Source of the DNA: Patescibacteria group bacterium | Lineage (GTDB): Bacteria; Patescibacteriota; Patescibacteriia; Magasanikbacterales; GWA2-37-8 | Direction of reading: 5' to 3' | NCBI GenBank assembly: GCA_004321885.1 | Contig: SCQK01000007.1 | Span: forward strand, 64,001 to 128,000 | DNA length: 64,000 nt | In this document: piece by piece, positions 1-64,000 of the stretch | How positions within the stretch are numbered: position 1 is the stretch's first letter | How the letters are laid out: every line of letters starts with the position of its first letter | Made by a program: the position numbers and the translations under genes | The notes under the pieces: generated by a model | The model's input: the letters and a program-made list of their open reading frames with translations, nothing else | Databases searched by the model: none | What the model was told of the DNA's origin: nothing

Positions 1-128
1 GTAACGCCGAAACGTGGAAAGACGAACAATTAAGAAGAATCGCGCCAAAACCGGTCGCGACAGAGTCGAAAGCCGACACTCCTATTTTCCAAACCCCCGC
101 TTCTCCGCCATCGCCGGTCACTTCTATT

Positions 129-671
129 TTGAATCTATCCGACGATTATTCAACTTATACATACAGCAAACTGGCCAATTCCTGCTCTTCCTATAAAAAC
201 AACATCTCTTCGAGCCAAGTGAGTTTGAGATGCGGAAACTCTTCGGCTCATTGGCGCGTGCATTGGGTTAAAAAAATCAACGTGTCCGGCTTTGACAAAC
301 TGCAAGTAAAGGCCGACCTGGTTTTGGACGACCACACTTCGTTTTTTAGCGAATGCGACGGCCACGGAGTGAAGTATGATAATTATGTTGATTTGATAAT
401 TGTCAATTCAGACCCCAACGCGACATTGAGCGCGGAATGCAATCGCGTCGTGTCAGACGCGGATTGGCCGAAATGCGCCGTCAATTATATTCATCCAACG
501 GCGATAACACATTGCGGCGTGCCCAAATGCGGCACGAGCAAAAGCTGCGACTTTGAGGTTGATGTTGCGGGCCGGGACGCGGTGTACCTGGTTTTCTACA
601 CCACCGACCCCTGGCTGGCTGACATTGAAGGAACCCTCTCTAACGCGAAAATTACTTTGATGTCAAAATAA
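129..671 (+). CDS. hypothetical Cys-containing protein
   Basis: 180-aa ORF with no recognisable motif; convergent with the next gene. Confidence 0.3.
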   Translation: MNLSDDYSTYTYSKLANSCSSYKNNISSSQVSLRCGNSSAHWRVHWVKKINVSGFDKLQVKADLVLDDHTSFFSECDGHGVKYDNYVDLIIVNSDPNATLSAECNRVVSDADWPKCAVNYIHPTAITHCGVPKCGTSKSCDFEVDVAGRDAVYLVFYTTDPWLADIEGTLSNAKITLMSK

Positions 672-672
672 T

Positions 673-2082
673 TTAATATTCAAACGCCCCGACGTCAAAC
701 CCGGCGCCGGCCGGACGCGCTTTGCCGGCAAAATCAACCGGCGGCGCGTCTGCGGCCGCTCCCTTGTCTATAGCCGGCGAGCCCGCAAGCAAACGAAAAT
801 CCGCCGCGGCCGCGTTCACAAACAGCGGGTCGCCTTCAACATAACCGGCGCCCCTCACCTCGTTGTCTTCGGTGTCGGCTTTGTACTCGTGGATTAAATT
901 ATTTTCCACGATAGTTTTCTGCGCCGCGGCGCTCAGCACGGATATTTCAAACGACCGGTTTTGACTGCATATATTGTTTCTAATGCGCACACCATCAGCC
1001 TCGGCGTTGTCCATCGCGATGCACCCGCCCCACTCGCCGCCGTTGTTGTAAAAAGTGTTGTTCGCGACAATGATGTCTTTCATCGGGTGGGGCCCGCCCT
1101 CGTCGCCGTTGTTCGTCACGGTCAGGCCGCGGAATTTATTGCCGTAGCCGATGTTGTTGTTAAAATTTATATTTTCCAAAAGTCCGCCCATTTCCGAAGC
1201 CACTTGATAGCCGTCGCTGTTGGAAATATTATAAACGACATTGCCGTACACTTTAATATTGTAGGTATGCTTCTCCCAGGCGTCTATATATATACCCGCG
1301 GCCGGTATATTATAAATCACGTTTTTATAAATCTTGCCGTTGCGCGAACCATCCTTTACAGTGATTCCCTCTTTATCTGTCGCAGCCGGAGAATCGTGCA
1401 CCTTATTATTAAAAATCGCGAACCCATCAGCGCCGCTTAGAGAAATCGCTTCCTGCATGGGCCCGACATTTGGTCTTACCACTTCATTGCCGCTGATAGT
1501 GATGTCCTGGCTATCCCACCAAACCCCGATACCCGAGGAGCGAGTATTATAGGTATAATTTTTTTCAATGATGACATGCGCGGAACGGCTGACAAAAATA
1601 CCGTTGCTCTCGTCGTCGCCTTTGGCGTTTATTATTCGCAGGCCAGAAACTTTGATATATGACTTGTCCACAATCTCAAACAATCCGTGCTGGTCCGAGG
1701 GCAGGGTGATGGAGGCGCCGTCTATGGTAACTTTTTCTCCCGGGTACGGCTTATAAGTGATATACTTATCGGCTGTTCCGGAATTTTGCGGCAAAACCCT
1801 TTCTTTATACGTACCTTTTCTGATGAGGACAGTGTCGCCGGCTTTTAGCTTTTTCGCGGCGTACGAAATAGTTTTCCAAGGTTTGGTCTTGGTGCCTGGA
1901 TTGGAATTTTTCCCGCCGGGCGAAACATAGTACGTCTTTCCGGTGGCGGCGACGGCAACCGCGCCGTTGGCCGGTTTGGGCTGCAGCACGAAAGAAAAAT
2001 ACAAAATCCCCAAAACGCCGGCGGCTAACAACGCGACACAAAATATGATGGTCTTTTTTTGCATATGATTGTATCTTATCAC
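673..2082 (-). CDS. secreted/anchored right-handed beta-helix repeat protein (pectate-lyase-like fold)
   Basis: N-terminal hydrophobic segment (IIFCVALLAAGVLGILYF); repeated Asn/Gly-rich beta-helix-like units (NNTFYNNGGEWGG, IRNNICSQN, ISGNEV). Confidence 0.55.
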   Translation of the reverse strand: MIRYNHMQKKTIIFCVALLAAGVLGILYFSFVLQPKPANGAVAVAATGKTYYVSPGGKNSNPGTKTKPWKTISYAAKKLKAGDTVLIRKGTYKERVLPQNSGTADKYITYKPYPGEKVTIDGASITLPSDQHGLFEIVDKSYIKVSGLRIINAKGDDESNGIFVSRSAHVIIEKNYTYNTRSSGIGVWWDSQDITISGNEVVRPNVGPMQEAISLSGADGFAIFNNKVHDSPAATDKEGITVKDGSRNGKIYKNVIYNIPAAGIYIDAWEKHTYNIKVYGNVVYNISNSDGYQVASEMGGLLENINFNNNIGYGNKFRGLTVTNNGDEGGPHPMKDIIVANNTFYNNGGEWGGCIAMDNAEADGVRIRNNICSQNRSFEISVLSAAAQKTIVENNLIHEYKADTEDNEVRGAGYVEGDPLFVNAAAADFRLLAGSPAIDKGAAADAPPVDFAGKARPAGAGFDVGAFEY

Positions 2083-2116
2083 AGAAGCAAAAAAGAGTAA
2101 ATGTTTCCCGCTTTCA

Positions 2117-2144
2117 TTGACTATCGCCCAATTTTTGCTATAAT
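2117..2144 (+). promoter_or_regulatory. sigma70-like promoter for tRNA-Ser
   Basis: TTGACT-16nt-TATAAT ending 9 nt before the tRNA 5' end. Confidence 0.5.
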
Positions 2145-2153
2145 ATCGCCGAT

Positions 2154-2245
2154 GGAGAGGTGGCCGAGTTGGCTGAAGGCGGCAGGTTGCTAACCTGTTG
2201 TAGGGCCTTAAAATCCTACCGTGGGTTCAAATCCCACCCTCTCCG
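2154..2245 (+). tRNA. tRNA-Ser (anticodon GCU), type II with long variable arm
   Basis: acceptor GGAGAGG/CCTCTCC; anticodon loop TTGCTAA; T-arm GTGGGTTCAAATCCCAC; long variable arm; 92 nt. Confidence 0.85.
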
Positions 2246-2365
2246 CTCAATGAGATGGAATTGAACGTTTGAGAACAGTGCTTGGAATGCGCGTTTATGC
2301 GCTCTTTCCTGCACTTTCAGCGTCACTGATTGAATAGAGACTGGGACTTCGAACCCACGAGGTGA

Positions 2366-2593
2366 TCAGGGCACTTCATCGAGGAATGGCACCTCTATCT
2401 GTCCACCGTCTGGGCTGATCGCGCCGACGCGCCACCCTTCACGCTTCCTTTTCAACATCCAACGATAGACCCGCACAGCGTCGTAGACGCCCTGTGTGAG
2501 CGGTTTTTCTCCGGAATGTGTGAGTTCTTCAGCCTCGTTCTGTTTGAGCCGAAGGTGAAGATCTATTGCCTTCTTGTCAGTCTTCATGGGCAA
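2366..2593 (-). CDS. hypothetical small basic protein (island cargo)
   Basis: 75-aa ORF in the GC-rich island; no clear motif. Confidence 0.3.
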   Translation of the reverse strand: MPMKTDKKAIDLHLRLKQNEAEELTHSGEKPLTQGVYDAVRVYRWMLKRKREGWRVGAISPDGGQIEVPFLDEVP

Positions 2594-2784
2594 AGACTTC
2601 TCCTAGAGTTATGTAGATCTCTCGATCGTAGTTCCAAGAAGTACCGGAGTCAAGCATATTTGTCACACCGGTGCGCGATGTGCTCCCTTGTGGGGGAGGA
2701 AATGGAACGCGCATGTTCGAAAATGTTCTTGACACATCCAATGCGGTTCCGGTACGGTAATACAAACAACCAAACGGAGGAGTC

Positions 2785-3678
2785 ATGGTCGGCAAGGTCG
2801 CGATCTTCGGGGTGTTTATGGGAACGTTCGCCGCTGGTTGTGGCGAACCGCTCGGCGGGAGCGATGACCAGGACGTCGAACAGGTCGTGCTTCAATATCT
2901 CCGGGATCACGATCCGGGCATCACGCGAGGGTCGCCGGAGTACATGGTCTTCCTTAAGGACATCCTGTGGGGTTTGCACCCCGACCTCTTGAATCACAGT
3001 CGCGGGACGAAGATTGGCGAGTTCGCCGCGGCGTATATTAGCAATGCTGTAGCGCCGCTATTGGATGATGAACAAGCTCCGAGGCCGACCATCCAGTCAC
3101 AGACTTCCGCCCTCACCAGCGGCTTCAACCGCAACGCCGTGGTGAACTATGCATATGCTTGGGCGAGCAACGGCGGCAAGAAAAGAAACGGTGCTTACGT
3201 CAGTTTCGACAATGACTGCACGAATTTCGCCAGTCAGGCGATCAAGGCCGGTGGAGTCCCGGCAATTGGTAGCGGCTCGTGCGGCTATGAGGAGACGACC
3301 TGGGAGTGGTACTCCCAGTTCTCCTTGGCTTGGTGGTGTCTCAAGAAGTGGGCCGTTTCCACCACGTGGGTCAGGGTCTCTGAGTTTTACCAGTACCACG
3401 TGCAGAACAAGCGTAACGCATCGACTGGCCTCTACTACCTTGGCAACCTGAACTCCTTGCGGTCTGCAGCTCGTCCGGGCGACATCATTCAGCTGCAGTT
3501 GGCTTCCAGCGGCACCCTGTTTCACTCGATGGTCGTGACCAAGAAGGACAGCACCGGCGAGATCTATTGCACCTATCACACCGGTCCCAACGGCTACGAT
3601 GTCGTTGACAAGCCGCTGGCCTCCATCGCAGCCAACTACGGGAACACGAGCTACTATCGTCTCAACAGGTTTGACTAG
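2785..3678 (+). CDS. putative amidase-domain (CHAP/NlpC-like Cys peptidase) lipoprotein
   Basis: GGAGG RBS 6 nt upstream; lipobox-like TFAAGC; 'NDCTNFASQAIKAGG' Cys motif typical of the putative amidase domain family. Confidence 0.55.
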   Translation: MVGKVAIFGVFMGTFAAGCGEPLGGSDDQDVEQVVLQYLRDHDPGITRGSPEYMVFLKDILWGLHPDLLNHSRGTKIGEFAAAYISNAVAPLLDDEQAPRPTIQSQTSALTSGFNRNAVVNYAYAWASNGGKKRNGAYVSFDNDCTNFASQAIKAGGVPAIGSGSCGYEETTWEWYSQFSLAWWCLKKWAVSTTWVRVSEFYQYHVQNKRNASTGLYYLGNLNSLRSAARPGDIIQLQLASSGTLFHSMVVTKKDSTGEIYCTYHTGPNGYDVVDKPLASIAANYGNTSYYRLNRFD

Positions 3679-3754
3679 CAAAGCGGCAACAACGCCCGCC
3701 CCGAAGCCCTATTCCACCTGCCCGTCGTCATTGTTTGTAAGTCGCACATATTCT

Positions 3755-4231
3755 ATGACATTTCGTCGTCGCATCGGTATCGTCTTCGTCTGCATCCTGC
3801 TCGGGTTCGTTGTTCTGTTCGTGGCAGGACCCGGTTTCATGGTGGTCGACAACAGGGACATCCGAGCCGCCGATGATGTCTCAGCGGAGGACATGGCCGC
3901 TTGGCTGGGAGATGCTGGCTGGCAGGCGGATGCTACAAAACATTACTATCTCATCAACGTATCGGGAGTTGTGCATTCTCTCTCGCCGCGATCGCTCAAA
4001 TACCTCGAGGCGCGCATCACAAATACCAAGGCGAATCTGCGCGTGTACGCCGTCACACCGTTATTGGGTTTTGTCGTTGAACCGTTTCGACTCGGAACGG
4101 TGAGCCTCCTGTTTCTGATAGAGACACCGGAAGAGCGAGACCTAGCGGACATCATGCGGCAGTTCAGCTTCTGTGTACGTCAAAGTGATCAGAGCGGGCT
4201 ATGTATGCCCGTGTTGTCGGGGACACGTTGA
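3755..4231 (+). CDS. hypothetical membrane-anchored protein (island cargo)
   Basis: ATG at 3755 followed by a TM helix (IGIVFVCILLGFVVLFVAG); the longer ORF call from 3599 is Ser/Thr/Pro-rich and an unlikely start. Confidence 0.35.
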   Translation: MTFRRRIGIVFVCILLGFVVLFVAGPGFMVVDNRDIRAADDVSAEDMAAWLGDAGWQADATKHYYLINVSGVVHSLSPRSLKYLEARITNTKANLRVYAVTPLLGFVVEPFRLGTVSLLFLIETPEERDLADIMRQFSFCVRQSDQSGLCMPVLSGTR

Positions 4232-5672
4232 ACTGGCCGGCTTCGGAGCGGAGCGACTGATCATACCCCGGCGCCAACGTGATCTGCGGCGATCCGGTGC
4301 TGAGCTCCACCTTGGCGACCACCGCCTCGATCACTGAGCGCCGTGTCACCGGGTCGTCGCTGGCCAGCTTGGCGTTCATGGATTCCACCACCTCAAGCAT
4401 GGTGGCTCCTCGCTCGTCATCCAACAGGTTCTCCGGTCTGTTCACCAAGAACCACTCGGTTGCCCGGATCTGCTGGAGGACTGCGCCGCGCTCCTGATCG
4501 TACTGGCTGTCGTCGACCAGGCCCCTGGCGTACTGACGAGCCAGATCCTTCAGCTTCTCGTCGAGCTCGCGCCGTTGCTGCCTGAGCAGGCGAATCCGCT
4601 CGCCCTGCTCCTTGCTTCTGGTCCGGCGTGCCTGGCGCTCCGCCCGGCGCAGGACAGGGACCATGGTGGCAGGCAAGTCCATTGCCAGCAGGTTGGCGCA
4701 GATCTCATTGTCAAGGTCGGCCGCTCGGGTGCAGAAGCTACAACCCTGCTGGTGGCAACGGTAGTAGTCGTGGATTCTGCCAGACTTCTTGATGTGTCGC
4801 TCGCCGGTCAGCGTCGCGGCGCACCTCGGGCATCTGACCTTGCCGGCCAGGACGAAGACCAGATGCTTCCGGCCGCCTCGCACACTGCCTCCGGCTTTTT
4901 GCCGAAAGACCTCCTGGCACCGGTCGAAGAGCTCTTTGGAAACCAAAGGTGGATGACTGCCCGGGTAGCTCCTGCCCCTGCTCATCATCACGCCGATGTA
5001 GAACGGATTCTTGAGCAGCCGGCACCATTGGTTAACCGGTACTTTCTTGCCGTGGACACCCACCAGGCCGCTGCTGTAGATCGTGTCCGCCAGCTGGCTG
5101 GCTGTCAGCTTTCCCGTAGCCCACAGTTCAAACGCTTCTCTCACCCTCGTTGCCCTCGCCGGATCCAGCACCACACGATCATTTTGCATCAAATAGCCCA
5201 GACAAGGGCGGCCGAACCATTTGCCCCGAAGAAGGCGCTCTTCGAGGCCCTTGCGAACCTCGGCCGAGAGGTTCGCGCTGTAGAACTCTGCTTGTGCTGC
5301 CATAATGTTTTCCAGAAACTCACCCATAGGGGTCGCTTCAAAGGATTCCACCACCGAAAACAGCTTTACTCCATATTCCTTGAGCTGGCCCTTCAAGATG
5401 AGATGATTAAAGACGTTGCGGGACAGCCGGTCGATCTTGTGGACGACGAGGCCACTGATGGACTTGTCCCGTTTGACGTGGCCGATGGCGGCCATGAGCC
5501 CCGGACGCCCGCGCAACTGCCTGCCCGAGCTGACGTCCTGGTACCTGGCGGCCACGATCAAACCACGTTCCTCGGCGTATCGCTGCATCAGCCGAAACTG
5601 AGCCGCGATGGAAAGCTCGCGTTCCGCCTGCCGAGTGGTGGAGACGCGAGCGTACAAAATGACTGCTGACAT
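4164..5672 (-). CDS. large serine recombinase (resolvase/invertase N-domain + recombinase domain + zinc ribbon)
   Basis: N-terminus MSAVILYARVSTTRQ with catalytic Ser; later C-x2-C ... C-x2-C Cys clusters; 502 aa. Confidence 0.85.
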   Translation of the reverse strand: MSAVILYARVSTTRQAERELSIAAQFRLMQRYAEERGLIVAARYQDVSSGRQLRGRPGLMAAIGHVKRDKSISGLVVHKIDRLSRNVFNHLILKGQLKEYGVKLFSVVESFEATPMGEFLENIMAAQAEFYSANLSAEVRKGLEERLLRGKWFGRPCLGYLMQNDRVVLDPARATRVREAFELWATGKLTASQLADTIYSSGLVGVHGKKVPVNQWCRLLKNPFYIGVMMSRGRSYPGSHPPLVSKELFDRCQEVFRQKAGGSVRGGRKHLVFVLAGKVRCPRCAATLTGERHIKKSGRIHDYYRCHQQGCSFCTRAADLDNEICANLLAMDLPATMVPVLRRAERQARRTRSKEQGERIRLLRQQRRELDEKLKDLARQYARGLVDDSQYDQERGAVLQQIRATEWFLVNRPENLLDDERGATMLEVVESMNAKLASDDPVTRRSVIEAVVAKVELSTGSPQITLAPGYDQSLRSEAGQFNVSPTTRAYIARSDHFDVHRS

Positions 5673-5763
5673 AGGAGAGGGGTTAAGAGTAACTCCACCT
5701 ATGGTCGCAGCGCCCGAGCTGCTTTACAACCAAAAGAGAAACCACTATAATTGAAGTGTTTTT

Positions 5764-7455
5764 ATGTTACTACATGCGGATAACACGCTGGGAGTCGGAC
5801 AACCGGAAGGAAACAACCGGGTACGAAGGACGTCCCAGAATCCCCGCATGCGCGCAGTTGCAAAAATTTTTCTTCTTCTGGCCGGCTGGCTTATCGTCGT
5901 TTCCATTGTTTCCAATTCGTTTGACAACGACCTGGGCTGGCATTTGCGCTTTGGCCAAGACGCCCTAAGCGGCGATTTTCAGTACACCGACAGTTATACC
6001 TGGGGCTTTGCCGGGCGCGAGTGGGTAAACCACGAATGGGGGGCCGATATTTTATTTTGGATTATTTACAGCCGCGTCGGCTACTTCGCCCTGGCGCTTC
6101 TCATCGGCACGGTAATCTGGGCGGCATTTGTGCTGGCGCCTCTTATTTTTGCGCGTTTCAGTTTAGGCGCTCTCGCGATTTCGCTGCTCATGGCCCTGGC
6201 CGCGGGCTTTACTTTTGTCACGCGCGTCTCCATGGCGGCGCCGCTGTTTTTTGTTTTGCTCTGGTTTTCGCTGGAAAGAAAAAAATATTTTTTCCTGTGG
6301 CCGATTTTATTCTGGGCGTGGTCTTTTCTGCATGGTAGTTGGATACTGGGATTTATTTTAATAAACATTTATTTGGTTGGAGAAATAATTCCCTCCACTA
6401 TTAGAGCCTGCCCTGAACTTGTTTCAGGGGGAGGGACAAAAGGTGGAGTTGGCAAGAAGCTCTGCTGGCAAATCATTTCCGCGGCCGCGATTCTTCTCAA
6501 TCCGTACGGCATAAAACTCTGGCGCGAGGTGCTCTCCTATTTTATATACAGCGACTACAAGCGGCTGATTATTGAATGGCTGCCAAGCTACAGTTACCCC
6601 ATTCGCTGGTGGCCCATAATTATCGCGGGAGCGGCCGGCGTTTTGCTTTACCTGGGGTGGAAAAACAAAAAAGCGTCTTTGACCCACGTATTGTTATTTT
6701 TGGCCATATTTTTAGCCGCCATGCAATACAAGCGCAACAATATTTTGCTGACGCTCGTTTGCGCGCCGATTTTCGCAATAGCTTTGGAAGAAACAAAGAA
6801 GAAACTACTCTCAATTGCCATTCCGAACCCGAAGGGTGAGGAATCCCTTCGCCTTACGAGTAAGTTTAAGGGATTCCTCGCTCCGCTCGGAATGACAACG
6901 GCGATTGTCCTCTTCGCCGTCTCAGCCGTTTATTACCTTCCCCGCCTGCGGGCGCAAAATGACGTCTGGCAGGACAAAAATTTTTTGACCCGGCACGGCT
7001 TTCCGGTCAAAGCCGTTGATTTTGTAAAAAAACTACCGGCCGGAGCGAAAATTTTCAACGAATTCGGCTGGGGCGGTTTTTTTATCTGGCAAACGCCGCA
7101 AGTAAAAATGTATTTTGACGGACGGGGCGCGGCCACCTGGCGCGACGCCAATGGCGAATTCATGCTTAAAAAATATCTGCGCTACCTTGGCGAAAAAAAA
7201 CAGTTGCCCGAATTAAGCAAAACTCCGGCTGAATATATTTTGCTGGAAAAAAACAGGCTGGCCCTGCCGCCGCCCGGCTGGAGCGACAAACTGTTTTTCA
7301 AAAAAGAAAACTTGGCAAAAATAATGGAGCGCAAGCCGCCGTTGCTTGAAACCGACCTGACGAAAAGCAGTGATTGGAAACTGATTTACAGCGACGAGAT
7401 GACGAACATTTGGAAAAGAACCGCGGACATGAATTCCGGCTCAAGCCCGGAATGA
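5764..7455 (+). CDS. polytopic membrane protein, possible GT-C-type glycosyltransferase
   Basis: at least 10 hydrophobic helices; D-N-D-containing first loop (SFDNDLGWHLRFGQ); contains in-frame palindromic repeats at 6391-6440 and 6838-6897; the true start may be the internal Met at about 5845. Confidence 0.45.
   Translation: MLLHADNTLGVGQPEGNNRVRRTSQNPRMRAVAKIFLLLAGWLIVVSIVSNSFDNDLGWHLRFGQDALSGDFQYTDSYTWGFAGREWVNHEWGADILFWIIYSRVGYFALALLIGTVIWAAFVLAPLIFARFSLGALAISLLMALAAGFTFVTRVSMAAPLFFVLLWFSLERKKYFFLWPILFWAWSFLHGSWILGFILINIYLVGEIIPSTIRACPELVSGGGTKGGVGKKLCWQIISAAAILLNPYGIKLWREVLSYFIYSDYKRLIIEWLPSYSYPIRWWPIIIAGAAGVLLYLGWKNKKASLTHVLLFLAIFLAAMQYKRNNILLTLVCAPIFAIALEETKKKLLSIAIPNPKGEESLRLTSKFKGFLAPLGMTTAIVLFAVSAVYYLPRLRAQNDVWQDKNFLTRHGFPVKAVDFVKKLPAGAKIFNEFGWGGFFIWQTPQVKMYFDGRGAATWRDANGEFMLKKYLRYLGEKKQLPELSKTPAEYILLEKNRLALPPPGWSDKLFFKKENLAKIMERKPPLLETDLTKSSDWKLIYSDEMTNIWKRTADMNSGSSPE
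6391..6440. repeat. composite palindromic repeat (CCCTGAAC-TTG-TTTCAGGG core) inside a CDS, in frame
   Basis: near-identical copy at 7738-7795 inside comFC. Confidence 0.8.
6838..6897. repeat. family-A-variant palindromic element (GAGGAATCCC...GGGATTCCTC...CGGAATGACA) in frame
   Basis: related half-copies at 14483-14520, 15248-15285 and 39070-39105. Confidence 0.75.
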
Positions 7456-7464
7456 CAATCGCGG

Positions 7465-8262
7465 CTAACCCCTGGCCAAAGTGAGCCAGTAAATTTTTTG
7501 CGCGCCGGCCGCTTTCAGCACGCGCGCGCATTCCTGCATGGTGGCGCCGGTGGTGTAGACATCATCAACCAGCAGAACGTATGCGGGCGCCGGAGCCGGT
7601 CCCTTCCACGCGAACGCGCCGGCCACGTTTTGCGTCCTTTCCTCTTTGCTTAACCTGGCTTGATGAGGAGTGTAGCGGGTGCGAACTAATACCCCCTCCT
7701 CTATCCTCCCCCTAATAGGGGGAGGGTTCTGTGTGAGTCCCTCCCCTTTTAGAGCCTGCCCTGAACTTGTTTCAGGGGGAGGGATACAGGGAGGGGTATT
7801 CAAAGAGTCCAAAAAAATTTTTGCCAACACTTTCGCCTGGTTAAAGCCGCGCTCGCGTTCGCGGCGCGGGTGCAGGGGAACTGGAAGAACTGACCAGCAT
7901 ATTGGCTCCACAGCCCCGACTAAGTCGGGGACTATGGAGCCAGCCACGCTAATTATCGTTCCGACCGAGCAGAGCGAACGGAGGAACCCCTTTTTCTCAC
8001 TTATTATTTTTTCAAAAACATTTTTAATGTCTTTGGCAAAGCCGTATTTGAATTGTTTTATCAGCCTGCCCACGGGCCCGTTTTCTTCATAAACAAAAAA
8101 AGACGCACCTCGGTCCAGGTGCGCGTCCGCGGGCCAAAGCGCGCACTCATTTTGGTGTTTGGCCCGGCAAAGCTTGCACCACCACTCCCCTTCCACGCCG
8201 CAATCCACGCACGAGACCGGGAAAAGAATATCTTTGAACCAGCGCGCGGAGGCGGCCAGCAT
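7465..8262 (-). CDS. comFC: ComF family protein (zinc ribbon + phosphoribosyltransferase fold)
   Basis: N-terminal C-x2-C...C-x2-C; RGFNQA and LLVDDVYTTGATM PRTase motifs; a 35-aa in-frame repeat-encoded insertion (7690-7800). Confidence 0.7.
   Translation of the reverse strand: MLAASARWFKDILFPVSCVDCGVEGEWWCKLCRAKHQNECALWPADAHLDRGASFFVYEENGPVGRLIKQFKYGFAKDIKNVFEKIISEKKGFLRSLCSVGTIISVAGSIVPDLVGAVEPICWSVLPVPLHPRRERERGFNQAKVLAKIFLDSLNTPPCIPPPETSSGQALKGEGLTQNPPPIRGRIEEGVLVRTRYTPHQARLSKEERTQNVAGAFAWKGPAPAPAYVLLVDDVYTTGATMQECARVLKAAGAQKIYWLTLARG
7690..7800. repeat. composite palindromic repeats (GC-hairpin C family + CCCTGAAC..TTCAGGG) in frame within comFC
   Basis: CCCTCC..GGGAGGG hairpins and a copy of the 6391-6440 element. 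Confidence 0.8.
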
Positions 8263-8263
8263 A

Positions 8264-8866
8264 CTATTGCCAGCTCACGGCGCCGACCAGCCACTCATTG
8301 CCGATTTTAAGCAAATTTACTTTATAGGAAACCTGTTTGGAAGACGTGGCGCCCGCTTTTTCCTCTACGCGCGTGGCCTGCAAAGCCACCCCGGCGCTGG
8401 CGCCGTCCCAGTCGCTAAGCGACGAAGCGATGACCTTGGTTGTAACGCCCAAAAATTCCACGGCCGGTTTTGTATTTTTAAGAGGCGCGCTGATTTTTTG
8501 CCACAAAACATCAGTTACCAAATTTTCCAGCTCGCGAATATTGTCATAATTATTGTCGGTGGAATATGTGCCATAGCGCTCCACGAAAATTTTGGCTATC
8601 TGCCTCACCCCGTTTTTTTGCGCTTCCAGCGACGTCGGTTTTTTCACCACCAGCGGCGTGGTGGTGGCCAAGGGATTTTGCACTCCCGCCGGCGTGCCGT
8701 CCGTGTAAGCCGCGGGTAAAACATTTTCAGTTTTGTTTTCTTCGGCCGGCGGCGCTGTCTCCGATTTTTTCTTTCCGGCATACGTTAAAAAAACGCTGAC
8801 ACCGATAATTATGATAACTATCGCTCCGACGAAAATGAAAATTCTGGCGCGTAGAGGCATATACAA
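8264..8866 (-). CDS. membrane-anchored hypothetical protein (T4SS-locus associated)
   Basis: N-terminal TM helix then Ala/Pro/Thr-rich linker; translationally adjacent to the VirB4-like gene. Confidence 0.45.
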   Translation of the reverse strand: MYMPLRARIFIFVGAIVIIIIGVSVFLTYAGKKKSETAPPAEENKTENVLPAAYTDGTPAGVQNPLATTTPLVVKKPTSLEAQKNGVRQIAKIFVERYGTYSTDNNYDNIRELENLVTDVLWQKISAPLKNTKPAVEFLGVTTKVIASSLSDWDGASAGVALQATRVEEKAGATSSKQVSYKVNLLKIGNEWLVGAVSWQ

Positions 8867-8875
8867 AATTTATTA

Positions 8876-10747
8876 TCACTGATTTTCTTTTTCAAATTCT
8901 TTTTTGGCCGCTTCAATGTCCAGCAACTGCTGGGGATTGGTGGTCACAATCTGGTCTTCGGTGTAGGAGGCCACCACTTTAATGGCCGCGTGCTTGTTGC
9001 CGGCGAAAAAAATCCCCTCACCCACAGCGCTTTCCAAAAGCAGATATTTTTCGCCCTCGGTTAAAATAAACACTTTTTGCACCAAATCAATGGCCGCCGG
9101 CGACTGACGCAACAAAAGTTGCAGGGCCGAGTTCGTCACAATCGCCTGACCGTATTGCGAGCGCAAAAAATCATTCACATCCTGCGTGATGGTGGTAACG
9201 CCCAAAAAATATTTGCGGCAGCGCTTGACCAGGGCGAAAATAAAGCGAGCGCTGTCCTCGTGCTGCATCAGCCACCAGGCCTCGTCTATGGCCAGAATCC
9301 TTTTCTTGCGCTCCGAACGCACAACGTTCCAAATATAGTTGACGATGGCGTAAATGGCCAGGGGGCGCAACTCGTCTTCCAAATCGCGCACCGAAAAAAC
9401 CACCAGCTGATTTTTCACGTCCACGTTGGTGGGCGAATTAAACAGACCGCTAAACGTGCCCTCGGTAAATTTTTTCAATTTCAAGACCAGCTCGTTTGAC
9501 CCTTCCATGCCCTCCAAAATTTCCTCCAAATCCTGCATAATGGGCGGCGTCACCTTGGTCAAATCCGCGTCCGGCGTGATATCTTTTTTGGCGTAAGTTT
9601 CTATGAGCGCGCGGTCAATGATGGAATCCTGCTCGGTGGTAAGCCCGCCCAGCATGATGCGCAACAGCCCCTTCACGGTAATGACCGCCCCGCGGATAAT
9701 ATCATCCACGGAAATTTCCTGACCCACGGGCCGCGGCAAATCAAAGGGGTTCACCTTGCTTTCCGAAGATAAAGAAATATTTATATAGGTGCCGCCCACG
9801 GCATCGCACAAATGCTTGTATTCCATTTCCGGGTCAATCACGATAATGTCCGTGCCCATCATCATGGTGCGCAAAATTTCCAGCTTGATGGCATAACTCT
9901 TGCCGGCGCCGGAAGTGGCGAACACCACCATATTGGCGTTTTGCAAAGAAAAGCGGTCAAACAAAATCAGGCTATTGTTGTGTCGGTTGATGCCGTACAA
10001 GATACCGTCATCCGAGGTGAGCTCGGCGGAAATAAACGGAAAACTGGCCGCGATGGGGCTGGAGTTCATGTTGAAAGCGACCGCGATTTCATCGTTGCAT
10101 AAGGGCAGGGTGGAATTAAAACCCTGCTCGGACTGATAAAAAACCTTGCGCGAATAAATGAGCTTGCCGCCAAAAACATTTTCAATGTCTTCGCAGGTCT
10201 GGTCCAGCTCTTCTTTGGTTTTGGCGTAAACCGTAACATAAAACGCAAACTGAAAAAAATGCTCGGTGCCCTGGGTGAGATTGTCGCGCAGTTCTTCTAT
10301 GTCGCGCAGGGCGGTTTCGCGAATCGGGTCGCGCGGCGCGCCTTTTTCCGCGTCGGCGTTTATCTGCGCTTCCAGGGCGCCGACTTTATTGCGCAACTGC
10401 TTCAAAATTATAGCTGACTTGACCGGATAAAAAAACATGCCGATGTCCATGGTCACGGACATATTAAGAATGGGCGAACTCCAGCCCACCGAAATATAGC
10501 GCGGATAGGTGATGACAAAAATGGTGCGGCAAAAAATATCGCCCAGCTTCACGAAGCCGGTCTCCACGTTGAAAGCCGAGGGCGCGATGATGTCCTTAAT
10601 GGAAACCGTGCCCTCGCGATAAGCCCGCTCTTCGGCCAAAATCATGGTCTCGGCCGCGGCTTTCTTTTTTACCGCCTCTTCTTCTTTGCGCAGGCGGCTC
10701 TCGTCGGGCTGGCCGGTTGGTTTTACGATTTTTGGTGCAAAAGCCAT
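8876..10747 (-). CDS. virB4: VirB4/TrbE-like conjugal transfer ATPase (C-terminal ATPase part)
   Basis: Walker A ATSGAGKS; Walker B ILAIDEAWWLM; 623 aa. Confidence 0.8.
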   Translation of the reverse strand: MAFAPKIVKPTGQPDESRLRKEEEAVKKKAAAETMILAEERAYREGTVSIKDIIAPSAFNVETGFVKLGDIFCRTIFVITYPRYISVGWSSPILNMSVTMDIGMFFYPVKSAIILKQLRNKVGALEAQINADAEKGAPRDPIRETALRDIEELRDNLTQGTEHFFQFAFYVTVYAKTKEELDQTCEDIENVFGGKLIYSRKVFYQSEQGFNSTLPLCNDEIAVAFNMNSSPIAASFPFISAELTSDDGILYGINRHNNSLILFDRFSLQNANMVVFATSGAGKSYAIKLEILRTMMMGTDIIVIDPEMEYKHLCDAVGGTYINISLSSESKVNPFDLPRPVGQEISVDDIIRGAVITVKGLLRIMLGGLTTEQDSIIDRALIETYAKKDITPDADLTKVTPPIMQDLEEILEGMEGSNELVLKLKKFTEGTFSGLFNSPTNVDVKNQLVVFSVRDLEDELRPLAIYAIVNYIWNVVRSERKKRILAIDEAWWLMQHEDSARFIFALVKRCRKYFLGVTTITQDVNDFLRSQYGQAIVTNSALQLLLRQSPAAIDLVQKVFILTEGEKYLLLESAVGEGIFFAGNKHAAIKVVASYTEDQIVTTNPQQLLDIEAAKKEFEKENQ

Positions 10748-10752
10748 AGGTA

Positions 10753-11433
10753 TTATTCTACCTGCATCTGATTCGCCGGCGCCAGGTATTGGCTAAACGC
10801 CACGTCCGGATTATACGTTGAATAAAATAATTCTATCAGGGATTGCGTGTCCAGGCGCGCCACTTCCAGGTTCATTGAAGCCAAACCCCCTTCCACCTGG
10901 CGCACGCGCGCGTCTAAATCTTTTTTTCTCTGCAAAAACCGGTCTTCTTTGAGAGTGATGATAGTAGCCGGATTAATCGTCTCCATCGCGCGCGGCCAAA
11001 AGCCGCGTTTTTTGTTAGAAAGCGGGTCGTAGGGCACAATCACGAAAAACTGTTTGCTCATGATTTTGCCGAGCGACACCAGCTCGGTGATAAACGAGCG
11101 GTAATCGGCCGTCTGCGCGCGTAAAAGCTCGTTGCTTTGCTCGCGCTCTTTGGTTAGTAATTTTTCCAGATAGGGCTTGATATATAACTGACGCGATTGC
11201 ACCACCACCTGCAGGGGAAAATCCAGGGAGTTCAAAAAAGAAACATACGACGACACCAGCGCGTTTTGCTCTTCCTCGCTTTTGAGCGCGAAATTAACGC
11301 TGGAAACCATCAGCAGGGCGCGCAGGGTGCCGTCTTTCATGACAACAGTGTCTGATTTGATTTCAGAAAAAGGCAGATGATTCTGCGCGGACGGAATAGC
11401 TCTTTTTTTGGCCAGCGTTTTTTTATTTTGCAT
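10753..11433 (-). CDS. VirB4 N-terminal-domain-like protein (split or frameshifted virB4?)
   Basis: 226 aa ending 5 nt before the ATPase ORF in a different frame; combined length about 850 aa matches Gram-positive VirB4 homologues. Confidence 0.45.
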   Translation of the reverse strand: MQNKKTLAKKRAIPSAQNHLPFSEIKSDTVVMKDGTLRALLMVSSVNFALKSEEEQNALVSSYVSFLNSLDFPLQVVVQSRQLYIKPYLEKLLTKEREQSNELLRAQTADYRSFITELVSLGKIMSKQFFVIVPYDPLSNKKRGFWPRAMETINPATIITLKEDRFLQRKKDLDARVRQVEGGLASMNLEVARLDTQSLIELFYSTYNPDVAFSQYLAPANQMQVE

Positions 11434-11477
11434 ATGTTTTTCCCTCCCCTTGCGAAGGGGAGGGTTAGGGAGGGGTC

Positions 11478-11906
11478 TTACTCGGGTTTGTAATATCCCC
11501 CGGTATTCACAATCAAAGACAAATCCCTGATTCTGTTATACGACAATCGCGGCATGGCCTTGGCCGCTTCTTCTATTTTTTTCTCCGCGTTCGCTTCGCG
11601 CAATTTTTTCAAATCGGCGTTGGAATATTTTTTCTGCCAGATGCGCAGGCTGGGCCGGCGCGCGGTGCCGGCGATATTTAGGATAAAATAATGAAACGGC
11701 TGGCCGTTGATTTTGACAAAAGCGAAGGTCAGCGACAAGCCGCCGAAAAGCGCGGTGAGGAAAATAAACAAAGCCATGTCGGCCAATTTGAAAGACAAAA
11801 ATATCAACAGACTGCCTGCGAGCAAAATGATAAACTGCCTGGTGGTGATGGGCCCAAAAATTTTGTCTTCCACGTCTATGAATTGCGGCACCGTGAATTG
11901 ATCCAT
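11478..11906 (-). CDS. PrgI-family small conjugation membrane protein (VirB3-like)
   Basis: MDQFTVPQFIDVEDKIFGPITTRQF start and two TM helices, characteristic of PrgI/TcpE-like proteins that accompany VirB4. Confidence 0.55.
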   Translation of the reverse strand: MDQFTVPQFIDVEDKIFGPITTRQFIILLAGSLLIFLSFKLADMALFIFLTALFGGLSLTFAFVKINGQPFHYFILNIAGTARRPSLRIWQKKYSNADLKKLREANAEKKIEEAAKAMPRLSYNRIRDLSLIVNTGGYYKPE

Positions 11907-11907
11907 A

Positions 11908-13101
11908 CTATAATTCTTTCTCCATCGCCACTATCGCTTTTATTTCTTCTATCTTTATCCCGCCTTTTTCCGTCGCTGTCTGCGCCAGGGTTTTTCTGTC
12001 GGCCAACGCGCCGCACACCGCGTCCATGTATTCCAAATAAAGAGGGCTCTGTTTCCAGGCGGCCTGCGCGTCCATATATAATAGGTAGGATTCGTCGCGC
12101 AGGTTGATGAATTTTTGTTTCAGGCGCTGGCCCGCCTCGGCGCAGTTTTGCGCCAAACGGCGAAAATCCGTCAGACTAATATATTTTACCTCATCTATGG
12201 GTCCCATTTCAACAGGCGGAGCGGAAATATCCCGCATGCTCTGTTTTACCGGCGCGCTTCCTAACTTGAACGACGAGGATTGTGTAGCCCCCTCCCCTCT
12301 TAGGGAAACCGTCATCTTCCCCTCCCCTTGATAAGGGGAGGGCTCGCCACCACACCAAAATTTTTGGTGTGGTGGCGAGGGAGGGGCAGTCGCAACCGGC
12401 TTCTCTTCAGGCGCCAAAAGCGCGTGCAAAAGCTCGTTGGCTTTTTTCTTGCTCTCGGGCACAGTTGGTCCCCCCCCTCCTTTAGAAGGAGGGGGCAAGG
12501 GGGTGGTCTTGACCTTTTCTGAATGTTCAAACGGGTTAAACGGAGTTGCTGTCGCCGGCAACAATACCTCTTCGCACGCTCCCGCCGCTTTCTCGGCCTG
12601 ATTGGCCGTAAAACCCATGCCACCGTCTTTTATGGAACGCAATAAAATATTTTTCGTTTCTTCGGGCGAGCGCACGTCTTTGAGGCGCAACTGAATAATA
12701 CTGCGCAAGCGATTGATAAAGTTGGGCGGCACTGGAAAATTTATTTTTTTGAGCGCCTGGTCCACCTGGCTTAGGCGCGGCTCGCTCAATTTCGGCGCGT
12801 CGCCCTTGGCCGGCGCCGGCTCTTCCAAAGGCGACCGAAAATCATTATTCGCTTTCTTCGTTCCCATCATCGGCGCCGTGGGATACGGCGGTCGTTTTGG
12901 CGCTACTTTCACTCCCTCCCCTTTTAGGGGAGGGGCAGGGAGTGGGGTATTGTGCGCCGCTTGTCTTACCTGCGACAAAGGCATGCGCACAAAACTGCCG
13001 TCGGCCTTTTTTACCAAAATTGTTGGTTCGTTTGGCATATTATTTACCCCTGCCTCCCTCCCCCTTAAATAAAGGGGGGGACAGGAGGGGGTATTATTCA
13101 C
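11908..13101 (-). CDS. Pro-rich hypothetical protein with four in-frame GC-hairpin repeat insertions
   Basis: the first 20 codons are encoded by a repeat, so the likely true start is MPNEP at about 13038; repeat-encoded segments at 12286-12345, 12470-12500 and 12912-12950. Confidence 0.45.
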   Translation of the reverse strand: MNNTPSCPPLYLRGREAGVNNMPNEPTILVKKADGSFVRMPLSQVRQAAHNTPLPAPPLKGEGVKVAPKRPPYPTAPMMGTKKANNDFRSPLEEPAPAKGDAPKLSEPRLSQVDQALKKINFPVPPNFINRLRSIIQLRLKDVRSPEETKNILLRSIKDGGMGFTANQAEKAAGACEEVLLPATATPFNPFEHSEKVKTTPLPPPSKGGGGPTVPESKKKANELLHALLAPEEKPVATAPPSPPHQKFWCGGEPSPYQGEGKMTVSLRGEGATQSSSFKLGSAPVKQSMRDISAPPVEMGPIDEVKYISLTDFRRLAQNCAEAGQRLKQKFINLRDESYLLYMDAQAAWKQSPLYLEYMDAVCGALADRKTLAQTATEKGGIKIEEIKAIVAMEKEL

Positions 13102-14425
13102 TAACTAATTTTAAGTCTTTCGCCACCTGCGCGGCCAAGGATTCCACGCTGTCAAATTTTTTGGGCAGGCGCAAATAACGTTCGGTGCGCGCTTCTATTT
13201 TTTTTCCATACAAATCGCCCGCAAAATTCAAAACATGAACTTCCAGGCAGTCTTTTTTTGTTAAAGAATTATATCCATAATATAGCAAGCCGGAATACCC
13301 CTTCCCCTGCCCCTCCCCTAAAAGGGGAGGGTGGCTATCGGTGGTTCCTCCCCTTTTTAGGGGGAGGACAAAGGAGGGGGTATTCGCAATGAAAGCGACG
13401 GAGCACGTATACAATCCCCTGGGCAAATTTTTGGCCAGCGCCACGTCCAAGTTGGCCGTGTGAATCCCTACTTTATCCCCTTGTCCATAGCCGGGCAAAA
13501 CCGCGCCGGCCACCACGCGCGAACGGTGTAAAAACACAATTCTGGTTACGGCCGCCGCCAGCGCCGCCGCTCCCAAAATTTGCGTGGCCGATAACGCGTT
13601 GCCATTTAAATAATAATCCAAAATAATGGCGGACACGGGCCAGGACAGCTCGCACAAAGTCGCCACCGAAGCGGTGATTTTTTTCAGGCCGAAATAGTAC
13701 AAAAACATGGCCGCGGCTCCGGATGTAAAAACTATAATGATTAAAGTCGTCCACTGGGCCGCGCCCACCGACGGCAGAGAGGAAAAATAGCGCGCCGCCG
13801 GAATCGCCATAATCAAAACCGTGAGCCCAAAGCGCAAAGCCGCCAGCAGGCCATAGCTGATATTTTTTAGGGAATATTTTCCAAAGGTGGTGGCCGAACC
13901 CCAGGCAAACGCGGCCAGCATGGAAAAACCGGCGGCAATGGGAACAGCCGACATCGCGCTAGAAACCGCGAACGGATTTTTGAAAGTAACAAAATATCCC
14001 GCGACCAGCGCGAGCGGGGCGTAAAAATAAAACGAGCGCGGAAATCGCTCGCGTAAAAATATGGCGGCCAAGATAATCGCGAAAATCGGCTGAAATTTTT
14101 GCAAAAGAATCACTACGGAAATATCTTTGAAGCCCGTGGCAAACAAGGCCTTGGTGATAAAAATCGTGCCCAAAGCCCCGCCAAACAAGGCCACCCAAAA
14201 AATTGCGACCCACTCTTTGCGTTTTATCAGTTTTAACTGGGCGCGGTAAACAACCAAAAACGGCAACAAGGCGACAAAACCGAGCAGGTGCTCCAAAAAC
14301 ACCAGCAAGGCCGGTTGCAAGGAATACAAACGGGGTCGCAAAAAAGTGCCGTCCAAACTCCACAGCAGAGCGGCCAGCGCCACGGCCATTGCCCCGATAA
14401 TCACGCTATTTTTTTTCATAATCAT
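13094..14425 (-). CDS. EamA/DMT-family transporter joined to a riboflavin-kinase-like C-terminal domain
   Basis: 10 TM helices, then GYGQGDKVGIHTANL ... LEVHVLNFAGDLYGKKIEARTERYLRLPKKFDSVESLAAQVAKD resembling the RibF kinase domain; a repeat-encoded insertion at 13305-13385. Confidence 0.5.
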   Translation of the reverse strand: MIMKKNSVIIGAMAVALAALLWSLDGTFLRPRLYSLQPALLVFLEHLLGFVALLPFLVVYRAQLKLIKRKEWVAIFWVALFGGALGTIFITKALFATGFKDISVVILLQKFQPIFAIILAAIFLRERFPRSFYFYAPLALVAGYFVTFKNPFAVSSAMSAVPIAAGFSMLAAFAWGSATTFGKYSLKNISYGLLAALRFGLTVLIMAIPAARYFSSLPSVGAAQWTTLIIIVFTSGAAAMFLYYFGLKKITASVATLCELSWPVSAIILDYYLNGNALSATQILGAAALAAAVTRIVFLHRSRVVAGAVLPGYGQGDKVGIHTANLDVALAKNLPRGLYTCSVAFIANTPSFVLPLKRGGTTDSHPPLLGEGQGKGYSGLLYYGYNSLTKKDCLEVHVLNFAGDLYGKKIEARTERYLRLPKKFDSVESLAAQVAKDLKLVSE

Positions 14426-14480
14426 TTGTCATGCTGAACCACCAGCTGGCGGTTGTTTCAGCATCTTCGCTTTCTTCGTC

Positions 14481-14596
14481 ACCCCACTGTCATTCCGAGC
14501 GGAGCGAGGAATCCCTTATACTACGTTAACAGTTTCTATATCCCCCTTCTTCAAATGCAACACAATCGCCAGCGCCTCGCACAGCCACGAGGCGCG
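14481..14596. repeat. about 115-bp direct repeat, copy 1 (remnant of the 3' end of gene 15271-16254)
   Basis: about 90% identical to 15236-15350; encodes ASWLCEALAIVLHLKKGDIETVNVV* on the minus strand. Confidence 0.8.
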
Positions 14597-14723
14597 TTGT
14601 CTCACACATTAATAATGATTGTGAATAAAAACTGTGGACAAAACGCCTTGACAAAAAACTCTTTTCTTGATATATTAGATTCGGATAGTAACGATGAAAA
14701 GACCCTCGTAAGAAGATACGTGC

Positions 14724-15248
14724 TTACGGGGTGCTTTTTTTATACTCAACTTTATTCCTCAAATCACTAACAAAACTAATTTTGCCGCCGGCCACTTTCC
14801 GCAATAAGTACGAGCAACTGGACGGCGCGGGCGCGATCAAGTGGCAAAACTTATTTTGTTTTCGCAAATAGTCAACTAAACAATGAAAATCACCATCGCC
14901 GCTGACAATTACGGCCTGATCATAATTCTGATATTCTATCATCGTGTGTAAAACCAATTCGGCGTCACAATTCCCTTTTACTTCACCGTCTTTCAATATT
15001 AGAGTTGGTTTAAATATCAAAATGTAACCAACCTCCTGAAGAAATTTATACAACTCCTCATTGCCAAATAAAAAACCAATGAACATAAACGCCTTCGCGA
15101 CGCTATATTTGTCTTTCAAATACCTGCGAAAACGAAAATAATCCAGCTTCCAACCAATGCGCTGCATACTGAAATATAGATTCTGACTGTCTATAAACGC
15201 GAAATTGTTTTCTTTCATACTTCGTTTCCCTCCCCGCCCCACTGTCAT
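14724..15248 (-). CDS. NYN/LabA-like domain protein (predicted RNase)
   Basis: FIDSQNLY...KGNCDAELV...SGDGDF motifs. Confidence 0.65.
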   Translation of the reverse strand: MTVGRGGKRSMKENNFAFIDSQNLYFSMQRIGWKLDYFRFRRYLKDKYSVAKAFMFIGFLFGNEELYKFLQEVGYILIFKPTLILKDGEVKGNCDAELVLHTMIEYQNYDQAVIVSGDGDFHCLVDYLRKQNKFCHLIAPAPSSCSYLLRKVAGGKISFVSDLRNKVEYKKSTP

Positions 15249-15350
15249 TCTGAGCGGAGCGAGGAATCCCTTACACTACGTTAACAGTTTCTATATCCCC
15301 TTTTTTCAAATGCAACACTATCGCCAGCGCCTCGCGCAGCCAAGAGGCAT
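15236..15350. repeat. about 115-bp direct repeat, copy 2 (authentic 3' end of gene 15271-16254)
   Basis: see copy 1. Confidence 0.8.
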
Positions 15351-16254
15351 AAGCCTCGCGCTCCTCTTGTCCGCGATAAATATTCTGCAAGAATTTTTCC
15401 GCCTCCAAAATTGCCGTGTCCTGATTGTAGCCACGGCCGGAAAAATCTTTGAGCAAAACCGATAATTTTCTGCTTTCATCTCCGGCATCGCTCGTCGGCA
15501 CGCTCTCGTTGCTTTGCTCCAACGATTGTATGATGTTCCGGCTCATGGCGTCAAAATCCGCGTCGCTCTTGCCGCCCAAAAATTCCCCCAGATAAAATCG
15601 CGCCGGCACGCCGGTCACGATGGCGCTATAAAAATAATTCTGCAATAAAAATTGTCTTTCATTCGCGCCAAACTGGCCAAACATCTTCCACACCGCCTGC
15701 AAGAGCATGGAAAAAATAAAAGCGTCATCCCAAAAATATTGTTTTTTAATATCTTCTGATTTCGAAACAGCGGGTAGTGTGCGCACAAACATTTCGCCGA
15801 TTTCTTTATCCGCGCCATTTCGCAAAAAATCCCCGAGCGTCGCCACAAAAACCAAATCATTATAAAATCCGCCTTCGCCTTTCAAAATAATTTTCAATTC
15901 TTCTTTTTCGTATGGCTTGACGCCAGCGCCCAAACCCAGAGCCGCTGAAATAAACGATAGCTGTAGCGCCAATGCGCCGGCGATTTCGCTATCGTCTGGC
16001 TTATCCATAAATTCGGCGACCAATTCGGAATCCAAAAACAAAATTATTTCTTTTTCAATCACGTCCATTGCTCCGGATAACTCTTCCTTAGTCGCTCGCG
16101 CGCCAATTTGCGAAGCGTAATCAAACATTTTCTCGTTTGCGCCCTTGGCAATCAAATCCGCTTTGGCTTTTTCCAATTCCAAAAACGCCTCGCGAACATC
16201 CTGCCACGAACACCTTCTAAACTCGCATACTTTGCGCCTGCCGAGGGTGAACAT
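15271..16254 (-). CDS. hypothetical protein (T4SS-locus)
   Basis: 327 aa, acidic, no motif recognised. Confidence 0.5.
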   Translation of the reverse strand: MFTLGRRKVCEFRRCSWQDVREAFLELEKAKADLIAKGANEKMFDYASQIGARATKEELSGAMDVIEKEIILFLDSELVAEFMDKPDDSEIAGALALQLSFISAALGLGAGVKPYEKEELKIILKGEGGFYNDLVFVATLGDFLRNGADKEIGEMFVRTLPAVSKSEDIKKQYFWDDAFIFSMLLQAVWKMFGQFGANERQFLLQNYFYSAIVTGVPARFYLGEFLGGKSDADFDAMSRNIIQSLEQSNESVPTSDAGDESRKLSVLLKDFSGRGYNQDTAILEAEKFLQNIYRGQEEREAYASWLREALAIVLHLKKGDIETVNVV

Positions 16255-16263
16255 AAAGCAATT

Positions 16264-16578
16264 TTATTCCTCTCCTTCGTCAGATTTATCAAAAAAATTT
16301 TCAACCAACTCTGACAAATCAAGACGCCTTCTTTCTTCTGCACTCTTTTTATTAAATTCTAAAACAGAATGCAAATCTTGTTGTTGCCTTGATGTCAAAT
16401 TTCGACTCTCCAGTTCTTTAACGACCAGTTCCGTCGGCGCCTTCAAATTATCATATATGTATCTTTCATTACTATTCGGGGCTACACGCGCGCATAACAT
16501 TCTAAAAACATCCTTAGTTGTATTTTTTTTGAGCTCTGATTTAAAATACCCTTCATTTTCTTTTGTATCGATAGTCAT
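16264..16578 (-). CDS. hypothetical protein
   Basis: 104 aa; tightly packed in the operon. Confidence 0.4.
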   Translation of the reverse strand: MTIDTKENEGYFKSELKKNTTKDVFRMLCARVAPNSNERYIYDNLKAPTELVVKELESRNLTSRQQQDLHSVLEFNKKSAEERRRLDLSELVENFFDKSDEGEE

Positions 16579-16600
16579 AATTATTTTTCATCTATAACTT

Positions 16601-17794
16601 TCAAGCAAGTGGTTGCGCGAAATTACTAAAAATAAAATCTTTCTTCTTTTCGTCAAAATATAATAATGGCTCTCCGGATTTATAATAATCCATATAAATA
16701 TCATTCACTTGCAGCAAATTTGAAAATAAAGGTTCGCTGTGGTAATCCGTTCCGTCCAATTTAATAACGGATTTAATGTAGGCCGCCGCCTGTTCGGCTG
16801 ACACCTTCGCGAACCATTTCTTTAAATTCCGCGTGTCTTCATCCGTAAGGGGAACATGCAAAATGGCATACGTTATGTCCGCAGTCAGATTTGATTTTGT
16901 TATATCAATGTTATTTATGTCAATCCCAATAATGCTTCCGTTCATTATATGCAAATATAACTTCAAGATAATTCCGATTATCAGGCCGTCCGCTTCGCTG
17001 GTCAAATTAAAATATTTATCATTACTCAAAAAATCTAAAAGTTGCATTTCGTTCAAATCCGACTGTGCAAAATTAACAAAGATGGTAATCCAAAAATGAA
17101 TCGTATATAAATCCATTTCATTCTGCGGACCGATTATTGTCTGATTGTCCAACAGAAAACCAGCTAATTCCAAACTGCGTTTGGTTCGAACATCAAACAA
17201 ACTGGAGTCGCTCTTAAGCATGTCCGCCAAAATCGCTTCAATATCAAACCCGATTTCAATCGCCAAGACGATCAAACTGCTATGTAAAAAATAATCTTGT
17301 TCCGTAGAATTAAGCCGGCCAAAAAAATAACAGCATAAAACGACATAAATCCGCCGCAAGAACGCGGCCAGTTCCGCATCTATTCCTTCAAAAAATAACC
17401 CGGCTGCGGAATTTTTTGCCAGCTGGCGTAATAAAATCAAAACCTCATTCTGCTTGCCGAAATTTATCGCTACATAAACCGTGCGAATTAATTTATCGCG
17501 CTGAAGCGAATCCTTCGTGTCGGTCGGTTTGAATTTTTTTATTTCTTCCAATGTCAATTCACCGACCGCGGGATTTCGGCCGCGCATTGTTTTTACCAGA
17601 TTTTCACAATCGCCAAAATTTTCCTTTTTCGTCGTGGAGGTCAGCGGATAAAACTGATACGCCAAAGCTTCTTCCCAGGGAAGTAAATCAAAACCTTTGA
17701 TTAGTTGCTCAAATTCGCTCTTGTCTTTCGCTGAAATATTAAGCAAACTAACAAAGGAAGACAGCGTAAAATTTTCTCTGACAATTTTAGCCAT
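16601..17794 (-). CDS. hypothetical protein
   Basis: 397 aa; no motif recognised. Confidence 0.5.
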   Translation of the reverse strand: MAKIVRENFTLSSFVSLLNISAKDKSEFEQLIKGFDLLPWEEALAYQFYPLTSTTKKENFGDCENLVKTMRGRNPAVGELTLEEIKKFKPTDTKDSLQRDKLIRTVYVAINFGKQNEVLILLRQLAKNSAAGLFFEGIDAELAAFLRRIYVVLCCYFFGRLNSTEQDYFLHSSLIVLAIEIGFDIEAILADMLKSDSSLFDVRTKRSLELAGFLLDNQTIIGPQNEMDLYTIHFWITIFVNFAQSDLNEMQLLDFLSNDKYFNLTSEADGLIIGIILKLYLHIMNGSIIGIDINNIDITKSNLTADITYAILHVPLTDEDTRNLKKWFAKVSAEQAAAYIKSVIKLDGTDYHSEPLFSNLLQVNDIYMDYYKSGEPLLYFDEKKKDFIFSNFAQPLA

Positions 17795-17801
17795 AAATTA
17801 A

Positions 17802-19649
17802 TTATTTTCTCTTTCGCGATTTCGGCTTTTTAGGAGGCGTTTGAACTTTAATATTATCTAACAATTGCCTCTTGGCTTCCGCGGAAAATAATTTTAACAT
17901 CTTAATAATTGCACCAATGCCCTCCGGCGGGCTCAATTGCGATACGCGCAGTATTAAACTGTCGTCGGCCTTGCCCAATAATTTTTCCAGGTATTCTTCC
18001 AAAACATAACGCTGGTTGTCTATGGTAATTTCCCCGGCCACTCCTTTTTCAAAATAAATCTCGGCCGCTTGCGCCGCATCATCGCCGAATAGCTTATTGA
18101 ATAGCCCGGTAAAATTTGTTAGCAGCTCATGGGATAAACTTTTAATTTCTTCTTCGCCTGCCTGTTCCTCGCCTTCTTCTCCCTCCTCCAACGCCTCTCT
18201 GGCCTGCTCCTCATCAGTGGCGCCCTTATGTTCCACCATGGCCGCCGCGTCCTTAATATCTCCCATTTTTACCCTCGCGTTTAAATAGGCGACGAGCTCT
18301 TTAATGTTATAAAAATATTGTTCTTCCACCGGAAAGCCTTCTCTTTCTTTTTTCAAATTCCTGCATCTTATCTTTAAGCATATTTTTTTATTCCCCCAGT
18401 CAAATCTCTCGTTGATCGCTTCGCCAGCAGTGAAAAAATCAGTGCCAGCGGCCTTGGCCAAGCACATCAGCCAATCGCGCGGATTATTGTATAAAAAAGG
18501 CGCGATAATATCCGTAAATATTTTATCATCGGCTTCATCCTGCTCAAGACCATAGCCCCTTATATCTCTTAAGGCTTCGTCATACGTGCTGTGCAGGCCT
18601 TGATAAATCTGACCGCGACGATTATTTCCAATGTCAATGATACGATAATCTTCTTTCGGGCCGTTTGTCCCGTCTTCCTTCGGCCTTTCCAATTTTTGCG
18701 TATAAACGACAAAATTTTCCTTTGGCCCCAGGGCCACGGCCGCGTTCTGAGTGCGGGCGAGGGTTCTCTCATGCTGTCTTTCGTTGGAAATATTTTTCCT
18801 GTGCATTTGCAATAATGGCAATTCAAATTCCACCGTGGTGCCGGTATATTCGTTAAATTTCCCTATCTCGTGCACGTGGCCTTCGGCCAAAAATGGAATG
18901 CCTTTTTTTCTAAGATCGGTCCGAGCATCATTTTTGGACATGGTCTCGCAAACCGGCAGCCATAAAAATTCAGCCGCTCCGTTCACCTTGGTTTCTCCGC
19001 TGGCAAGAAATAACGTATGCGAAGCATTTTCAATGTGGTGCTTATCCAAAGCGCTATCGCGCAAGCCGCCAATGTACTGAAAGCCAATCTGATTTGCCCT
19101 GATTTTATCCAGATACCCCTGTGTATCAAAATCAACCAAAGTGTCAAGCGGACATTTTTCGCGCAGGTCAATCGGCCCTTTTTTTGATTGCACGACGAGC
19201 TCTTCACCGTTAAAATATTTTTCTATTAGCGTCTGGTCGTTAATCTTGTTCAGTCCAAGCATTCTATTCATTTCTCTTATGCACGCAAGCTGGGCCAATT
19301 GGCGCAGGTCTGCTTTTAGCTTTTTGCCCGCGACCTCAATCTTTACCGTCATTTCAGCTTTGTCGGCAATGCCTTGATATATATCCGCGGGGTTGTAGCC
19401 GCCGCGCCAGATTTCGTTCGCTTCTAAAAAGTCGCGCATGCGATGGTGCTCCACCAAAAAATCCGAATCATAGCCGGTCATTGATAATAATTCAACATCA
19501 GCCACTTTCGCCGTATCCGAGGTGGCGTTTTTCCAGCCTATTTTTTCGCCCAACTTATGATAAATATGGTCCATGATGGAACCGGTTTTCCCTTCCGATG
19601 CCGGGCGCTGTTTTTTTTCAACTTCTGGGTTATGTATTTCGCTAGCCAT
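17802..19649 (-). CDS. hypothetical protein with acidic C-terminal tail
   Basis: 615 aa; EGHVHE His cluster; Glu-rich tail; no confident domain call. Confidence 0.5.
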   Translation of the reverse strand: MASEIHNPEVEKKQRPASEGKTGSIMDHIYHKLGEKIGWKNATSDTAKVADVELLSMTGYDSDFLVEHHRMRDFLEANEIWRGGYNPADIYQGIADKAEMTVKIEVAGKKLKADLRQLAQLACIREMNRMLGLNKINDQTLIEKYFNGEELVVQSKKGPIDLREKCPLDTLVDFDTQGYLDKIRANQIGFQYIGGLRDSALDKHHIENASHTLFLASGETKVNGAAEFLWLPVCETMSKNDARTDLRKKGIPFLAEGHVHEIGKFNEYTGTTVEFELPLLQMHRKNISNERQHERTLARTQNAAVALGPKENFVVYTQKLERPKEDGTNGPKEDYRIIDIGNNRRGQIYQGLHSTYDEALRDIRGYGLEQDEADDKIFTDIIAPFLYNNPRDWLMCLAKAAGTDFFTAGEAINERFDWGNKKICLKIRCRNLKKEREGFPVEEQYFYNIKELVAYLNARVKMGDIKDAAAMVEHKGATDEEQAREALEEGEEGEEQAGEEEIKSLSHELLTNFTGLFNKLFGDDAAQAAEIYFEKGVAGEITIDNQRYVLEEYLEKLLGKADDSLILRVSQLSPPEGIGAIIKMLKLFSAEAKRQLLDNIKVQTPPKKPKSRKRK

Positions 19650-19650
19650 A

Positions 19651-22600
19651 TTATGTTAATTTTTTCAATTGTTCGCTGTCCAATCCTCTAATTAGCTTGA
19701 ATAGCTCCTGAATGTTCTTGATTCCCTGATCCCTTAGCCCCTGATCGTTTTGGGCGTTATTACGGTGCTGAAGTTCAATTTTACTGGACTCCGTCACATT
19801 AAATTCTTTAATATGCCTGACCGCCTCGGCCCCAAGATTATATTTTTGCAAGAAACCTTTAATGGCGGCGGCTTGTTCGTTATTAAGCAACGTAGCGCTG
19901 GCCCGCATTGTTTTGCGCACGCTTTCAATTACTTGTTGCGCTTCTCCACCAAAAGTAGTAGCGACTTCCTGCGCCAGCATATTCATTGTGGCGTCATCAA
20001 TCCAACTTTGTTCAAATAAGCCTTTCAAAATTGTCTGGGCCACCATTTTATCTTCCCAGGTCTGCTTGCCTTTCCCTTTAAGTGTAACATGGTTCATATG
20101 CCCGCGATGCGCCTGGAGCAACTGGTCGTAATTCATGTCCTTGAAATTCTTGAAAAATCCTTCCACCACGGCTTCTTCGGCGGCGGTGTTTGGCACATCA
20201 ATGCCCATATTGCCCCAAATATTCGCTTGCCCGGCCTTAGAAATCATGTCCTGGCGCGTGCCGCGATACAAAGTGTATTGATGATCGCGCAAGGCCAGCT
20301 GATGAGCCGCGTAAAGAGCGGGGTTGGCCGCGCCAGCTTTTCCCCAAACCGCGCTTAATTGTCCGCGCGACTGGGTGAGCGATCCCGACAAAGACTTGCC
20401 GATTTCTTCGACATTAGCCGCCGATCCGGCTTGCCGGAGCTGGCCCAATATTTGCTGTAATACATTGATTTCGGTTTTGGCTAAAAAATTTTCATCCATT
20501 TGCTGTTTGCCAAAAAGGACCTTAAAATTATTTTCAAGAGCGGTACCTTTCGTTGAACTAAGAAATGCTTGCGCGGCTGTTGCGTCAATTTTGCCGCCGA
20601 CTTTAATTTTTTCCATTGCCTTTGTCAGAGTTTCCAAACTCGCGGCCAATTCCTGTATTTTTTGTTGATTGGCGCCGCCGCTAAAAATACCGGCCGCGCT
20701 TTCCATCCCCTTCAATTTATTTTCATCAGCTTCTATTTCAGATTCTAAATTTCCAATCTCGTCAGCCAGCCTAACCCCTCTTTCAGTTTCATCGTCCGTC
20801 GGATTCGCTTTATTATTCAATACACCATACTCTCTTTTCATTTCTTCTAATGCACTCTTTTTAGAATCCAGACCAGTTCTCATTCCTTCAGCTTTTTCCC
20901 CGGCCGCCAACGCGGAAGCCACGCCCTGCAAAGATTGAATTCGCGTTTCGATGGGAGCCGATTCCGCTTCCAGCTTTCCCTTCCCTTTTTCATTTAACGC
21001 GCTTTGCGCGGCCAAAAGATTCTTCTCCTCTTCCGAACTTAATCCTTCTTGTTCAGACTTACTGCGCGCCAAGGCGCTAACATATTGTTCGCCCTGACTG
21101 GTATTTATCAGCCCGCCCCTAACGCTCGCTTCAATAAATTTAATCAGCTCCTCGGCAATTTGCCCGCCCAGTTCGCCCATTTTTTTAGCTTCCACTGTGT
21201 GCCGAAATCTTTGGAAAAACGCCGCCCTATTTCTCTTCGCTCCCATTTCTTCCAACCCGATTTCCGCCTCGGCCCGCGCTTTATGCGCCTGAATTTGTTC
21301 GCTGACTGTTCCCAAACCATATTTGTCTTTTTCACCAATTTGGAATTCGCCGTTCTTAAATCGCGCATTGCCTTTCACCGCGCGGCGGCCGTATGCCTTG
21401 TATTCGGTGGTTTTTTCTTCCGAACGCGCTTGTTCTGCCTCAAGCATGCCCTTTTCTATGCGATCCAACGCGTTAATGGACGGCCCTTCAAAGGCCTGAA
21501 ATAAATATTTTGGATCGGCGCTGATTCTTTTGTCCATCAATTCTTCGCGCACCTTGGCGAACTCCTGCACTCTCTTCAATTGTTTCCGGCTGCGCAAAAG
21601 CTTTTCGTGCCTCCCATGGAAGAAACGCTGAAACGGACCGCGACCCTCGTCAACGACCTGCTCTGTGTACCATTCATCCCCCTCTCGCACAAGCTTCGCG
21701 CCTTTTTTAATATCGGCCGCGGCCGCTTTTTTCGCCTCCTCTTCTGTCGCCACGGCTACTCCGCTTTTGTCGGTAATAAGATTTTTTTTCTTCTTAAAAT
21801 CATACTTCATCTGCGTTATCGCCTTACCATTCTCATCATATAATTTTCCGCTCTCATCGGCTGTTACACGAGCATTTTGTTCATCTTCGGTCAAAGCGTC
21901 TTTAGAATCTACTATTTTATTATTCTCGTCACGCTTAACTTTATGCCATGCTTTGCTTTTTTCGTCATATTCCATCTTATAACCCATCAATTCTTCATTT
22001 CTGGACAACCTGGATTTAATGTTCAATTCTTCCTCCTTCGTTTCCAACCGCGGCCCGCCGGCACGCCAGGCTCGCCAGCCCTCCACAATTGACCTTTGCA
22101 AATCGCCTTTGATTCTTTCAACTCTATTAGCCAATAAACCCTGATACAATCCTTTTCCTGTTAATTTTGCCAAACCAATCCCCGCTTTCTTAGCCCCCTC
22201 AACCCCCTTTTTCGCCGCCCAGCGCGCCGCGGTGTACCCGCTCGCCACCGCCGCCACCTTCTTGCCGAAGTCCGTCACTTTGCCCATCATGGCCCCGCCG
22301 GTTACGCCCAGCGCCTGGGTCACTTTCGCCCCAATCAAAAGCATGCCAATGGCAATGGCGAAGTTGGCCATGGCCGGCCATGTCATTGCCGCCGTAATTC
22401 CGGCGCTCTGGCCGCCAACTTTAATGTTTGACGCGCCCGCTGATTCAATGCCCTCATCGGTAATTTGAACCGGAACCGAATTATTGCTGGGGTCAGCTAT
22501 CTCTTTGCTTACTGTCCCGGACCCCACCACGGCAAAAGACAACCAAAGAAAAAACGCCAAAATCGGCCCGACAATCACGTGATTGCCAAACTCGGTCCAC

Positions 22601-23415
22601 CACTGGCTGGCGTATTTTTGCGTTTGCGGTATGACATTCAAAACAAAAGCCAAAGGGGATAAAATGATAAGCACCCAAAGCACAATCATACGCGCCAAAA
22701 GAATCACCAGATAAACACCCATGGTCACCATAGCCATCCCCGCAAAAGCGACTGCGGCAACCGAAGCCATAAATATGCCGGACATCTTGTAATTCTCCGG
22801 TTGCGTGCCGCCGGCAAATCTTTGTATATCATTAAAATTGAAGGCGTTTATAAGATTGCCGCCGGCCGTGGCCGCCACGCCATTGATAAAAGTTATCATC
22901 ACCACCTGGGCCAGGTCTATAATCAACCCGGCAATGGTGCGGCTGAAATTTACAAGTATCGCGGCAAACAATAATTTCACCAGTAATTTTTTGTATTCAT
23001 ATTGCTCTATGCCCAAAATTGTGCCAAAGGCGATAACGAGCAGGATAATTACAAAAAACATGTTGGTAACATCGCGCACCAACACCCACCCAGTAGTTAC
23101 CGCCGTTGAATCTATAAATCCATTGTATCCCCCAATTTGAATGGTAAAACGCAGAATGAAAATTGTAATCTTCATGAACAACGCCGCCATCCACATGGTA
23201 AAAGTAGTGCCGGCGCTCATTATGGCATCAAAAAATCCATCAGCCTGCGCCACTTCGGCGCCCATCACCCACATCAACAAAACAGTCGTGGCCACCATCA
23301 CAAACGAAACCATGCCCAACTTCCTGCTGGGTTTCAAAAATCGCAAAACAGCGCTCGCGGCCGCGCGCGCTTTTACGCAAACTTTACTCGCCTTTTTCCA
23401 AAGGGAGACAAGCAT
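19651..23415 (-). CDS. VirB6/TrbL-like polytopic membrane protein with a roughly 900-aa charged coiled-coil C-terminal extension
   Basis: about 380-aa N-terminal multi-TM domain, then a Lys/Glu-rich low-complexity region; context with VirB4 and PrgI. Confidence 0.55.
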   Translation of the reverse strand: MLVSLWKKASKVCVKARAAASAVLRFLKPSRKLGMVSFVMVATTVLLMWVMGAEVAQADGFFDAIMSAGTTFTMWMAALFMKITIFILRFTIQIGGYNGFIDSTAVTTGWVLVRDVTNMFFVIILLVIAFGTILGIEQYEYKKLLVKLLFAAILVNFSRTIAGLIIDLAQVVMITFINGVAATAGGNLINAFNFNDIQRFAGGTQPENYKMSGIFMASVAAVAFAGMAMVTMGVYLVILLARMIVLWVLIILSPLAFVLNVIPQTQKYASQWWTEFGNHVIVGPILAFFLWLSFAVVGSGTVSKEIADPSNNSVPVQITDEGIESAGASNIKVGGQSAGITAAMTWPAMANFAIAIGMLLIGAKVTQALGVTGGAMMGKVTDFGKKVAAVASGYTAARWAAKKGVEGAKKAGIGLAKLTGKGLYQGLLANRVERIKGDLQRSIVEGWRAWRAGGPRLETKEEELNIKSRLSRNEELMGYKMEYDEKSKAWHKVKRDENNKIVDSKDALTEDEQNARVTADESGKLYDENGKAITQMKYDFKKKKNLITDKSGVAVATEEEAKKAAAADIKKGAKLVREGDEWYTEQVVDEGRGPFQRFFHGRHEKLLRSRKQLKRVQEFAKVREELMDKRISADPKYLFQAFEGPSINALDRIEKGMLEAEQARSEEKTTEYKAYGRRAVKGNARFKNGEFQIGEKDKYGLGTVSEQIQAHKARAEAEIGLEEMGAKRNRAAFFQRFRHTVEAKKMGELGGQIAEELIKFIEASVRGGLINTSQGEQYVSALARSKSEQEGLSSEEEKNLLAAQSALNEKGKGKLEAESAPIETRIQSLQGVASALAAGEKAEGMRTGLDSKKSALEEMKREYGVLNNKANPTDDETERGVRLADEIGNLESEIEADENKLKGMESAAGIFSGGANQQKIQELAASLETLTKAMEKIKVGGKIDATAAQAFLSSTKGTALENNFKVLFGKQQMDENFLAKTEINVLQQILGQLRQAGSAANVEEIGKSLSGSLTQSRGQLSAVWGKAGAANPALYAAHQLALRDHQYTLYRGTRQDMISKAGQANIWGNMGIDVPNTAAEEAVVEGFFKNFKDMNYDQLLQAHRGHMNHVTLKGKGKQTWEDKMVAQTILKGLFEQSWIDDATMNMLAQEVATTFGGEAQQVIESVRKTMRASATLLNNEQAAAIKGFLQKYNLGAEAVRHIKEFNVTESSKIELQHRNNAQNDQGLRDQGIKNIQELFKLIRGLDSEQLKKLT

Positions 23416-23428
23416 TCCAGTGTGATTA

Positions 23429-23791
23429 TTATGCGACTATATTATACCACAAAAAAAGCTCCGTAACAACGAAGCTGGGGATAAAAATACACGGGAAGCA
23501 GCCCGAGAGCTGAATGGGAGACGAGCCGTCGTTCCAGTCAATCTTTACATCTCGTATGGGCATCTGGTTCATGTCGGCATAAGCGTAAAATTTGAGGGTA
23601 ACGCGGGAGGGAGAGACGGGTATTGTTACGTCAGCGCTGGTTTTGTCGTTGATGGTGAGGCCTTCGGCGCCCTCAAAACAGATGCCGTTCCGGCAATTTA
23701 CCGCATCCAAGCTGTATACATTGTTTAATTTGGCAAACAAATAATTCAAATCGTTAAACAACCCTTTTTCCACCTGGCACTGGCTTTGCAC
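23429..23791 (-). pseudogene. orphan fragment of the giant-protein 3' region
   Basis: 120 aa; 23520-23700 is about 95% identical at nucleotide level to 27040-27240 and about 85% to 29285-29450. Confidence 0.6.
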
Positions 23792-23885
23792 GCAGAGGTT
23801 GTTTCTACAAATACCGGTGATGATGTCACGATCGGATTTGCTTTTTTGAAAAAATAATGTATAGTATAATTACTGTTAAAATTTT

Positions 23886-24284
23886 ATGACTGATTTAGCC
23901 AGGCAACTGGAATTTTGGCTTTCGTCGGCCTCAAAAAATTGGCAGACCGCACTTTCTCTGTATAAATTAGGCCATTATGACATGTGCTTATTTTGCTGTC
24001 ATTTGACTTTAGAGAAAAAACTTAAAGCTATTATTGTCTACCTATTGAAAAAAGTACCACCGCCGATTCACGATTTAAATCGTTTAGCGCAAATCGCGGG
24101 GTTAAATGTTTCTCTCACACAACAAGAACAGCTTAATGAAATAACGAAATTTAATATCCAAGCCCGTTACGATGATATAAAATTGGCTTTTTACAAAAAA
24201 GCTACCAAATTATTCGCAAAAAAATATTTGGAAATAACACAAGAATTAATTTTATGGCTGGAAAAAAAATCGGGCGAGAAGTAA
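23886..24284 (+). CDS. HEPN-domain protein (TA-like partner of MNT)
   Basis: 132 aa alpha-helical; overlaps the downstream nucleotidyltransferase by 31 nt. Confidence 0.55.
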   Translation: MTDLARQLEFWLSSASKNWQTALSLYKLGHYDMCLFCCHLTLEKKLKAIIVYLLKKVPPPIHDLNRLAQIAGLNVSLTQQEQLNEITKFNIQARYDDIKLAFYKKATKLFAKKYLEITQELILWLEKKSGEK

Positions 24285-24592
24285 TGGAAAAAGTCGGTAA
24301 ATTAAAAAAATCTATTGAAGCGGACGGCATAAAAGTGCACAGTATATTTGTGTATGGCTCGTATGCGAAAGGGAATGCGCACAAATGGAGCGACATAGAT
24401 GTTTGTGTCGTTTCAAAAAATTTTGGGACAAAAATTAAAGAGCCGCAGAATTATTTATGGTCTAAGCGCGTAGTTTTACACGATTATTCTTTAGAACCGA
24501 TTGGATTTAGCTATAAAGATTTTAGATTTAGTAATTCACCTTTAATTAGCGAGGTACGTCGTACTGGCGTAAATATCGGCGATAAGGTATGA
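24254..24592 (+). CDS. minimal nucleotidyltransferase (MNT)
   Basis: VYGSYAKGNAHKWSDIDVCV (GS-x9-DxD). Confidence 0.7.
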   Translation: MAGKKIGREVMEKVGKLKKSIEADGIKVHSIFVYGSYAKGNAHKWSDIDVCVVSKNFGTKIKEPQNYLWSKRVVLHDYSLEPIGFSYKDFRFSNSPLISEVRRTGVNIGDKV

Positions 24593-24713
24593 ATCAACAA
24601 TTCTTGCGCCAGGTAATGATTGGCAGGGGCGACGGCTCGACACCGGTTCAACTTGACGGCTGCTTCCTCAATCATCTGTGGAAATTTATCCACCGAAATT
24701 ATGTATAGGCTAA

Positions 24714-24950
24714 GATACTCCCAAAATTCACAACCTCGTCAGACTTTTATTTTTGACGGAACTCCACATACCGCAGTATATCAAGTGTCAAATTGAGGAT
24801 TTAAATCCGCATTATCTTATACCTCGTTATCCTGATTTGGAATTCAAACCAAAATTTAGTTTTACCCACAACGAAAAGAACGCGAAAAAAATAATTAATT
24901 CCGCCGAAAAAATTGTAGTATGTCTAAAAAGCAAGTTAGAAAGATACTAA
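24714..24950 (+). pseudogene. degraded HEPN-like remnant paired with the second MNT
   Basis: only a short ORF with a non-ATG start; same 31-nt overlap geometry with the next MNT; resembles the C-terminal half of HEPN. Confidence 0.3.
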
Positions 24951-25249
24951 CAAAATTTGAAAATGAATTATCCAAAAAAATCAAAGTGGATAATATTTTT
25001 ATTTTTGGCAGCGCTGCCAGAGGCGAAATGACCAGAGACAGTGACTTGGATTTAATTGTCATTTCCAACAATTTCGACAAAATGGACTTCATGAAACGGT
25101 TGCAATTATTGTCGCGGGCCAGCGCGTGCTGCGCCGACAAGATTGCGATGGACGTGGTTGGATACACAATCAAAGAATTTAGGGACATGGACAAAGTTGA
25201 ATCGTTATCCTTAAAGAGAATCATGCGCGAAGGATATTTTGTGCGATGA
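24920..25249 (+). CDS. minimal nucleotidyltransferase (MNT), second copy
   Basis: IFGSAARGEMTRDSDLDL motif. Confidence 0.7.
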   Translation: MSKKQVRKILTKFENELSKKIKVDNIFIFGSAARGEMTRDSDLDLIVISNNFDKMDFMKRLQLLSRASACCADKIAMDVVGYTIKEFRDMDKVESLSLKRIMREGYFVR

Positions 25250-25327
25250 GATAAGTTGTGAAACTCATTAAAAAACTTATCCACTCTTTTTTCTTGACAC
25301 CGCTTGGCTAAAAATGCGACAATACCC

Positions 25328-25356
25328 TTGACAAAAGGGTGTTTTTGTGTTATGTT
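25328..25356 (+). promoter_or_regulatory. sigma70-like promoter of the lipoprotein module
   Basis: TTGACA-17nt-TATGTT; mirrored at 28574-28602 on the minus strand. Confidence 0.45.
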
Positions 25357-25433
25357 GTATGGTTCTTTCACAAAGTGCTAAGTAGGCCAGTATATGGCCT
25401 GGTTAGCCACAAAAGAAGGTTTGGGTAAAGAGT

Positions 25434-25572
25434 GTCATTGCGAGAAGGGAGCGTAAGCGACCGACGCCTGTCCGCCTCTGGCGGAAAGCAATCCCAGTCA
25501 ATTACGAAAGGCCTGCCTGTCGGCAGGCAGGGATTGCCGCGTCGCTCACTGCGTTCGCTCCTCGCAATGACA
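25434..25572. repeat. family-A palindromic element (GTCATTGCGAG...GCAATCCC...GGGATTGC...CTCGCAATGACA) in the 5' leader
   Basis: 139-bp near-perfect inverted repeat; copies at 28358-28496, 36856-36937, 51831-51911, 52934-53009 and 54239-54314. Confidence 0.8.
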
Positions 25573-25613
25573 AACAACGTTTTTCCCCGCTTCGGCGGGG
25601 AAGGAGAAAGTCC

Positions 25614-26009
25614 ATGCTGAAGAAATTGATCGCCACCCTCCTCTGCGTCGCGTTCGCGATGCTCGCCGCGTCCTGCGGCGATGATGGCAAGACCCCGCCC
25701 CCGTCCGACGCGCGGGTCTCGCCCGAACTCCGCGCGGACGGTTGTCCGCCCGGACGAAAAAGGGACAACGTGTCCGGCGAGTGCGTGCTCGCCGACGGGC
25801 TTGTGCCAGACACGAAGAAACCCACGCCGGATACGGGTGTGTGCCCCACACTGCCGAAGGAGGAGGTTGCGTGCAAATTGGGCAAAACCACTGTCGTCAG
25901 TTGCACACTGACAAAGTGGAAACCTGGTGGCTGTGTCGACGTGTGGTGCGCGTGCAACACCGACCCTGGTTGTAACGGGTGGTGGCGCCGCGCTGACTGC
26001 GGCCTCTAA
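25614..26009 (+). CDS. small Cys-rich lipoprotein (GC about 65%)
   Basis: signal peptide + lipobox LAASCG; 10 Cys; a paralogue at 27894-28316 on the minus strand. Confidence 0.6.
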   Translation: MLKKLIATLLCVAFAMLAASCGDDGKTPPPSDARVSPELRADGCPPGRKRDNVSGECVLADGLVPDTKKPTPDTGVCPTLPKEEVACKLGKTTVVSCTLTKWKPGGCVDVWCACNTDPGCNGWWRRADCGL

Positions 26010-26019
26010 CCTTCAAAAA

Positions 26020-26050
26020 CTGCACTGAGCAAGACGTTCGGTGCAGTAAA
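26020..26050 (+). terminator. possible terminator hairpin
   Basis: CTGCAC...GTGCAG stem followed by an A/T-rich tract; large loop. Confidence 0.3.
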
Positions 26051-26089
26051 AATTGTATTCTTTAAAAGAAGAACCTAAAAAGAAGAAAC

Positions 26090-26455
26090 TTACAAGACGA
26101 ACTTTAAAAGATTTTTTAATTCTTTTTCCTCTTCTATAAACTTTTTTTTCATCCTGCGAGCGGCGGCATAGCTGATTTGAAAGTCATTTTTTAATTGACG
26201 GGCGGTGTAATTTGAATCGCTTAAATAATTTTCAAACGCGGATAACCATTTTACCAAAGGTATTCTTGTCTTGTGGAATACTACCTCGGAGATGTCGGAA
26301 AATCTCCTTAAACAATTTTGACAAGTGTATTTTTTTATTTTCCTTTTATCTCTAATGGTGTAAACTCTCTTTGAGAAACAATCAGGACAAACCAGACCGC
26401 GAGGCCAATTCATTCTGCGCAGTGCCTGAAGGATTTGCGTTTCAGAATATATCAT
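26090..26455 (-). mobile_element. IS1595/ISXO2-family transposase N-terminal zinc-ribbon domain only (truncated remnant)
   Basis: WPRGLVCPDCFSKRVYTIRD...YTCQNCLRRFS...FHKTRIPLVKWLSAF matches the IS1595 Tnp N-domain; no DDE domain follows. Confidence 0.6.
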
Positions 26456-26456
26456 A

Positions 26457-27842
26457 TCATTTCGGAGCTACAATGATGGATTTGGGAGAGGAGCCGCCGA
26501 AGGGGGTCCAGGCACCACTATCTAAAGGAAAACATTCATCATCGTAAGTATTCCCGGTGATTTGTCTTCTATCATAACACCCCGTCTTCCCCGGGCTATT
26601 CGCGTCACCGCACACCCCATTACACCACCCCCAATTATCCTTGACCTGTACCTTGGGGGTGTATTTGCAACAGCCTTCTTTGAAAGCGAGGTCGGACGGG
26701 CATTGAGAAGCCGGAACAAAGTTGGCGCTGTCTTTGACGCACTGATAGGAATAGTCGGCGCGGAAGTACGCGTTGTCGCAGGTTTTGTCCACAATCTGGC
26801 CGAAGTTGGGGGCGATGTTTTCCGGCAGGCATTGGTCTATGTTTTTGCAGTCATTCACTGACTGGCACTCTTTGTTTGTTGGTTTCTCAGTACCATACAC
26901 TTCTTTGTGCGTCACGGTATTATAAGAAGCTGTTTTTATATAGCAATATTTCTTGGCGTTAAATTCCCCGCCAACGGATTGGAAATCGCATTTCGTGCCT
27001 GTGGTTTTGCCTCGGTGATTGCGGAAGTAGCCCGAGAGCTGAATGGGAGACGAACCATCGCCCCAGTCAATTTTTACATCTCGTATGGGCATCTGGTTCA
27101 TGTCGGCATAAGCGTAAAATTTGAGGGTAACGCGGGAGGGAGAGACCGGTATTTTCACGTCATCACTGGTTTTGTCGTTGATGGTGAGGCCTTCGGTGCC
27201 CTCAAAACAAATGCCATTCCGGCAATTTACCGCTAAAATTTTCGGAGCCAAAGCCGCAGAAGATTGCTCGGTCGCATTGAAAAGATTATTTTGCGAAGAA
27301 ACGCGCGCCTGATAAACTCCAGCCTCATCCAAGCTGTATACATTGTTTAATTTGGCAAACAAATAATTCAAATCGTTAAACATCCCTTTTTCTATCTGGC
27401 TGTCCGAAAGCTGGCTTAGCAGCGGAGGCGCCGGCCTGGAAAAATCAAGCGTGCCGTCCACGGCGCCGCTCGCGGTCTTGTTCGTCTGCCCGCCTGGATT
27501 GATATTTTTGGAACTGTAAGGCGCGCCGGTCACAGTTTGGCTGGTGTTTTGCTGGCGAGGGCCGTACAGTAATTTAATATCTTCCTTATCCGTTAAAGGA
27601 GGATTAGTGATATTTAGACTGCCAAACGGAGACATCAGGGTTTTGAAAATATAGTCGGCCAATTTATCCACACCTGTCGGCGAGGTATGCAAATTAACAG
27701 TAAAATTTCCGCCTTCCCAAATTCTGTTTGTTTTGGCCGTATTGGCCCTGTAAGCCGCGTCCGCGATTTGCATAAATTTTCTTAAAGTAGTATTGCGTAT
27801 TCTCTTGAAAAGAGAAGGGATTCTCTGCTCAAGGGAACGCAC
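26457..27842 (-). CDS. orphan paralogue of the C-terminal ~480 aa of the giant protein (possibly silent cassette)
   Basis: collinear with the giant protein C-terminus; 26560-26860 is about 90-95% nucleotide-identical to 28780-29060. Confidence 0.6.
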   Translation of the reverse strand: MRSLEQRIPSLFKRIRNTTLRKFMQIADAAYRANTAKTNRIWEGGNFTVNLHTSPTGVDKLADYIFKTLMSPFGSLNITNPPLTDKEDIKLLYGPRQQNTSQTVTGAPYSSKNINPGGQTNKTASGAVDGTLDFSRPAPPLLSQLSDSQIEKGMFNDLNYLFAKLNNVYSLDEAGVYQARVSSQNNLFNATEQSSAALAPKILAVNCRNGICFEGTEGLTINDKTSDDVKIPVSPSRVTLKFYAYADMNQMPIRDVKIDWGDGSSPIQLSGYFRNHRGKTTGTKCDFQSVGGEFNAKKYCYIKTASYNTVTHKEVYGTEKPTNKECQSVNDCKNIDQCLPENIAPNFGQIVDKTCDNAYFRADYSYQCVKDSANFVPASQCPSDLAFKEGCCKYTPKVQVKDNWGWCNGVCGDANSPGKTGCYDRRQITGNTYDDECFPLDSGAWTPFGGSSPKSIIVAPK

Positions 27843-27893
27843 CGCGAGGCGATGCGTGAGAAGGTTAGGATGGGTGGGCGAGGTGGGGCGACG

Positions 27894-28316
27894 TCACTGC
27901 TTGGTGCAGGTGACATACTTGTCAGCTGTTTGACAAGATGTCGACTGTGCCGAAGCACAGGGAGCAACCGCCCCCCCCCCGTTCGTACAAGGGAAACGAC
28001 AGCCAGAGCCGTCTTTGTTCTCTGTCCCATCTGGAGAACATTGACGGATTTCTGATCCGGTGCACACCCACGTACCACCTTTCGGGCACTTCCCAGACGT
28101 GGTGTCCGGCGTGGGCGTTCCCTTGTCGCACTTCCCCTGCGCCGAGACGACGCAGGTAGGAAACGAGTCGCCGACGAGCCCGTCGGCGCGGAGAGTGTCC
28201 GCAATGCGCGCGTCGGACGGGGGGGCGGAGCCGGTGTCATCGCCGCAGGACGCGGCGAGCGTCGCGAACGCGACGAGCGTCGCGCAAAGGAGGATAGCGT
28301 TCAATTTCTTCAGCAT
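27894..28316 (-). CDS. small Cys-rich lipoprotein paralogue (GC-rich)
   Basis: MLKKLNAILLC...LAASCGDD lipobox; 12 Cys. Confidence 0.6.
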   Translation of the reverse strand: MLKKLNAILLCATLVAFATLAASCGDDTGSAPPSDARIADTLRADGLVGDSFPTCVVSAQGKCDKGTPTPDTTSGKCPKGGTWVCTGSEIRQCSPDGTENKDGSGCRFPCTNGGGAVAPCASAQSTSCQTADKYVTCTKQ

Positions 28317-28357
28317 GTTCCTTCTCCTTCCCCACCGAAGCGGGGGTTTCGTTGTTT

Positions 28358-28496
28358 GTCATTGCGAGGAGCGAACGTAGTGAGCGACGCGGCAATCCCT
28401 GCCTGTCGACAGGCAGGCTTTTCGTAATTGACTTGGATTGCTTTCCGCCAGAGGCGGACAGGCGTCGGTCGCTTACGCTCCCTTCTCGCAATGACA
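28358..28496. repeat. family-A palindromic element in the leader (inverted copy of 25434-25572)
   Basis: sequence identity. Confidence 0.8.
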
Positions 28497-28573
28497 CCCA
28501 TTACCCAAACCTTCTTTTTGTGGCTAACCAGGCCATATACTGGCCTACTTAGCACTTTGTGAAAGAACCACAC

Positions 28574-28602
28574 CTTATACCACAAAACTGGGGTTTTGTC
28601 AA
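28574..28602 (-). promoter_or_regulatory. sigma70-like promoter (TTGACA-17nt-TATAAG) of the minus-strand lipoprotein module
   Basis: mirror image of 25328-25356. Confidence 0.45.
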
Positions 28603-28698
28603 CCTCGCCAAGAGGCCCCGCCTCCGGCAGGGTCAAGGGTATTGTCGCATGGCGGAGTGAACTCGTCAAGAAAAGATGTGATAAGTGACGATGTTTTT

Positions 28699-31600
28699 TT
28701 ATTTGGGAGCCACGATGATGGATTTGGAGAAAGAAGTAAATGCACCAGTATCATCTGTACACTCATCTTTTCCTCCATTCCAAAAACCCTGATAACACCC
28801 CCCGTCCTTCCCACCCGGACAACTCCCGTTACACCACCCCCAGTTATCCTTGACCTGCACCTTGGGGGTGTATTTGCAACAACCTTCTTTGAAAGCGAGG
28901 TCGGACGGGCATTGAGAAGCCGGGACAAAGTTAGCACTGTCTTTGACGCACTGGTAGGAATAATCAGCTCGGAAGTAGGCGTTGTCGCAGGTTTTGTCCA
29001 CAATCTGGCCAAAGTTGGGGGCGATGTTTTCCGGCAGGCATTGGTCGATGTTTTTGCAGTCGGTATCAGAACCGACTGTCTGGCAGGTTTTCGTCATGGG
29101 CCTCCTTATCTCGTGTTTATCTTCCGGCTGCACATAGGCGTCGGTTACAATGGTGCAGCGATTTTCTTTCACATCCTGATTAAGCGGATTGGGTACACTC
29201 TCACATTTGCCATCCACCTTCCCTCGGTGATTGCGGAAGTATCCATCAAGGACAACCGGCGCCGAGCCATCGTTCCAGTCTATCTTTACATTCCTGATGG
29301 GCATTTGGTTCATATCGGCATAGCCGTAAAATTTGAGGGTAACGCGGGAGGGAGAGACCGGTATTTTTACGTCAGCGCTGGTTTTGTCGTTGAGGGTGAT
29401 GCCGGCTGGCCCTTCGGTGCAAATGCCGCCCTGACAGTTGACAGACAGGACTTTGGGGGCTTTGAGAAAATTACTTAATGTCTCGGTGCGGTTAATTCCT
29501 TTGACTTCGTATGCATCTGAATTATATCGCTTATATATACCGAGATTATCTAGAGCAAATAAATTGTTGACTTTGGCGAATAGACTGTCAAGACGCGACA
29601 CGGAATTTATGCCTGCCGGCAAACCCGCGGGGGCTGGTTTGGTGAAATCAAGAGTGCCGTCCGGATTGCCACTAATTGTTCTGTTGACATAGCCGCCCGC
29701 ACCTGTGCTGCTTTTCGCGCCATACGGAGCGCCCACAATGCTCTGGATGGCATTCTGCTGGCGCGGGCCATAAAGTAACCGCAGGTCTTCTTTTTCCAAA
29801 GAAGGAGGATTGTTGATGTTGAGAGAGCCAAATGGTTCGGTGAGAGTTTTGAAGATGTAATCCGAGCCAGAGCCGGAAAAAGAGACGGAATATTTGCTTC
29901 CCTCCCAAATCCGGTTGGTCCAGGCCGTGCTCTGCCTGTCGGCAACATCGGCGATTTGGTCGCAGTATTCTCTTAATCGCGCCGTCACTTTTATATTTAT
30001 TGGAAAATAAGATTGGCCCGACTGCTCCTCATTTGGCCACCAGCCAGGACCGCCGCCGGCCAAACATTTTGCCACACCGACTTTAATCAGCTTTTTGTCT
30101 TTGTCAAACACCAAAACCACTTCCAAAGATTGCTGTCTGTCTTCTTTGCCGTTATCGCACAAATCGCCGGCGTCTTTGGCGGTCACCTGCATAACACTGT
30201 CTTTCAAACTATCTCCGTATTCGGGAAAAAATCCGGACTGGTCTTTAATGTAGTCGCGTTGCAGAACCCCGGCTCCCGCGTCCCGGTTATCGGAGAAAAA
30301 TCTCATTATGGTGTAATCGTTAAATTGTTTGATGCGCGTTTCCGCCAGCGGCGGCCGCGTGTTGATGGGTTTCTCAAATATTAAAGAATGTTCTTTTTCC
30401 GTATCACACAGTTCGGTTGAGTTGTAAGCGTCTCCTTTCAGCGAACCATCCGCGTTTTCTTCCGCCACCACGCATCCTGATTTGCCCGCCTGGTCAATGT
30501 AATTTTTTCCGTACAATGTTCTGACCCGTTTCGTAATATCGCTCTTGGCGCCATTACGGATAATATATGTGCCGCGCACCACATTATTGTCACCGCCGAT
30601 ATTTATGAACATGTCGGCCTCAATTTCCACCTGGTCTATATCATACAAATGAATGTCGTAATCAGCCACTTGTGAAAAAGTAACTCTGTTAAATAGACTG
30701 CCATATTTCCAAGACGCGGGATTGGGGTCTTTATGGCCGGGAAAATTAAACTCCTGCGGGTCATCTGCTTTGGCGAACGGCGTATAACCGACCATTTTTG
30801 ATGAAACAGAACCTGGTTTGATTATCGTCTCTGCCTTCAATGAATAAACAATGCCCTGGGGCACGAGTGTTCTGCTAAACGGAGACGGCATCAATGGCAA
30901 AAGAGACACGCCATAGCATTCTGACGGGTCGCAAAAATAATGTGCGTCATCGCTATTTGTAAAATATTGACGCGGCTGTTGGTCGCTGCCGGGGACTTGA
31001 TTATAGAGCGACTCTCCGATTTTTGGATTCACAGTGCTATTGATTGTAAGGTCGTTGGAATAAAAGGCGACTATTTGGCCTACTACACTTTTATAAATAG
31101 TGGCGCATCTTTGAATCTTTTCCTTGCTACAAAACCTTCCAAAAAAAGTCGGATAAGCGCTGTAATCGCCCCTATTCCCCGCTTCTCTGGCGCAATAATA
31201 CCGTCCATAGGCCGCGGGCTTGTAGCCGGCTTCGTCAAACTGGTTGTCCACGTCCAATGCCCCATTCAAGGTCTGCACCGGCAGCCAGGACAGGCACTGA
31301 AAGTTGGTCTGCTCGGAATTTATCGGGCGAGACATATCTTTTTCCAGACAAAAACCACGCCAGCCGATGAAGCGGTTTTCTTTTTTCTTGATTTCGCAAG
31401 TGCCGGATGTCTGGCCCGCGCAATCATCGTCAGTCGCGCAGGGCTTGGTGTCATAAGAGCCGCCCAGACAATAGCCCTGGGGCACGGCATTACCTTTGTT
31501 CGGATTGGTGTAGCCCCAGTATTTTACAGTGCTGTCTCCGTAATTTACCTTCGTGTAATCGCATTCGCAGGCAGAAGCGGTTTTGGTGTCCGTGGTTTCA

Positions 31601-34600
31601 ATAGCGCCGCTCTCATTGCACTTGTTGGCATTGACAAAGGCCTGGGATTTTACCAGATTGGCGGTGTTGGGATAGGGCGATTCTTTTTCCGGATAGGCGC
31701 GGCAGGTGTGGTTGGGCGCCTGGTCCATGATATTGCTGTCCGGGCCAGACGGGCTTTGCATACAGAGGTTGTTTTTGCAAATGCCGGCGCTGTTTTTGCC
31801 GCAGGGTTTGTTGTTGGCGCCCTGGGCGCAATTATAATCATTTGGCTTGGCCGGGTCTTTGCAGTTTAGCCCGCCGCAAGGAATCATTTTCACCAAACGC
31901 CAGTCCGGATTTTTGCTGTCGCCTAAATTGCGCTGGTCCAATTCTTCGGGCGGATACAAGCCCAGCAAACTAAAACCAGAATAGTCCAGTCCCTTCCACG
32001 AGGTGTCGCGGCCGCGGTAAATGTTGTCGCTTAAAACCTGGCCCGTGTATTCATGGTCAAAATCCACCCACTTTTTACAGTTGGTAATGTCGCCTTCCGC
32101 GGCTTTTTCCGGGGCCTGGGCGCACCGGCCAATGCCGTCGCAGACTTCTTTGAACTTGCTTTCTTTTTCGCTCCACACGCGGTGCGATGACTTGCATTGC
32201 AGCCACTCGCCGCACTCGCGGTCGCGCACCACTTTGAGCACGGTGTTGGCGTTGTTTACCCCGCCTTTCTTGGAAACATCTATGGGTTGAACCAGCGCGT
32301 AATTTTTGGCCGCGCTGTCGGCATAGGTGGCGGCCGTGTCATAGAGCTTGTTTGGCCAGTCGGTTTTGTCAAATAAAACACAGCCGGCTTTTTCGCTCAC
32401 TTGTCCAACGCATTCTTTAGCCGCGGATTTTAATTTTTCATCGTTGATGATGTAATAGGCCTTGTCGCTGTCGTTGTGGTCCACATACTCGGTGCAGCCG
32501 CTTTGCTGAGCCGGACATTCGCCCACGAAATTTTTGTACCGGCCTTTGTCGCCGTAAGACCACAGGTCATAAAGATTCCCGGCTTTCAAATAATCCGGAT
32601 AGCAGGGCGACAAATCCTTGTCAACGCATTTCGGGGTCGGGTCGGTCGGAGTTAGTGTGATGCCTTTGGCGCAATCGCTGTCGCTGACGCAATATTTTTC
32701 CAGATTGGTCTTGCTGTTCCCGTCGCACTGGCCCACACCTTTCCAAAACCAGCCGCTCGCTTTATTGCCAGCTCCCCCGGGCAAGGTTACATCAGCGCGA
32801 TAAGAACAAATTTTCTGCCCAATAACAACCGGGTCTTTGAAATAGACCGTGCCGTCCGGAGAATTATATTCGTCACAACCCTCGGCCTCGCTTTGGCAAA
32901 GATTTTTGTCATAGCCATCGGGGTCGTTTTTTACAAGAACCGTTTCGTAAGCATCGCCAGACGGAGTGGATTTTTTCTTACCGGCGTAAGTACAGCCGAC
33001 GTCAATCTCGTTGCAGTGGGCTGATTTGTCCGCCACCAAATATATGGGCTTGTCGGCCCGGGTGTCGGGGGGAATGAAAACCGTGGAAGCGGTGACTGTT
33101 CCGCCCGCGGTTTTGATGTCAGCTAATTCATATCCAAACACATTGACATAACAGCCCTTTTCTCCGACTGGAACCTGACAGGAAAATTCCTGGCTGGCCT
33201 GGATTCCTGCTTGCGCAGGAATGACAATTTTTACCTTTGTCCCCTCGGCTCCGGACAGCCACACATTGTACGCGCGCGGGCCCGAGTCCTCGGGCGTGTT
33301 GTATGTGTCGTACAGCGCAGTACAGCCAATGGCGTTTTCGCGGCACAAATTGCTAAAGCCCGTGAGATAAAACGGCGTATTGCGGGAATTGGCGTAAGCT
33401 GAACAGCCCAGGGCTTCGCCCGGCAGATTATCCGTGGGGTCGCTGTCGCAAATCTGGTCAACCTTGAGGGTTTTTTTGACCAGATAAATATAGTCGGTAA
33501 CTTCTTTCAAAGAAATGTTGTCTAAAAATACGCTGCCGACGTTGGCAAAGGAAAAAGTAAGGCTGGCCGCGTCTGTCTCGTTGACTTCCACTGGGCCGAG
33601 ATGATAATAGCGCCAGACATCGCTGACGCTCACCGCGCCCAGCGCGAATGAGGCAGTCTTGCCCAAAGCAACCGCAAGAGTAAGCGCGCCCGAGGACTTG
33701 GCCCAGAAAGTCAAATCATAACTCTTGCCGGTTTTGAGCGCCACATCTTTTACCGCTGTGCCGGCTGTGCCGCCGCCTGAATTTAAGACAGAAAATCCCA
33801 ATGAGTGCCCGCCCGGCCTGGTTGACTCGGCAGAAATGGCAATGGAACTGTTGCCCCCCGCCCAGCCAGTCAGGGCCGCGGCCTGAACTCCGGCTTCAAA
33901 TTCTTCGTAAAACACATTGCGCGTATTGTTGCCGGCATTGCCCTTGTACTCGCGGCAGGAGTTGTGCTGGGCCTGGCACGATAGGCTGATGCCGGCGGTG
34001 TTGTAGGCCGAGCCAGGCAGGCCATAGTAAAAGCAGGCGCCGTCTTTGTATTCGCCGTTTTGAAAACAATTAGCGCCATTGTAAAATTCCGGCTCGTTTA
34101 GGCGATACGGGGCGCAGGACTTGTCCACCGGAATGGTTTTGGCCAGCAGGCGGTAATAGACCGCGCCCTTGTCATCGTTGAATTGACGGCAGTCGGCGTC
34201 GGCCGTGCCGGCCTTGTAAAGCGCTTCGCTGCATTTCGCGTCATAACCAGTCAATTCGGCCTGGGTTTTGTACCAGTACTTTGGCGCCCCGGCCGCGACC
34301 GCATCTTCCACCAGGGTGTAGGTTTTTAATTGAAACCCGCCATAGGTGGAGCCTTCGTAGGTAAAGAAAACCTTGCCCTTGTCTTTTTCGGGCAAAACGC
34401 ACGGCCGCAAATAGGAAAAAAATTCCACCTGCTCGGTAAGACCGGCCGTGGTGGTGGACAGATTGGTAAAACTAGCGCACCCGGTCGCGGCCGACGGGCA
34501 CGAGGCGCCGGAGGCAGGAATAATATAAGCCAGGTCTTGGCCGGCCGAATAATTGCTGGGCATCTCGCGATAGCTGGCATAGCCCACGCACTTGGCATCG

Positions 34601-36885
34601 CACTGGTCGTTCCAGGTGATTTCGCCCTCGGTAATTGTAGCGGCCGTAAACTGGCCGGGCACGCGGTCGCCTAAATAGCTTTGCGGGCTATACCAGTCGC
34701 ACCCCACTTCGCTGGGCAAACACACCTGGGCATAGTTAACGCAATCTTTCTCCGGTTTGATGTTGGTCAAGTCAGCCACGGTTTCGGGCCAGTCTGTTGG
34801 CGGGGTGCCCGGGTTGGCATCGTAGCACTTCAAATAGTACGGCGCTTTTTTTAGAGACAATTTTTCAGTGGTACTAACGGTCTTGAAAATGGCACAGCCG
34901 GCTGAATTGGCCGAACAGCCCGAGGAGCCGGAGGATAAATTTTTATTGAAATAAATCGCGGAATTTTCGCCGATAGTTAGGTCGTCTGTGTTTTGCGCCA
35001 GCCAGGTGGACGAGGCGGCCGGGGTCTCTGCGCTTTTTTTCAGGCTATAAGCAGAACAGCCCACATTGTCTTTTTCACAATAGCCCGTGTCCAAGGTGCG
35101 CTGTAAATAGGCTGTTTGCGCGCCCGTGGTTTTGTTGGTAAAGGCCAGACAGGTGCGGTTTTGCGGCTTGCATTGGCCCGCGTCAAAACGCCAGACATTT
35201 TTCTCGCGCGAGCAATAGCCATAGGTGGCACAGTTGCCGTCTTTGTCATAGGCCACGCACGCAGACAAGTCCACGCATTCTTCCATTCTTTCGGGGCCGT
35301 CGGCCATCAGCAGATTGGGGCCGCTGGCCAGGGCGTTACAGCGCGAGGCCGGCGCTTTCAGCACCCAGTTCGGGTCTATCAAACGGCAAAAAGGCTTATT
35401 CACCGGGTCGTTGTCAATGACTCCGGAGCTGTTTTTATTGCAGTCATTAAACCCGTCCACCACTTGTTTTAATGTCCAAGGCTTGTCCGGATTGCTGTTT
35501 AAGGCCGCGATTTCAAAACCAAGCGGCAGGACGCGCGCCTTGCGCAGTTTTTTGATGTTGGAATAGCAGTAGGCCTGCTGATAACAGGCACGGTCCGTGT
35601 CTAAGGAATTATCCGGCGGAATCAGCTTCCAGTCGCCGTGCAGGCCCGGCCCGCCGGCTCCTCTTTGCAGGGCTTCGGCAATGGTGAGGGGCTTGCCGCC
35701 GCTGGCCTCCTGGGCCGCGCCCACCAGGCCCTCGTCGGCCGCGCAATTGTTTTGCGCCGGAGATTCCGGACAGCTGGAGAGCTCGGCCAGGATGTTGTAG
35801 CGCTCTTGCACCGTGGTTTTGGGCGTGAGCAATTCGCTGTACATTGTCTCGGCTTGGCGGCGGTCGCTTTGCCCGCCCACCGCGATAAAGTTCTCCGCGC
35901 TTGGACCGGCGCCGCCACCGCCGCCCTCATCGTAGCCGATGCCAAACGGAAACATGCCCTTGGACAGAAAATTTTTCACCATTTCCCCGGCCAGGGTGTT
36001 TAAGAACATTGAGATGGTGGAAGGAATAATTTGGAAAGTGCCTGAACCAATGGCCTGGCCCGCCATTTGCTGGCTCATTTTTTGCTGTTCCGATGGGGTC
36101 AAATTTTCCATTGTTTTTTTGGTGGCCTGGGCCGGCGTTTTTATTGCTCCGGAAATTAAAGACTCCACTCCCTTCATACCCTGACCCTCCTGGCGCTTCA
36201 AAAGAGCTTCATTTTTTTCTTCCATTATTATATTATCTATTTTCGCCCTTGAATCCATGTAAAGGCCGAGGTCGGTTTCTTCCACTTTAAGCGAGGCGTT
36301 GAAAACCTGGTCAAAGTTGCCCTCGGCCAGACCGCCGTAGCGGCTTTTCCAGGCCTCGCCGCCCCAATTTTTGACAAAGGAATTGAAATCGCAGGCCGGT
36401 TTGGCCGGTTCGCCATATTGAAATTTCAGCCCGATGCGAAAAGCCAGGTCAATTTTTATGTCCGGAATTTTGCACAAATTCAAACCAAGGGGCTTGCCCA
36501 ATTCTTCTATGGCCTTGCCAAACGCGTTGCCCCCGACGTTTTTCATATAGCTTCCCCAGCCGTCTTTGAAAGCCAGGCCGCTTTGGCCCTTGCCCCCGGC
36601 GGCCAGATACACAGCCGTGTCATAAGCAATTTTGCGCATGAAATATGAGGTAGCTTGCATGGCCGCGCTCATCACAGCCACCTGGGTGCCCTTTATTATT
36701 TTATCTTTTATTTGTTTGGCCAAATCCGGAATGTCTTTGGTGATAATGGCGGGCCACGCGGCTTGGGCCGTGCGCGGAAACAAAAAAGAACCGGCGAGGG
36801 TGGTAGCCAGCAGAATTACTGCAAGTATTGTGGCGCTGATTTTTTTCATACATTTGTCATTGCGAGGAGTGGAGCGACGAAGCAA
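28699..36885 (-). CDS. giant secreted Cys-rich surface protein (2728 aa)
   Basis: signal peptide MKKISATILAVILLATTLAGS...AQA; uninterrupted 8.2-kb ORF; many Cys/Gly/Asn-rich segments. Confidence 0.8.
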   Translation of the reverse strand: MLRRSTPRNDKCMKKISATILAVILLATTLAGSFLFPRTAQAAWPAIITKDIPDLAKQIKDKIIKGTQVAVMSAAMQATSYFMRKIAYDTAVYLAAGGKGQSGLAFKDGWGSYMKNVGGNAFGKAIEELGKPLGLNLCKIPDIKIDLAFRIGLKFQYGEPAKPACDFNSFVKNWGGEAWKSRYGGLAEGNFDQVFNASLKVEETDLGLYMDSRAKIDNIIMEEKNEALLKRQEGQGMKGVESLISGAIKTPAQATKKTMENLTPSEQQKMSQQMAGQAIGSGTFQIIPSTISMFLNTLAGEMVKNFLSKGMFPFGIGYDEGGGGGAGPSAENFIAVGGQSDRRQAETMYSELLTPKTTVQERYNILAELSSCPESPAQNNCAADEGLVGAAQEASGGKPLTIAEALQRGAGGPGLHGDWKLIPPDNSLDTDRACYQQAYCYSNIKKLRKARVLPLGFEIAALNSNPDKPWTLKQVVDGFNDCNKNSSGVIDNDPVNKPFCRLIDPNWVLKAPASRCNALASGPNLLMADGPERMEECVDLSACVAYDKDGNCATYGYCSREKNVWRFDAGQCKPQNRTCLAFTNKTTGAQTAYLQRTLDTGYCEKDNVGCSAYSLKKSAETPAASSTWLAQNTDDLTIGENSAIYFNKNLSSGSSGCSANSAGCAIFKTVSTTEKLSLKKAPYYLKCYDANPGTPPTDWPETVADLTNIKPEKDCVNYAQVCLPSEVGCDWYSPQSYLGDRVPGQFTAATITEGEITWNDQCDAKCVGYASYREMPSNYSAGQDLAYIIPASGASCPSAATGCASFTNLSTTTAGLTEQVEFFSYLRPCVLPEKDKGKVFFTYEGSTYGGFQLKTYTLVEDAVAAGAPKYWYKTQAELTGYDAKCSEALYKAGTADADCRQFNDDKGAVYYRLLAKTIPVDKSCAPYRLNEPEFYNGANCFQNGEYKDGACFYYGLPGSAYNTAGISLSCQAQHNSCREYKGNAGNNTRNVFYEEFEAGVQAAALTGWAGGNSSIAISAESTRPGGHSLGFSVLNSGGGTAGTAVKDVALKTGKSYDLTFWAKSSGALTLAVALGKTASFALGAVSVSDVWRYYHLGPVEVNETDAASLTFSFANVGSVFLDNISLKEVTDYIYLVKKTLKVDQICDSDPTDNLPGEALGCSAYANSRNTPFYLTGFSNLCRENAIGCTALYDTYNTPEDSGPRAYNVWLSGAEGTKVKIVIPAQAGIQASQEFSCQVPVGEKGCYVNVFGYELADIKTAGGTVTASTVFIPPDTRADKPIYLVADKSAHCNEIDVGCTYAGKKKSTPSGDAYETVLVKNDPDGYDKNLCQSEAEGCDEYNSPDGTVYFKDPVVIGQKICSYRADVTLPGGAGNKASGWFWKGVGQCDGNSKTNLEKYCVSDSDCAKGITLTPTDPTPKCVDKDLSPCYPDYLKAGNLYDLWSYGDKGRYKNFVGECPAQQSGCTEYVDHNDSDKAYYIINDEKLKSAAKECVGQVSEKAGCVLFDKTDWPNKLYDTAATYADSAAKNYALVQPIDVSKKGGVNNANTVLKVVRDRECGEWLQCKSSHRVWSEKESKFKEVCDGIGRCAQAPEKAAEGDITNCKKWVDFDHEYTGQVLSDNIYRGRDTSWKGLDYSGFSLLGLYPPEELDQRNLGDSKNPDWRLVKMIPCGGLNCKDPAKPNDYNCAQGANNKPCGKNSAGICKNNLCMQSPSGPDSNIMDQAPNHTCRAYPEKESPYPNTANLVKSQAFVNANKCNESGAIETTDTKTASACECDYTKVNYGDSTVKYWGYTNPNKGNAVPQGYCLGGSYDTKPCATDDDCAGQTSGTCEIKKKENRFIGWRGFCLEKDMSRPINSEQTNFQCLSWLPVQTLNGALDVDNQFDEAGYKPAAYGRYYCAREAGNRGDYSAYPTFFGRFCSKEKIQRCATIYKSVVGQIVAFYSNDLTINSTVNPKIGESLYNQVPGSDQQPRQYFTNSDDAHYFCDPSECYGVSLLPLMPSPFSRTLVPQGIVYSLKAETIIKPGSVSSKMVGYTPFAKADDPQEFNFPGHKDPNPASWKYGSLFNRVTFSQVADYDIHLYDIDQVEIEADMFINIGGDNNVVRGTYIIRNGAKSDITKRVRTLYGKNYIDQAGKSGCVVAEENADGSLKGDAYNSTELCDTEKEHSLIFEKPINTRPPLAETRIKQFNDYTIMRFFSDNRDAGAGVLQRDYIKDQSGFFPEYGDSLKDSVMQVTAKDAGDLCDNGKEDRQQSLEVVLVFDKDKKLIKVGVAKCLAGGGPGWWPNEEQSGQSYFPINIKVTARLREYCDQIADVADRQSTAWTNRIWEGSKYSVSFSGSGSDYIFKTLTEPFGSLNINNPPSLEKEDLRLLYGPRQQNAIQSIVGAPYGAKSSTGAGGYVNRTISGNPDGTLDFTKPAPAGLPAGINSVSRLDSLFAKVNNLFALDNLGIYKRYNSDAYEVKGINRTETLSNFLKAPKVLSVNCQGGICTEGPAGITLNDKTSADVKIPVSPSRVTLKFYGYADMNQMPIRNVKIDWNDGSAPVVLDGYFRNHRGKVDGKCESVPNPLNQDVKENRCTIVTDAYVQPEDKHEIRRPMTKTCQTVGSDTDCKNIDQCLPENIAPNFGQIVDKTCDNAYFRADYSYQCVKDSANFVPASQCPSDLAFKEGCCKYTPKVQVKDNWGWCNGSCPGGKDGGCYQGFWNGGKDECTDDTGAFTSFSKSIIVAPK

Positions 36886-36937
36886 TCCCTTGCGTTATGT
36901 CTGGGATTGCTTCGGCCTTTCAGGCCTCGCAATGACA
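36856..36937. repeat. family-A palindromic element
   Basis: GTCATTGCGAGGAG...CGCAATGACA between the TSP3-repeat gene and the giant gene. Confidence 0.8.
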
Positions 36938-37561
36938 CTATTGTTTTAACATACTCGCCGCGGCGCTCGTGGTGGAATTCATTATTTCTTGCACTGTGGC
37001 GAGCAAGTCATTGTCGGAAATTTTATCCAATATGTCTTTGTCCATCCCGGCCGCTGTCAGCATTTCGCGCAATTGCTTGGGGTCGCTTAGGGCCTTGTTG
37101 ATATCAAGCAAAGCCGTGCTTGTGGCCGGCGGTTCGGCCCCCAAAGCCGCGGGCGCGGCCGGCAAGGCCTCGCCGGCGCTCATCAGAGAACAATCTTTGC
37201 CCTCGGCGCAATTTGGATTGGCGCCCTTGTCAATCTCTTGTTTGTCGCTGGCGCCGTCGGAATCGCTGTCGGCCAAATACGGGCTGGTTTGATAAATATA
37301 CAGCTCATCAAAATCGTTTAAGCCATCTTTGTCTGTGTCGCGAAAACGCAGGGTTTCTATGCTAATCGTGTCGTGCGCTTGAAAAGGAGGAATTTTGCTG
37401 TTTAAGGCAAACGGCGCCAGCATGGTATTGCGCAACTGCAAATAGCCAAGCCCCACGGCGAGAAGCGCAAAAATAGATAGCAGTAACAACCCTATCTTTT
37501 GGTGTCTGGATAAGTGTTTTTGAAAATCTACCGGCGATTGTTCGTCCGGCATAGTAATCAT
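36938..37561 (-). CDS. membrane-anchored protein with thrombospondin-type-3-like Ca-binding repeats
   Basis: N-terminal TM helix; DTDKDGLNDFDE and DSDSDGASDKQE (DxDxDG) repeats. Confidence 0.55.
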   Translation of the reverse strand: MITMPDEQSPVDFQKHLSRHQKIGLLLLSIFALLAVGLGYLQLRNTMLAPFALNSKIPPFQAHDTISIETLRFRDTDKDGLNDFDELYIYQTSPYLADSDSDGASDKQEIDKGANPNCAEGKDCSLMSAGEALPAAPAALGAEPPATSTALLDINKALSDPKQLREMLTAAGMDKDILDKISDNDLLATVQEIMNSTTSAAASMLKQ

Positions 37562-37563
37562 CT

Positions 37564-37624
37564 GTCATGCTGAACTTGTTTCAGCATCTCCACTGGGGAT
37601 CCTGAAACAAGTTCAGGATGACAA
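37564..37624. repeat. tandem family-E palindromes (GTCATGCTGAACTTGTTTCAGCAT / ATCCTGAAACAAGTTCAGGATGACA)
   Basis: related copies at 14440-14475 and 45716-45745. Confidence 0.7.
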
Positions 37625-37636
37625 TGGTTTACATTA

Positions 37637-38662
37637 TTATACCACAAAATTGTCTCGCAGTAATGTGGATAACTGTTTCCACTGCTCTACGGATAATTCT
37701 TGAGCGCGAATGTTTGGGCCAATACCCATTTCAGTAAAAATTTTTTCCAATTTTTCTTTAGCGCCCTCATTGTCATTCCCCCGACTAAGTACGGGGGAAT
37801 CCAGCAACGGCTGTAAATTCTTTATCAATAATTTGCGTTTTTGCGCGAATCCGGCTTTGACCACTTTGAAGAACCACTGTTCATTGTCATCATCGCTGTC
37901 ATCGCTGGCTCCATAGTCCCCCAAAGGGGGCTGTGGAGCCAGAGTGCCGGCCGACATCACGGCTCCATAATCCCGGTCGCCTGCGGCGACCGTGGAACTA
38001 TGGAGCCAGCGATGTTGCTCCATTCCTCGCAATGACAATTTTATCACCGCGCTGTCCACCTTGGGTTCGGGCCAAAAAAATGTTTTCGGCACTTTCATTA
38101 TTATTTCCGGCTCGGCGTAATATTGAACGGAAACAGCAAGCAAAGACATATCCCCCGGCCCAGCGCAAATTCTTTCGGCCACTTCTTTTTGCACCATGAG
38201 TACCATCACGGACGGACTGTCCGCTTCTCCCGCAACAGCGGGATCCCGCTCGCCGCGGGACAAAAATTTACGCAACACGTTGGAAGTGATTTGATACGGC
38301 AGATTGGCCACAACTTTGTATTCTTTATTCCCCATTCCTAATTCTCTATTTTTCAACACATTTCCCCACGCAATTTCCACGTTCTTATGTTTCTTCACTT
38401 GCTCTTCCCAATACGGCTGGAGTTTTTTTTCAATTTCATAGGCAATGACTTTGCCGGCGCGCTCGGCCAGCGCAAAGGTGAGCGCGCCAAAACCCGGGCC
38501 GATTTCAACCACCGTGTCTTTTTTGGAAATTTCCGCCGCCGCGAGCATCTTTTCTATTGGCTCTTCGCGCAACAAAAAATTCTGCCCGTATCGTTTGCTG
38601 GGAGTGAGGCGATACTTGGAGCAGAGATATTTTAAGTGTGAGGTAGCAAATAAGATGGACAT
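37637..38662 (-). CDS. rsmA: 16S rRNA (adenine1518/1519-N6)-dimethyltransferase with two in-frame repeat insertions
   Basis: RYGQNFLL, EIGPGFGALT and VVANLPYQITS motifs; insertions encoded by the family-F repeat (37895-38032) and the family-B repeat (37772-37805). Confidence 0.7.
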   Translation of the reverse strand: MSILFATSHLKYLCSKYRLTPSKRYGQNFLLREEPIEKMLAAAEISKKDTVVEIGPGFGALTFALAERAGKVIAYEIEKKLQPYWEEQVKKHKNVEIAWGNVLKNRELGMGNKEYKVVANLPYQITSNVLRKFLSRGERDPAVAGEADSPSVMVLMVQKEVAERICAGPGDMSLLAVSVQYYAEPEIIMKVPKTFFWPEPKVDSAVIKLSLRGMEQHRWLHSSTVAAGDRDYGAVMSAGTLAPQPPLGDYGASDDSDDDNEQWFFKVVKAGFAQKRKLLIKNLQPLLDSPVLSRGNDNEGAKEKLEKIFTEMGIGPNIRAQELSVEQWKQLSTLLRDNFVV

Positions 38663-38752
38663 AAGCGATAGGCGATATTCACTTTGCCCCGCCCTTCAAC
38701 CAGCAATCCGAAATATACCTATTAATAAAACTTTTGATATTGAACCATACTT

Positions 38753-39376
38753 CTATCGCTTATCGCTTATCTTCACGCACCCTTGCCTGATAATTTTAAT
38801 TTTTTCAAACTTCACGCTTACTATCGTACTTGGTTTTCTGCGCGGCAGTTTGCCGGCGTCCAGCAAAAAATCCGGCGCGTATTTTTTGCCGGCGAACTTT
38901 TTTATGATATCGCTACTATTATATATATCCCCTTCTCCGCCTATATTGGCCGAGGTGGCGACGAGCGGCCGGCCGAGCGCGGCGCATAATTTTTTGGCCA
39001 ATGGATGCGACGTGACGCGCAGGGCGAGGGTGTTGTTTGATACGACACCGGCGGCCAGACGAAAAGGGATTCCTCGCCGCGCTCGGAATGACAATGAAGC
39101 GACAATCGTGAGCGGGTCGTGCCAATATTGTTTTGCCAATTTTCCAATCGTCTTGTTCCAAACTAAATATTCTTTCGCCATGGCGACAGAAGACGCGACA
39201 ACCAAAAGCGGTTTGCTCTTTGGCCGCTTTTTTATCTTAAAAATTTTATCCACTGCTTTTTGATTCGCCGCGTCGCAACCCAAACCATACGAGGTCTCGG
39301 TGGGGAAAACGACAATTTGACCACTCTTCAAGGCAATAAAAATTTTTTCTATCTCACTTTTTTTCAAGATTATCAT
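38753..39376 (-). CDS. tsaC: L-threonylcarbamoyladenylate synthase (YrdC/Sua5 family)
   Basis: FPTETSYGLGCDA...KIKKRPKSKPL; an in-frame family-A half-element at 39070-39105. Confidence 0.7.
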   Translation of the reverse strand: MIILKKSEIEKIFIALKSGQIVVFPTETSYGLGCDAANQKAVDKIFKIKKRPKSKPLLVVASSVAMAKEYLVWNKTIGKLAKQYWHDPLTIVASLSFRARRGIPFRLAAGVVSNNTLALRVTSHPLAKKLCAALGRPLVATSANIGGEGDIYNSSDIIKKFAGKKYAPDFLLDAGKLPRRKPSTIVSVKFEKIKIIRQGCVKISDKR

Positions 39377-39436
39377 AATCGATTAGATAAGCGATACGCG
39401 ATAGGCGAAGAGCAAATATCGCATATCGCTTATCGC

Positions 39437-40507
39437 TTATTTTTTAATCCACCTCAAATACGCCTCGCAGAGCGGCAGCAGCTCCCCTTCCAGCACCCCC
39501 TCAGGGTCGCTGGATTCGTACTCGGTGCGGTGGTCTTTTACCATGTGATAGGGGTGCAAAACATACGAGCGTATCTGATTCCCCCACTCGGCCGATTTAT
39601 ACTCCCCGCGCAATTCCTGTTTTTCTTTCGCCAGCTTCTCCTGCTCCAGCCGGTGCAGTTTCGCTTTCAAAACCTTCATGGCCGTTTCCTTATTCTGTTG
39701 TTGCGAGCGTTCGTTCTGGCACTGCACGCTGATGCCGGTGGGCGCGTGCACAATGCGCACGGCTGAATAAGTGGTGTTGACGCTTTGGCCCCCGTGCCCG
39801 CCGGACATAAAAGTATCAATGCGCAAATCCTTGGGGTCAATGGCAATTCTTACATCCTCGTCCAACTCGGGCAAAACCTCCACCAGGGCGAAAGAAGTGT
39901 GGCGCATTTTCTCGGCGTCAAAAGGCGAAATGCGCACCAGCCGGTGCACGCCGTGTTCGGATTTTAGATAGCCATAGCCGTAGCGGCCTTTCACTTCAAA
40001 CATGACTGACTTAAAGCCGGCTTCGGCCCCGCGCGATTCTTCCAATACTTTTGTTTTCCAGCCGCGCTTTTCGCAAAAACGCAGCAGCATGCGCGTGAGC
40101 ATGGCGGCCCAGTCCTGGGCCTCGGTGCCGCCGCTGCCGGCATGTATGGCAACGATGGCGTTGTTCTTGTCATAAAGGCCGGAGAGCAGTAAATAAAATT
40201 CATACTCGGTGAAATCTTTTTCCAACTGCGCGGTTTGCTTTTCCACTTCTTCGGTTAGCGAATCATCGGCCGAGAGTTCAAGCAAATCATCGGCCTTGTT
40301 TTCTATCTGTTCCCACTTTTCCAATTCTTTTTTTATGTCCTGGTAATCCTGCGCCACGGCCTGGGCGTTTTCCTGGTCGCGCCAAAAATCCGGCGCCTCC
40401 ATTTGCGCCGCCAGCTTTTCGGACTTTTTTTTCAGCTCATTTAGTTTCAACAATTTTTTTGTCCGCCCTATTTTTTCTTTTAATTCCGATAATTTTTTAC
40501 TAACCAT
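39437..40507 (-). CDS. prfB: peptide chain release factor 2
   Basis: GGQ motif and SPF tripeptide; 356 aa in a single frame with no apparent programmed frameshift. Confidence 0.85.
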   Translation of the reverse strand: MVSKKLSELKEKIGRTKKLLKLNELKKKSEKLAAQMEAPDFWRDQENAQAVAQDYQDIKKELEKWEQIENKADDLLELSADDSLTEEVEKQTAQLEKDFTEYEFYLLLSGLYDKNNAIVAIHAGSGGTEAQDWAAMLTRMLLRFCEKRGWKTKVLEESRGAEAGFKSVMFEVKGRYGYGYLKSEHGVHRLVRISPFDAEKMRHTSFALVEVLPELDEDVRIAIDPKDLRIDTFMSGGHGGQSVNTTYSAVRIVHAPTGISVQCQNERSQQQNKETAMKVLKAKLHRLEQEKLAKEKQELRGEYKSAEWGNQIRSYVLHPYHMVKDHRTEYESSDPEGVLEGELLPLCEAYLRWIKK

Positions 40508-40528
40508 AGAATAACTGACGGAATTTTT

Positions 40529-41014
40529 TTAAAAAATTTTATCCAGCCCGACGGTCAAAACCGCGATTACCAGATTGGCGATAACCGTACCGACAAAAAG
40601 ATAAGGCCATGATTTTTTGAAAGGCAAACCGAGAATAAAAGCGATGAGCGAAGCCGTATAGCCGCCGTTTACCGGCAGAGGAATGGCCATAAAAATCAAA
40701 AGGCCTATAAGTTCGTATTTTTGATAACGGGCAAATTTTTTTTGCGCATGGGCCAGCGCCTTCAGCCACGCTTTGCCAAAAAATCCGGAATTCTGCGAAA
40801 CCCATTTGTGAAATTTGTCGGCCACCAGCAGAATCGCCGTAATCGGAATCATATTTCCCGCGATAATCAAAATCATCGCTTCCCAAACGGGCAAGCGATA
40901 CGCGACTATCGCCACCGGCAAAGCCACTCTTTCCACGAGCGGCAAAGCGGACATGATGATAGTAGCCAGAACCGGCGGAAACGAGGAAAAAAAATGGATG
41001 AATGCTTGAGTCAT
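40529..41014 (-). CDS. small integral membrane protein (COG2426-like)
   Basis: 161 aa, four TM helices. Confidence 0.4.
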   Translation of the reverse strand: MTQAFIHFFSSFPPVLATIIMSALPLVERVALPVAIVAYRLPVWEAMILIIAGNMIPITAILLVADKFHKWVSQNSGFFGKAWLKALAHAQKKFARYQKYELIGLLIFMAIPLPVNGGYTASLIAFILGLPFKKSWPYLFVGTVIANLVIAVLTVGLDKIF

Positions 41015-41123
41015 AAATCATGGCGACAGACCCATCATACATCAAAATATCCATATTGACAATCAGGAACGATTGCCATACTATATTTGAAACTCAAGGC
41101 TCATTCCCCCAAGGAGGGATTAT

Positions 41124-41285
41124 ATGAAAACTCTGTTGTGGGTGATAATGATGGGCGGGCCATTTCTGATTCTGTGTAAGGACAGGTGGCTCATCTTCGT
41201 TGGCGCCATGATTATCGGCGCCTGGATTGTCGGCATTCTGGGTGCGGGCGTGGCCAGCGGACGCTCGCCGCAAGACCCGGAATAG
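41124..41285 (+). CDS. small membrane protein (53 aa)
   Basis: AAGGAGGG RBS 6 nt upstream of ATG; two hydrophobic helices; followed by a terminator. Confidence 0.45.
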   Translation: MKTLLWVIMMGGPFLILCKDRWLIFVGAMIIGAWIVGILGAGVASGRSPQDPE

Positions 41286-41299
41286 TCTCTATCGTTCGT

Positions 41300-41330
41300 G
41301 CCTCGCGCCACCCCGCGAGGCGTTTTTTTT
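41300..41330 (+). terminator. rho-independent terminator
   Basis: CCTCGCG-CCACC-CCGCGAGG followed by T8. Confidence 0.6.
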
Positions 41331-41337
41331 AAATAAA

Positions 41338-41368
41338 TATCCCTCCCCTTCTAGGGGAGGGATAGGGG
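41338..41368. repeat. family-C GC hairpin (CCCTCCCC-TTCTA-GGGGAGGG)
   Basis: part of a bidirectional terminator region downstream of groEL; other copies at 11443-11470, 13055-13095, 49612-49650, 50937-50975, 55803-55835 and 58826-58868. Confidence 0.7.
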
Positions 41369-41395
41369 GGAAGAGCGCCTTGTTTTCTGCTCTTG

Positions 41396-43064
<1,669 letters not shown>

Positions 43065-43075
43065 TTCATTAATTT

Positions 43076-43366
43076 TTATTCAACTATCGCCAAGATGTCC
43101 TCCTGGGATAAAATTTTATATTCTTCTTTGCCGAGCTCAACCTTGTCGCCGCCCCAGGTTTTGAAAATCACATGGTCGCCGACTTTCACTTCCATTTTGG
43201 AGCGCTCACCGGATTCAAGCAGCTTGCCCGGGCCCACAGCTACCACATCGCCTTCGGCCTTTTTTCTTTCTTCCTCTGTCTTTGTTAAAACCAAACCAAA
43301 GGAAGTAACTTCTTCCTCTTTTGTCTGTTTGACCAATACATGGTCGCCTAATGGTTTTATCTGCAT
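43076..43366 (-). CDS. groES: co-chaperonin GroES
   Basis: 96 aa, MQIKPLGDHVLVK. Confidence 0.9.
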   Translation of the reverse strand: MQIKPLGDHVLVKQTKEEEVTSFGLVLTKTEEERKKAEGDVVAVGPGKLLESGERSKMEVKVGDHVIFKTWGGDKVELGKEEYKILSQEDILAIVE

Positions 43367-43399
43367 ATATTATTCTGTCATTCCCCCGACTAAGTCGGG
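43367..43399. repeat. family-B palindrome in the groES 5' region
   Basis: identity to the other copies. Confidence 0.85.
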
Positions 43400-43494
43400 G
43401 GAATCCAGTTATAATTAAAAAAAAGACGCATATTATCACTCTAAATACCAGAGTGATAACTGTGCACCTCATCTTACCATTTTCTCAAAAAATG

Positions 43495-44889
43495 TCAAGA
43501 CCTTCTGCGCCCAACCACCAAACCCCACACTCCCCACCAAAAAACCTGTCCCACGTACAATGACCACAAAAAGTGTTCAAAGAGCGCGGCCGCGAGCAGA
43601 GTAGCCAACACCGGAATGAAGACGCGATTATTCGCTGAAACAAACTGGCAGAGTTTTCTGTGGATTAAATAAAAAATAATAAAACCGAACAAGCCCAGCT
43701 CGGCAAACACCAAAACATAAGTATTATGGACCGGCAAAGAGTACAGGCTATGCGTGGCCGCCGCCAACCTGATTGGGTAAAAACCGGGGCCAACACCAAA
43801 CAAAGGATATTTTTTAATAAAAGCAAAGGCGTATTCATATTGATTTTGACGCTCGGAAATGGAGCGGGTTTCCAGCCGGGTATTGGCGCGAATGCGGGTG
43901 GCGAAGACAGGCCATAAGATGATGACAAAAGCAAAAATAACAAGCAAGCTATATGTAATTTGCTTAAAAATAAGCGAGGGGATTCTTCCGCGCGCCCCTT
44001 CAGGGCCTGGTCGAAATAACACCACTAACCAAAAAACCATTCCAACTGCCGCGGCAATCCACGCCCCGCGCGAAAACGATAAAATCAATCCGCTCAAAAC
44101 AAACGTCTGCCCAATGGAAAAAAGGATTTTGCGTCCGCCTTTTTCTATACGCGAATACAATACCAACCCCAGCACAAAAATCACCGCCAAATAAATTCCA
44201 AAAGGATTTGGCCCGCCCAAACTGCCGTACGGACGCAGAAGACGCGCGCCGGCAAACTCAATCACTCCGGCCCCGACGTCATAAGACGCGTGCCCTGCAA
44301 TTCCCAGCCACTTGCTCGCGAACACCCCTTGAACACAAAATTGATACAAGCCCAAAATCGCTTGCCCCACCCCGCCGAGCCATAACGCGCCCAGTGCCCC
44401 CCCCTTTATACTTCGTATTTGCTTGTTCGCTCGGAAGAAAAACTTCATTTTTCTTCTCTCGCTCACTTCGCAAATAAGGGGGGGCGACGGGGGGGTAAAG
44501 GCGACGACCACCCCGAGCGCCATGGCCTCAAGTAATTTGAAAACAAAATAAAAAGAAATACCCTTGTCAAAACTCTTCAAAACGCCGATTCCCAAAATAG
44601 CCAAAAAAATAATTAAATATAAAAGCGCTCGTTTTCTATTTTTCGCCCGCGCAAAAAAATCCCGTCGCGCTTCCTTGCTCCAAAATTTCTCCAGTAAAAA
44701 CAAAAGCAAAATAATCCAGAACAAAATTTCCGTGGCGTATAAGCTCACGGTTCCATATTCCCAAAATTGCCCGTTCAGTTCCCCGTATTTCCAGATATAA
44801 CGGGTTTGCCAAGGCAGGAGAAAGAAGAAAAGGAGTAAGAGGTAATACCGAATTCGTGAAATTAACATAAACAGAATGGCAAAATCCAA
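43495..44889 (-). CDS. O-antigen ligase (Wzy_C)-family membrane protein
   Basis: about 10 TM helices; FSRGAWIAAAVGM motif. Confidence 0.55.
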   Translation of the reverse strand: MDFAILFMLISRIRYYLLLLFFFLLPWQTRYIWKYGELNGQFWEYGTVSLYATEILFWIILLLFLLEKFWSKEARRDFFARAKNRKRALLYLIIFLAILGIGVLKSFDKGISFYFVFKLLEAMALGVVVAFTPPSPPLICEVSERRKMKFFFRANKQIRSIKGGALGALWLGGVGQAILGLYQFCVQGVFASKWLGIAGHASYDVGAGVIEFAGARLLRPYGSLGGPNPFGIYLAVIFVLGLVLYSRIEKGGRKILFSIGQTFVLSGLILSFSRGAWIAAAVGMVFWLVVLFRPGPEGARGRIPSLIFKQITYSLLVIFAFVIILWPVFATRIRANTRLETRSISERQNQYEYAFAFIKKYPLFGVGPGFYPIRLAAATHSLYSLPVHNTYVLVFAELGLFGFIIFYLIHRKLCQFVSANNRVFIPVLATLLAAALFEHFLWSLYVGQVFWWGVWGLVVGRRRS

Positions 44890-44892
44890 ATG

Positions 44893-44960
44893 CTTAAATT
44901 TGACATTGGGAATTGAATATTGGACATTGATTGGTCATTGGTAATTGGTAATTTTTAATT
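44893..44960. repeat. about 70-bp repeat (TTTGACATTGGGAATTGAATATTGGACATTGATTGGTCATTGGTAATTGG)
   Basis: inverted copy at 49290-49365. Confidence 0.7.
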
Positions 44961-45972
44961 TCCACTCTTCTCTATATTTCGCCCTGGTGTCATTCTCGTG
45001 AAATTTCAAAATGCCGTCGGAAATCACCACGCTCTTGTCGCCCGCGGCGGCTTTTTCTTTCAAAGAGAACATAAGCCGAGCCATCTGAAGCGCTTTTACC
45101 TGCCCTTCAATCAAATCGCCATACGTTCCGGCCCACATTTTTTCCCAAATTGTTTTCCAAATTTTGCCAAGCCGTGAATCGCGCAAACGCAAGCGCGAAA
45201 CAACTTCAAATCGCGCCAAGGCATTGGGCAAGTATTTTTTTGTCCACGAATTCGCGGCCAAAAAATTGGCGTAATAATTGCCGGGGTCGTATATCGGAAT
45301 CATCTGGTGTATCCAATAAGCAAAATGTATGTCATCATCGGCCACGCGTAAATTTTCCAAATTTAAGTGTTCGCTGTCCGCGTAAAACGACAAACAGACG
45401 CGATTTTTGTGCTTTTGGCCATACACGCGCAAACCCCACAATCGCAAAATTAAATTGGTAAAAAACCGCGCCAACCAGACGCGGCGCGGGGCGGCGACGA
45501 TGAAAAAATCAATGTCGCTTTCTTCCTTCGCCTGCTCCATACCCACGCTGTTGCAGACAAAAACCGCTTTCACAAACGGCGCCGAACGGATTTTTTTGGC
45601 GGCCCGGCGCGCGATTTTTAATTTCTTCTCCGTTTCCGCCAGCCGCGCCCGCCGCGCCTCAACTGTCCCCGCTCGCCCGGGAAGAAAATAATAACTGAAT
45701 TTTGTTTCAACCTTTCTGTCATCCTGAACTTGCTTCAGGATCTCTAAAAATTGCGCAAACCCCATCGCCGGCGCCTGCCCCCACACCAAAGAATTTGGTG
45801 TGGGGGGCGTCCACAAAAAAGAATACACCTCTTCGCGCGTCAGAGGATAATCGGCCGAATCAAAATAAGCCAGAGTTTTCTGAATACTTTCAAGAAGAGC
45901 TTTTTCCATAGGGCTCTTTGTCTGAAATTTCCGCCGCACAAATTGCCAAGCCCTTGTTGCCAATTTCCACAA
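44935..45972 (-). CDS. nucleotidyltransferase-domain protein (Pol-beta-like NTase superfamily)
   Basis: NSVGMEQAKEESDIDFFIV; contains in-frame family-D (CCCACACCAAAGAATTTGGTGTGGGGG) and family-E palindromes. Confidence 0.45.
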   Translation of the reverse strand: MWKLATRAWQFVRRKFQTKSPMEKALLESIQKTLAYFDSADYPLTREEVYSFLWTPPTPNSLVWGQAPAMGFAQFLEILKQVQDDRKVETKFSYYFLPGRAGTVEARRARLAETEKKLKIARRAAKKIRSAPFVKAVFVCNSVGMEQAKEESDIDFFIVAAPRRVWLARFFTNLILRLWGLRVYGQKHKNRVCLSFYADSEHLNLENLRVADDDIHFAYWIHQMIPIYDPGNYYANFLAANSWTKKYLPNALARFEVVSRLRLRDSRLGKIWKTIWEKMWAGTYGDLIEGQVKALQMARLMFSLKEKAAAGDKSVVISDGILKFHENDTRAKYREEWKLKITNYQ

Positions 45973-46546
45973 GTGTTACGCCTTCAATCGTACCACTGAC
46001 GGTATGCCCGTTTTTCTTCAGCATATCCACAATTTTTTTCGCCTCAGCCGGATCTGTGACAAAAAAACGTTCTGCCGGCCTATTTTGCGGGTTTCCTGAT
46101 AGGCTTGTGTTAAGTTTGGAATTTTGGAACAATTCTTTGAATTTCGGAACATTGAAATCCGAAATATTTTTTAATTCAAAAATTTTTGACGTTTGCGAGT
46201 TTTTGAAAACAGACGGATTGGTTAAATTCAACATTTCATTTTCAAATTCAATCAGGCCCTTTGTCGCTTCGGCTGATTTTAATGTCGCCTTCTTGGCCAA
46301 CTCCCCTTTTTCTTCAACGCTGAATTTTGATCTGCCGAAGGAATTAACTACGTTTTGTTCGGTTTCCTGGACTTTGCCGCTAATCTGGCCCAGCAGTTTA
46401 ACGTAATCTTTCGGGTTTACGGGCTTAACATCCATTTTCTGACCGGCTACTGTCGCGAACCAACTGCCGCTCACAGTCGTTTCAGCCGCTTTTCCCGGCG
46501 CTCTTTCCTTTTCAAATTTTTTAATCCCTTCTCCTCTCTCCAGCAT
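45890..46546 (-). CDS. hypothetical protein downstream of yidC
   Basis: 218 aa, Lys-rich; overlaps the previous ORF by about 80 nt, so the start is uncertain. Confidence 0.35.
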   Translation of the reverse strand: MLERGEGIKKFEKERAPGKAAETTVSGSWFATVAGQKMDVKPVNPKDYVKLLGQISGKVQETEQNVVNSFGRSKFSVEEKGELAKKATLKSAEATKGLIEFENEMLNLTNPSVFKNSQTSKIFELKNISDFNVPKFKELFQNSKLNTSLSGNPQNRPAERFFVTDPAEAKKIVDMLKKNGHTVSGTIEGVTLVEIGNKGLAICAAEISDKEPYGKSSS

Positions 46547-46555
46547 AAAATTTTC

Positions 46556-47314
46556 TTAAACCACCTTTCCTTCGATGACATTGGGCGAAGCCGGTGGATT
46601 TTTCTTGAAGAGATAAACTTGTTGAAGAGCCATCAGCAGGGTGCTGAAAAACCAATACAAAGTAAGACCGGCCGGCAAACTCATGCCGATAAGCACGGTC
46701 ATCAGCGGCATAAAATACAGCATCTGCTTATTCATCATGCTCATCATGGCTTCATCTTTGCTGCCGACTCCGGCGCCGGCCGGAGGCTTCTTGCCCTTGT
46801 TCATTGTCTTGGCCTGCCAAAACTGGGCCGCGCCGGCCAATACCGCCAAAATCACATTGGGCTTGGCCATATCAAAAAACCCGAAAGAAATCGGATTGAT
46901 TTTTCCCGGATTGGACACGAACGGATAAAGCCATTGACCCAAGTTGGCCGAAACCAAAGCATCGCGCAGAACCATGTACAAGGCGATTAAAATTGGCAGT
47001 TGGATAAGAATCGGCAAACACGAAGCGAACGGGTTCACTTTGTTGGTTTTGTACAATTCCATTATGGCCTGGGTCTGTTTTTGCTTGTCATCGGCGTACT
47101 GTTTTTTTATGGCCTCCATTCTCGGCTGAAGCTCTTGCAAAGAGCGCTGGGCCCTGATGGATGAAGTGGTAAGCGGCCACAAAGCCAGCCGCACCAAAAT
47201 CGTAATCGCCAAAATCACCAGACCGACGTCGTGGCCCGGCAGAATATCATAAAGGCCGACAAAGATATTGAAGATGGGCTGGTAAAGTACGGTGCGAAAG
47301 AGGGTGGAAAACAT
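46556..47314 (-). CDS. yidC: membrane protein insertase YidC (short form)
   Basis: YKTNKVNPFASCLPILIQLPILIALY. Confidence 0.8.
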   Translation of the reverse strand: MFSTLFRTVLYQPIFNIFVGLYDILPGHDVGLVILAITILVRLALWPLTTSSIRAQRSLQELQPRMEAIKKQYADDKQKQTQAIMELYKTNKVNPFASCLPILIQLPILIALYMVLRDALVSANLGQWLYPFVSNPGKINPISFGFFDMAKPNVILAVLAGAAQFWQAKTMNKGKKPPAGAGVGSKDEAMMSMMNKQMLYFMPLMTVLIGMSLPAGLTLYWFFSTLLMALQQVYLFKKNPPASPNVIEGKVV

Positions 47315-47318
47315 ATTT

Positions 47319-48560
47319 TTATTCTTTAGTTTCTTCTACTGGCTCTTCTTTGCTTTCCCCAACCTTTTCCTCAATCGGTTCAGCCGCCGCTTCTTCGCTG
47401 GACATTTCCTGAGTGCCGCCCTTTTCTTTCACATTGATGCCCCAGCCCGTAAGCTGGGCCGCCAGGCGCACGTTTTGCCCGCCGCGGCCAATGGCCAAAG
47501 AAAACTGGTCCGGCGCGACATACGCCGAAGCCGTTTTGCTGGCTTCGTCCAATTCCACTTCCGCCACTTTGGCTGGAGACAGCGCGTTGGCAATATAGTT
47601 GACCGGACTTTCGCCATAACGGATGATATCTATTTTTTCTCCGCCCAGCTCTTCTATTATAGTATTGATGCGTCCACCGCGCTGGCCAATGCACGAACCG
47701 ATGGGGTCTATCTGCTCGTCGTTCGCGTCCACAGCCACCTTGGAACGGTAGCCGGGCTCGCGCGCGATGCCTTTTATTTCAATCAGTCCTTCTTTAAGCT
47801 CGGGAATTTCCTGCTTGAAAATTTCCCGCACCAAACCCGCGTCGGCGCGCGATAAAATTATCTCGGGTCCGCGCGGCCCCATCTGCACCGACTGCACCAA
47901 AAATTTCAGCTTGCTCCCGGAACGATAAAAATCGCGGCTGTTTTGCTGTTCCGCGGGCATAATGCCAGTAACTTTGCCCAAATCAACCAAAGTTTTTCTG
48001 CCTTCCACGCGCTGAATCGTGCCGACAATTACCTGACCTTCCTGACCCTTGAAGTCGTCAAACACCATACTGCGCTCGGCTTCGCGCACCTTTTGGATTA
48101 TCACCTGCTTGGCGGTCTGCGCGGCCATGCGTCCGAAATCGCCCCCAGCCTCCAGCTCAATTTCCAGCACCTCGCCGGCCCGGGCGCCTTTTTTGATTTT
48201 TTTCGCCTCCGAGAGCATCATTTCCAGCTTGGGATTAAAGCGCGGCAAATCAGCCACTTCTTCCTCGGTGAGCTCGCGGCCTTCCTCTTTGGCCTTTTCA
48301 CGCCGCTTGGTCAATTCTTCCTGGGCCGCGACCAGCGCCTCCTCGGCAGTATCTTCCACCACGATTTTCACGTCCCACGCTTTCATATCGCCGGTCTCGG
48401 GGTCAAATTTCACCTTGATGTTCTGTTGTTTGTTGCCAAAATCCTTGCGATAAGCCGCGGCCAGCGCCACTTCTATGGCCTCAAGCACCGCCTCGTAGGG
48501 CAGATTTTTTTCCTCGCACAAAAATTGTATGGCCTTGCTGATTTCCGACATAGTTGTCAT
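47319..48560 (-). CDS. nusA: transcription termination/antitermination factor NusA
   Basis: N-terminal domain + S1 + KH architecture, 413 aa. Confidence 0.9.
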   Translation of the reverse strand: MTTMSEISKAIQFLCEEKNLPYEAVLEAIEVALAAAYRKDFGNKQQNIKVKFDPETGDMKAWDVKIVVEDTAEEALVAAQEELTKRREKAKEEGRELTEEEVADLPRFNPKLEMMLSEAKKIKKGARAGEVLEIELEAGGDFGRMAAQTAKQVIIQKVREAERSMVFDDFKGQEGQVIVGTIQRVEGRKTLVDLGKVTGIMPAEQQNSRDFYRSGSKLKFLVQSVQMGPRGPEIILSRADAGLVREIFKQEIPELKEGLIEIKGIAREPGYRSKVAVDANDEQIDPIGSCIGQRGGRINTIIEELGGEKIDIIRYGESPVNYIANALSPAKVAEVELDEASKTASAYVAPDQFSLAIGRGGQNVRLAAQLTGWGINVKEKGGTQEMSSEEAAAEPIEEKVGESKEEPVEETKE

Positions 48561-48588
48561 TCCCCCGACTTAGTCGGGGGAATCCAGT
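48556..48588. repeat. family-B palindrome abutting the nusA start codon
   Basis: identity. Confidence 0.85.
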
Positions 48589-48667
48589 TATATTAAATTA
48601 AAGAGCCCTTCTTCCGAAGCGCTCTCTTAACAATCAAACCTTGGAATTAAGCATACACCTGTCTGAT

Positions 48668-49306
48668 TCAAATGTCAAGGGCCTTGGCGATATTTTGCGG
48701 CACATGGTGCGGGGTTTTGCCAAATACAACCACTTCATCGCCCGCTTCCAAAAAATTATATAATTTTTCCGCGTTTTTGTAAGCGATGTTCACACAGCCG
48801 TGACTCATGGGTTTTTTGCCAAACTGGTTGTGCCAATACGCGCCGTGGAGATAATAGTGCCTTTTGAATTCCAAATTCCACTTGGTATTGGGCAGGTTGT
48901 AACCGGGCCCGATATAATTCACCACCGGGACTTTGCGCATTATCGTGAATTTGCCCTTGGGCGTGGGCATGCTAACCAGACCGGTGGAAACCGGCATGGC
49001 GCCGATTTTTACATTATTGTAAAAATAATATAACTGCTGTTTGGCCAAATCTACCTCCACGCGGCGCGCGGAGGTTTTTTCTTTGTCCGGCGACAGCGGG
49101 TCGTGTCCGGTGTAAACCTCTTGTCCGTCTTTATAGCCGTCGGCGTCCGAGTCCGGATTGTTCAAATCCGTGCCCAAAGATGTCTCCAGCGCATCGGACA
49201 GGCCGTCTTTGTCTATATCCAAAACGGCCGCGAAAGTGGAGATGGGCAGTAGAATAAAGAATATAATGATTAATATTGTGTACCGCATAAAATTTTCAAT
49301 TACCAA
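48668..49306 (-). CDS. L,D-transpeptidase (YkuD) with N-terminal TSP3-like Ca-binding repeats
   Basis: DIDKDGLSDALE and DSDADGYKDGQE repeats; catalytic SHGCVNI. Confidence 0.75.
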   Translation of the reverse strand: MVIENFMRYTILIIIFFILLPISTFAAVLDIDKDGLSDALETSLGTDLNNPDSDADGYKDGQEVYTGHDPLSPDKEKTSARRVEVDLAKQQLYYFYNNVKIGAMPVSTGLVSMPTPKGKFTIMRKVPVVNYIGPGYNLPNTKWNLEFKRHYYLHGAYWHNQFGKKPMSHGCVNIAYKNAEKLYNFLEAGDEVVVFGKTPHHVPQNIAKALDI

Positions 49307-49365
49307 TGACCAATTTCCAATAAATGTTCAATATCCAATTCCCGATGTCAAAATTTGACATTTGA
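49290..49365. repeat. inverted copy of the 44893-44960 repeat
   Basis: about 85% identity by eye. Confidence 0.7.
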
Positions 49366-49396
49366 ACTTTATTATTGATTTGACATTTGTAATTTG

Positions 49397-50290
49397 TCAT
49401 TTCATAATTATATCTCCAATTTCGTCCGTTCGTAAAATTTCCGCGGCCGCACGTTCTAATTTTTTCAACACTCGCAAAGAGGGATGACCGTACCTATTTT
49501 TTCCCACGGAAATTATCGCTTTATCCGCGTTTACGGCTCGCAAAAACTCGGCGCTGGTGGAACTATCGCTGCCATGATGCCCGACTTTCAAAATATCGGA
49601 CCTCAACGCTGTACACCCCTCCCCTATTAGGGGAGGAACAGGGGGAGGGGTATTTTGGCTAGAACAATACTTCGCCAGCAACGCCTGCTCCAGCGGTTCC
49701 TCCATATCGCCGGTAAACATTATAGTCGTACTCGCTCTGGAAAGCCGGAAAACAATTGAACGATTGTTATAATCCCCATCTTTTGTATCTATGCCCAGGG
49801 CCGGGTCCGGGGCCAAAAAATTCAGCTCTGAACCGGCGAACGCCAGCTCTTTCGGGCCGCTTATCACGCTTGCAACCGCCCTCTCTTCCTGCTGGTATCT
49901 GTACCAAACCTGCCAGTACGCGTCAAATTCTTTCTTGGCTCCATTGGTGATAATATTTTTTACCTCGTATCTTTTTAAAACATCCGCACAGCCGCCGTAA
50001 TGGTCCAGGTCAGGATGCGTAATCAGCAAATAATCAATGGTGCGGTCGTAAAACGGCAGATACTTGCCCAGTTTAGTCAGCACTTTGCGATTGGGTCCGC
50101 AATCCACCAGCATTTTTGCGCCGTCATCAAACTGTATCAGCGCCGAGTCGCCCTGACCCACGTCAAAAAAAATAACGCGAAAACCTTTTTCCGCGAAAAA
50201 AAACAAATTAAAAAGCAAACCGAGAATTATTATCAGGCAACCAACCAGGGCCGAAACTACTTTCTTGCGCATAAAATCTGATTCACCCAC
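49397..50290 (-). CDS. MBL-fold hydrolase corresponding to the ComEC C-terminal domain (stand-alone, TM-anchored)
   Basis: FFDVGQGDSALIQ...DCGP...ITHPDLDHYGG...VGHHGS; an in-frame GC hairpin at 49612-49650. Confidence 0.65.
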   Translation of the reverse strand: MGESDFMRKKVVSALVGCLIIILGLLFNLFFFAEKGFRVIFFDVGQGDSALIQFDDGAKMLVDCGPNRKVLTKLGKYLPFYDRTIDYLLITHPDLDHYGGCADVLKRYEVKNIITNGAKKEFDAYWQVWYRYQQEERAVASVISGPKELAFAGSELNFLAPDPALGIDTKDGDYNNRSIVFRLSRASTTIMFTGDMEEPLEQALLAKYCSSQNTPPPVPPLIGEGCTALRSDILKVGHHGSDSSTSAEFLRAVNADKAIISVGKNRYGHPSLRVLKKLERAAAEILRTDEIGDIIMK

Positions 50291-50928
50291 TGTTCGTTTT
50301 CTTTGACAAAAATTTCTTTTTCCACGCCAAAAGATAGCTCTTCCAAGAACGCGCGGATTTTTTCCGGACGATGATAATATGATTCAATGAGCACTTCCAC
50401 CCCGCCGGTTTTCACGAGCGGCGGGTCTTTTTGGTTGATATTGGTCACCACAAAAATTCCGCCGTCTTTGAGCACGCGATAGACCTCGTCAAAAAACCGG
50501 CGCGGATCTTTTAGGTGCGCGATAAGAAAAGCGGCCAGCACGATGTCAAAGGTTTCGTTTGCAAACGGCAAATTTTCCGCGTCGCCCACCACTGTCGTAA
50601 TGTCATACTGAATTTGTTTCATTATCTCCGGTCGCAAAATTTTTCGCTTCAGCATCTCCAGCATCTTGGGCGAGATGTCCAAAGCGGTCACGCACGCTCC
50701 CCGCTTGGCCAAATACAAAGAGGCCCGCCCGGTGCCCGCGCCGACATCCAAAATTTTTTTGCCCGCCACCACACCAAAATTTTTAGTGTGGTGGCCGGAC
50801 ACGTCGCCGAGCATGGAAAATAATTTTCCCTGTTCAAAACTGTTCAGGTATTTTTCTTTTTCATCGTAATACTTGGCCGCCAAATTATATCCTTCGGCCG
50901 ATGACAGAACCTGTATTTTTTTGGTCAT
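50257..50928 (-). CDS. class I SAM-dependent methyltransferase
   Basis: ILDVGAGTGRASLYLAKRG motif I; a family-D palindrome in frame (50765-50800). Confidence 0.7.
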   Translation of the reverse strand: MTKKIQVLSSAEGYNLAAKYYDEKEKYLNSFEQGKLFSMLGDVSGHHTKNFGVVAGKKILDVGAGTGRASLYLAKRGACVTALDISPKMLEMLKRKILRPEIMKQIQYDITTVVGDAENLPFANETFDIVLAAFLIAHLKDPRRFFDEVYRVLKDGGIFVVTNINQKDPPLVKTGGVEVLIESYYHRPEKIRAFLEELSFGVEKEIFVKENEQWVNQILCARK

Positions 50929-52463
50929 AGATGTTTACCCCTCCCTAACCCTCCCCTTATAAAGGGGAGGGCAATAATAATATACAACAATATCGTCATC
51001 CACCAGCTGATTCGTATTTCCAGCGCGGCCCAGCCCTGTTTTCCAAACCATTCCACTAACATTATAACATACCCAAGTCCGACGCCAACAATCCAGGCCA
51101 CTATCTGTCCCAAAGGAAAAAATATGAAACCGAGCATGACCGCGGCGAATCCAAAAAGCATCAGCCACGGGATAATCCACAGCACCAGCAAATTCACGAG
51201 CGGCGCAACGATAGAGAGGCGGCCGAATTGAAACAGCATCAAAGGCAAAGTGGCGATGATGGCGGAAAGGGTTTGCACCAATGTTTGAAAGAAAAAATTA
51301 ATACTGTCATTGCGAGGAGCCGGAAGCGACGAAGCAATCCCAAGCGATAAATATACGAGTCCCAAAGTCGCTAAAAAAGACAGTTGAAACCCCGCGTCCC
51401 ACACCAGCACGTACGGATTAAAAAGCAACATCAGCGCCGCGGTCAGCGCCAGCACATTGCCCACGCGCGACAAGCGACCCATTTGTTGCGCCAGCAAAAC
51501 AATCACGCCCATTATTCCGGCGCGCACCACCGAAGCCGAGGCGCCGGTAAAGAGCACGAATAAAATTATGCCAACGACCACGGCCCAAAACGCGCGAGGG
51601 CGCGACAGCCCGGCCAGAATAAAAAAACTCATCAGCGCCAAGGCGATGATACTAATGTTGTATCCGGATATGGCGATAATATGAGTGATGCCCGAACGAT
51701 TAAAATCCTCCAGCAGCTCCGTCGGCAGGCCGCTACGCGCGCCGTAGAGCAGTCCGGCCATCAAACTGCTCTTCGGCTCTGGCCAAAGTTTGTCCACCTG
51801 ATTCGCGACAGCCGATTTAAGGCGTAACATGTCATTGCGAGCGACCGTAGGGAGCGCGGCAATCCCATTCTTTGCAAGGGATTGCTTCGTCGTTTCACTC
51901 CTCGCAATGACAGGATTCCCGCACACCGACCAAATCCCATAGCGCGCCAAATACTGGTCATAGCGAAATCCGTCCGGGCTCGCTTTTGGCTCTTGCAATA
52001 CACAAGACAAATTCAACTCCTCTCCATACTCATAGCGCGGATACAGTGGCAGCCAAAAAATAATTTTACCGGAAATATTTTTTGGACAAACAAACGACTG
52101 CCCCGCGCAACTTTTTACTTTCGCCACGTATTTCACGTTGCTTATCCCCGCTTCCGGCTCTTCGCTTACAGCCGCCGTCACTTCCATTTTCTCGCCGTTG
52201 TAATATTTGATACTGCTCGGCGTGATTTTCGGCACGCTGATTAAAAAACGCAAGCCGCCCAAAATAAAAAACAACGCGCAAAGCAGGGCGAAGCGCCAAA
52301 CTTTTTTCTGCCACAGCATTACGGCGAAAAAAAGCGCGGCAAACGCCGCGATAAACAAAGGAAACTGCCAATCACTATTTTCCTGAAGCGAAAACAAACT
52401 CACGCCGGCTATAAAACAAAAGCAAAACGCGAGAAACGTTTTGCTTTTAGAGTGCATTGTCAT
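50925..52463 (-). CDS. comEC: ComEC/Rec2 competence channel protein (N-terminal + competence domains)
   Basis: IIAISGYNISIIAL ... SASVVRAGIMG ... GFQLSFLATLG; start placed at MTMHSK (52463), because the longer ORF call would overlap leuS by 220 nt; two family-A elements in frame. Confidence 0.7.
   Translation of the reverse strand: MTMHSKSKTFLAFCFCFIAGVSLFSLQENSDWQFPLFIAAFAALFFAVMLWQKKVWRFALLCALFFILGGLRFLISVPKITPSSIKYYNGEKMEVTAAVSEEPEAGISNVKYVAKVKSCAGQSFVCPKNISGKIIFWLPLYPRYEYGEELNLSCVLQEPKASPDGFRYDQYLARYGIWSVCGNPVIARSETTKQSLAKNGIAALPTVARNDMLRLKSAVANQVDKLWPEPKSSLMAGLLYGARSGLPTELLEDFNRSGITHIIAISGYNISIIALALMSFFILAGLSRPRAFWAVVVGIILFVLFTGASASVVRAGIMGVIVLLAQQMGRLSRVGNVLALTAALMLLFNPYVLVWDAGFQLSFLATLGLVYLSLGIASSLPAPRNDSINFFFQTLVQTLSAIIATLPLMLFQFGRLSIVAPLVNLLVLWIIPWLMLFGFAAVMLGFIFFPLGQIVAWIVGVGLGYVIMLVEWFGKQGWAALEIRISWWMTILLYIIIALPFIRGGLGRGKHL
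51831..51911. repeat. family-A palindromic element in frame inside comEC (a half copy at 51305-51341)
   Basis: encodes ...IAALPTVARNDM... Confidence 0.8.
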
Positions 52464-52474
52464 TTTAAACACGC

Positions 52475-55012
52475 TCACACAACTATACTCACCAACTTTC
52501 CTTTCACGTAAATCACTTTCTTGGGTTGTTTGCCTTCCAGCCATCTCTGAATTTTTTCGCTGGCGAGCGCGCGGCTCTTCGCCTCTTCTTCGGAGATTCC
52601 CGCCACCACTTCCAAAGTGTCGCGCAACTTGCCATTCACCTGCACGGCCAGAGTGATTTCTTTTTCTTTGGCCAGCTCGGGGTCGTACTTCGGCCACGGT
52701 TCAAATGTGATGGATTTTTTATGTCCCAATAGCGACCACAACTCTTCGCACATGTGCGGAGCGAAGGGCGAAAGAATTTTTACGAATAATTCAAAATTCG
52801 CGATGGAAATTTTTGCCTGCTTTGAAAATTCATTACTCAATTCCATCATTTTCGCTATGGCCGTATTAAATCTCATCGCTTCAATATCTTCGGTGACTTT
52901 TTTGATTGTTTGGTGAAGTAGCTGCGTCATGCTGTCATTGCGAGGAGCCGAAGGCGACGTGGCAATCCCTTTCTTTGTTTGGGATTGCTTCGCTTCGCTC
53001 GCAATGACATTGAGCCCCCACACCCTCTCCAAAAACCTACGCACCCCTATCAATCCATTCGTATCCCACTCCACGGCCTGGTCAAACGGCCCCATGAACA
53101 TTATATACGTGCGCAAAGAATCCGCGCCGAATTTTTCCACCATTTCGTCCGGGTTTACCACGTTGCCTTTTGATTTACTCATTTTTTCTCCGCCTTTGGC
53201 TAAAATCATGCCGTGGCTGGTGCGTTTTTTGTACGGCTCACGCGTGGGCACAGCGCCGATGTCAAACAAAAACTGATTCCAAAAACGGGAATACAACAAA
53301 TGTAGAACCGTGTGCTCCATGCCGCCATTATACCAATCCACGCCGCCTTCGCCCGGCTTCGCGGGCTTCGGCGGGCAAAGCCAATATTTTAGCTTTTCCA
53401 TTGAGGCCAATTTCTTATCGTTTTTCGGGTCGCAGTAGCGCAAAAAATACCAACTGCTTCCGGCCCAATTCGGCATGGTGTCTGTTTCGCGCCGAGCCGG
53501 GCCGCCACATTTCGGGCATTTTGTTTTCACCCATTTTTCCATCGCGGCCAAGGGCGATTCGCCTGTGTCGGTCGGCTCATATTTTTTCACTTTCGGCAAT
53601 TCCAAAGGCAAATCTTCTTCCGCCAGCGGAATCCATCCTGGATTCAATCGCTCACCATCGTTTGGAAATTGGAAATTGGAAATTGGAAATTCCGCTTGTT
53701 TTTCGCACGCGGGACAAAAAACAAGCGGGATGGGTTCGCCCCAATAGCGCTGTCGCGAAAACACCCAATCGCGGAGTTTGTATTGCACTTTTTTCTCGCC
53801 AATCTTTTTTTCTTCCAGCCACTTCATTATTTTTTCCATCGGCTCGGGCACGATTTCCTTTATCGGCAAATTAAATTTCTTGGCAAACTCACTGTCGCGC
53901 TCGTCGTGCGCGGGCACGGCCATAATGGCGCCGGTGCCATAACCGGCCAAAACATAATCCGCTACCCACACCGGAATTTCCTTACCCGTGGCCGGGTTAA
54001 TCGCTTTGATACCCTTCAATTCCACGCCTGTTTTCTCTTTTTGAAGCTCTGTCCTCTCTAAATCCGATTTTTTCTTAGCTGATTCAACATATTTTTTTAC
54101 TTCGTCTATATTTGGAAATTGGAAATTGGAAATTGGAAATTTGAGGAGCGAAGCGACGAGTTCATGTTCGGGCGCGACAACCATGTACGTGGCGCCGAAG
54201 AGAGTGTCGGGGCGAGTGGTGAAGACCTCAAGCACACTGTCATTGCGAGGAGCCGAAGGCGACGTGGCAATCCCTTTCTTTGTTTGGGATTGCTTCACTT
54301 CGTTCGCAATGACAAATTTAATCATCGCGCCTTCGCTTCTGCCAATCCAATTTTCCTGCTGGACTTTTGCGCGTTCAATATAATCCACCTCTTTCAAGCC
54401 CTCCAGTAATTTATCCGCGTACTTGGTAATCGCCAGCATCCATTGCTCCTTATTGCGCCGCTCCACCGGCGTACCACAGCGCTCGCACTTGCCGTCCACC
54501 ACTTCCTCGTTGGCTAAGCCGATTTTACACGACGGGCACCAGTTTATGGGCATGGCTTTTTTGTAAGCCAAACCGTGCTTGAAAAGCTGTAAAAAAATCC
54601 ACTGGGTCCATTTGTAATATTTCGGGTCCGTGGTATCCACCTGCCGCGACCAATCAAAACTTAAACCGAGCGATTTTAGCTGGCGCGTGAAATTGGAGAT
54701 GTTTTTTTTCGTCACCTCGGCCGGGGGTTTGCCGGTCTTGATAGCAAAATTTTCCGTCGGCAGGCCGAAAGCGTCAAATCCAATAGGATACAAAACATTG
54801 TAGCCCTCCATGCGGCGCTTGCGCGAAATAATATCCATGGCCGTGTAGGCGCGCGGATGTCCCACGTGCAAACCCTCGCCGCTCGGATACGGAAACTCAA
54901 TCAAAGAATAAAACTTCTTTTTTTTCTTATCTTCTTTAACCTCAAAAGTCCCGTTCTCTTCCCAAAACTTCTGCCACTTTTTTTCAATTTTTTTCGGGTC
55001 GTATTTTGGCAT
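52475..55012 (-). CDS. leuS: leucine--tRNA ligase
   Basis: HVGHPRAYT (HIGH) and KMSKS motifs, 845 aa; in-frame family-A elements twice ([20 protein letters not shown] duplicated) and (GGAAATT)n runs twice. Confidence 0.9.
52934..53009. repeat. family-A palindromic element in frame in leuS
   Basis: copy at 54239-54314. Confidence 0.85.
53663..53691. repeat. (GGAAATT)x4 heptamer microsatellite in frame in leuS
   Basis: second run at 54107-54140; encodes [10 protein letters not shown] twice. Confidence 0.85.
54239..54314. repeat. family-A palindromic element in frame in leuS
   Basis: near-identical to 52934-53009. Confidence 0.85.
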
Positions 55013-55013
55013 A

Positions 55014-55790
55014 TTATTTAAACAACTCCAATAATTTTTTATGCAAAACCGGATTGGCGACTATAATATCACACTCGCCTCTCTTCCACTCCTCTCCAAA
55101 ACTGTTTGTCCATTTGGCTCCGGCTTCGGTGGCGATAACATACGGCGCCAAAAAATCATGATAAAAACCGGCGTTGGTCACGACCGCGTCTATGCGGCCC
55201 GCGGCCAAATGGCACATGGTTAAAATTGTCCCCATATTATGTAGCCAGCACCCGGTGTCGCCGTTTATATTATTCCAAAAACGCACATAATCCTTAAATC
55301 TTTTTTGCCCGTTTCCGCAACCCACCGCGCCCTGGCTGAAAATCAAAAAACAATGCTCCACCTTATCGTAATTTCCAACTTTAATCCGCTCCCCGTTCAA
55401 GTACGCCCCCTCGCCTTTTTGCGCCCAAAACAATTCATCATTCATGGCATCGTAAATCGCGCTCAAGTATGGCGTTCCATTTTTTGTCAGGCCGACCATC
55501 ACGCACCACATCGCCACATGGTTGGCGAAGTTACGTGTGCCGTCTATTGGGTCTATCACCCAGGTATGCTCGGCCCCCGGATTTATTTCCTCTTTTCGTT
55601 CTTCGGAAATTATTCCGTGGTCCGGATATTTTTCCAAGATTTTTTCTATCAAAAATTTCTCCACTTCCGTGTCCGCTTCGGTAATTACGTCCGACGGATT
55701 TGATTTGACGCCGCTTTTGACCCCTTTCAAATAATATCCCTTGGCCAAATACCCGGCTTCTTTAATGGTGGATTTTACAAATTCAAGCAT
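55014..55790 (-). CDS. inositol monophosphatase-family protein
   Basis: [12 protein letters not shown] motif. Confidence 0.75.
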
Positions 55791-55895
55791 ACTTTATACC
55801 CCACCCTGTGTCCCTCCCCTAAAAGGGGAGGGGAATGTTTGCGTGCCTACATTTTATCGCAAACAGGGCTAAAAATCAAATTACGCCCGGATAAA

Positions 55896-55924
55896 TTGAC
55901 CTAACTGCCCAGTTCGTTTATACT
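55896..55924 (+). promoter_or_regulatory. sigma70-like promoter (TTGACC-17nt-TATACT)
   Basis: well-spaced hexamers on the plus strand in a minus-strand gene neighbourhood. Confidence 0.5.
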
Positions 55925-55930
55925 ATTGCT

Positions 55931-56182
55931 AAGCGTGGTGTGCTGTCTGTCGCTTATCAGCGGCTGAAAGCCCCACACAACACTCCAACGAGGAGGAACA
56001 ATGAAAGTCGGCAACAGAGCAGGCCCGGCCCAGAGCCGAGCCAACAACACGCGCTGATCGCAGAAGCCAACCGCCTCTTCGGGGCAGGAGGTGAAAATGC
56101 ACTGGCCGTGACAAACACGGACGGCGTAGGCACTGTGACGGAGCAGGACCAGGGGGCGGTCTCGACGACGCCCCTTTTTTTA
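55931..56182 (+). ncRNA. candidate small RNA or micro-ORF transcript (GC about 62%)
   Basis: promoter, then about 250 nt containing SD-ATG micro-ORFs (56001-56057 encoding MKVGNRAGPAQSRANNTR; 56097 encoding MHWP), ending in a GGGGCG...CGCCCC-T7 terminator at 56152-56182. Confidence 0.4.
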
Positions 56183-56192
56183 ATCTCAGCTA

Positions 56193-56313
56193 AATTAAAA
56201 CGGAGGGTATATATAATTTTTGTAGCGGCCATCGCACCCCCGCGGGGCAGCGGTCGCCGCAGGCGACCCTGTTTGGCCGCAAAAAAATTATATATACCCT
56301 CCGTTGTTTTAAT
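56193..56313. repeat. long hairpin element with conserved about 55-bp core (GCGGCCATCGCACCCCCGCGGGGCAGCGGTCGCCGCAGGCGACCCTGTTTGGCCGC) and 28-bp perfectly paired outer arms
   Basis: abuts the trxA stop; a second copy at 56698-56804 has the same core but different, still perfectly complementary arms. Confidence 0.7.
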
Positions 56314-56634
56314 TTACGCGTACTTCTCCAGCATCTCTTTCAACTTCTCTTTCTGCACCCCGCCCGTCAGCTGGTCCACTATCTGGCCGTCCTTGAAAAC
56401 CATAAACGAAGGGATACTCAACACACTATACTGCGCGGCCGTGTCGCCGTTCTCGTCCACATTCATCTTGCCGATTTTAATGTTCTTGCCCTCAAATTCC
56501 TTGGCCAATTCTTCCACTATCGGCCCCATCATCTGGCACGGCCCGCACCACGGCGCCCAAAAATCCACAAACACCGGCTGTTTGGATTGCAAAACCTCCT
56601 CGTTAAAATTTTTGTCGGTAAACACGTTGTCCAT
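56314..56634 (-). CDS. trxA: thioredoxin
   Basis: WAPWCGPCQ active site, 106 aa. Confidence 0.9.
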   Translation of the reverse strand: MDNVFTDKNFNEEVLQSKQPVFVDFWAPWCGPCQMMGPIVEELAKEFEGKNIKIGKMNVDENGDTAAQYSVLSIPSFMVFKDGQIVDQLTGGVQKEKLKEMLEKYA

Positions 56635-56648
56635 ATTTATTTTTTTCT

Positions 56649-56682
56649 GGATTCCCCCGTACTTAGTCGGGGGAATGACAGC
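56649..56682. repeat. family-B palindrome in the trxA 5' region
   Basis: identity. Confidence 0.85.
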
Positions 56683-56697
56683 TTGTGTTTAATTATT

Positions 56698-56804
56698 AGC
56701 AAAGTTTTGTGATTTTTTTCGCAGCGGCCATCGCACCCCCAAGGGGCAGTGGTCGCCGCAGGCGACCCTGTTTGGCCGCAAAAAAAAATTCACAAAACTT
56801 TGCC
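56698..56804. repeat. second copy of the conserved-core hairpin element (between the infB stop and trxA)
   Basis: see 56193-56313. Confidence 0.7.
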
Positions 56805-56805
56805 T

Positions 56806-58824
56806 TTAACTTAACACCAACTTTTTCTCCTTTTCCTCTTCCTTGTAACACTCCAGCACATCATCTATCTCCAATTTTAATTTACCCTCAAACTGCGCCC
56901 CGCACTCGCTACCCTCGGGCACTTCGTTCAAAATCTGCTTGGCCACCTGCAACTGCGACAACTTACCCAAGCCGATAATCTCTTCCCCGCGCTTTACTCG
57001 CGCTTTACAGCCCTTCTGCAGTTTGCCCTGTTCCACGCGGCCGCCGACTATCATATTGCCCTTGCCGGTGCGGAAAATCGCCACCACCTTGAACACCCCG
57101 AGTTCAGTAGTAATTTTTTCCGGACTCAACAACTTGCCCATTTCTTCTTTGACGAAATCCAGCAGGTCGTAAATTATTTTGTACTCATTATACACTAATT
57201 TTTTATCGCGCGCCATTTCTTGCGCCACCGGGTTGATGGTAACATTAAAAGCAAAAAGCATGGCGCCGGCGGCTTCGGCCTTGGCCACGTCATCTACCGT
57301 CACATTGCCCAGGCCCTTGCCCACCACGCGCACGCCCACCTCGTCATTTTTAATTTTTCCCAGCGAACCGATAATCGCTTCCAGCGAGCCGAGCGTATCG
57401 CCCTTCACCACCACGTTCAAAACCTTCTTTTGCTCGTCGCTTTCAGCCGCGCCCAGGGCAAAAGTTTCTTTTTCCGCGCCCATCTGCTTATTTTTTTTCT
57501 CTTTTATGTCAATGGCCTTGGCCCCGGCGGCCGCGGCCACGTCCAAAATATCCCCCACGGCCGGCGCCACCTTAAATCCCAGAATGCGCGCCGGACAGCT
57601 GGGCGGGGCCGTCAGCAAATTTTCTCCTTTGTGATTTTTCATGGCCCGCACCTTGCCGTAAATCTCGCCGTTTATCACCAGCGGGTCGTTCACGCGCAAA
57701 GTGCCGGTCTGCACCAAAATCGTGGCCACCGGGCCTTCGCCCTTGTCCACGTGCGCCTCAATGACCGTGCCCGCGGCCGAGCGGTCCGGATTGGCTTTAA
57801 TGCTGTCGGCATGCACGTCGGCCACTAAAAGCAACACATCAAGTAGCTTATCTATGTGCAAATTCTGTTTGGCGGAAATTTCCACCATGGGCGTGTCCCC
57901 GCCCCACTCCTCGCCTATCACTCCGTTTTGCGACAAATCAACGCGCACCTTTTGCGGGTCAGCTCCCTCTTTGTCAATTTTATTGAGCGCCACCACGGTC
58001 GGAATTTTGGCGGCCTTGATAATGTTTATCGCTTCCAAGGTTTGGGGCTTGACGCTGTCGTCGGCCGCCACCACCAGAATGGCGATGTCAGCCACCTTGG
58101 TGCCGCGGCTGCGCATCACCGTAAAGGCCTCGTGCCCGGGAGTGTCTATAAATGTCAGGGGGGATTTTTCTTTGGTTTTGGGATTGGTCCAAATCACCTG
58201 ATAAGCGCCGATGTGCTGGGTAATGCCACCAGCCTCGGATTCCATGACATTGGTGCGTCGAATAGCGTCTAACAATTTTGTTTTACCGTGGTCAACGTGC
58301 CCCATCACCACGATAACGGGCGGGCGGCGCGTGGTAGCGTCCGCGGCCAAAATTGATTCCAAATTATTTTCGTGCGCCGAGACTGCTTCGGTTTTTTGCT
58401 CGGGTTCGCGCACGGTAAAACCGAATTCCTGCGCCATCAGCACGGCCGTGTCATGGTCCAGGCGCTCGTTTTGCGCAGCCAAAATTCCGTTTTTCATGAG
58501 TTCAACGATAAGGCCGGTAACCGGCATCTGCAAAATATCGGCGAATTGGCGCACGGTCAGCTGGTTTGGTATGGCCACGCTGGCGCCGCTCGTCTGGCGC
58601 GCCTCTTTTTCCAGCTCTTTTTGTTTTTCTTTTTCCTTGCGCTCGCGCTCTTCCAGCACGAACTTTATCCGTTTCCAGGCGCGCTGAATCTGCTGGGCCA
58701 CGCGGTCATCCACTTTCACGGCCCGAGCGCCGATATCAAAACCAAACTCTGGCAAAATTTGCAAAAGTTTTTGGGGGTGGACTCGGAGTTGTCTGGCCAG
58801 TTCGCTTACGTTCATAAAGCTCAA
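56806..58824 (-). CDS. infB: translation initiation factor IF-2
   Basis: GHVDHGKT, DTPGHEAF and NKID GTPase motifs, 672 aa. Confidence 0.9.
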   Translation of the reverse strand: MSFMNVSELARQLRVHPQKLLQILPEFGFDIGARAVKVDDRVAQQIQRAWKRIKFVLEERERKEKEKQKELEKEARQTSGASVAIPNQLTVRQFADILQMPVTGLIVELMKNGILAAQNERLDHDTAVLMAQEFGFTVREPEQKTEAVSAHENNLESILAADATTRRPPVIVVMGHVDHGKTKLLDAIRRTNVMESEAGGITQHIGAYQVIWTNPKTKEKSPLTFIDTPGHEAFTVMRSRGTKVADIAILVVAADDSVKPQTLEAINIIKAAKIPTVVALNKIDKEGADPQKVRVDLSQNGVIGEEWGGDTPMVEISAKQNLHIDKLLDVLLLVADVHADSIKANPDRSAAGTVIEAHVDKGEGPVATILVQTGTLRVNDPLVINGEIYGKVRAMKNHKGENLLTAPPSCPARILGFKVAPAVGDILDVAAAAGAKAIDIKEKKNKQMGAEKETFALGAAESDEQKKVLNVVVKGDTLGSLEAIIGSLGKIKNDEVGVRVVGKGLGNVTVDDVAKAEAAGAMLFAFNVTINPVAQEMARDKKLVYNEYKIIYDLLDFVKEEMGKLLSPEKITTELGVFKVVAIFRTGKGNMIVGGRVEQGKLQKGCKARVKRGEEIIGLGKLSQLQVAKQILNEVPEGSECGAQFEGKLKLEIDDVLECYKEEEKEKKLVLS

Positions 58825-58904
58825 CTACCCTCTCCTGTTAGGGGAGGGATAAAGGGATGGGGTATCCACTCAATATCCCTAAAATCTTACTCTCTTACAC
58901 TGAA

Positions 58905-59015
58905 TTAGTCAAATACGGGAATATCGCTGGCTCCATAGTGCCCGACTTAGTCGGGGCTGTGGAGCCGTAATGCACTCTGGCTCCACGCACAGCATGGAGC
59001 CAGCGACATTTGACA
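58905..59015. repeat. family-F composite palindrome (GGCTCCATAG..CCCGACTTAGTCGGGG..CTGTGGAGCC..)
   Basis: related copies at 7895-7950 and 37895-38032. Confidence 0.7.
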
Positions 59016-59063
59016 CGCGCCCGATTTTGTGATAAAGTGATTTCACAATTAAAATAATAATTC

Positions 59064-59095
59064 TGGATTCCCCCGACTTAGTCGGGGGAATGACA
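59064..59095. repeat. family-B palindrome upstream of rny
   Basis: a second copy at 59204-59234. Confidence 0.85.
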
Positions 59096-59332
59096 GATGA
59101 GATTTTTGAGGGAATTTTTTAAGAGGAAACTCGTATGGCTCGTGCGGCTGAAACTGCCAAAAATACGCTAACGAAAACACTTTCAAGCGCTATCCGTGTG
59201 TGGGTTCCCCCGTACTTAGTCGGGGGAATGACAAACGAATCGGCCATCACTTCGGCTTTGTTTGCGTTCGTAAAATAAACAAGGCCTCTCTTCTTAAAAT
59301 TTTCGCCCGCAAAAATCGCGGAAATTTTTTGT

Positions 59333-60862
59333 ATGACTAAAGAACTGCTCTGGGCGGTTATAACCGCTCTAATTACCGGCGCCGGCATCGCGCTCGGCTA
59401 TTTTTTGCGCAAAAAAATCGCCCAGGCCCAGGCCAATTCCATAGAAGCCAAGGCGGAAAAAATTCTGACCGAGGCCAAAACTAAACAACAAGAATTTATC
59501 CTGCAGGCCAAGGAAAAAGCCGAACATATCATAGACGAAGCCAAGCGCGAAGAAAAACAACTCCGCGCCGAATTGCACAACCTGCAACAGCGGCTGGAGC
59601 GGCGCGAAAGCATGTTTGACCAAAAACTTTTGGAATTTCAGGACAAACAGCAAAAGTTGCAGGAAAAGGTGGAGCGCGTCCAGCAGATAAAGCAAGAATT
59701 GGAACGAGCGCGCGAACAGGAAATGGTGAAATTACAGGAGCTGGCCGGCCTGACGCGCGATGAAGCCAAAACCGAATTGCTGAACCGCGTGGAACAGCAA
59801 AGCAAAGACGACCTGATGTTGCGCATAATGAAGCTGGAAAAAGAAAACAACGACGCCTTCCAGGAAAAAGCCAGGGATATAATCACCGAGGCCATTCAAC
59901 GTTGCGCGTCTTCGCACGCGGCCGACATCACTTCCACGACAGTAGCGCTGCCGAGCGAAGACATGAAAGGCCGAATCATCGGCAAGGAAGGCCGCAACAT
60001 CAAGACCATAGAAAAACTGACCGGTTGCGAACTGGTAATAGACGACAGCCCGGACACGATTATGGTTTCGGGCTTCTCGCCCATCCGCCGGCAAATCGCC
60101 AAGCTGGCGCTGGAAAAGCTGATGGCCGACGGCCGCATCCAGCCGGCGCGCATTGAAGAATTTATAGAAAAAGCCAAGCAGGATTTGGCTTTGGACATAA
60201 AAAAGGCGGGCGAAGAGGCCCTGTATAAAATGGGCATCACCGGCATTGACCCCAAACTGGTCGGCATCGTGGGACGGCTGAAATACCGTACCAGCTACGG
60301 CCAAAACATCCTAAACCATTCTATGGAAGTAGGCTACTTGTCGGGCCTTATCGCCAGCGAGCTGGGGCTGGACGCGGCCAAAGCCAAAAAGTGCGGCTTT
60401 TTCCATGACATCGGCAAGTCCGTGGACCAGGAAACCCAGGGCACTCACCCGGAAATCGGCGGGGTTATTCTGAAGAAATTCAACATGGACGAGGACCTGG
60501 TGCAGGCCGCGCAAACCCACCACAACGACAAACCATACAATATCTATTCTTCCATCGTCAAAGCCGCCGATGCCATTTCCGGCGCGCGCGTCGGGGCGCG
60601 CAAAGACAGCTACGAAGCCTTTGTGGCGCGCCTGGAAGAGCTGGAAAAAACCGCCGCGGCTTTTCCGGGCATTGAAAAAGTCTACGCCATTCAGGCCGGA
60701 CGCGAGGTGCGCGTGTTTGTGAAGCCCAATGAAATAGACGACTACTCGGCTTTTCAGCTGGCCAAAGACATTGCCCGCAAGATTGAGCAGGACTTGCAGT
60801 ACCCGGGCGAAATCCGCGTCAGCATTATCCGCGAAACCCGCGTGGTGGAATACGCCAGATAA
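59333..60862 (+). CDS. rny: ribonuclease Y
   Basis: N-terminal TM helix, coiled coil, KH domain, and an HD domain (FFHDIGK). Confidence 0.85.
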   Translation: MTKELLWAVITALITGAGIALGYFLRKKIAQAQANSIEAKAEKILTEAKTKQQEFILQAKEKAEHIIDEAKREEKQLRAELHNLQQRLERRESMFDQKLLEFQDKQQKLQEKVERVQQIKQELERAREQEMVKLQELAGLTRDEAKTELLNRVEQQSKDDLMLRIMKLEKENNDAFQEKARDIITEAIQRCASSHAADITSTTVALPSEDMKGRIIGKEGRNIKTIEKLTGCELVIDDSPDTIMVSGFSPIRRQIAKLALEKLMADGRIQPARIEEFIEKAKQDLALDIKKAGEEALYKMGITGIDPKLVGIVGRLKYRTSYGQNILNHSMEVGYLSGLIASELGLDAAKAKKCGFFHDIGKSVDQETQGTHPEIGGVILKKFNMDEDLVQAAQTHHNDKPYNIYSSIVKAADAISGARVGARKDSYEAFVARLEELEKTAAAFPGIEKVYAIQAGREVRVFVKPNEIDDYSAFQLAKDIARKIEQDLQYPGEIRVSIIRETRVVEYAR

Positions 60863-60984
60863 TCAACTGTCATTTCACGGCCTTTACTGTCATTCCAGCG
60901 CAGGCGGGAATCCACGGTGGTCAAAACAATTATTTTGTGTTAGAGTTATCCATATGCCTAACTTCAACCGAAAGGGGGTGACTT

Positions 60985-61263
60985 ATGAATAAAGCAGAAT
61001 TAGCCCAGAAACTGGCGGAAAAATTGAATGTCGCCAAGAAACAGGCCGAAGATATGTTGAATACTTTCACTGACCTGGTTACCGAAGCGCTCAAAAAAGG
61101 CGAAGAGGTGGTGCTTACTGGTTTCGGCGCTTTCAGCGCCAAACAGCGCGCCGCCCGCCAAGGCGTCAATCCGCAGAACCCTTCGCAGAAAATCAGCATC
61201 CCGGCTGTCACCGTGCCGAAATTCAAAGCCGGCAAGGCCCTGAAAGACGCTTTGAAACAGTGA
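60985..61263 (+). CDS. hup: HU-family DNA-binding protein
   Basis: MNKAELAQKLAEKLN...GFGAFSAKQRAARQGVNPQ. Confidence 0.85.
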   Translation: MNKAELAQKLAEKLNVAKKQAEDMLNTFTDLVTEALKKGEEVVLTGFGAFSAKQRAARQGVNPQNPSQKISIPAVTVPKFKAGKALKDALKQ

Positions 61264-61307
61264 TTATTTTGAGCAAAAAGGCCCCCGCCGCAAACGGAGG
61301 GCTTTAT

Positions 61308-61379
61308 GGCCCCATCGTCTAATGGTTAGGACGCTGCCCTTTCAAGGCGGAAATCCGGGTTCGATTCCCGGTAGGGTCA
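61308..61379 (+). tRNA. tRNA-Glu (anticodon UUC)
   Basis: anticodon loop CTTTCAA; T-arm CCGGGTTCGATTCCCGG; acceptor stem has one C-A mismatch at pair 6; 72 nt, CCA not encoded. Confidence 0.7.
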
Positions 61380-61398
61380 CACACTTCAATACTTCAAA

Positions 61399-61428
61399 TT
61401 GTAAAATTATTGTACAGCTGATATAATA
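61399..61428 (+). promoter_or_regulatory. possible promoter (TTGTAA-17nt-TATAAT)
   Basis: AT-rich hexamers about 30 nt upstream of the 61457 ATG. Confidence 0.35.
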
Positions 61429-61456
61429 CATATATTAATATATCATCAGTACAAAT

Positions 61457-62149
61457 ATGCGCAAGCTAAAAAAACAGCAGGCTATTTTGTTACGGCGACA
61501 AGGAAAAAGCTACAACGAAATAAGGAAGATCCTCGATCTCCCCTCAAAAGGAACACTGAGCGTCTGGTTCAAAGATATGGCGCTGTCGCCGGAAGCCAAA
61601 AAGAGATTGGCACGCAATGTAAATCTGGCGCGCAAACGAGGACTGTTTCGTTTCAATCGAGAACGCACCAAACTTTGTCAGGCCGAAAACAAACGCTTGA
61701 GGAAAGAAGCTCAAAAAGTCATCAGGAAACTTACCCCGCGAGAACTCTTGCTAACTTGTGTGGCCCTTTATTGGGGTGAGGGGTATAAAAGTCACAATCA
61801 GCCGAAATTAAGCCTGACCAATACCGAACCTGAACTCATTGCTTTGTTCATGCGTTTTATCCGCGAAATCCTACGAATTCCGGACGAACGCATTCGCACG
61901 CATATTCATATCCATCCCAACGTTAATATCCAGAGGGCAATAAAATTTTGGTCGCAAGTGACCCGATTGCCAATGGAAAATTTTCGCGTAATAATGGCGG
62001 CAAGTCGTGCTAGCCTAGGTAAACGTCCTGTTAATTCTCTGCCTTACGGAACACTTGATGTTCGTGTGCATGCCAGACAAACTTTTTTTACCATGATGGG
62101 CTATATTGATTCGCTCAAAAAAGAAAGTAAAATTAGCAAAATCCATTAA
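61457..62149 (+). CDS. HTH-containing protein with a possible LAGLIDADG-like endonuclease-type domain
   Basis: N-terminal HTH (LLRRQGKSYNEIRKIL); LYWGEGYKS motif; lies in an AT-rich segment directly 3' of tRNA-Glu. Confidence 0.35.
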   Translation: MRKLKKQQAILLRRQGKSYNEIRKILDLPSKGTLSVWFKDMALSPEAKKRLARNVNLARKRGLFRFNRERTKLCQAENKRLRKEAQKVIRKLTPRELLLTCVALYWGEGYKSHNQPKLSLTNTEPELIALFMRFIREILRIPDERIRTHIHIHPNVNIQRAIKFWSQVTRLPMENFRVIMAASRASLGKRPVNSLPYGTLDVRVHARQTFFTMMGYIDSLKKESKISKIH

Positions 62150-62304
62150 TCGTTTCTGCTATCTATCAGGCATTGGTTGCTCTAGGGAATCGAACGCCGG
62201 AGCGATGTCGCGCGAGCTTGCGGGCGAGCGCGACCGCGAGGCGGTGGCCAGCCCGAGCGAGCGGAAGCGAGCGAGAGGCGAGGCCGATTCCCGTTGGGGC
62301 TACG

Positions 62305-62340
62305 AAAAAATCCCCCCGATTAAATCGGAGGGATTTTTTT
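62305..62340. terminator. bidirectional rho-independent terminator
   Basis: A6-TCCCCCCGATT-AA-ATCGGAGGGAT-T7 between convergent genes. Confidence 0.6.
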
Positions 62341-62351
62341 GCCAGAAATTA

Positions 62352-63332
62352 TTATTGGCAGTTGGCTTTGACCGTCAAACTGTTATCTTCTTTTGTGGTT
62401 TCTTTTATAAAATCGTCTTTTGCCACTTGCACCCCCACATCCGCCCCACAAACCGCTTTCTTCCAGGTAAACTCAAACTCCTGCTTTTGACCAGGCCCCA
62501 GGGCCATAAAAATATAATACCATGTGCTCACATAGCCATTGACATACATGGTCGCGCCCGGTCCTTTTTTAGTGTTAAAATTTAACCCGCCCACGGCGTA
62601 AGCCGCTCCTTCGTTTGTCACGGTCGCGATTACTTTAACTTTTTGGCCTTCGCTAAATTGACTCGGTTCAAACCTGATATCGGTTAAAACCAAATTAGGC
62701 AATAATTCAATTTTGGAGAAATCAACCAAACCGCTTATCAACCTCGCGTACCAAGGCCGCTTCACCGTCGTTATGGCGTTGGTATCGGCCGCGATATCCA
62801 CCCGGCTTTTCACCTTGAAAGGAATAAAACCAAATAGCTTGCCTTCTTCTTCCACCCTGGCTCTATAAATCGGTTTATTATTTTCCACTTTCAATTCCAG
62901 GCCTTTGAGCGCGCCGCCCGGCAACCCCTTCTTTTCCACCACCTTATTTAAACTTTTGTAGACAACGGCCGGCTCCATTTTTAAGGTATAAGTGGCGCTG
63001 TTGATTTCACCGCTCAAAATCAAACTGCCGTTCTTCACGGCTACATCTGTTTCCGCTTCTATGTTTTTCAACTCGGCGCTTTTTAGCTGGTTATCAGACG
63101 GCGTTGGGGACGGCGGCGGATCAGGGTCGCCAAGTTCCGTTAGCAAGGCGGGGTTTGACCGCGCCGCGCCGGGCAATGGCGGCTCCGGCTGAGGATTGAG
63201 CTGATTTCCTTCCACCGGTGCCACGGTCTTGGCCGGCGTTACGGACCGAACCGGAGTGAGATAAACCGCGCTGGCGGCTGACGTCGCGCCAAAAAGCAAT
63301 CCCGCGACAATTAGAACTTGTATTTTATGCAT
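62352..63332 (-). CDS. secreted protein with a C-terminal CARDB-like beta-sandwich domain
   Basis: signal peptide MHKIQVLIVAGLLFGATSAASA; Pro-rich linker; VIATVTNEG...YVNGYV pattern. Confidence 0.45.
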   Translation of the reverse strand: MHKIQVLIVAGLLFGATSAASAVYLTPVRSVTPAKTVAPVEGNQLNPQPEPPLPGAARSNPALLTELGDPDPPPSPTPSDNQLKSAELKNIEAETDVAVKNGSLILSGEINSATYTLKMEPAVVYKSLNKVVEKKGLPGGALKGLELKVENNKPIYRARVEEEGKLFGFIPFKVKSRVDIAADTNAITTVKRPWYARLISGLVDFSKIELLPNLVLTDIRFEPSQFSEGQKVKVIATVTNEGAAYAVGGLNFNTKKGPGATMYVNGYVSTWYYIFMALGPGQKQEFEFTWKKAVCGADVGVQVAKDDFIKETTKEDNSLTVKANCQ

Positions 63333-63540
63333 ACAAAATTATTTAACATTTGCGGAGCGTAAGCATCCGCTATCCGCAGGTATCTTAACACAAATGGATT
63401 AAATACGCTACTTTCAAGTATAACATGGTATAAAAAATTCCGCTGAATGGAGCTTGTGGACTGTTAAAAAAAACTGTAATTGGTCAACAAATAAAAATAG
63501 TGGTATAATATAGAAAATTAATTTAAATAATTAAATTATT

Positions 63541-64000
63541 ATGCCAAAACTAAAACCCCAGCTACTCCTCATTGCTTTAGCAACTATTTTAATATCGTCT
63601 GGTTTTGTTTTTGCGGTAAAAAAAATTCTAACTGTATCTGCAGTCAATAAGACGGCTTCTCTTGCCGAATTTAGCCCTCTTATTCCAACTTCTTCAGCGC
63701 AAGCGGATATCCCCACGGAACAAATACAAAAACTCCAGATTAAGAATTTTAAGAATGGAGCGAAATCTATCGAGCAAGATATTAAAGTGTTAAAAAAACA
63801 ACTATCTGCGTTGGCGCGGCGGAAAGTGGCCATACCATCGTTTTCTCCCGAAGGTATTTCAAATAACTTAACTAAACTGAAAACGCTAATTAAACAAATT
63901 AAAGCCATGCAAAGTTGGGGGGAATTAAATGTGTTAAAGCGGGAGATGAGTGAGCCGATGCGCCAACTATCTATAGATAGCCATCAAGTAGAGGTTTTAG
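63541..64000 (+). CDS. hypothetical membrane-anchored protein (3' partial, runs off the window)
   Basis: ATG preceded by a TGG-TATAAT extended -10 about 35 nt upstream; N-terminal TM helix; the ORF is open to the window end. Confidence 0.4.
   Translation, partial: MPKLKPQLLLIALATILISSGFVFAVKKILTVSAVNKTASLAEFSPLIPTSSAQADIPTEQIQKLQIKNFKNGAKSIEQDIKVLKKQLSALARRKVAIPSFSPEGISNNLTKLKTLIKQIKAMQSWGELNVLKREMSEPMRQLSIDSHQVEVL

What the first reader, a model, noticed from the sequence alone, without database searches (positions are those of the whole stretch)
25328..28602. Inverted-duplicated module: promoter + about 250-nt structured leader + high-GC Cys-rich lipoprotein, bracketing the orphan cassette and IS remnant
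25328-25620 and its reverse complement at 28320-28602 are near-identical. Each carries TTGACA-17-TATGTT/TATAAG hexamers, a conserved GGCCAGTATATGGCC hairpin and the 139-bp family-A palindrome. Each precedes a divergent (about 50% aa identity) small lipoprotein with 10-12 Cys (25614-26009 on the plus strand; 27894-28316 on the minus strand). The lipoprotein genes are about 65% GC, in a locus whose neighbours (HEPN/MNT) are about 35% GC. The strongly conserved non-coding leader with diverged coding parts suggests selection on the RNA structure or promoter. One copy lies immediately downstream of the giant gene; if the locus is toxin-like, it could be an immunity or partner gene.
Basis: partly seen in the sequence, partly recalled or inferred. 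Interest (0 to 1): 0.6.

Follow-up and report, generated by a model that had tools for sequence, protein, structure and literature searches.

The report
Duplicated lipoprotein gene with boxA-like leader
The inverted repeat is real: it is two copies of a small, fast-evolving surface-lipoprotein gene that sits beside the giant-protein and secretion-system genes of many ultra-small (CPR) bacteria and carries a conserved leader resembling the "boxA + hairpin" anti-termination signal of ribosomal RNA operons.

Summary
Two inverted arms (about 25275-25741 and 28180-28685) each hold tandem sigma-70-type promoters, a leader of about 250 nt and a Cys-rich lipoprotein ORF. A 217-nt core is 93-100% identical.

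The 140-bp palindrome is a multi-copy MITE and a passenger. The leader is more than that element. In 13 related metagenome loci by covariance model, and about 20 counting regex matches, a promoter-proximal G-Y-T-C-T-T-T motif is followed by a covarying hairpin. The motif matches the 7-nt core of the published boxA consensus and is 9/9 to E. coli rrn boxA in some loci. It always lies upstream of a GC-rich lipoprotein gene with extreme C-ending codon bias.

That gene lies between the giant gene's 3' end and the VirB6-like gene in 22 of 31 loci. Window and L025 have each duplicated a [giant C-terminal cassette + lipoprotein] unit.

Best reading: a high-expression cassette for a variable surface lipoprotein, a probable partner of the giant protein's C-terminal domain, with a Nus-type anti-termination leader. 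The near-identity of the arms is a gene-conversion tract.

Not shown: Nus binding, DNA inversion, and sequence homology of the window lipoproteins to the family.

The parts
25294..25356 (+). Left arm, tandem promoter-like sites: TTGACA-18-GACAAT (25294-25323) and TTGACA-17-TATGTT (25328-25356), each with TG before the -10
   Evidence: scan; sequence. The same TTGACAAAA...TGnTAnnnT architecture lies upstream of the lipoprotein genes in related loci.
25361..25374 (+). Left arm, boxA-like element GGTTCTTTCACAAA at the start of the predicted transcript
   Evidence: G-Y-T-C-T-T-T is invariant in 15 distinct leaders. It matches the core of the boxA consensus GYTCTTTAANA (PMC5725501) and rrn boxA UGCUCUUUA (PMC2724277).
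25375..25410 (+). Left arm, hairpin 1 (GUGCUAA...GGCCAGUAUAUGGCC...UUAGCCAC), directly after the boxA-like element
   Evidence: fold. CM hit 25359-25415, 44.6 bits. Covariation: helix 1 is 92.9% paired, 5 of 7 pairs have changes on both sides, score 0.435 vs 0.179 in shuffles.
25433..25572 (+). Left arm, 140-bp family-A palindromic MITE inserted in the leader (long variant with two nested insertions)
   Evidence: Termini occur 17 times in the window vs 0.3 expected. Alignment with the 77-83-bp copies. Absent from the leaders of L002, L003 and L013.
25585..25606 (+). Left arm, GC hairpin with UUCG loop (CCCCGCTTCGGCGGGG, 25585-25600) abutting the Shine-Dalgarno AAGGAG (25601-25606)
   Evidence: sequence; fold. 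Analogous tetraloop hairpins lie before the SD in L002, L003, L017 and L025.
25614..26009 (+). Lipoprotein 1 (131 aa): signal peptide, lipobox LAAS|C, 11 Cys in the mature part; 64% GC, C-ending codon bias
   Evidence: Only a self hit in the protein databases.
26090..26455 (-). IS1595-family transposase remnant (zinc-ribbon N-terminus only)
   Evidence: Pfam PF12760, E 6.8e-10.
26457..27842 (-). Orphan copy of the giant protein's C-terminal ~425 aa (60% aa identity; a 237-nt tract is 94% identical)
   Evidence: D1, D2.
27894..28316 (-). Lipoprotein 2 (140 aa): same signal peptide and lipobox, unrelated Cys-rich C-terminal half; 62% GC
   Evidence: only a self hit in 1.84 billion representatives.
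28324..28345 (-). Right arm, SD AAGGAG (28329-28324) and GC hairpin CCCCGCTTCGGTGGGG (28345-28330)
28357..28496 (-). Right arm, family-A MITE, 97% identical to the left copy and at the identical position
28520..28569 (-). Right arm, boxA-like element (28569-28556) and hairpin 1 (28555-28520)
   Evidence: CM hit 28515-28571, 46.2 bits.
28574..28669 (-). Right arm, tandem promoter-like sites: TTGACG-17-GACAAT (28669-28641) and TTGACA-17-TATAAG (28602-28574), separated by a 29-nt insertion absent from the left arm
28699..36885 (-). Giant Cys-rich secreted protein (2728-aa ORF; probable start MKKISATIL at 36849); its C-terminal domain is the duplicated cassette
   Evidence: Syntenic homologues in more than 25 loci.
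23429..23791 (-). Third, truncated copy of the giant C-terminal cassette, directly upstream of the VirB6-like gene
   Evidence: translation compared with the orphan sequence.
19651..23415 (-). VirB6-like polytopic membrane protein (1254 aa), first gene of the T4SS-like block (PrgI 11478-11906; VirB4-like ATPase 8876-10747)
   Evidence: L002 context with PrgI and TraC-like.
23886..25249 (+). HEPN/MNT toxin-antitoxin-type genes (35-39% GC) inserted between the module and the VirB6-like gene
   Evidence: Pfam. The same kind of insertion occurs in L006, L025, L028 and L036.

Best explanation
The module is a conserved accessory gene of the giant-protein / type-IV-secretion-like locus of Patescibacteria (CPR), here duplicated in inverted orientation.

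**Each copy is a high-expression cassette for a small, fast-evolving, Cys-rich surface lipoprotein.** Reading 5' to 3' it contains:
1. Two tandem near-consensus sigma-70 promoters.
2. A boxA-like sequence at the 5' end of the transcript, followed immediately by a hairpin. This is the boxA-spacer-stem-loop layout of lambda nut and rrn anti-terminator sites.
3. A tolerated MITE insertion.
4. A tetraloop hairpin abutting a strong Shine-Dalgarno sequence.
5. A coding region with extreme C-ending codon bias.

**Proposed mechanism (inferred).** NusB/S10, with NusA, NusG and SuhB, load on the nascent boxA. This makes RNA polymerase resistant to Rho and to pausing through the long, structured, untranslated leader, so the gene is transcribed at rRNA-like efficiency.

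**Proposed role of the product (inferred).** It is an abundant membrane-anchored lipoprotein that works with the variable C-terminal domain of the giant protein. The evidence is that [C-terminal cassette + lipoprotein] units are duplicated together.

**Origin of the near-identical core (inferred).** The 217-nt near-identical stretch of the two arms is a recent gene-conversion tract inside an older duplication. The mature lipoprotein parts have diverged or been replaced.

**Shown:** the anatomy, the conservation and covariation of the leader, its linkage to the lipoprotein and to the giant and VirB6-like genes, and the codon bias.

**Inferred:** Nus dependence, high expression, partnership with the giant protein, and gene conversion.
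For: **Anatomy and duplication:**

**Conserved position**
- L002 and L003 have a convergent GC-rich Cys-rich lipoprotein between the giant gene's end and the VirB6-like gene.
- Across 61 loci fetched with the VirB6-like N-terminus, 22 of 31 loci that hold both flanking genes have such an ORF in the gap (synteny).

**Leader**
- A covariance model built from 7 leaders finds 16 hits in 589 kb searched on both strands. All lie on the lipoprotein strand upstream of the VirB6-like gene, and both window copies are among them.
- Every hit with downstream sequence is followed by a lipoprotein ORF.
- The hairpin covaries: helix 1 is 92.9% paired, 5 of 7 pairs have changes on both sides, and the score is 0.435 against 0.179 in shuffles (0/500) and at most 0.187 when slid.
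- In 17 of 18 distinct leaders with a promoter-proximal boxA-like match, a hairpin starts 0-3 nt after the motif, with z from -1.5 to -5; the exception, L011, is cut by the contig end.
- G-Y-T-C-T-T-T is invariant in 15 distinct sequences. That equals the core of GYTCTTTAANA. L003, L017 and L025 carry UGCUCUUUA, identical to E. coli rrn boxA.
- The distance from the -10 hexamer varies from 5 to about 70 nt, so the motif is not a promoter element.
- The window encodes NusA and a SuhB-type inositol monophosphatase.

**High expression**
- Third-position C is 0.46 in the lipoproteins against 0.18 in the adjacent VirB6-like genes, while third-position G is unchanged.
- TTC 0.81 vs 0.13; AAC 0.79 vs 0.25; ATC 0.71 vs 0.20.
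- GC3 excess averages 0.29.
- In the window the lipoproteins have the highest NNC fraction (0.79 and 0.70), ahead of RNase Y (0.68) and GroEL (0.56) and level with the serine recombinase at 4164-5672 (0.71); most other genes are 0.23-0.42. The bias holds on both strands.

**Pairing with the C-terminal cassette**
- Window order: CT - lipo2 - orphan CT - lipo1.
- L025 order: CT - lipoA - orphan CT fragment - lipoB.
- L036 has two lipoprotein copies.

**Gene conversion**
- Identity is 0.93-1.00 only across 25360-25571, which includes the non-conserved MITE. It is 0.72-0.90 in the promoter and 0.65-0.90 in the 5' CDS.
- The giant/orphan C-terminal pair has a parallel 94% tract.
- dS rises from 0.14 in the signal peptide to saturation beyond codon 45.
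Against: - The window's own boxA-like element (GGUUCUUUCACAA) departs from the enterobacterial consensus at positions 8-9.
- The boxA of the rRNA operons of these lineages could not be obtained for comparison.
- No nusB, nusG or rho gene lies in the window.
- A Nus signal on a monocistronic 400-nt gene has no obvious necessity.
- The covariation counts come from an alignment fitted to the model.
- The window lipoproteins are not detectably homologous to the family found in other loci (local HMM E 0.85 and 9). Orthology therefore rests on position, leader and architecture.
- High expression is inferred from codon bias alone. GC-biased gene conversion could contribute.
- Nine of 31 loci lack the gene.
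- No structural or interaction evidence links the lipoprotein to the giant C-terminal domain. The AF2 model of that domain had pLDDT 42.
Confidence: 0.55

Rival explanations
1. Invertible-segment switch. The near-identical inverted leaders are recombination sites. Inversion of the 2.7-kb segment between them changes which lipoprotein coding region, or which orientation of the orphan cassette, is expressed. This would be phase or antigenic variation of the kind seen in the Mycoplasma vsp/vsa loci or in shufflons.
For: - 217 nt of 93-100% identical inverted repeat flank the segment.
- The 5' UTR and signal peptide are conserved while the mature parts have diverged, which is the pattern of variable-lipoprotein families.
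- A large serine recombinase exists in the window at 4164-5672.
- The locus clearly recombines, as the gene-conversion tracts show.
Against: - Both arms carry their own promoters, leader and SD, so inversion within the leader would not turn anything on or off.
- No recombinase gene is adjacent; the only one is 20 kb away, next to a tRNA.
- In other loci the duplicated modules are in tandem, not inverted (L025, L036).
- No alternative arrangement could be found. The leader 20-mer has no match in the metagenome collection and one chance match in the genome collection.
Confidence: 0.12
2. Polymorphic toxin with immunity genes. The giant protein's C-terminal domain is a toxin, the orphan cassette is a spare toxin tip, and each lipoprotein is the cognate immunity protein.
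For: - An orphan C-terminal cassette and a further fragment lie downstream of the giant gene.
- C-terminal cassettes and lipoproteins alternate in the window and in L025.
- Both components evolve fast.
Against: - The C-terminal domain is one conserved Cys-rich family across all loci (30-40% identity along its full length), not a set of unrelated toxin folds.
- It has no Pfam or PDB match.
- In most loci the lipoprotein is convergent with the giant gene, with its own strong promoter, rather than co-transcribed downstream.
- Its extreme codon bias and rrn-like leader fit an abundant structural protein better than an immunity factor.
Confidence: 0.12
3. The leader is a different cis-regulatory RNA or DNA element, such as a protein-binding operator, an mRNA-stabilising 5' hairpin or an unknown riboswitch. 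On this reading its resemblance to boxA is coincidental.
For: - Only a 7-nt core is invariant, and positions 8-9 vary.
- The element lies at the very 5' end of the predicted transcript in many loci, where 5' hairpins are known to stabilise mRNAs.
- No Nus dependence has been shown.
Against: - The invariant heptamer is exactly the boxA core, and several loci match rrn boxA 9/9.
- The conserved single-stranded sequence followed by a variable-sequence hairpin is the nut layout.
- The distance to the promoter varies, which argues against an operator.
- No Rfam family matches.
Confidence: 0.2
4. Horizontally acquired island. The high-GC lipoprotein genes are foreign DNA that arrived with the IS element, and the palindrome-bearing arms are the ends of a composite mobile element.
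For: - GC is 62-64% against 49% for the window.
- An IS1595 remnant lies between the arms.
- The proteins are ORFans in 15 billion sequences.
Against: - The same kind of gene, with the same leader, occupies the same position in more than 20 diverged lineages.
- The GC excess is a third-position C bias specific to this gene in every lineage.
- The arms are promoters and leaders, not transposon ends.
Confidence: 0.03

Closest known systems
Nus-factor anti-termination sites: rrn leader AT (boxB-boxA-boxC), lambda nutL/nutR (boxA-spacer-boxB), and boxA elements upstream of suhB and CRISPR arrays
   Same: - A promoter-proximal single-stranded GYUCUUU... sequence is followed by a stem-loop. It matches the consensus core in all leaders and is 9/9 to UGCUCUUUA in some.
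- It precedes a long, structured, untranslated stretch.
   Different: - It stands in front of a single small protein-coding gene in Patescibacteria.
- Positions 8-9 of the consensus vary.
- The hairpin has a conserved G-C/G-C base and a CCAAWA 3' flank, unlike boxB.
- Nus binding and any termination being overcome are untested.
Small fast-evolving lipoproteins of type IV secretion / conjugation loci (VirB7; exclusion lipoproteins such as ICEBs1 YddJ, which targets the VirB6 homologue ConG, or RP4 TrbK). The YddJ and TrbK details are recalled from memory, not tested here.
   Same: - A small lipoprotein is encoded beside the VirB6-like gene of a T4SS-like cluster, evolves very fast and has no HMM. 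PMC12102498 notes the same of VirB7.
   Different: - No sequence similarity was shown.
- It is Cys-rich with an acidic linker.
- It has its own rrn-like promoter and leader and is transcribed divergently from the T4SS genes.
- It is co-duplicated with the giant protein's C-terminal cassette rather than with VirB6.
Variable surface lipoprotein gene families of Mycoplasma (vsp, vlp, vsa). Recalled from memory.
   Same: - Paralogues share a nearly identical promoter, 5' UTR and signal peptide, with divergent mature parts.
- They are abundant surface lipoproteins of wall-less or reduced epibionts and parasites.
- Some loci have acidic repeat linkers (L025 (SD/TD)n).
   Different: - There are only two copies.
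- Both have promoters.
- There is no adjacent site-specific recombinase.
- No evidence of switching was found.
Rickettsia palindromic elements and other MITEs (for the 140-bp family-A palindrome)
   Same: - It is a multi-copy palindromic element with conserved termini, and other copies are inserted in frame in LeuRS and ComEC.
   Different: - The copy in the leader is a longer variant with nested insertions and lies in a 5' UTR.
- No transposase partner was identified.
- No published description was found.
Orphan C-terminal cassettes of large surface or toxin proteins (CdiA/Rhs orphan modules; silent cassettes for antigenic variation)
   Same: - Truncated copies of the 3' end of a giant gene lie downstream, with near-identical tracts that allow recombination.
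- Each is accompanied by a small partner gene.
   Different: - The C-terminal domain is one conserved family without a toxin signature.
- The partner is a secreted lipoprotein with its own promoter, usually convergent with the giant gene.

Membership tests
Nus-dependent anti-termination site (boxA / nut-like) | boxA sequence matching the consensus (GYTCTTTAANA; rrn UGCUCUUUA) | tested here: inconclusive
   The GYTCTTT core is invariant in 15 distinct leaders, and the match to rrn boxA is 9/9 in L003, L017 and L025. The window copies read GGTTCTTTCACAA, differing at positions 8-9 (consensus).
Nus-dependent anti-termination site (boxA / nut-like) | Lies in the transcribed leader shortly after the promoter, on the sense strand | tested here: met
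   It lies 5-70 nt downstream of predicted -10 hexamers and always on the lipoprotein strand. Transcription starts are predicted, not mapped.
Nus-dependent anti-termination site (boxA / nut-like) | Adjacent stem-loop (boxB-type), as in lambda nut | tested here: met
   A hairpin starts 0-3 nt after the motif in 17 of 18 distinct leaders; the exception, L011, is cut by the contig end. Covariation score 0.435 vs 0.179 in shuffles.
Nus-dependent anti-termination site (boxA / nut-like) | The same boxA is present in the rRNA operon leaders of the organism | not testable with these tools
   No rRNA gene is in the window or in the 66 loci held. Collection scans were exhausted.
Nus-dependent anti-termination site (boxA / nut-like) | Binding of NusB/S10 and Nus-dependent read-through | not testable with these tools
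   Only NusA and a SuhB-type inositol monophosphatase are seen in the window. nusB, nusG and rho are not in the window.
Bacterial lipoprotein (Lgt/LspA substrate) | N-terminal signal peptide ending in a lipobox with an invariant Cys | tested here: met
   MLKKL...MLAAS|CGDD and ...TLAAS|CGDD fit the PROSITE-type pattern, as do the positional counterparts in 22 loci. No dedicated predictor was run.
Locus-associated Cys-rich lipoprotein family seen in related loci (no name; no Pfam) | Sequence homology of the mature domain | tested here: not met
   A local HMM built from 8 members detects L002, L003, L023, L026 and L030, but not win1 (E 0.85) or win2 (E 9). The window proteins share only position, leader, architecture and codon bias.
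MITE / palindromic repeat (family A) | Multi-copy element with conserved terminal inverted repeats and no coding capacity of its own | tested here: met
   Termini occur 17 times in the window vs 0.3 expected. There are six full copies of 77-140 bp.
Site-specific invertible switch / shufflon | Adjacent recombinase, and a promoter (or coding 5' end) on only one side of the invertible segment | tested here: not met
   Both arms have promoters and complete 5' regions. The nearest recombinase is 20 kb away.
Site-specific invertible switch / shufflon | Both orientations present in the population | not testable with these tools
   No reads are available. The leader 20-mer has no related match in the metagenome or genome collections.
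Polymorphic toxin / immunity module | A variable C-terminal toxin domain of recognisable toxin type, followed by a co-directional immunity gene | tested here: not met
   The C-terminal domain has no Pfam or PDB hit and is one conserved family. The partner gene is usually convergent with the giant gene and encodes a secreted lipoprotein.
VirB7 / T4SS exclusion lipoproteins | Small lipoprotein encoded within or next to the T4SS gene cluster | tested here: met
   It lies directly upstream of, and divergent from, the VirB6-like gene in the canonical loci.
VirB7 / T4SS exclusion lipoproteins | Homology or a demonstrated interaction with VirB9 or VirB6 | not testable with these tools
   No profile exists for VirB7 (PMC12102498). 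There are no Pfam hits.

The most novel reading that the evidence does not exclude
Patescibacteria with a giant-protein/T4SS-like locus use an rRNA-style expression system: consensus promoters, a nut-like boxA-plus-hairpin leader, and extreme C-ending codon bias. It mass-produces a hypervariable Cys-rich lipoprotein that is the cognate membrane dock for the variable C-terminal domain of the giant surface protein. [C-terminal cassette + lipoprotein] units are kept as spare pairs. Recombination within the near-identical tracts (the 94% C-terminal tract and the 97% leader core) would swap the adhesin tip and its partner together, giving coupled antigenic or host-range variation in an epibiont.
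Probability: 0.2. Interest if true: 0.75.

Novelty: new variant of a known kind. Interest (0 to 1): 0.6.

Why it matters
The T4SS-like system of Patescibacteria is widespread. It is reported as essential for epibiotic growth in the one strain tested (PMC12102498). Its accessory parts are unknown.

This work points to three things:
- A previously undescribed, positionally conserved lipoprotein gene sits between the giant surface protein and the VirB6-like gene.
- The gene carries a conserved, covarying RNA leader resembling boxA/nut. Outside rRNA operons, phages, suhB and CRISPR arrays, such elements are barely documented, and I found no report of one in CPR bacteria.
- The gene has a codon bias so strong that it shows up as a GC island in AT-rich genomes.

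If the Nus reading holds, it extends processive anti-termination to a surface-protein gene of a reduced-genome symbiont. It also gives a simple sequence handle (GYTCTTT plus hairpin plus a C3-biased ORF) for finding what are probably the most abundant and variable surface antigens of these uncultured cells.

The co-duplicated cassettes make a partnership between the lipoprotein and the giant protein's C-terminal domain directly testable.

Tried and rejected
1. **Rfam.** There was no family at gathering score in the window and only chance-level hits around the leader.
2. **Protein homology for the lipoproteins.** The word-indexed search gave only a self hit. The exhaustive HMMER search over 1.84 billion representatives gave a self hit plus a spurious MucBP-repeat protein. 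There were no Pfam hits and no meaningful PDB hits.
3. **Exact lookup of the source contig.** Nothing was on record for lipo1 or for the orphan cassette protein P0004.
4. **Leader 20-mer in public collections.** There was one chance match in a Cyclobacteriaceae genome with unrelated flanks and none in metagenomes. Close relatives, other copies in the same genome and the alternative orientation therefore could not be examined.
5. **Similarity of the lipoproteins to the giant protein.** None was found.
6. **AlphaFold2 of the giant C-terminal domain with a 7-sequence alignment.** Mean pLDDT was 42, so no fold search was run.
7. **PDB sequence search with the orphan cassette.** No hits.
8. **Literature search for the palindrome termini.** Only unrelated primer sequences came up.
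9. **rRNA genes in the held loci, to compare boxA.** None were found. The tRNA upstream regions in the window have ordinary promoters and no boxA.
10. **Rejected: the palindrome as the functional leader.** It is a MITE that is absent from the homologous leaders.
11. **Rejected: foreign origin of the high GC.** The gene is syntenic across lineages and the excess is a third-position C bias.
12. **Rejected: strand-specific mutation bias as the cause of the codon bias.** Both window copies, on opposite strands, show it.
13. **Rejected: CTTT..AAAG as a small hairpin or palindromic operator.** AAAG is not conserved across the leaders.

Full report
**1. The observation**

The repeat finder reports these inverted pairs:
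- 25411-25579 / 28350-28518: 169 nt, 96%.
- 25328-25425 / 28505-28602: 84%.
- 25585-25656 / 28274-28345: 83%.
- 25646-25741 / 28180-28275: 79%.

A pairwise alignment and a sliding-identity profile show a core at 25360-25571 that is 93-100% identical. The flanks are less similar: the promoter is 72-90% identical, and the SD region plus the first ~43 codons are 65-90% identical. Beyond about 25741 there is no similarity.

Homology also runs upstream to about 25275 / 28685, where each arm has a second promoter-like site:
- + strand: 25294 TTGACA-18-GACAAT.
- - strand: 28669 TTGACG-17-GACAAT.

The right arm has a 29-nt insertion between its two promoters.

The two ORFs are 25614-26009 (+) and 27894-28316 (-). 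They share a start codon, a signal peptide and the lipobox LAAS|C. Identity is 52% over the first ~80 residues, and the C-terminal Cys-rich halves do not align.

The third codon position has the highest GC in the proposed frame (0.77 and 0.70), so that frame is the coding one.

**2. The 140-bp palindrome is a passenger**

Its termini (TGTCATTGCGAG...CTCGCAATGACA) occur 17 times in the window against 0.3 expected. The other full copies are 77-83 bp, so the leader copy is a longer variant with two nested insertions.

Other copies lie in frame inside LeuRS (twice) and ComEC. The homologous leaders of other genomes lack the element. Unrelated MITEs of the same general type sit in the leaders of L023 and L028.

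The strong predicted fold of the whole leader (z -8.7 and -7.5) is largely due to this palindrome.

**3. The module is conserved elsewhere**

The lipoproteins have no detectable homologues, and the leader 20-mer found nothing related. I therefore approached the question through the neighbouring genes.

The orphan ORF at 26457-27842 is 60% identical to the last 425 residues of the 2728-aa giant protein. Its few database homologues led to the following contexts:
- **L002** is syntenic: KsgA - small protein - giant gene - gap - VirB6-like protein - ... - PrgI - TraC-like.
- In the L002 gap, on the opposite strand, is a GC-rich ORF with a signal peptide, a lipobox and 9-10 Cys.
- **L003** and the end of **L005** show the same arrangement.

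A search of metagenome contigs with the conserved N-terminus of the VirB6-like protein gave 61 loci. The order giant gene, gap, VirB6-like gene holds in more than 25 of them.

Of the 31 loci that contain both flanking genes, 22 have in the gap a convergent ORF with a lipobox, 4-14 Cys and a raised GC. The nine without it have gaps of at most 560 nt or are distant relatives.

The window also holds PrgI (11478-11906) and a VirB4-like ATPase (8876-10747) downstream of the VirB6-like gene. This is the monoderm-type T4SS described for Patescibacteria. That paper notes KsgA as a frequent neighbour but mentions no giant protein, lipoprotein or leader (PMC12102498).

**4. The leader**

Upstream of these lipoprotein genes there is always a near-consensus promoter of the form TTGACAAAA-N-TGnTATAmT.

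In most loci the promoter is followed by the sequence (G/T)T(C)G-Y-T-C-T-T-T-N-(C/A)-A-A-(A/T)-G-U-G, and a hairpin follows immediately.

A covariance model built from seven leaders found 16 hits in 589 kb searched on both strands.
- All are on the lipoprotein strand upstream of the VirB6-like gene.
- Both window copies are among them (46.2 and 44.6 bits).
- There were no hits elsewhere.
- Every hit with downstream sequence precedes a lipoprotein ORF.

On the resulting alignment the lower helix is 92.9% paired, and 5 of 7 pairs show changes on both sides. The covariation score is 0.435 against 0.179 in shuffles (0/500) and at most 0.187 for slid partners. One caveat applies: the alignment was fitted to the model.

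The heptamer G-Y-T-C-T-T-T is invariant in 15 distinct sequences. The published boxA consensus is GYTCTTTAANA (PMC5725501). E. coli rrn boxA is UGCUCUUUA, and lambda nut sites are arranged boxA - spacer - stem-loop close to the promoter (PMC2724277).

L003, L017 and L025 carry UGCUCUUUA exactly. The window copies read GGUUCUUUCACAA.

The distance between the -10 hexamer and the motif ranges from about 5 to about 70 nt. That argues for an RNA element rather than a promoter or operator element.

boxA elements outside rRNA are known for suhB and CRISPR arrays, and the consensus drifts between phyla. The window encodes NusA and a SuhB-type inositol monophosphatase. nusB, nusG and rho are not in the window.

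I could not obtain an rRNA leader from these lineages, so the identification as boxA remains an inference. I put it at about 0.5.

**5. The "high GC" is codon bias**

Pooled over 20 lipoprotein genes and compared with the adjacent VirB6-like genes:

| Measure | Lipoprotein genes | VirB6-like genes |
|---|---|---|
| Third-position C | 0.46 | 0.18 |
| Third-position G | 0.25 | 0.24 |
| TTC | 0.81 | 0.13 |
| AAC | 0.79 | 0.25 |
| ATC | 0.71 | 0.20 |
| GTC | 0.47 | 0.10 |

GC3 exceeds that of the neighbour by 0.29 on average and by up to 0.57.

In the window the lipoproteins have the highest NNC/(NNC+NNT) values, 0.79 and 0.70. RNase Y is 0.68 and GroEL 0.56, the serine recombinase at 4164-5672 matches them at 0.71, and most other genes are 0.23-0.42. 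The two lipoprotein copies lie on opposite strands, so this is not strand-specific mutation bias.

Several features together look like a cassette built for very high expression:
- tandem consensus promoters;
- the rrn-like leader;
- a tetraloop hairpin abutting a strong SD (window 25585-25606, with analogues in L002, L003, L017 and L025);
- the codon bias itself.

This is an inference. GC-biased gene conversion at a recombination hot spot is not excluded.

**6. Why two copies, and why so alike**

In the orientation of the giant gene, the window order is: giant C-terminal domain - lipo2 module - orphan C-terminal domain - IS1595 remnant - lipo1 module (convergent) - HEPN/MNT genes - C-terminal fragment - VirB6-like gene.

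L025 shows the same alternation in tandem: C-terminal end - lipoA - orphan C-terminal fragment - lipoB - HEPN/MNT - VirB6-like gene. Each lipoprotein there has its own boxA-like leader. L036 has two lipoprotein copies that are 68% identical.

So [C-terminal cassette + lipoprotein] units have been duplicated at least twice independently, which suggests the two parts work as a pair.

In the window the giant and orphan C-terminal copies share a 237-nt tract at 94% identity amid ~77% flanks. Recombination there would delete lipo2. It would leave the giant gene with the orphan's tail, convergent with lipo1, which is the canonical arrangement.

The most identical part of the leader arms is the MITE, which is not conserved between genomes, while the promoters are only ~84% identical. 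Synonymous divergence rises from 0.14 in the signal peptide to 0.6 in codons 21-45 and to saturation beyond. That pattern is best explained by a recent gene-conversion tract inside an older duplication. Selection on every base of a 250-nt structure explains it less well.

**7. Rivals**

- **Invertible switch.** It is not excluded but has little to recommend it. Both arms have promoters, no recombinase is adjacent, and duplicates elsewhere are in tandem. It cannot be tested without reads.
- **Toxin/immunity.** It fits the cassette layout. It does not fit the conserved, non-toxin-like C-terminal family, the usual convergent orientation, or the expression features.
- **Foreign origin.** It is contradicted by the conserved synteny.
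- **The motif is something other than boxA.** This remains a serious alternative (about 0.2).

**8. Comparison with known systems**

The leader works like, and may be, a Nus-type boxA/nut site. The core sequence, its position and the adjacent hairpin are met. The rrn comparison and Nus binding are untested.

The lipoprotein resembles T4SS lipoproteins (VirB7, exclusion proteins) in size, location and rate of evolution. It resembles Mycoplasma variable lipoproteins in the conserved 5' region with divergent mature part. Membership in either group is not shown.

The window lipoproteins even fail a local profile built from their positional counterparts.

**9. Verdict**

The finding is real and more interesting than a simple duplication. 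The interest lies in the conserved boxA-like leader, the extreme codon bias and the linkage to the giant-protein/T4SS locus. It does not lie in the palindrome or in the inverted geometry.

Novelty: a new variant of known kinds (a boxA-type leader in a new setting, and a new T4SS-associated lipoprotein family). Interest: 0.6.

Noticed in passing
window 52933-53009, 54238-54314 (LeuRS, 52475-55012 -) and 51830-51912 (ComEC, 50925-52697 -): Family-A palindromic elements are inserted in frame inside two essential-type genes. They add about 27 residues ([26 protein letters not shown] in LeuRS, twice; VIARSETTKQSLAKNGIAALPTVARNDM in ComEC) without breaking the ORFs. This is reminiscent of Rickettsia palindromic elements.
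   Followed up: partly
window 23886-25249; L006 721-1409; L025 4118-5041; L028 5259-5504; L036 868-1556: Low-GC (31-39%) HEPN/MNT-type gene pairs have been inserted repeatedly into the same intergenic region, between the lipoprotein module and the VirB6-like gene, in different lineages.
   Followed up: partly
window 25277 and 28672-28680 (degenerate); L003 3199, L016 5752, L023 5601, L025 5869, L026 1531, L034 5871 and others: A DnaA-box-like octamer, TTATCCAC, occurs 34 times in 538 kb of loci against about 16 expected. It mostly lies 80-150 bp upstream of the VirB6-like start, just upstream of a -35 hexamer. In the window it precedes the upstream promoter of the left arm. PMC12102498 reports that these T4SS loci are often near dnaA/oriC.
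   Followed up: partly
window 26616-26852 vs 28825-29061: A 237-nt tract is 94% identical between the orphan cassette and the giant gene's 3' end, amid ~77% identical flanks. It encodes about 80 identical residues. It is a likely gene-conversion tract and a substrate for cassette replacement.
   Followed up: partly
window 23429-23791 (-): A third, internally deleted fragment of the giant C-terminal cassette (120-aa ORF) ends 13 nt before the VirB6-like start codon, so the usual VirB6 promoter region is displaced.
   Followed up: no
window 2154-5672: tRNA-Ser (2154-2246), a putative amidase (2785-3678) and a large serine recombinase (4164-5672; NNC codon fraction 0.71, atypical) may mark an integrated element.
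   Followed up: no
L013 3155-5140 (-): Beside the small lipoprotein there is a 661-aa, GC-rich lipoprotein with 57 Cys and C-terminal WG-type repeats in the same intergenic region.
   Followed up: no
window 6886, 14488, 39082: A second palindromic-element family has the terminus TGTCATTCCGAG, one base different from family A. Related GTCATTCC... elements occur in L016, L017, L023 and L028 near the leaders.
   Followed up: no
window 47319-48560, 55014-55790, 56806-58824: NusA, a SuhB-type inositol monophosphatase and IF-2 lie in one minus-strand block together with LeuRS and ComEC. This is relevant to the Nus hypothesis but was not analysed further.
   Followed up: no
L025 982-1563 and 2905-3468 (-): The two lipoproteins of this locus have long (SD/TD)n acidic repeat linkers after the lipobox. 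This is another sign of rapid, repeat-driven variation in the family.
   Followed up: no
window 13268 (-): TTCTTTAACAA, matching positions 2-11 of the boxA consensus GYTCTTTAANA (an A replaces the initial G), lies inside the 3' end of the EamA/riboflavin-kinase ORF, about 165 nt upstream of the 397-aa ORF at 11908-13101. No convincing promoter is present, so it is probably chance.
   Followed up: no

Follow-up and report, generated by a model that had tools for sequence, protein, structure and literature searches.

The window, a 64,000-nt stretch of a Patescibacteria contig, contains three ORFs on the minus strand at 49397–52463. They encode the N-terminal and channel part of ComEC (ComEC-N), a SAM-dependent methyltransferase and an MBL nuclease (Table 1). 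Identical copies of all three proteins have been deposited for a Patescibacteria MAG contig of 214,539 bp. The first-pass annotation had described the same three ORFs, and we depart from it only at the start of the MBL gene: it had chosen GTG 50290, which implies a 34-nt overlap with the methyltransferase gene, while ATG 50272 is the likely start, because the 291-aa NCBI model (P0121) begins there and a homologue has a similar N-terminus (MSRKK in the single homologue examined, MRKK at ATG 50272). The 4-nt overlap of the ComEC-N and methyltransferase genes that it had reported is seen in the sequence as ATGA. The NCBI model of ComEC-N is longer, 539 aa (P0241), as it starts at 52544, 27 codons upstream of ATG 52463. 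The triad is flanked by a gene with a YkuD domain (assigned by Pfam) and by leuS, nusA and yidC (assigned through homologous loci).

Translational coupling had also been proposed from the tight overlaps. The chain of overlaps is real, but tight spacing is not peculiar to these three genes: the gaps are 11 nt between leuS and comEC, 4 nt between nusA and yidC, and 1 nt between leuS and its upstream neighbor. We ruled out code 25, in which TGA has a sense meaning, as leuS and the MBL gene both terminate in TGA and homologues align with them up to the last residues. No riboswitch or other RNA from Rfam matched positions 46000–56000, and terminator-like sites around the locus were not above chance.

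Table 1. Genes and sequence features of the split comEC locus, in window coordinates.
Feature	Position	Strand	Details
ComEC-N	50925..52463	-	ATG 52463 to TGA 50925, 512 aa; three N-terminal TM helices, OB fold (DUF4131), competence channel domain through TM10
78-nt palindromic element, copy	51829..51906	-	in frame within ComEC-N
78-nt palindromic element, half copy	51301-51341		within ComEC-N
Last TM helix of ComEC-N (WWMTILLYIIIALPF), TM10 equivalent	50961..51005	-	from sequence
GC hairpin (CCCTCCCC-loop-GGGGAGGG)	50949..50971	-	within the final 15 codons of ComEC-N; methyltransferase ATG lies 20 nt downstream
ATGA overlap	50925..50928	-	ComEC-N stop TGA shares bases with methyltransferase start ATG
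Methyltransferase, class I SAM-dependent, Methyltransf_11 type	50257..50928	-	ATG 50928 to TAG 50257, 223 aa
Hairpin with 18-nt arms	50762..50798	-	in frame within methyltransferase
SAM-binding motif I (LDVGAGTG)	50728..50751	-	in methyltransferase; from orthologue alignment
Overlap of methyltransferase 3' end and probable MBL start (ATG 50272)	50257..50272	-	16 nt
ComEC-type MBL nuclease, stand-alone	49397..50272	-	291 aa, N-terminal signal-anchor helix
N-terminal TM anchor of MBL protein, ComEC TM11 equivalent	50192..50260	-	N-in/C-out; from sequence
Metal-binding motif H-P-D-L-D-H	50000..50017	-	in MBL nuclease; from orthologue alignment
Second GC hairpin element	49617..49649	-	in frame within MBL ORF, adds peptide TPPPVPPLIGEGC

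ComEC-N matches the Pfam families PF13567 (DUF4131; 64 bits, cut-off 31.6) and PF03772 (Competence; 173 bits, cut-off 23), and it aligns to residues 51–438 of Neomoorella carbonis ComEC (30bt) and to residues 225–485 of 9vc6. Its orthologues are ~500 aa long and have no MBL domain. In the AF2 model of one of them (P0348, a natural fusion to the methyltransferase), the OB-fold region forms a beta-rich block at residues 108–199, and the second short beta strand precedes the last TM helix (489–504). The cryo-EM description of N. carbonis ComEC places this strand ahead of TM10; in that structure there are 11 TM helices in all, a short helix in the cytoplasm separates TM10 from TM11, and the MBL domain is periplasmic (PMC13539106). 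In the window protein, the last TM helix is followed by the basic cytoplasmic tail IRGGLGRGKHL. The break in ComEC falls after TM10; in the solved structure, this is the single cytoplasmic loop ahead of TM11 and the external nuclease.

The MBL ORF covers the missing part. It matches positions 412–663 of the TIGR00361 (ComEC_Rec2) profile (252 profile positions, E=6e-34) and the solved ComEC MBL domain PDB 9ic4 (E=3e-20), and its residues 20–290 align to residues 523–784 of full-length ComEC. The protein begins with a basic MRKK followed by a 23-residue hydrophobic stretch (MRKK-VVSALVGCLIIILGLLFNLFFFA); this TM anchor maps just before ComEC residue 532, the first residue of the published beta-lactamase construct (532–801). 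All eight residues H86, D88, D90, H91, D189, H232, H233, and H263 are invariant in 30 stand-alone orthologues, and every one of the 120 orthologues, of ~285 aa, is a stand-alone protein. Neither half reaches the TIGR00361 equivalog cut-off of 190 bits (70.3 and 117.2 bits); the domains that define ComEC/Rec2 as one polypeptide are found on separate ORFs here and in >60 relatives.

The intervening gene encodes a class I enzyme with a match to PF08241 (Methyltransf_11; 100.4 bits, gathering score 21.2). Its orthologues, at ~202 aa somewhat shorter than the 223-aa window protein, are 65–78% identical to it over aligned columns, with a mean column identity of 67%, which is about the conservation level of NusA and YidC. 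Residues D61, G63, G65, and G67 are invariant among the 25 orthologues aligned, and so is D84, the acidic residue that closes beta2. The AF2 model (pLDDT 83, pTM 0.86) is a seven-strand Rossmann fold with >1,500 methyltransferase fold matches in PDB; the nearest ones are PmtA (8ys9), UbiG (4kdc), and other small-molecule methyltransferases, while the nearest PDB sequences are the phosphoethanolamine N-methyltransferases (PEAMT) of plants and Plasmodium and generic Methyltransf_11 proteins. PmtA and UbiG are membrane-associated. The class I fold and the SAM motifs are shared with PmtA, UbiG, and PEAMT, but the identity in structural alignments is just 15–23%, and the family has features of its own, namely a conserved N-terminal helix GYxLAxxYD...YLNSFE and the C-terminal motifs TNINQKxPP and ESxYHRPE. 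Some orthologues carry the JGI name UbiE/MenG quinone methyltransferase. Family-specific NCBIfam scores were all far below the cut-offs among the best 25 of 67 families: the UbiE/MenG models gave 76 bits against 158 (TIGR01934) and 73 against 327 (PRK00216), and the PmtA/PEAMT model NF045882 gave 52.6 against 390, with alignments that span mainly the Rossmann core. The protein is a strongly conserved, cytoplasmic class I SAM enzyme, most likely one that acts on small molecules, lipids, or proteins.

All three genes contain inverted repeats. The GC hairpin element is present in eight copies in the window, with none expected by chance. The stretch carrying the second such element in the MBL gene is an insertion relative to the solved ComEC MBL domains. 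The hairpin with 18-nt arms coincides with an 11-aa insertion in the methyltransferase (within SGHHTKNFGVVAG), which is absent from all 24 aligned orthologues. The 78-nt palindromic element has two further copies in leuS; an exact pattern search missed it because the copies differ, and a repeat search recovered them.

We surveyed 82 non-redundant relatives found via the methyltransferase; only four loci were reached through ComEC-N. ComEC-N lies directly upstream of the methyltransferase in 61 of 64 testable loci, and the MBL gene lies downstream of it in 64 of 66. Adjacency within the triad is thus 95–97%, against 40–82% for the flanking genes (LeuS upstream in 33/40 loci, YkuD after MBL in 19/47, NusA following within 2 kb in 21/33). 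The same three-gene order recurs in >60 independent assemblies with variable spacing and flanks, and the genes found around an intact triad include a histidine kinase/response regulator, PDDEXK, pilM/pilin/PilD, AbiEii, and pilin-like genes. The first-pass annotation had argued against decay, and had suggested looking for the same interruption in relatives; the survey bears it out. Its counter-scenario was a local rearrangement, and no close relative was found with ComEC in one piece and the methyltransferase gene at another place. There are exceptions: one methyltransferase orthologue (locus L160) has neither ComEC nor MBL nearby, another (locus L115) has no ComEC-N upstream, and in some relatives genes on the opposite strand, e.g., pyrD or a second methyltransferase, lie within the triad. 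Co-translation is therefore not obligatory, and the retention of the triad cannot in general be explained by translational coupling.

In four loci from two lineages, ComEC-N and the methyltransferase are fused in frame. The methyltransferase then begins 3–8 residues after TM10 (six in the modelled P0348), with essentially no linker. A fusion of the methyltransferase with MBL, and hence a three-way fusion, was not seen in the 64 loci with both genes.

More distant members of the methyltransferase family, 35–47% identical, reside away from any comEC in five of the six contexts examined (P0362, P0364, P0366, P0378, and P0382); the sixth, P0361 (47% identical), adjoins comEC. Three of the distant loci (L171, L172, and L173) have no common partner, as their neighbors have no Pfam family and share nothing. 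RecJ is found near two distant-family loci, probably by shared synteny. In a profile scan of genome contigs with an alignment of the whole methyltransferase, matches to the generic SAM motif predominated and only five orthologous loci were recovered; neither ComEC nor MBL occurred near generic methyltransferases in any of 75 loci. The metagenome scan used an alignment of the C-terminal half of the methyltransferase, avoiding generic SAM-motif matches.

With some reserve, we lean towards a functional ComEC that is split in two, with the methyltransferase linked to it mainly by position and expression, acting autonomously and not modifying imported DNA. Under this scheme, ComEC-N would supply the external OB fold and the channel for single-stranded DNA, terminating in the cytoplasm just past TM10, while TM11 would come from the downstream ORF, along with the external nuclease for degrading the strand that is not transported; ComEC-N and the MBL protein would reassemble in the membrane. 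The methyltransferase gene occupies exactly the place where the cytoplasmic TM10–TM11 loop is normally encoded. The arrangement would have arisen once, in the ancestor of a clade of Magasanikbacteria-like Patescibacteria, and been kept there since. In the window, the chain of start/stop overlaps (ATGA and 16 nt) probably couples the translation of ComEC-N, the methyltransferase, and MBL, and the methyltransferase, having its own enzymatic role, would be held at the fission point.

A less probable, though still plausible, possibility is that the methyltransferase serves the split ComEC as a dedicated subunit on the cytoplasmic side. It would dock at the cytoplasmic face of TM10/TM11, replacing helix CH1, and methylate a partner where the channel opens into the cytoplasm: a protein (ComFC, DprA, or ComEC itself), the head group of a membrane lipid, or the end of a nucleic acid. 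The gene is found exactly at the loop position, the conservation of the enzyme resembles that of NusA and YidC, and its top fold neighbors, PmtA and UbiG, work at the surface of the membrane. Moreover, the persistence of the triad beyond its flanks, the fusions without linkers, and the model of fusion P0348 (pLDDT 89.5, pTM 0.79, with an ordered junction) are easier to reconcile with a partnership, physical or functional, than with an enzyme that is purely a passenger, although this pTM comes from an unpaired alignment and is weak evidence for docking. On the other hand, most distant family members do without comEC, locus L160 lacks both ComEC and MBL and L115 lacks ComEC-N upstream, opposite-strand genes interrupt the triad, and the fusions keep the methyltransferase's own ATG, so that the loss of one stop codon suffices to create them. 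A stricter version, in which the methyltransferase is a true subunit tethered at TM10, covalently so in two lineages, and modifies something at the channel exit, is improbable in our estimate; its substrates may be the 3' or 5' end of imported single-stranded DNA, ComFC or DprA, or the surrounding lipid. Were a subunit role true, DNA import in nucleotide-scavenging Patescibacteria would be coupled to methylation, which has no counterpart in model competence systems.

We consider it very unlikely that the enzyme acts on incoming single-stranded DNA at the exit of the channel, methylating it as a mark or for protection. The first-pass annotation had raised modification of incoming DNA, and had proposed to read the substrate class from motif IV. 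The gene does adjoin the channel gene, and the protein matches the PADLOC profile mad2 with 99 bits; in the MADS defense system, Mad2 is predicted to be the enzyme that methylates DNA at N6 (bioRxiv 10.1101/2023.03.30.534895). However, the profile is not specific: a ~520-aa two-domain protein and unrelated Methyltransf_11 proteins score 72–166 bits in the same region of it, as good as the window protein or better, and we therefore rejected the match as evidence for DNA methylation. About 235 N-terminal positions of the profile are left unmatched by the methyltransferase, the ComEC-N and MBL proteins (the sole neighbors scanned) match no MADS profile, and the locus does not have the MADS arrangement of Mad2 with mad6-8 in one operon. 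Strand beta4 (127–132) is followed by FLIAHLKD (FLIxHLKD in the family) rather than (D/N/S)PP(Y/F/W), the motif IV of DNA methyltransferases; the only conserved DPP (168–170) lies after beta5 and precedes L, Q, or E instead of an aromatic residue. The PCQ motif is absent, and so is any target-recognition or DNA-binding domain, since the orthologues consist of the catalytic core only. DNA methyltransferase profiles were not found among the 23 Pfam families or the best 25 of 67 NCBIfam families matched, and the 50 best-ranked fold matches listed are methyltransferases of small molecules, lipids, proteins, and RNA, none of DNA. The proposal of DNA modification is thus not sustained, and the nearest neighbors point to small-molecule or lipid substrates.

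It is equally hard to believe that the MBL protein is an independent hydrolase, e.g., a defensive or metabolic one, next to a ComEC truly devoid of a nuclease. The literature on CPR regards ComEC as lacking the MBL domain (PMC6744442), and the protein has partial matches to the defense MBL profiles Avs1a and 6A-MBL in NCBIfam and LmuA, RTasMBL, and Avs1a in PADLOC. Still, the C-terminal part of ComEC_Rec2 and the solved ComEC nuclease domains are by far its best matches, the TM helix at its N-terminus coincides exactly with the expected place of ComEC TM11, its ComEC-type metal ligands are invariant, and its gene keeps its place downstream of the methyltransferase. Finally, an artefact or a decaying gene, produced by a frameshift, an assembly error, or pseudogenization, might be suspected from the unusual look of the locus and the many small in-frame insertions in the genome, but this explanation is refuted by the survey, with three separate ORFs at variable spacing in so many independent assemblies, intact catalytic and channel motifs in both halves, and a complete, conserved methyltransferase gene between them.

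The split ComEC that we favor has to be set against known systems. An MBL-less "DC-type" ComEC has been reported for CPR and other bacteria (Pimentel and Zhang, 2018, PMC6299819; Meheust et al., 2019, PMC6744442), and ComEC-N taken alone has exactly its DUF4131+Competence architecture, typical of CPR. The difference is that here the nuclease is kept, two genes downstream and anchored by a TM helix. The texts of these two papers mention neither a separate nuclease gene nor an intervening methyltransferase, and we found no description of the arrangement in published full texts dealing with ComEC, with competence, or with taxa of the CPR. Architecture surveys count the ComEC of CPR/Patescibacteria as nuclease-less, a view that bears on whether one strand is degraded during uptake and on whether uptake serves transformation or nucleotide scavenging. 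In the Magasanikbacteria-like clade, the nuclease is a separate gene with a TM11 anchor.

The comE operon of B. subtilis offers a parallel for the methyltransferase, as it also contains an enzyme gene without an evident role in DNA transport that overlaps the next gene. This is comEB, encoding a dCMP deaminase, whose translation is needed for ComEC while the protein is dispensable (bioRxiv 10.1101/2020.12.30.424838). Unlike the methyltransferase gene, comEB belongs to another enzyme family and lies between comEA and an intact comEC, and the coupling here is suggested by the overlaps alone. If the methyltransferase is only a passenger, it would be the second case, after comEB, of an enzyme gene kept in a competence operon by expression coupling; being at times fused to ComEC-N, it is also a concrete candidate for an accessory factor.

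Compared to the canonical ComEC/Rec2 of N. carbonis (30bt) and B. subtilis, the split version has the same OB fold, channel, and MBL domain in the same order and predicted topology, and the metal ligands of the nuclease are conserved. What differs is that it consists of two polypeptides, broken between TM10 and TM11, with an unrelated methyltransferase gene between them. This clade thus provides a natural experiment, in which ComEC appears to tolerate fission in a cytoplasmic loop that lies at the periphery of the channel in the cryo-EM structure.

Three closely packed ORFs, all on the minus strand, occupy positions 49397-52463 of the window (see the table). ORF 1 encodes ComEC-N, with the OB fold of ComEC (DUF4131) and the channel. 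The ATG of ORF 2, a methyltransferase gene, overlaps the stop codon of ORF 1 as ATGA. ORF 3 encodes an MBL nuclease that matches positions 412-663 of the 663 in TIGR00361 (ComEC_Rec2, E=6e-34). It also matches a ComEC nuclease domain crystallised on its own (9ic4, E=3e-20) and, in a full-length ComEC, residues 523-784. Each of the three proteins has an identical deposited counterpart in a Patescibacteria MAG, on a 214,539-bp contig. The most likely start of ORF 3 appears to be ATG 50272, because the 291-aa NCBI model of this protein (P0121) starts there and because the N-terminus MSRKK, read in one homologue, resembles that of the window protein. With this start, the overlap with the methyltransferase gene would be 16 nt and not the 34 nt of the first-pass annotation, whose coordinates were right overall.

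Coordinates of genes, repeats and insertions in the window and in loci of relatives
Feature	Sequence	Coordinates	Strand	Remarks
ORF 1, ComEC-N	window	ATG 52463 to TGA 50925	minus	512 aa; Pfam DUF4131 64 bits, Competence 173 bits
ORF 2, class I SAM methyltransferase	window	ATG 50928 to TAG 50257	minus	223 aa; Methyltransf_11 100 bits
ORF 3, MBL nuclease	window	likely start ATG 50272, end 49397	minus	begins MRKKVV
78-nt palindromic element	window, leuS	52932-53009, 54237-54314		two copies, 97% identical, read as 23-residue peptide
78-nt palindromic element	window, ComEC-N	51829-51906 (full), 51301-51341 (half)		
GC hairpin	window	11442, 12320, 12914, 13311, 41341, 49617-49649, 50949-50971, 55812		49617-49649 within the MBL ORF; 50949-50971 within the final 15 codons of ComEC-N, with 20 nt left to the methyltransferase start codon
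(GGAAATT)n tandem repeat	window, leuS	53661-53691, 54111-54141		in frame; coding strand reads PISNFQFPN
MBL-ykuD spacer	window	49300-49409		filled by relatives of the (GGAAATT)n repeat
Hairpin in methyltransferase gene	window	50762-50798		18-nt arms; 11-aa insertion
Long LeuRS	L086/L087	1-3004		1131 aa; NUDIX and alpha/beta-hydrolase Pfam matches between synthetase domains
Probable chimera	L156	1-3388		high-GC part with a TonB-like gene, running into the final 94 codons of a methyltransferase orthologue
Dihydroorotate dehydrogenase gene (pyrD)	L097; L101	4236-5498; 4261-5394	opposite to triad	between methyltransferase and MBL genes
Second, unrelated class I methyltransferase	L096	2757-3497	opposite to triad	between ComEC-N and methyltransferase genes
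Pilin-like N_methyl/Laminin_G_3 proteins, histidine kinase, response regulator	L175-L177	1-3996		upstream of triad
PilM, response regulator, pilin, prepilin peptidase, then DNA ligase	L086	6719-9709		downstream of triad
recJ one or two genes from P0378 or P0382	L171; a JGI 3300075153 contig	2257-3945 (L171)		distant methyltransferase family members

Full-length ComEC solved by cryo-EM has 11 TM helices (PMC13539106). The periplasmic OB fold comes after the third of them, and TM9 is separated from TM10 by two non-spanning helices with a short beta strand on either side. A short helix connects TM10 to TM11 in the cytoplasm, while the MBL domain is in the periplasm. ComEC-N aligns with residues 51-438 of the cryo-EM protein and with residues 225-485 of another solved ComEC. 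In the AlphaFold2 model of P0348, a natural in-frame fusion of ComEC-N and the methyltransferase from a relative (pLDDT 89.5, pTM 0.79), the second short strand is found at ~residue 483 and is followed by the last TM helix (489-504), which is TM10. Its window equivalent, WWMTILLYIIIALPF, is followed by a basic tail, IRGGLGRGKHL, as would be expected of a cytoplasmic end. The protein of ORF 3 opens with basic residues, then a hydrophobic helix of 23 residues; it aligns to ComEC from residue 20 onwards and comprises TM11 followed by the external nuclease. With TM10 ending ORF 1 and TM11 opening ORF 3, the split thus falls in the only cytoplasmic loop between the channel and the nuclease. The methyltransferase gene occupies the place of this loop, and the enzyme needs cytoplasmic SAM.

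Judging by their conserved residues, both ComEC halves look functional. The channel motifs of ComEC-N align to the solved structures, and the MBL metal ligands (H86, D88, D90, H91, D189, H232, H233, H263) show no variation across 30 stand-alone orthologues. The same is true of four cysteines, C58, C95, C203, and C220 in window numbering (orthologue alignment A4), a pattern compatible with disulfide bonding in a domain outside the cytoplasm. C203 and C220 border a variable loop that in the window carries a hairpin insertion.

Several kinds of repeats were observed in the window. A ~78-nt palindromic element (TGTCATTGCGAGG...GGCAATCCC...GGGATTGC...CTCGCAATGACA) lies in frame within coding sequence and resembles the palindromic elements known from Rickettsia reading frames. 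There are 8 copies of a GC hairpin (CCCTCCCC, short loop, GGGGAGGG), with 0 expected in shuffles. The insertion that coincides with the hairpin in the methyltransferase gene is absent from 24/24 aligned orthologues, and a second window-only insertion is found at ~residues 100-110. The LeuRS of several relatives align piecewise, with large insertions near window residue 389.

The same gene arrangement is found in relatives. Of the 120 best homologues of each protein, those of ORF 3 are without exception stand-alone proteins, mostly of ~285 aa; those of ORF 1, two excepted, have ~500 aa and no MBL domain; and those of the methyltransferase have ~202 aa. Loci were gathered via the methyltransferase: 5 from species genomes, 80 from metagenomes by a family-specific C-terminal alignment, and several by exact look-up; removal of duplicates left 82 loci in a survey anchored mainly on this gene. 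A same-strand ComEC-N gene lies directly upstream of the methyltransferase in 61/64 loci with enough sequence, and the MBL gene follows in 64 of the 66 testable loci. In L115, an ABC transporter is found upstream instead, the methyltransferase and MBL genes still being neighbours; in L160, the methyltransferase follows a large ATPase-like gene and neither ComEC piece is present; L157, a 1.5-kb contig, has no MBL match in ~590 nt 3' of the methyltransferase; and L156, another adjacency exception, is probably a chimeric metagenome contig. The same triad occurs in two loci reached through ComEC-N. The recurrence of separate ORFs across the surveyed loci, including those anchored on ComEC-N, therefore excludes a frameshift, assembly error, local rearrangement, and gene decay, and the split of comEC around a methyltransferase gene, claimed in the first-pass annotation, is real.

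The triad is retained more faithfully than the background synteny, although the latter is also high: across these loci, LeuS lies upstream of ComEC-N in 33/40, YkuD immediately follows MBL in 19/47, and NusA lies within 2 kb downstream in 21/33. The triad is also intact where the flanks have changed, with a histidine kinase and a response regulator or AbiEii upstream, or with a PDDEXK gene upstream and pilM, pilin, and prepilin peptidase genes downstream. Type IV pilus genes flank the triad in some relatives (L175-L177; L086). In the window, the surroundings form a long co-directional minus-strand run of an upstream gene, leuS, the triad, a YkuD L,D-transpeptidase gene, nusA, and yidC. The gaps here are short: 11 nt from leuS to comEC, 4 nt from nusA to yidC, and 1 nt from leuS to the gene ahead of it. 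Such close spacing is the norm across the genome, which tempers the earlier argument that tight overlaps suggest a translationally coupled unit. Moreover, the triad of some relatives (L096, L097, L101) contains extra genes, including ones on the opposite strand, so the three genes need not be co-transcribed. In the window itself, start and stop codons overlap in series, which probably couples translation of all three proteins.

The best-supported reading of these sequences is that ComEC is split but functional, with a methyltransferase gene seated at the site of fission. As for the enzyme, we lean towards an autonomous enzymatic role, tied to DNA uptake via position and expression. The main rival, in which the enzyme is a true cytoplasmic subunit that works at the exit of the channel, seems rather unlikely. 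It draws on the extra-strong adjacency of the methyltransferase to ComEC-N and MBL, on the P0348 fusion model, and on the repeated in-frame fusions with ComEC-N, which are found in four loci of two lineages (L001/L002; L165/L166), begin the methyltransferase 3-8 residues past TM10, and argue against a pure passenger. The fusions show that a membrane-tethered enzyme at the cytoplasmic face of the channel is tolerated; however, they retain the methyltransferase's own ATG, and the loss of one stop codon suffices to produce them. No fusion of the methyltransferase with MBL was found in the 64 loci holding both genes.

The distribution of the family also speaks against a subunit. An exhaustive profile search yielded only 42 cluster representatives at E<1e-30, and we read the genomic context of six of the more distant full-length members. 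P0361 (47% identical, Magasanikbacteria) lies inside a triad, while P0362, P0364, P0366 (~47%), P0378, and P0382 (35-37%) do not. Thus, the family lives elsewhere too, and being wedged into comEC characterises one clade, whose named members are mostly Candidatus Magasanikbacteria. The recJ gene near P0378 and P0382 may reflect shared synteny of related organisms or a second tie to ssDNA processing.

Over aligned columns, the methyltransferase orthologues share 65-78% identity with the window protein, and their alignment has a mean column identity of 67%; this conservation is about that of NusA and YidC and above that of either ComEC half. The SAM motif LDVGAGTG is invariant, and an N-terminal helix (GYxLAxxYD...YLNSFE) and two C-terminal motifs (TNINQKxPP, ESxYHRPE) are conserved. 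No DNA-methyltransferase family was matched in Pfam or among the best 25 of 67 NCBIfam matches, and every family-specific NCBIfam score was far under the cut-off. The nearest solved proteins by sequence are phosphoethanolamine N-methyltransferases and uncharacterised Methyltransf_11 proteins; the nearest folds (model pLDDT 83) are the bacterial phosphatidylethanolamine N-methyltransferase PmtA, UbiG, and other small-molecule methyltransferases, with scores too close together to pick out one substrate. In the sequence and the model, the stretch after strand beta4 reads FLIAHLKD, with no (D/N/S)PP(Y/F/W) of motif IV; the conserved DPP comes after beta5 and has no following aromatic residue, and neither a PCQ motif nor a target-recognition domain is present. 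Therefore, the substrate class is a small molecule, lipid or protein, not DNA, and methylation of incoming DNA, as the first-pass annotation had suggested, is highly improbable. A PADLOC assignment to Mad2, which the MADS defence system is predicted to use as its DNA methyltransferase (bioRxiv 10.1101/2023.03.30.534895), was rejected as generic: unrelated Methyltransf_11 proteins score 72-166 bits on the same profile region.

The triad reveals a natural permissive fission site in ComEC and makes the methyltransferase a testable candidate accessory factor. A close precedent for translational coupling is comEB-comEC of B. subtilis, where the ComEB protein is dispensable for transformation, while comEB translation is required for ComEC synthesis (bioRxiv 10.1101/2020.12.30.424838). 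The ComEC-MBL fusion has been reported as essentially absent in CPR genomes, with six exceptions only (Méheust et al., PMC6744442); such proteins have been placed in a 'DC' class said to have lost the nuclease domain (Pimentel and Zhang, PMC6299819), and a 2025 structural paper also describes orthologues that 'lack' it (PMC12455585). The searched ComEC, competence, and CPR literature makes no mention of a separately encoded TM11-MBL protein or an intervening methyltransferase. For the triad clade, the 'nuclease lost' of these surveys becomes 'nuclease split off', with the nuclease encoded apart.

Follow-up and report, generated by a model that had tools for sequence, protein, structure and literature searches.

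A short transcription unit on the plus strand of an otherwise minus-strand region raises the question of whether a Patescibacteria genome encodes here a small RNA, a micro-protein or nothing functional at all. We analysed a 64,000-nt stretch of DNA (the window) from a Patescibacteria (CPR) MAG with Candidatus Magasanikbacteria-like relatives; its IMPase is identical to an NCBI protein, and the best other matches are annotated as Magasanikbacteria. The unit lies in a 523-nt gap between the genes for IMPase (55014-55790, minus strand) and thioredoxin (trx, 56314-56634, minus strand), with leuS and comEC on one side of the gap and infB and rny on the other. The original prediction, made from the letters alone, described a plus-strand unit among minus-strand genes, and leuS, IMPase, trx and infB are indeed all encoded on the minus strand. 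It had also argued that the unit is not a leader, since no plus-strand gene lies downstream, and both the gene layout and the sequence signals agree with this. The sole open plus-strand frame (55940-56692) crosses the terminator and then runs antisense to trx. All of the sequence features described originally were found, with positions exact or off by one or two bases.

The unit starts with the promoter that had been proposed, TTGACC-17-TATACT (55896-55924, plus strand), which is of the sigma-70 type, matches the consensus at 10 of 12 positions and would start transcription at A55931/55932. A second promoter-like site, TTGATT-17-TAAAAT (9/12 matches; 55851-55879, minus strand), would serve IMPase-leuS-comEC and stands back-to-back with the first, so that the plus-strand promoter and the minus-strand site (55879-55851) form a classical divergent layout with the IMPase operon. 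Promoter-like sites with at least 10/12 matches number 39 in the 128 kb of strand sequence (both strands of the 64-kb window), and one such site alone is therefore weak evidence. Correctly spaced consensus promoters also precede tRNA-Ser (2117-2144) and the genes that start at 5764, 23415, 41014, 41124 and 59333, which indicates that the sigma-70 consensus holds in this host.

At the distal end we located an intrinsic terminator (56151-56181, plus strand) composed of a GC stem (56151-56174/6; -14.7 kcal/mol) and a run of seven T (56175-56181), matching the hairpin and T7 first placed at 56152-56182. A terminator scan with a loop limit of 8 missed it for that reason only. The terminator works in the plus direction only, which implies plus-strand transcription at the locus.

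Other expression signals in the window deserve mention. The regions upstream of most genes are AT-rich and have no Shine-Dalgarno (SD) sequence, and some consensus promoters are separated from the start codon by only about 6-20 nt (5723-5751 and the ATG at 5764 are one such case), a spacing that suggests leaderless or very short-leader mRNAs in this host. At 14648-14741 (plus strand), TTGACA-17-TATATT (11/12) is followed about 25 nt on by a hairpin and T7 that overlap the stop of a minus-strand gene (14724-15248). The site may yield a transcript of about 58 nt, or the promoter may be a chance match beside a bidirectional terminator. The window also holds a giant ORF of 2728 aa (28699-36885, minus strand).

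The segment is GC-enriched, less so than first stated: the GC content of 55931-56182 is 60.3% (A65 C74 G78 T35) instead of 62%, which does exceed the window mean of 49.4%, but mildly, and many coding stretches in the window are GC-richer. Its low U content (14%) is the stronger oddity. A U-poor sequence has few stop codons, and several frames on both strands are open as a result. This composition explains why both a 91-aa minus-strand ORF (56232-55957) and the plus-strand frame from 55940 onward are open across the unit, and the idea that one of these is the real feature of the locus has next to no chance of being right. The codon-usage odds of the open plus frame are borderline (0.04, against an in-frame 5th percentile of 0.048) and the other five frames across the unit score as non-coding. 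However, the plus frame has no ATG and, as noted, runs through the terminator, the ATG of the 91-aa ORF sits within a repeated hairpin core (see below), and neither frame is called as a gene. None of three translated frames, two minus-strand ORFs and the open plus frame, matched Pfam. A search of 5.8 billion protein clusters returned no homologue of either fully open frame, and HMMER found no homologue of the open plus frame among 1.84 billion representatives.

Inside the unit, the clearest signals are two pairs of SD and ATG, both of which had been pointed out originally as leading into an 18-codon ORF and MHWP-stop. SD1 (GAGGAGG, 55990-55996) ends 4 nt before the first ATG, a short spacing, and mini-ORF1 (56001-56057, plus strand) encodes MKVGNRAGPAQSRANNTR in 18 codons followed by TGA (56055-56057), with RAGP at residues 6-9. 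SD2 (AGGAGGTGA, 56086-56094) precedes the ATG at 56097 of mini-ORF2 (56097-56111), which shares the frame of ORF1 and reads MHWP followed by TGA (56109-56111). The unit has exactly two ATG and two GGAGG, and after every GGAGG an ATG follows at 4-5 nt. Of 20,000 dinucleotide shuffles, 0.03% contained two or more GGAGG-N4/5-ATG pairs and 2.1% contained one or more; the whole window holds just 15 such pairs on both strands. An SD is seen at about 5 of 35 real genes in the window, most genes having none. The two pairs are non-random. Judging from the sequence, this tilts the picture towards an mRNA-like, micro-ORF or leader-type transcript over a structured non-coding RNA, and the unit would resemble a short mRNA rather than a structured housekeeping RNA.

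The coding content is modest. The codon-usage odds of ORF1 are neutral (0.10, which over 18 codons is uninformative), and its peptide is hydrophilic, basic and featureless, with no hydrophobic stretch; it does not resemble the short hydrophobic membrane peptide that marks type I toxin-antitoxin systems. Neither the NCBI nor the Logan annotations call an ORF in the unit, and about 180 nt are non-coding besides the 18- and 4-codon ORFs.

Folding of this one sequence (minimum-energy and centroid) predicts a 5' hairpin at 55933-55978 (plus strand) and treats the two start sites differently. SD1 pairs partly with CUCC at 55983-55986 (unpaired probability 0.4) and AUG1 is predicted to be accessible (0.8). 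In contrast, SD2 is predicted to be nearly all locked (unpaired probability 0.05) in a hairpin (56072-56093) in which CGCCUCUU (56072-56079) pairs with AGGAGGUG of SD2 (56086-56093) with pair probabilities of 0.72-0.96; the sequestering arm begins 14 nt past the stop of ORF1. Three stretches, 55996-56006, 56013-56018 and, immediately before the terminator, 56145-56152, are predicted to be single-stranded. The overall fold is not significantly more stable than shuffled sequences (z -1.55 with the terminator and -1.45 without it).

The Infernal/Rfam search that had been proposed as a check assigned the unit to no family. Rfam 15 at gathering thresholds detected two tRNAs in the whole window and nothing else. 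At E<=10 with relaxed filters, the 551-nt region 55780-56330 returned just two hits, far under their own gathering scores: isrD (E 0.24), which falls on the neighbouring hairpin, and Xoo2 (E 8.1), which falls on the terminator. The original view that the unit is not tmRNA, SRP RNA or RNase P RNA agrees with these Rfam results and with ARAGORN, which found no tmRNA (tRNA-like domain and tag reading frame) in the window. Closer inspection of the defining elements gave the same picture. A 6S-type closing stem is not predicted, as only 0.09 base pairs are expected to join the first 40 nt to the final 60 nt, and the best 5'/3' duplex of the unit (-30.7 kcal/mol) was equalled by 90 of 300 shuffles. 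For the RNase P P4 helix (GAGGAAAGUCC-type strand and its 3' complement), GAAAGUCGG is present in the unit, which has no CCGAC or CGACUU, and the RNase P covariance models had no match at E<=10 in the 551-nt region. The covariance search for SRP (4.5S) RNA was also negative at E<=10, and the domain IV motif was not found by eye.

A 6S, RNase P, SRP RNA or tmRNA so strongly diverged in CPR that it escapes the standard models would share with the unit its size, its stand-alone signals and a housekeeping neighbourhood (leuS, trx, infB and rny). Unlike these RNAs, the unit has no covariance-model match and none of the defining structural elements, and it is not conserved in relatives, where such an RNA should be detectable; it is absent even from the syntenic site of the closest one. 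We regard the housekeeping-RNA reading as largely refuted, with very little chance left.

Two further ideas about the RNA were tried and rejected. A CsrB/RsmZ-type sponge for CsrA is not suggested by the GGA motifs (6 against 6.1 expected, P = 0.61), several of which lie inside stems. An internal duplication of two modules (AGGAGG..AATG..GGC / ACRGAGCAGGMCC) was seen by eye, and 476 of 1000 shuffles align as well; the motif pattern derived from it matched only unrelated gene starts in IMG/VR. Duplex prediction against gene start regions, in search of sRNA targets, yielded only unrealistic long-range duplexes.

Conservation was to decide against the original prediction if none could be found, and this is largely the outcome of searches by several routes, none of which returned a homologue. 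Apart from an identical Logan contig of this same organism, no further copy of the unit was found. Using nhmmer, we found no match to the unit in all the relatives' loci examined. A phage or plasmid origin was considered and dropped, since blastn against phages and plasmids gave nothing beyond 28-nt chance matches. Translated scans of the JGI metagenomes and IMG/VR with six patterns, which reach DNA of at least about 85% identity, detected nothing similar. A scan of genome contigs with the IMPase protein matched only a distant archaeal locus.

The gap between trx and IMPase is itself variable. In the closest relative (L002; IMPase identity 69%) the order infB-trx-IMPase-leuS-comEC is kept; the trx-IMPase gap, about 200 nt long there, lacks the unit and holds only a long hairpin. 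Other relatives carry a glutamate dehydrogenase, a DUF4349 protein, unknown ORFs or, in L006, a 258-aa gene in the same slot. The L006 ORF (3106-3882) has about 66% GC against a genome average of 48%, no Pfam domain and its own SD, is divergent from IMPase and shows, by eye, a hairpin and T-run at its 3' end. This GC-rich, divergent ORF makes the slot look like an insertion hot spot for foreign cassettes. We also considered that the unit is a remnant of the relatives' slot genes (glutamate dehydrogenase, DUF4349 and unknown ORFs) and abandoned the idea, as tblastn gave noise only.

Several hairpins adjoin the unit. A very stable long hairpin follows the unit and the trx stop (56186-56320; z -9.2 and -9.7). 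It lies outside the transcript and is probably a bidirectional terminator or backstop. It is one of two extremely stable long hairpins (z -8.3 to -9.7), one after the trx stop and one after the infB stop (56186-56320 and 56690-56806). Their outer stems are AT-rich and differ in sequence, but they share a near-identical 56-nt GC-rich three-way junction cap, GCGGCCATCGCACCCCC[GC/AA]GGGGCAG[C/T]GGTCGCCGCAGGCGACCCTGTTTGGCCGC. In the closest relative, the same hairpin architecture with unrelated sequence follows trx (L002 2325-2450). We tried the 56-nt core as a route to closer relatives and gave it up: it has no match in IMG/VR, and its 14 matches in the JGI metagenomes are all unrelated high-GC contigs.

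A second, REP-like hairpin, CCCTCCCC-N5-GGGGAGGG, occurs six times in the window (12914, 13311, 41341, 49617, 55812 and 58828) against 0.01 expected and is absent from about 50 kb of the relatives' loci. One copy lies in the IMPase 5' region, adjoining the promoter of the unit, and another adjoins a small-ORF unit at 41 kb. A further copy is found just upstream of the TTG start of infB, and its 3' arm could at the same time be a sequestered SD.

That small-ORF unit (41056-41330) is a second stand-alone plus-strand unit in a minus-strand region. It has a TTGACA-17-TACTAT promoter back-to-back with a minus-strand promoter, an SD (AAGGAGGG), a hydrophobic 53-aa ORF (MKTLLWVIMMGGPFLILCKDRWLIFVGAMIIGAWIVGILGAGVASGRSPQDPE, 41124-41285) and a strong intrinsic terminator. 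The 53-aa ORF is called by a gene caller and forms a singleton cluster (orphan) in the protein collection. The two units share divergent back-to-back promoters, a plus-strand position in a minus-strand region, a strong GGAGG SD, a strong terminator, a neighbouring REP-like hairpin and orphan status. They differ in coding content: the 41-kb unit carries a convincing 53-aa ORF, whereas only ORFs of 18 and 4 codons are present here.

Among known systems, transcripts with a small ORF or a dual function include SR1/SR1P of B. subtilis, SgrS/SgrT of E. coli and RNAIII/hld of S. aureus, all conserved within clades and with demonstrated targets or peptides. Like these, the unit is a stand-alone element in the range of about 200-500 nt that has its own promoter and intrinsic terminator and a short ORF with a ribosome-binding site in RNA that otherwise does not code. 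Unlike them, it is an orphan known from sequence alone, and its ORF is much shorter (18 codons). In translation-attenuation leaders of the ermC and cat type, a short leader ORF comes first and the SD after it is hidden in a hairpin. The same order of a leader ORF with accessible SD and a hairpin over the next SD is predicted here from a single sequence. In contrast to erm and cat, the second cistron has 4 codons and is followed by a terminator instead of a structural gene, and no alternative pairing that would free SD2 was identified in the unit. The unit would be, at best, a relic of such a leader.

The RAGP of ORF1 gives a possible link to ribosome arrest, in which ribosomes halted at Gly8/Pro9 would refold the hairpins further along and in this way control SD2 or read-through of the terminator. 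The SecM arrest motif has the same RAGP as its C-terminal core, and ORF1 contains one of the RAPP/RGPP/RAGP cores that characterise arrest peptides. The motif is reported to be strongly depleted from the proteomes of bacteria and to be capable of supporting arrest in several contexts (PMC12992588). By chance, RAGP would occur in 0.17% of random 18-mers of the same composition and any of six RAPP-like motifs in 0.8%, and the sequestered SD2 does follow ORF1. However, RAGP was noticed post hoc. The arrest peptides known so far need the adjacent N-terminal region in the exit tunnel, and in known cases the motif is near the C-terminus and the regulated gene lies downstream in the same orientation (PMC12992588). 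In ORF1 the motif is in the middle, with 5 residues before it and 9 after, and downstream there are a 4-codon ORF and two terminators and no plus-strand gene, so that the defining context of arrest peptides (C-terminal core, tunnel region and downstream same-strand gene) is lacking. ORF1 also has no localisation signal, which, with the absence of a downstream regulated gene, sets it apart from RAPP-like and SecM-type arrest peptides. We consider an arrest leader very improbable. Two bolder readings are together very improbable as well: a self-contained ribosome-sensing RNA in which a pause at RAGP would remodel the SD2 lock and report translation or secretion status with no structural gene attached, or the founding member of a Patescibacteria-specific class of sRNA that would have escaped notice because the databases lack sister genomes.

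We tentatively favour, at a probability of about 0.4, the reading that the unit is a lineage-specific accessory cassette in a variable slot, whether as a micro-ORF gene or as a leader-like relic left by an accessory gene that has been lost. It is framed on the plus strand by a promoter of the type correctly placed before tRNA-Ser and several genes and by a strand-specific terminator, and its two SD-ATG pairs within 252 nt, rare among shuffles, stand in an SD-poor window. AUG1 is predicted to be accessible and SD2 sequestered, although this rests on folding a single sequence, and no fold-stability signal points to a structured RNA. The 41056-41330 unit, of the same design, carries a clear ORF. 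In relatives the slot is variable, and the L006 slot gene has the same divergent orientation. Against a cassette, the lack of conservation means that neither ORF1 nor the RNA has support from purifying selection, and ORF1 itself is unremarkable in codon odds, SD spacing, peptide and annotation. A relic in particular should descend from some lost gene, and tblastn against the relatives' slot genes revealed no trace of one. A trans-acting non-coding sRNA of about 250 nt, acting through base pairing or protein binding, is a possible but rather unlikely alternative. Its SD-like sequences would be pairing or stabilising elements (for example through protective binding of 30S) and would not serve peptide synthesis. 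The stand-alone promoter-terminator unit, its typical sRNA size, the predicted single-stranded stretches, including the one right before the terminator, and the absence of a protein predicted by gene callers all fit such an RNA. The unit belongs to no Rfam family, though, its fold stability does not exceed that of shuffles, its GGA motifs show no enrichment and there are no homologues in which covariation could appear; moreover, an RNA acting purely by pairing leaves two perfect SD-ATG pairs unexplained.

It is likewise conceivable, if on balance doubtful, that the unit is non-functional DNA, that is, a decayed remnant of an acquired element or a spacer in a recombination-prone slot. In that case the promoter would match by accident or as a side effect of the divergent IMPase promoter region, and the terminator would be left over or merely insulate trx. 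The empty site of the closest relative, the different slot content in every relative examined, the lack of any homologue and of a structural or coding signal, and the abundance of 10/12 promoter-like sites in the window all favour this. A joint chance origin of promoter, two SD-ATG pairs and strand-specific terminator in the correct order is nevertheless unlikely, and the comparable unit at 41056-41330 carries a plausible gene.

If the unit is an accessory cassette, RNA polymerase would start at the 55896-55924 promoter, back-to-back with the IMPase-leuS promoter, and make an RNA of about 250 nt ending at the intrinsic terminator (56151-56181). The long hairpin that follows trx would act as a backstop that keeps transcription from running antisense into trx. 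Translation of the 18-codon ORF would begin with ribosomes binding to the exposed SD1-AUG1. The second, near-perfect SD-AUG would stay locked in the hairpin that starts 14 nt past the ORF1 stop, and would open a 4-codon ORF only. Such a layout, leading from a leader ORF through a sequestered second ribosome-binding site to a terminator without a structural gene, may fit a micro-ORF gene or a leader-like remnant.

As it stands, the unit is an unconserved singleton and a candidate small gene. The label of sRNA or micro-protein gene stays a candidate one because neither conservation nor a structural signal was found. In this respect the unit also serves as a caution that promoter-to-terminator units in variable slots need comparative or expression support before they are labelled as sRNAs. 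Patescibacteria genomes are tiny, so that each non-essential cassette is notable. If expressed, the unit would join the very short list of candidate small RNAs and micro-ORF genes described in Patescibacteria, and it would indicate that a genome largely lacking SD sequences keeps strong SD-driven initiation for a few accessory small genes.

Follow-up and report, generated by a model that had tools for sequence, protein, structure and literature searches.

The locus lies in a 64-kb window, the whole stretch of DNA analysed here, in which infB and trxA have rny, an IMPase, leuS and comEC as neighbours. The earlier note had placed two long hairpins at the 3′ ends of infB and trxA; both gene identifications were confirmed, but the strand had to be corrected to minus. 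The features of the locus are listed below.

56806–58824, minus strand: infB (IF-2), 100% identical to NCBI protein TAN33570.1 (a 'Patescibacteria group bacterium' MAG)
56698–56805, no strand assigned: composite hairpin B, in the infB–trxA spacer
56647–56680, no strand assigned: a separate small hairpin repeat, GTCATTCCCCCGACTAAGTACGGGGGAATCC, between hairpin B and the trxA start codon, with at least seven copies in the window
56314–56634, minus strand: trxA (thioredoxin, 106 aa; PF00085, 1e-33)
56191–56316, no strand assigned: composite hairpin A, directly 3′ of trxA, with the trxA stop codon (56314–56316) in its stem

The next infB relatives are ~75% identical and mostly labelled Magasanikbacteria, and the annotated infB product of 669 aa probably places the start at 58815. 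The order rny–truB–infB–trxA–leuS–comEC was also found in relatives and, judged by this shared gene order, infB–trxA–leuS–comEC is a conserved housekeeping synteny. Where it is empty, the infB–trxA spacer of relatives is 37–58 nt long vs. 171 nt here.

Both hairpins sit where they had been placed, at the 3′ ends of infB and trxA: hairpin B starts 2 nt 3′ of the infB stop codon (56806–56808), and hairpin A overlaps the trxA stop, its stem also taking in 2 nt of the last trxA codon. The perfect stem of hairpin A comprises 23 bp (56199–56221 with 56283–56305), with 9–10 bp more pairing beyond a 3-nt bulge (TTG, 56304–56306) out to 56191/56316, while that of hairpin B comprises 14 bp (56699–56712 with 56790–56803), and its pairing extends across the T7/A9 runs with one bulged T. 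The outer stems had been described as different and perfectly compensated; the arms do differ, but neither stem is perfect, as each has one bulge. As minus-strand RNA, hairpin A folded at -73.7 kcal/mol (z = -10.0 vs. shuffled controls) and hairpin B at -62.1 kcal/mol (z = -7.9), the plus-strand RNA folds scored similarly, and the ssDNA folds had z = -10.1 and -8.2, respectively.

The unit common to both hairpins is 64 nt long (56224–56287 and 56723–56786; 61/64 identical, BLAST E = 7.6e-25) and is composed of a 57-nt core and an A7 run. The claim of two long hairpins with a near-identical core is thereby borne out, with three mismatches in the 64-nt unit and fold z-scores of -7.9 to -10.1. 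The 29-mer and 18-mer halves of the core each occur exactly twice in the window vs. 0.00–0.08 expected, and the two copies have the same orientation and lie 499 nt apart. The MFE fold of copy A reproduced a three-way junction with stems P1, P2, and P3, as follows.

56224–56280, plus strand: core copy A, a 57-nt Y-shaped three-way junction
56225–56231/56274–56280: P1 of copy A, GCGGCCA/TGGCCGC
56237–56247: P2 of copy A, CCCC-CGC-GGGG
56248–56271: P3 of copy A, CAG-C-GGTCGCC-GCA-GGCGACC-CTG
56723–56779, plus strand: core copy B, differing from copy A at 56741–56742 and 56750
56217–56287, plus strand: probable inserted module A, T5 + GT + core + A7

Copy B has AA where copy A has GC in the P2 loop (56741–56742), and T where copy A has C in the P3 bulge (56750). 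All three differences (two P2 loop bases and one P3 bulge base) are thus at unpaired positions, and the core fold is preserved. As 15 of the 57 positions are unpaired, the chance of this is ~0.02, or ~0.07 if GC>AA is counted as one event, which weakly supports the idea that the fold is maintained, as DNA or as RNA. A covariance model built on the three-way junction (model R1) scored copies A and B at 96.2 and 95.5 bits. All six reading frames of the core are open.

A constant core within compensated outer stems had been taken as the signature of a structured RNA. In such a case, a protein or RNase would bind the Y-shaped tip, and the long helix would serve in cis as a signal for the processing or stability of the infB–trxA transcript, the tip being kept by selection and the stem left free to vary. 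The very strong fold, the restriction of all copy differences to unpaired positions, the same orientation to the genes and the same post-stop position of both copies, and the ~4.5 kcal/mol better fold of hairpin B on the mRNA strand all agree with this proposal. However, for hairpin A the strand is not distinguished, since both strands fold equally well, and the homology searches found no RNA family.

At the Rfam gathering threshold only two tRNAs passed in the window, and a permissive scan (E ≤ 10) added mir-148 (21.5 bits vs. a threshold of 53) and isrD (19.5 bits vs. 37), which are hairpins matched by chance. A tRNA-like or ribozyme identity was also considered and rejected; ARAGORN found only the two tRNAs in the window, and hammerhead-type core motifs were absent. 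Model R1 found no core at the syntenic loci of three relatives. The exact core 29-mer had no match in one genome per GTDB species (596 Gb of genomes), and a gapped P1 plus junction pattern had two matches in these genomes, both in alphaproteobacterial coding sequence. The core 20-mer had six matches in the JGI metagenomes, all in unrelated sequence, and exact core patterns had none in the IMG/VR viral contigs. BLAST of the core returned nothing from phages and only chance GC-rich Streptomyces matches from plasmids, while its six-frame translation matched none of 5.8 billion proteins. Thus, none of the public collections searched yielded another copy; as far as it could be tested, this is the outcome that the earlier note itself had named as speaking against its proposal.

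Within the window, model R1 recovered copies A and B and then only weak matches (37904–37943, 37969–38013, and 7901–7944) to a second local family with the architecture GCTGGCTCCATAGT-hairpin-CTGTGGAGCC, which can also be written GCTGGCTCCAT-AGT-hairpin-CTG-TGGAGCC. Its members are as follows.

37896–38026, minus strand: rsmA element, an inverted doublet of GCTGGCTCCATAGT-hairpin-CTGTGGAGCC units (R1 21.8 and 18.0 bits)
58923–58966, plus strand: single unit, ATCGCTGGCTCCATAGT-GCCCGACTTAGTCGGGG-CTGTGGAGCC, upstream of infB
7901–7944, minus strand: single unit inside ORF 7465–8262 (R1 13.3 bits)

The second family and the core share the same ..CCAT / CTGT..TGG.. frame, with three P1 pairs that differ, each on both sides, and one unit of the rsmA doublet holds the identical GGTCGCC-GCA-GGCGACC hairpin of the core. 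By this resemblance, the core appears weakly related to the second family. The two inverted units in rsmA form a 115-nt hairpin, and the element constitutes a ~39-aa in-frame insertion relative to B. subtilis KsgA; its translation, searched together with the family against proteins, matched only the RsmA of this genome. The occurrence of the same sub-hairpin within a protein-coding insertion is a further point against a functional RNA.

The outer arms bear on the same proposal. Those of hairpins A and B are unique in the window and no more alike than composition-matched shuffles (p = 0.40 and 0.33). The arms are therefore non-homologous, and their "perfect compensation" is not covariation; as far as sequence comparison can tell, they are different sequences, and not homologous positions that co-varied. 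Moreover, covariation cannot be demonstrated from a single genome with two copies that lie 499 nt apart. With arms at shuffle level, no Rfam family, and no homologue at the same sites in the three relatives or by exact patterns in the genomes, metagenomes, and viral contigs, the proposed signature did not hold, and we regard a functional cis-acting RNA as rather improbable.

The imperfect hairpins directly downstream of each ORF, in a gene–hairpin–gene–hairpin layout, superficially resemble a cassette array, and attC-like sites, with trxA as an integron-type gene cassette, had been suggested as an alternative. But the hairpin ends carry no RYYYAAC/GTTRRRY box (R″/R′) on either strand, and here the tip is conserved and the base variable, the inverse of attC. 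Further, a Pfam search of ~50 window ORFs revealed no integron-integrase-like gene, tyrosine recombinase, or Y1 transposase, and the flanking genes are housekeeping genes in an order that is conserved in relatives. This alternative was therefore abandoned as extremely unlikely.

The base of hairpin A resembles a known kind of structure, and its gene-proximal part is given below.

56297–56316, minus strand: gene-proximal base of hairpin A, reading TAA-ATTAAAA-CAA-CGGAGGG on the mRNA strand, that is, an A-tract and the 5′ half of a GC stem

Its partner, 56191–56209, supplies CCCTCCG + TTTTAATTT, so that on the minus strand CCCUCCG is followed by UUUUAAUUU, with the A-tract upstream, which fits a GC stem followed by a U-tract. 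By its sequence, the base of hairpin A thus looks like an ordinary bidirectional terminator (A-tract, 7-bp GC stem, and U-tract). Two relatives, L012 and L001, have a normal short terminator 3′ of trxA. After the trxA stop, L012 reads TAAATTAAAATTAAAAACAAAAGGGCTCC-gcgatgt-GGAGTCCTTTTGTTTTT and the window reads TAAATTAAAACAACGGAGGG ... CCCTCCGTTTTAATTT, with 10 nt, TAAATTAAAA, identical at the same position in both. The gene-side flank of hairpin A, TAAATTAAAA..CAA.., therefore appears ancestral, with a homology that rests on ~12 AT-rich nt. The terminator-like base and the flank match to L012 suggest that the core is an insertion in a terminator loop, and 56217–56287 would be the inserted unit. 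This loop now holds ~93 nt, composed of AT-only arms, T-run, core, and A-run. The AT-only inner arms (TATATATAA in hairpin A and TTTTGTGA in hairpin B) fit neither the terminator nor the shared module.

At the base of hairpin B, no terminator features and no homology to relatives were found; it reads CUUUGC and then UAAUAAUUAAAC, which is not a GC stem followed by a U-tract. Its stem has the same AT-rich style as the terminator 3′ of leuS (52418–52448), which shows that hairpins with AT-rich 12-bp stems are an ordinary feature of gene ends in this genome. A simple terminator scan flagged neither hairpin A nor B because their loops exceed 8 nt.

The two modules match over the core and the A-run, and a T-run stands 2–3 nt upstream of either copy; on the plus strand, T5–7 plus 2–3 nt precede the core and A7–9 follow it. 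Owing to this symmetry, the GC hairpin is preceded by a U-run and followed by an A-run on either strand, and the polarity of the module is the opposite of a terminator on both strands. The mobile terminator module that the earlier note had listed came closest among its alternatives, but the polarity of the module is wrong for a terminator, and in hairpin A it seems to sit inside a terminator that existed before.

The outer stems could also postdate the core, or owe their existence to its arrival, if template switching during replication at the very stable GC-rich hairpin copied one flank as its reverse complement. The structure would then be a self-extending hairpin with one arm the original flank and the other its copy, and the palindrome would have been grown and re-perfected. 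Both the formation of a perfect stem in a single event and the repair of pairing have been documented for template switching (PMC8794818). Five perfect stems of ≥14 bp with a loop of <90 nt were found in the 64 kb, and three of the five (hairpins A and B and the rsmA element) enclose a GGTCGCC-NNN-GGCGACC hairpin. Around a large loop, only hairpins A and B and the rsmA doublet have perfect stems of ≥14 bp, so within 64 kb such stems only enclose these GC-rich hairpins. No empty long AT-rich hairpin or palindrome centred on a T-run/A-run was found elsewhere in the 64 kb, as template switching would have it, and this also counts against an insertion into hairpins that were there before. In addition, the stop codon (in hairpin A with 2 nt of the last codon) lies in the stem, so that the gene-side arm is constrained and the distal arm is its complementary partner.

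However, every element of a normal terminator, such as those of the relatives, is already present at the base of hairpin A, and a single copying event would leave no bulges, yet both stems have them. The left flank of hairpin B, compared with the infB coding end beyond the stem, showed no significant match (10/19 matches, p = 0.06), and the outer stem of the rsmA element is explained by its two inverted units and not by flank copying. Template switching is the chief alternative account of how the stems arose and is, in our estimate, unlikely, while the terminator-like base of hairpin A and the bulges argue for pre-existing hairpins.

The reading we prefer, to which we give a probability of roughly 0.55, is that A and B are copies of a REP/MITE-like palindromic module that is specific to the lineage and lodged in the loops of hairpins at gene ends, hairpin A being a terminator and 3′ protector and hairpin B an intercistronic hairpin. 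The module would be a non-coding piece of ~71–76 nt (T-run, 57-nt GC-rich Y-shaped core, and A-run) of the REP/BIME/NIME/MITE-like mosaic class. Each copy would cap a hairpin that is specific to its locus and follows immediately on a stop codon, and the outer stems would be host sequence. For hairpin A, the outer stem would be the ancestral bidirectional trxA terminator, the loop of which now carries the insertion. Insertion into REPs and other hairpins is known (PMC1525189), and the pneumococcal BOX, RUP, and SPRITE elements insert into one another (PMC10969869). The module may have moved as DNA into the hairpin loops, and a candidate mover, encoded outside the window, would be a REP-targeting activity or one of the single-strand HUH/Y1 type. 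Transcribed in the infB–trxA mRNA, the composite hairpins would most likely be passive RNA structures. Hairpin A probably still serves as the trxA terminator and 3′-end protector, and the probable role of hairpin B is to stabilise the mRNA between the cistrons or to direct its processing, with read-through inside the infB–trxA operon, a non-terminating role proposed for it since a U-run precedes and an A-run follows.

Two further findings stand against the preferred reading: the ~50 window ORFs scanned with Pfam include no suitable kind of transposase, and no target-site duplication was consistent between the two copies, the flanks of hairpin B (GTGA / TCAC) not being direct repeats. Two recombination-related features of the window were considered and set aside. 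A large serine recombinase (4164–5672) lies 50 kb off, beside tRNA-Ser and conjugation-type genes, and a link is implausible; an IS1595 zinc-ribbon fragment (26090–26455) has no connection to the hairpins.

With two copies known that lie only 499 nt apart, the core may also have been copied by local duplication or gene conversion. Perfect inverted repeats can come from MDA or assembly chimeras, and an artefact with chimeric inverted duplications was considered for that reason. Such an origin is hardly credible here, as the arms are short (14–33 bp) and placed precisely in intergenic spacers with intact genes on either side, the same core occurs twice with different arms, and the structures are bulged.

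The T-run/Y-core/A-run module might instead be a non-autonomous element of an undescribed type, which either targets the apical loops of existing stems or seeds inverted repeats from its flanks by template switching. We hold this to be quite unlikely; if true, it would mean nested, Russian-doll hairpins at gene ends, and the module would be part of a wider modular palindrome system that also colonises essential ORFs of a reduced Patescibacteria genome.

Under the preferred reading, the module has to be compared with known palindromic repeats. REPs are simple imperfect hairpins of ~20–40 nt present in tens to hundreds of copies per genome, and they have a cognate Y1 (HUH) transposase gene that is usually REP-flanked. 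A GTAG head immediately precedes the REP palindrome (PMC3333891, PMC2817692), the general 5′ form being GT(A/G)G. The head reads GTAG in copy A (56222–56225), as in REPs, but GCAG in copy B (56721), and GCTG in the related local family. The core further resembles REPs and BIMEs as a GC-rich palindrome that occupies extragenic spacers, both immediately behind genes and between cistrons, and in its expected role as an mRNA 3′ hairpin. The inverted doublet of the related rsmA family recalls BIMEs and REPINs, in which a short linker parts two inverted units, although A and B are themselves not inverted. Unlike the simple hairpin of a REP, the core forms a branched three-way junction of 57 nt that holds two internal hairpins, has two copies in 64 kb with no RAYT gene among the window ORFs scanned, and stands at the tip of a longer, copy-specific hairpin.

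Like BOX, RUP, SPRITE, and other MITEs and the Neisseria NIMEs, the module is a small, non-coding, strongly folding intergenic repeat of a clustering kind. BOX/RUP/SPRITE-type repeats can resemble or sit at terminators (PMC10969869), whereas the module here has anti-terminator polarity. It also differs from MITEs in that it has no conserved terminal inverted repeats beyond the T5–7/A7–9 runs and no target-site duplication. IS1397/ISKpn1 and ISPpu9/ISPa11 insert into REPs, with the palindrome loop or centre as the target (PMC1525189), and palindrome-targeted insertion of this kind would give nested hairpins like A; however, these are full insertion sequences with a transposase, while the piece here is ~70 nt and non-coding. 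The sibling repeats that lie in frame in leuS and rsmA, with the genes undisrupted, are reminiscent of Rickettsia palindromic elements (RPEs; PMC10969869), but both core copies are intergenic and have no sequence similarity to RPEs.

The overall importance of the finding is modest. For RNA discovery, it is a warning that a constant core with different perfect stems is not covariation and can be the product of template switching or of an insertion into hairpins that are unrelated to one another. If further copies exist in the rest of this MAG, their flanks would reveal whether hairpin loops are the target, in which case the module would be a natural example of hairpin-in-hairpin mobility. More broadly, it shows that lineage-specific mosaic palindromic repeats have colonised a very small Patescibacteria genome to a high degree, where they occupy gene ends, 5′ leaders, and in-frame sites within essential genes, and these in-frame palindromic insertions may be the more interesting lead.

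Several other palindromic families populate the window: a GTCATTCCCCCGACTAAGTCGGGGGAATCC repeat with at least seven copies, a ~80-nt TGTCATTGCGAGG...CCTCGCAATGACA element with at least six, and many CCCTCCCC-loop-GGGGAGGG hairpins. Inner hairpins are common to families whose outer stems differ. The number of such families, some of them in frame in leuS and rsmA, indicates that colonisation by repeats is general in this genome and, by analogy with BIMEs/NIMEs or BOX/RUP/SPRITE clusters, the core is one module of a mosaic palindromic repertoire. In LeuS itself, comparison with a 73%-identical homologue showed four repeat insertions, all in frame.

Four in-frame repeat insertions were found in LeuS by comparison with a 73%-identical homologue, and two kinds of source sequence were recognized for them. 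Two of the insertions encode VIA(N/S)E(V/A) plus 20 further residues and derive from a TGTCATTGCGAGG...CCTCGCAATGACA palindromic element, while the other two encode a 10-residue peptide originating from a (TTGGAAA)n tract. In this Patescibacteria genome, the insertions behave like the Rickettsia palindromic elements (RPEs). RsmA carries an in-frame insertion of about 39 aa, composed of GCTGGCTCCATAGT-[hairpin]-CTGTGGAGCC units arranged as an inverted doublet, and a second in-frame hairpin, GTCATTCC...GGAATC, lies downstream of it.

Genes with in-frame repeats and the repeat positions
52475-55012, minus strand, leuS
54236-54314, 52929-53010, 54111-54144 and 53661-53691, LeuS insertions
37637-38662, minus strand, rsmA/ksgA
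37896-38026, RsmA insertion
37771-37804, second hairpin in rsmA

Another hairpin family, CCCTCCCC-loop-GGGGAGGG with a frequent GGGAGGGGTATT tail, occurs at 7688-7797, 11439-11476, 12320-12342, 12473-12495, 12914-12951, 13294-13384, 50937-50974, 55796-55832, and 58828-58865. The long ORFs 7465-8262, 11908-13101, and 13094-14425 remain unbroken despite the many copies inside them.

A 34-nt hairpin repeat, TGTCATTCCCCCGACTAAGTCGGGGGAATCCAG, was present in at least seven copies in the window (43030-43064, 43375-43408, 48555-48587, 56647-56680, 59061-59096, 59205-59233, and 37771-37804). Several copies are located 3–16 nt upstream of the start codons of groES, groEL, nusA, and trxA, suggesting that the repeat plays a role in 5′ leaders or is tolerated there. 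A CIRCE-like TTATCACTCT-N7-AGAGTGATAA sequence was also observed upstream of groES, at 43433-43459.

In relatives, rny and infB are separated by truB and a small ORF. The corresponding interval in the window (58825-59332) measures only about 500 nt and is taken up by palindromic repeats of four different kinds; truB therefore seems to be missing at this site. In the infB–trxA spacer of one relative (locus L011, 12110-12145), an AT-only 10-bp stem, ATATTTATAA/TTATAAATAT, is capped by a very small GC hairpin, TCGC-AA-GCGA. The element reproduces in miniature the AT-outer, GC-tip architecture of the composite hairpins, with an unrelated sequence.

Between the IMPase gene and trxA, a plus-strand unit of about 250 nt (55896-56185) is bracketed by a promoter-like site and a hairpin, and contains a tiny ORF (56002-56058) with a strong SD (MKVGNRAGPAQSRANNTR). 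The unit had no match in Rfam and was not present in the trxA–leuS spacers of relatives.

Elements bracketing the unit
55896-55924, plus strand, promoter-like site TTGACC-17-TATACT
56153-56185, plus strand, hairpin with T7

Elsewhere in the window, 2154-24000 is probably an integrated conjugative-type element, within which GC falls to 0.385 at 16–18 kb.

Components of the probable conjugative-type element
2154-2246, tRNA-Ser
4164-5672, large serine recombinase
8876-10747, TraG/VirB4-like ATPase
11478-11906, PrgI-like protein

Duplicated segments of 185–408 bp were found in 25343-29403 (25343-25741 with 28180-28587, 26616-26852 with 28825-29061, and 27007-27233 with 29219-29403), surrounding two ORFs: one at 26090-26455, which has an IS1595 transposase zinc-ribbon, and one of 461 aa that is unannotated.
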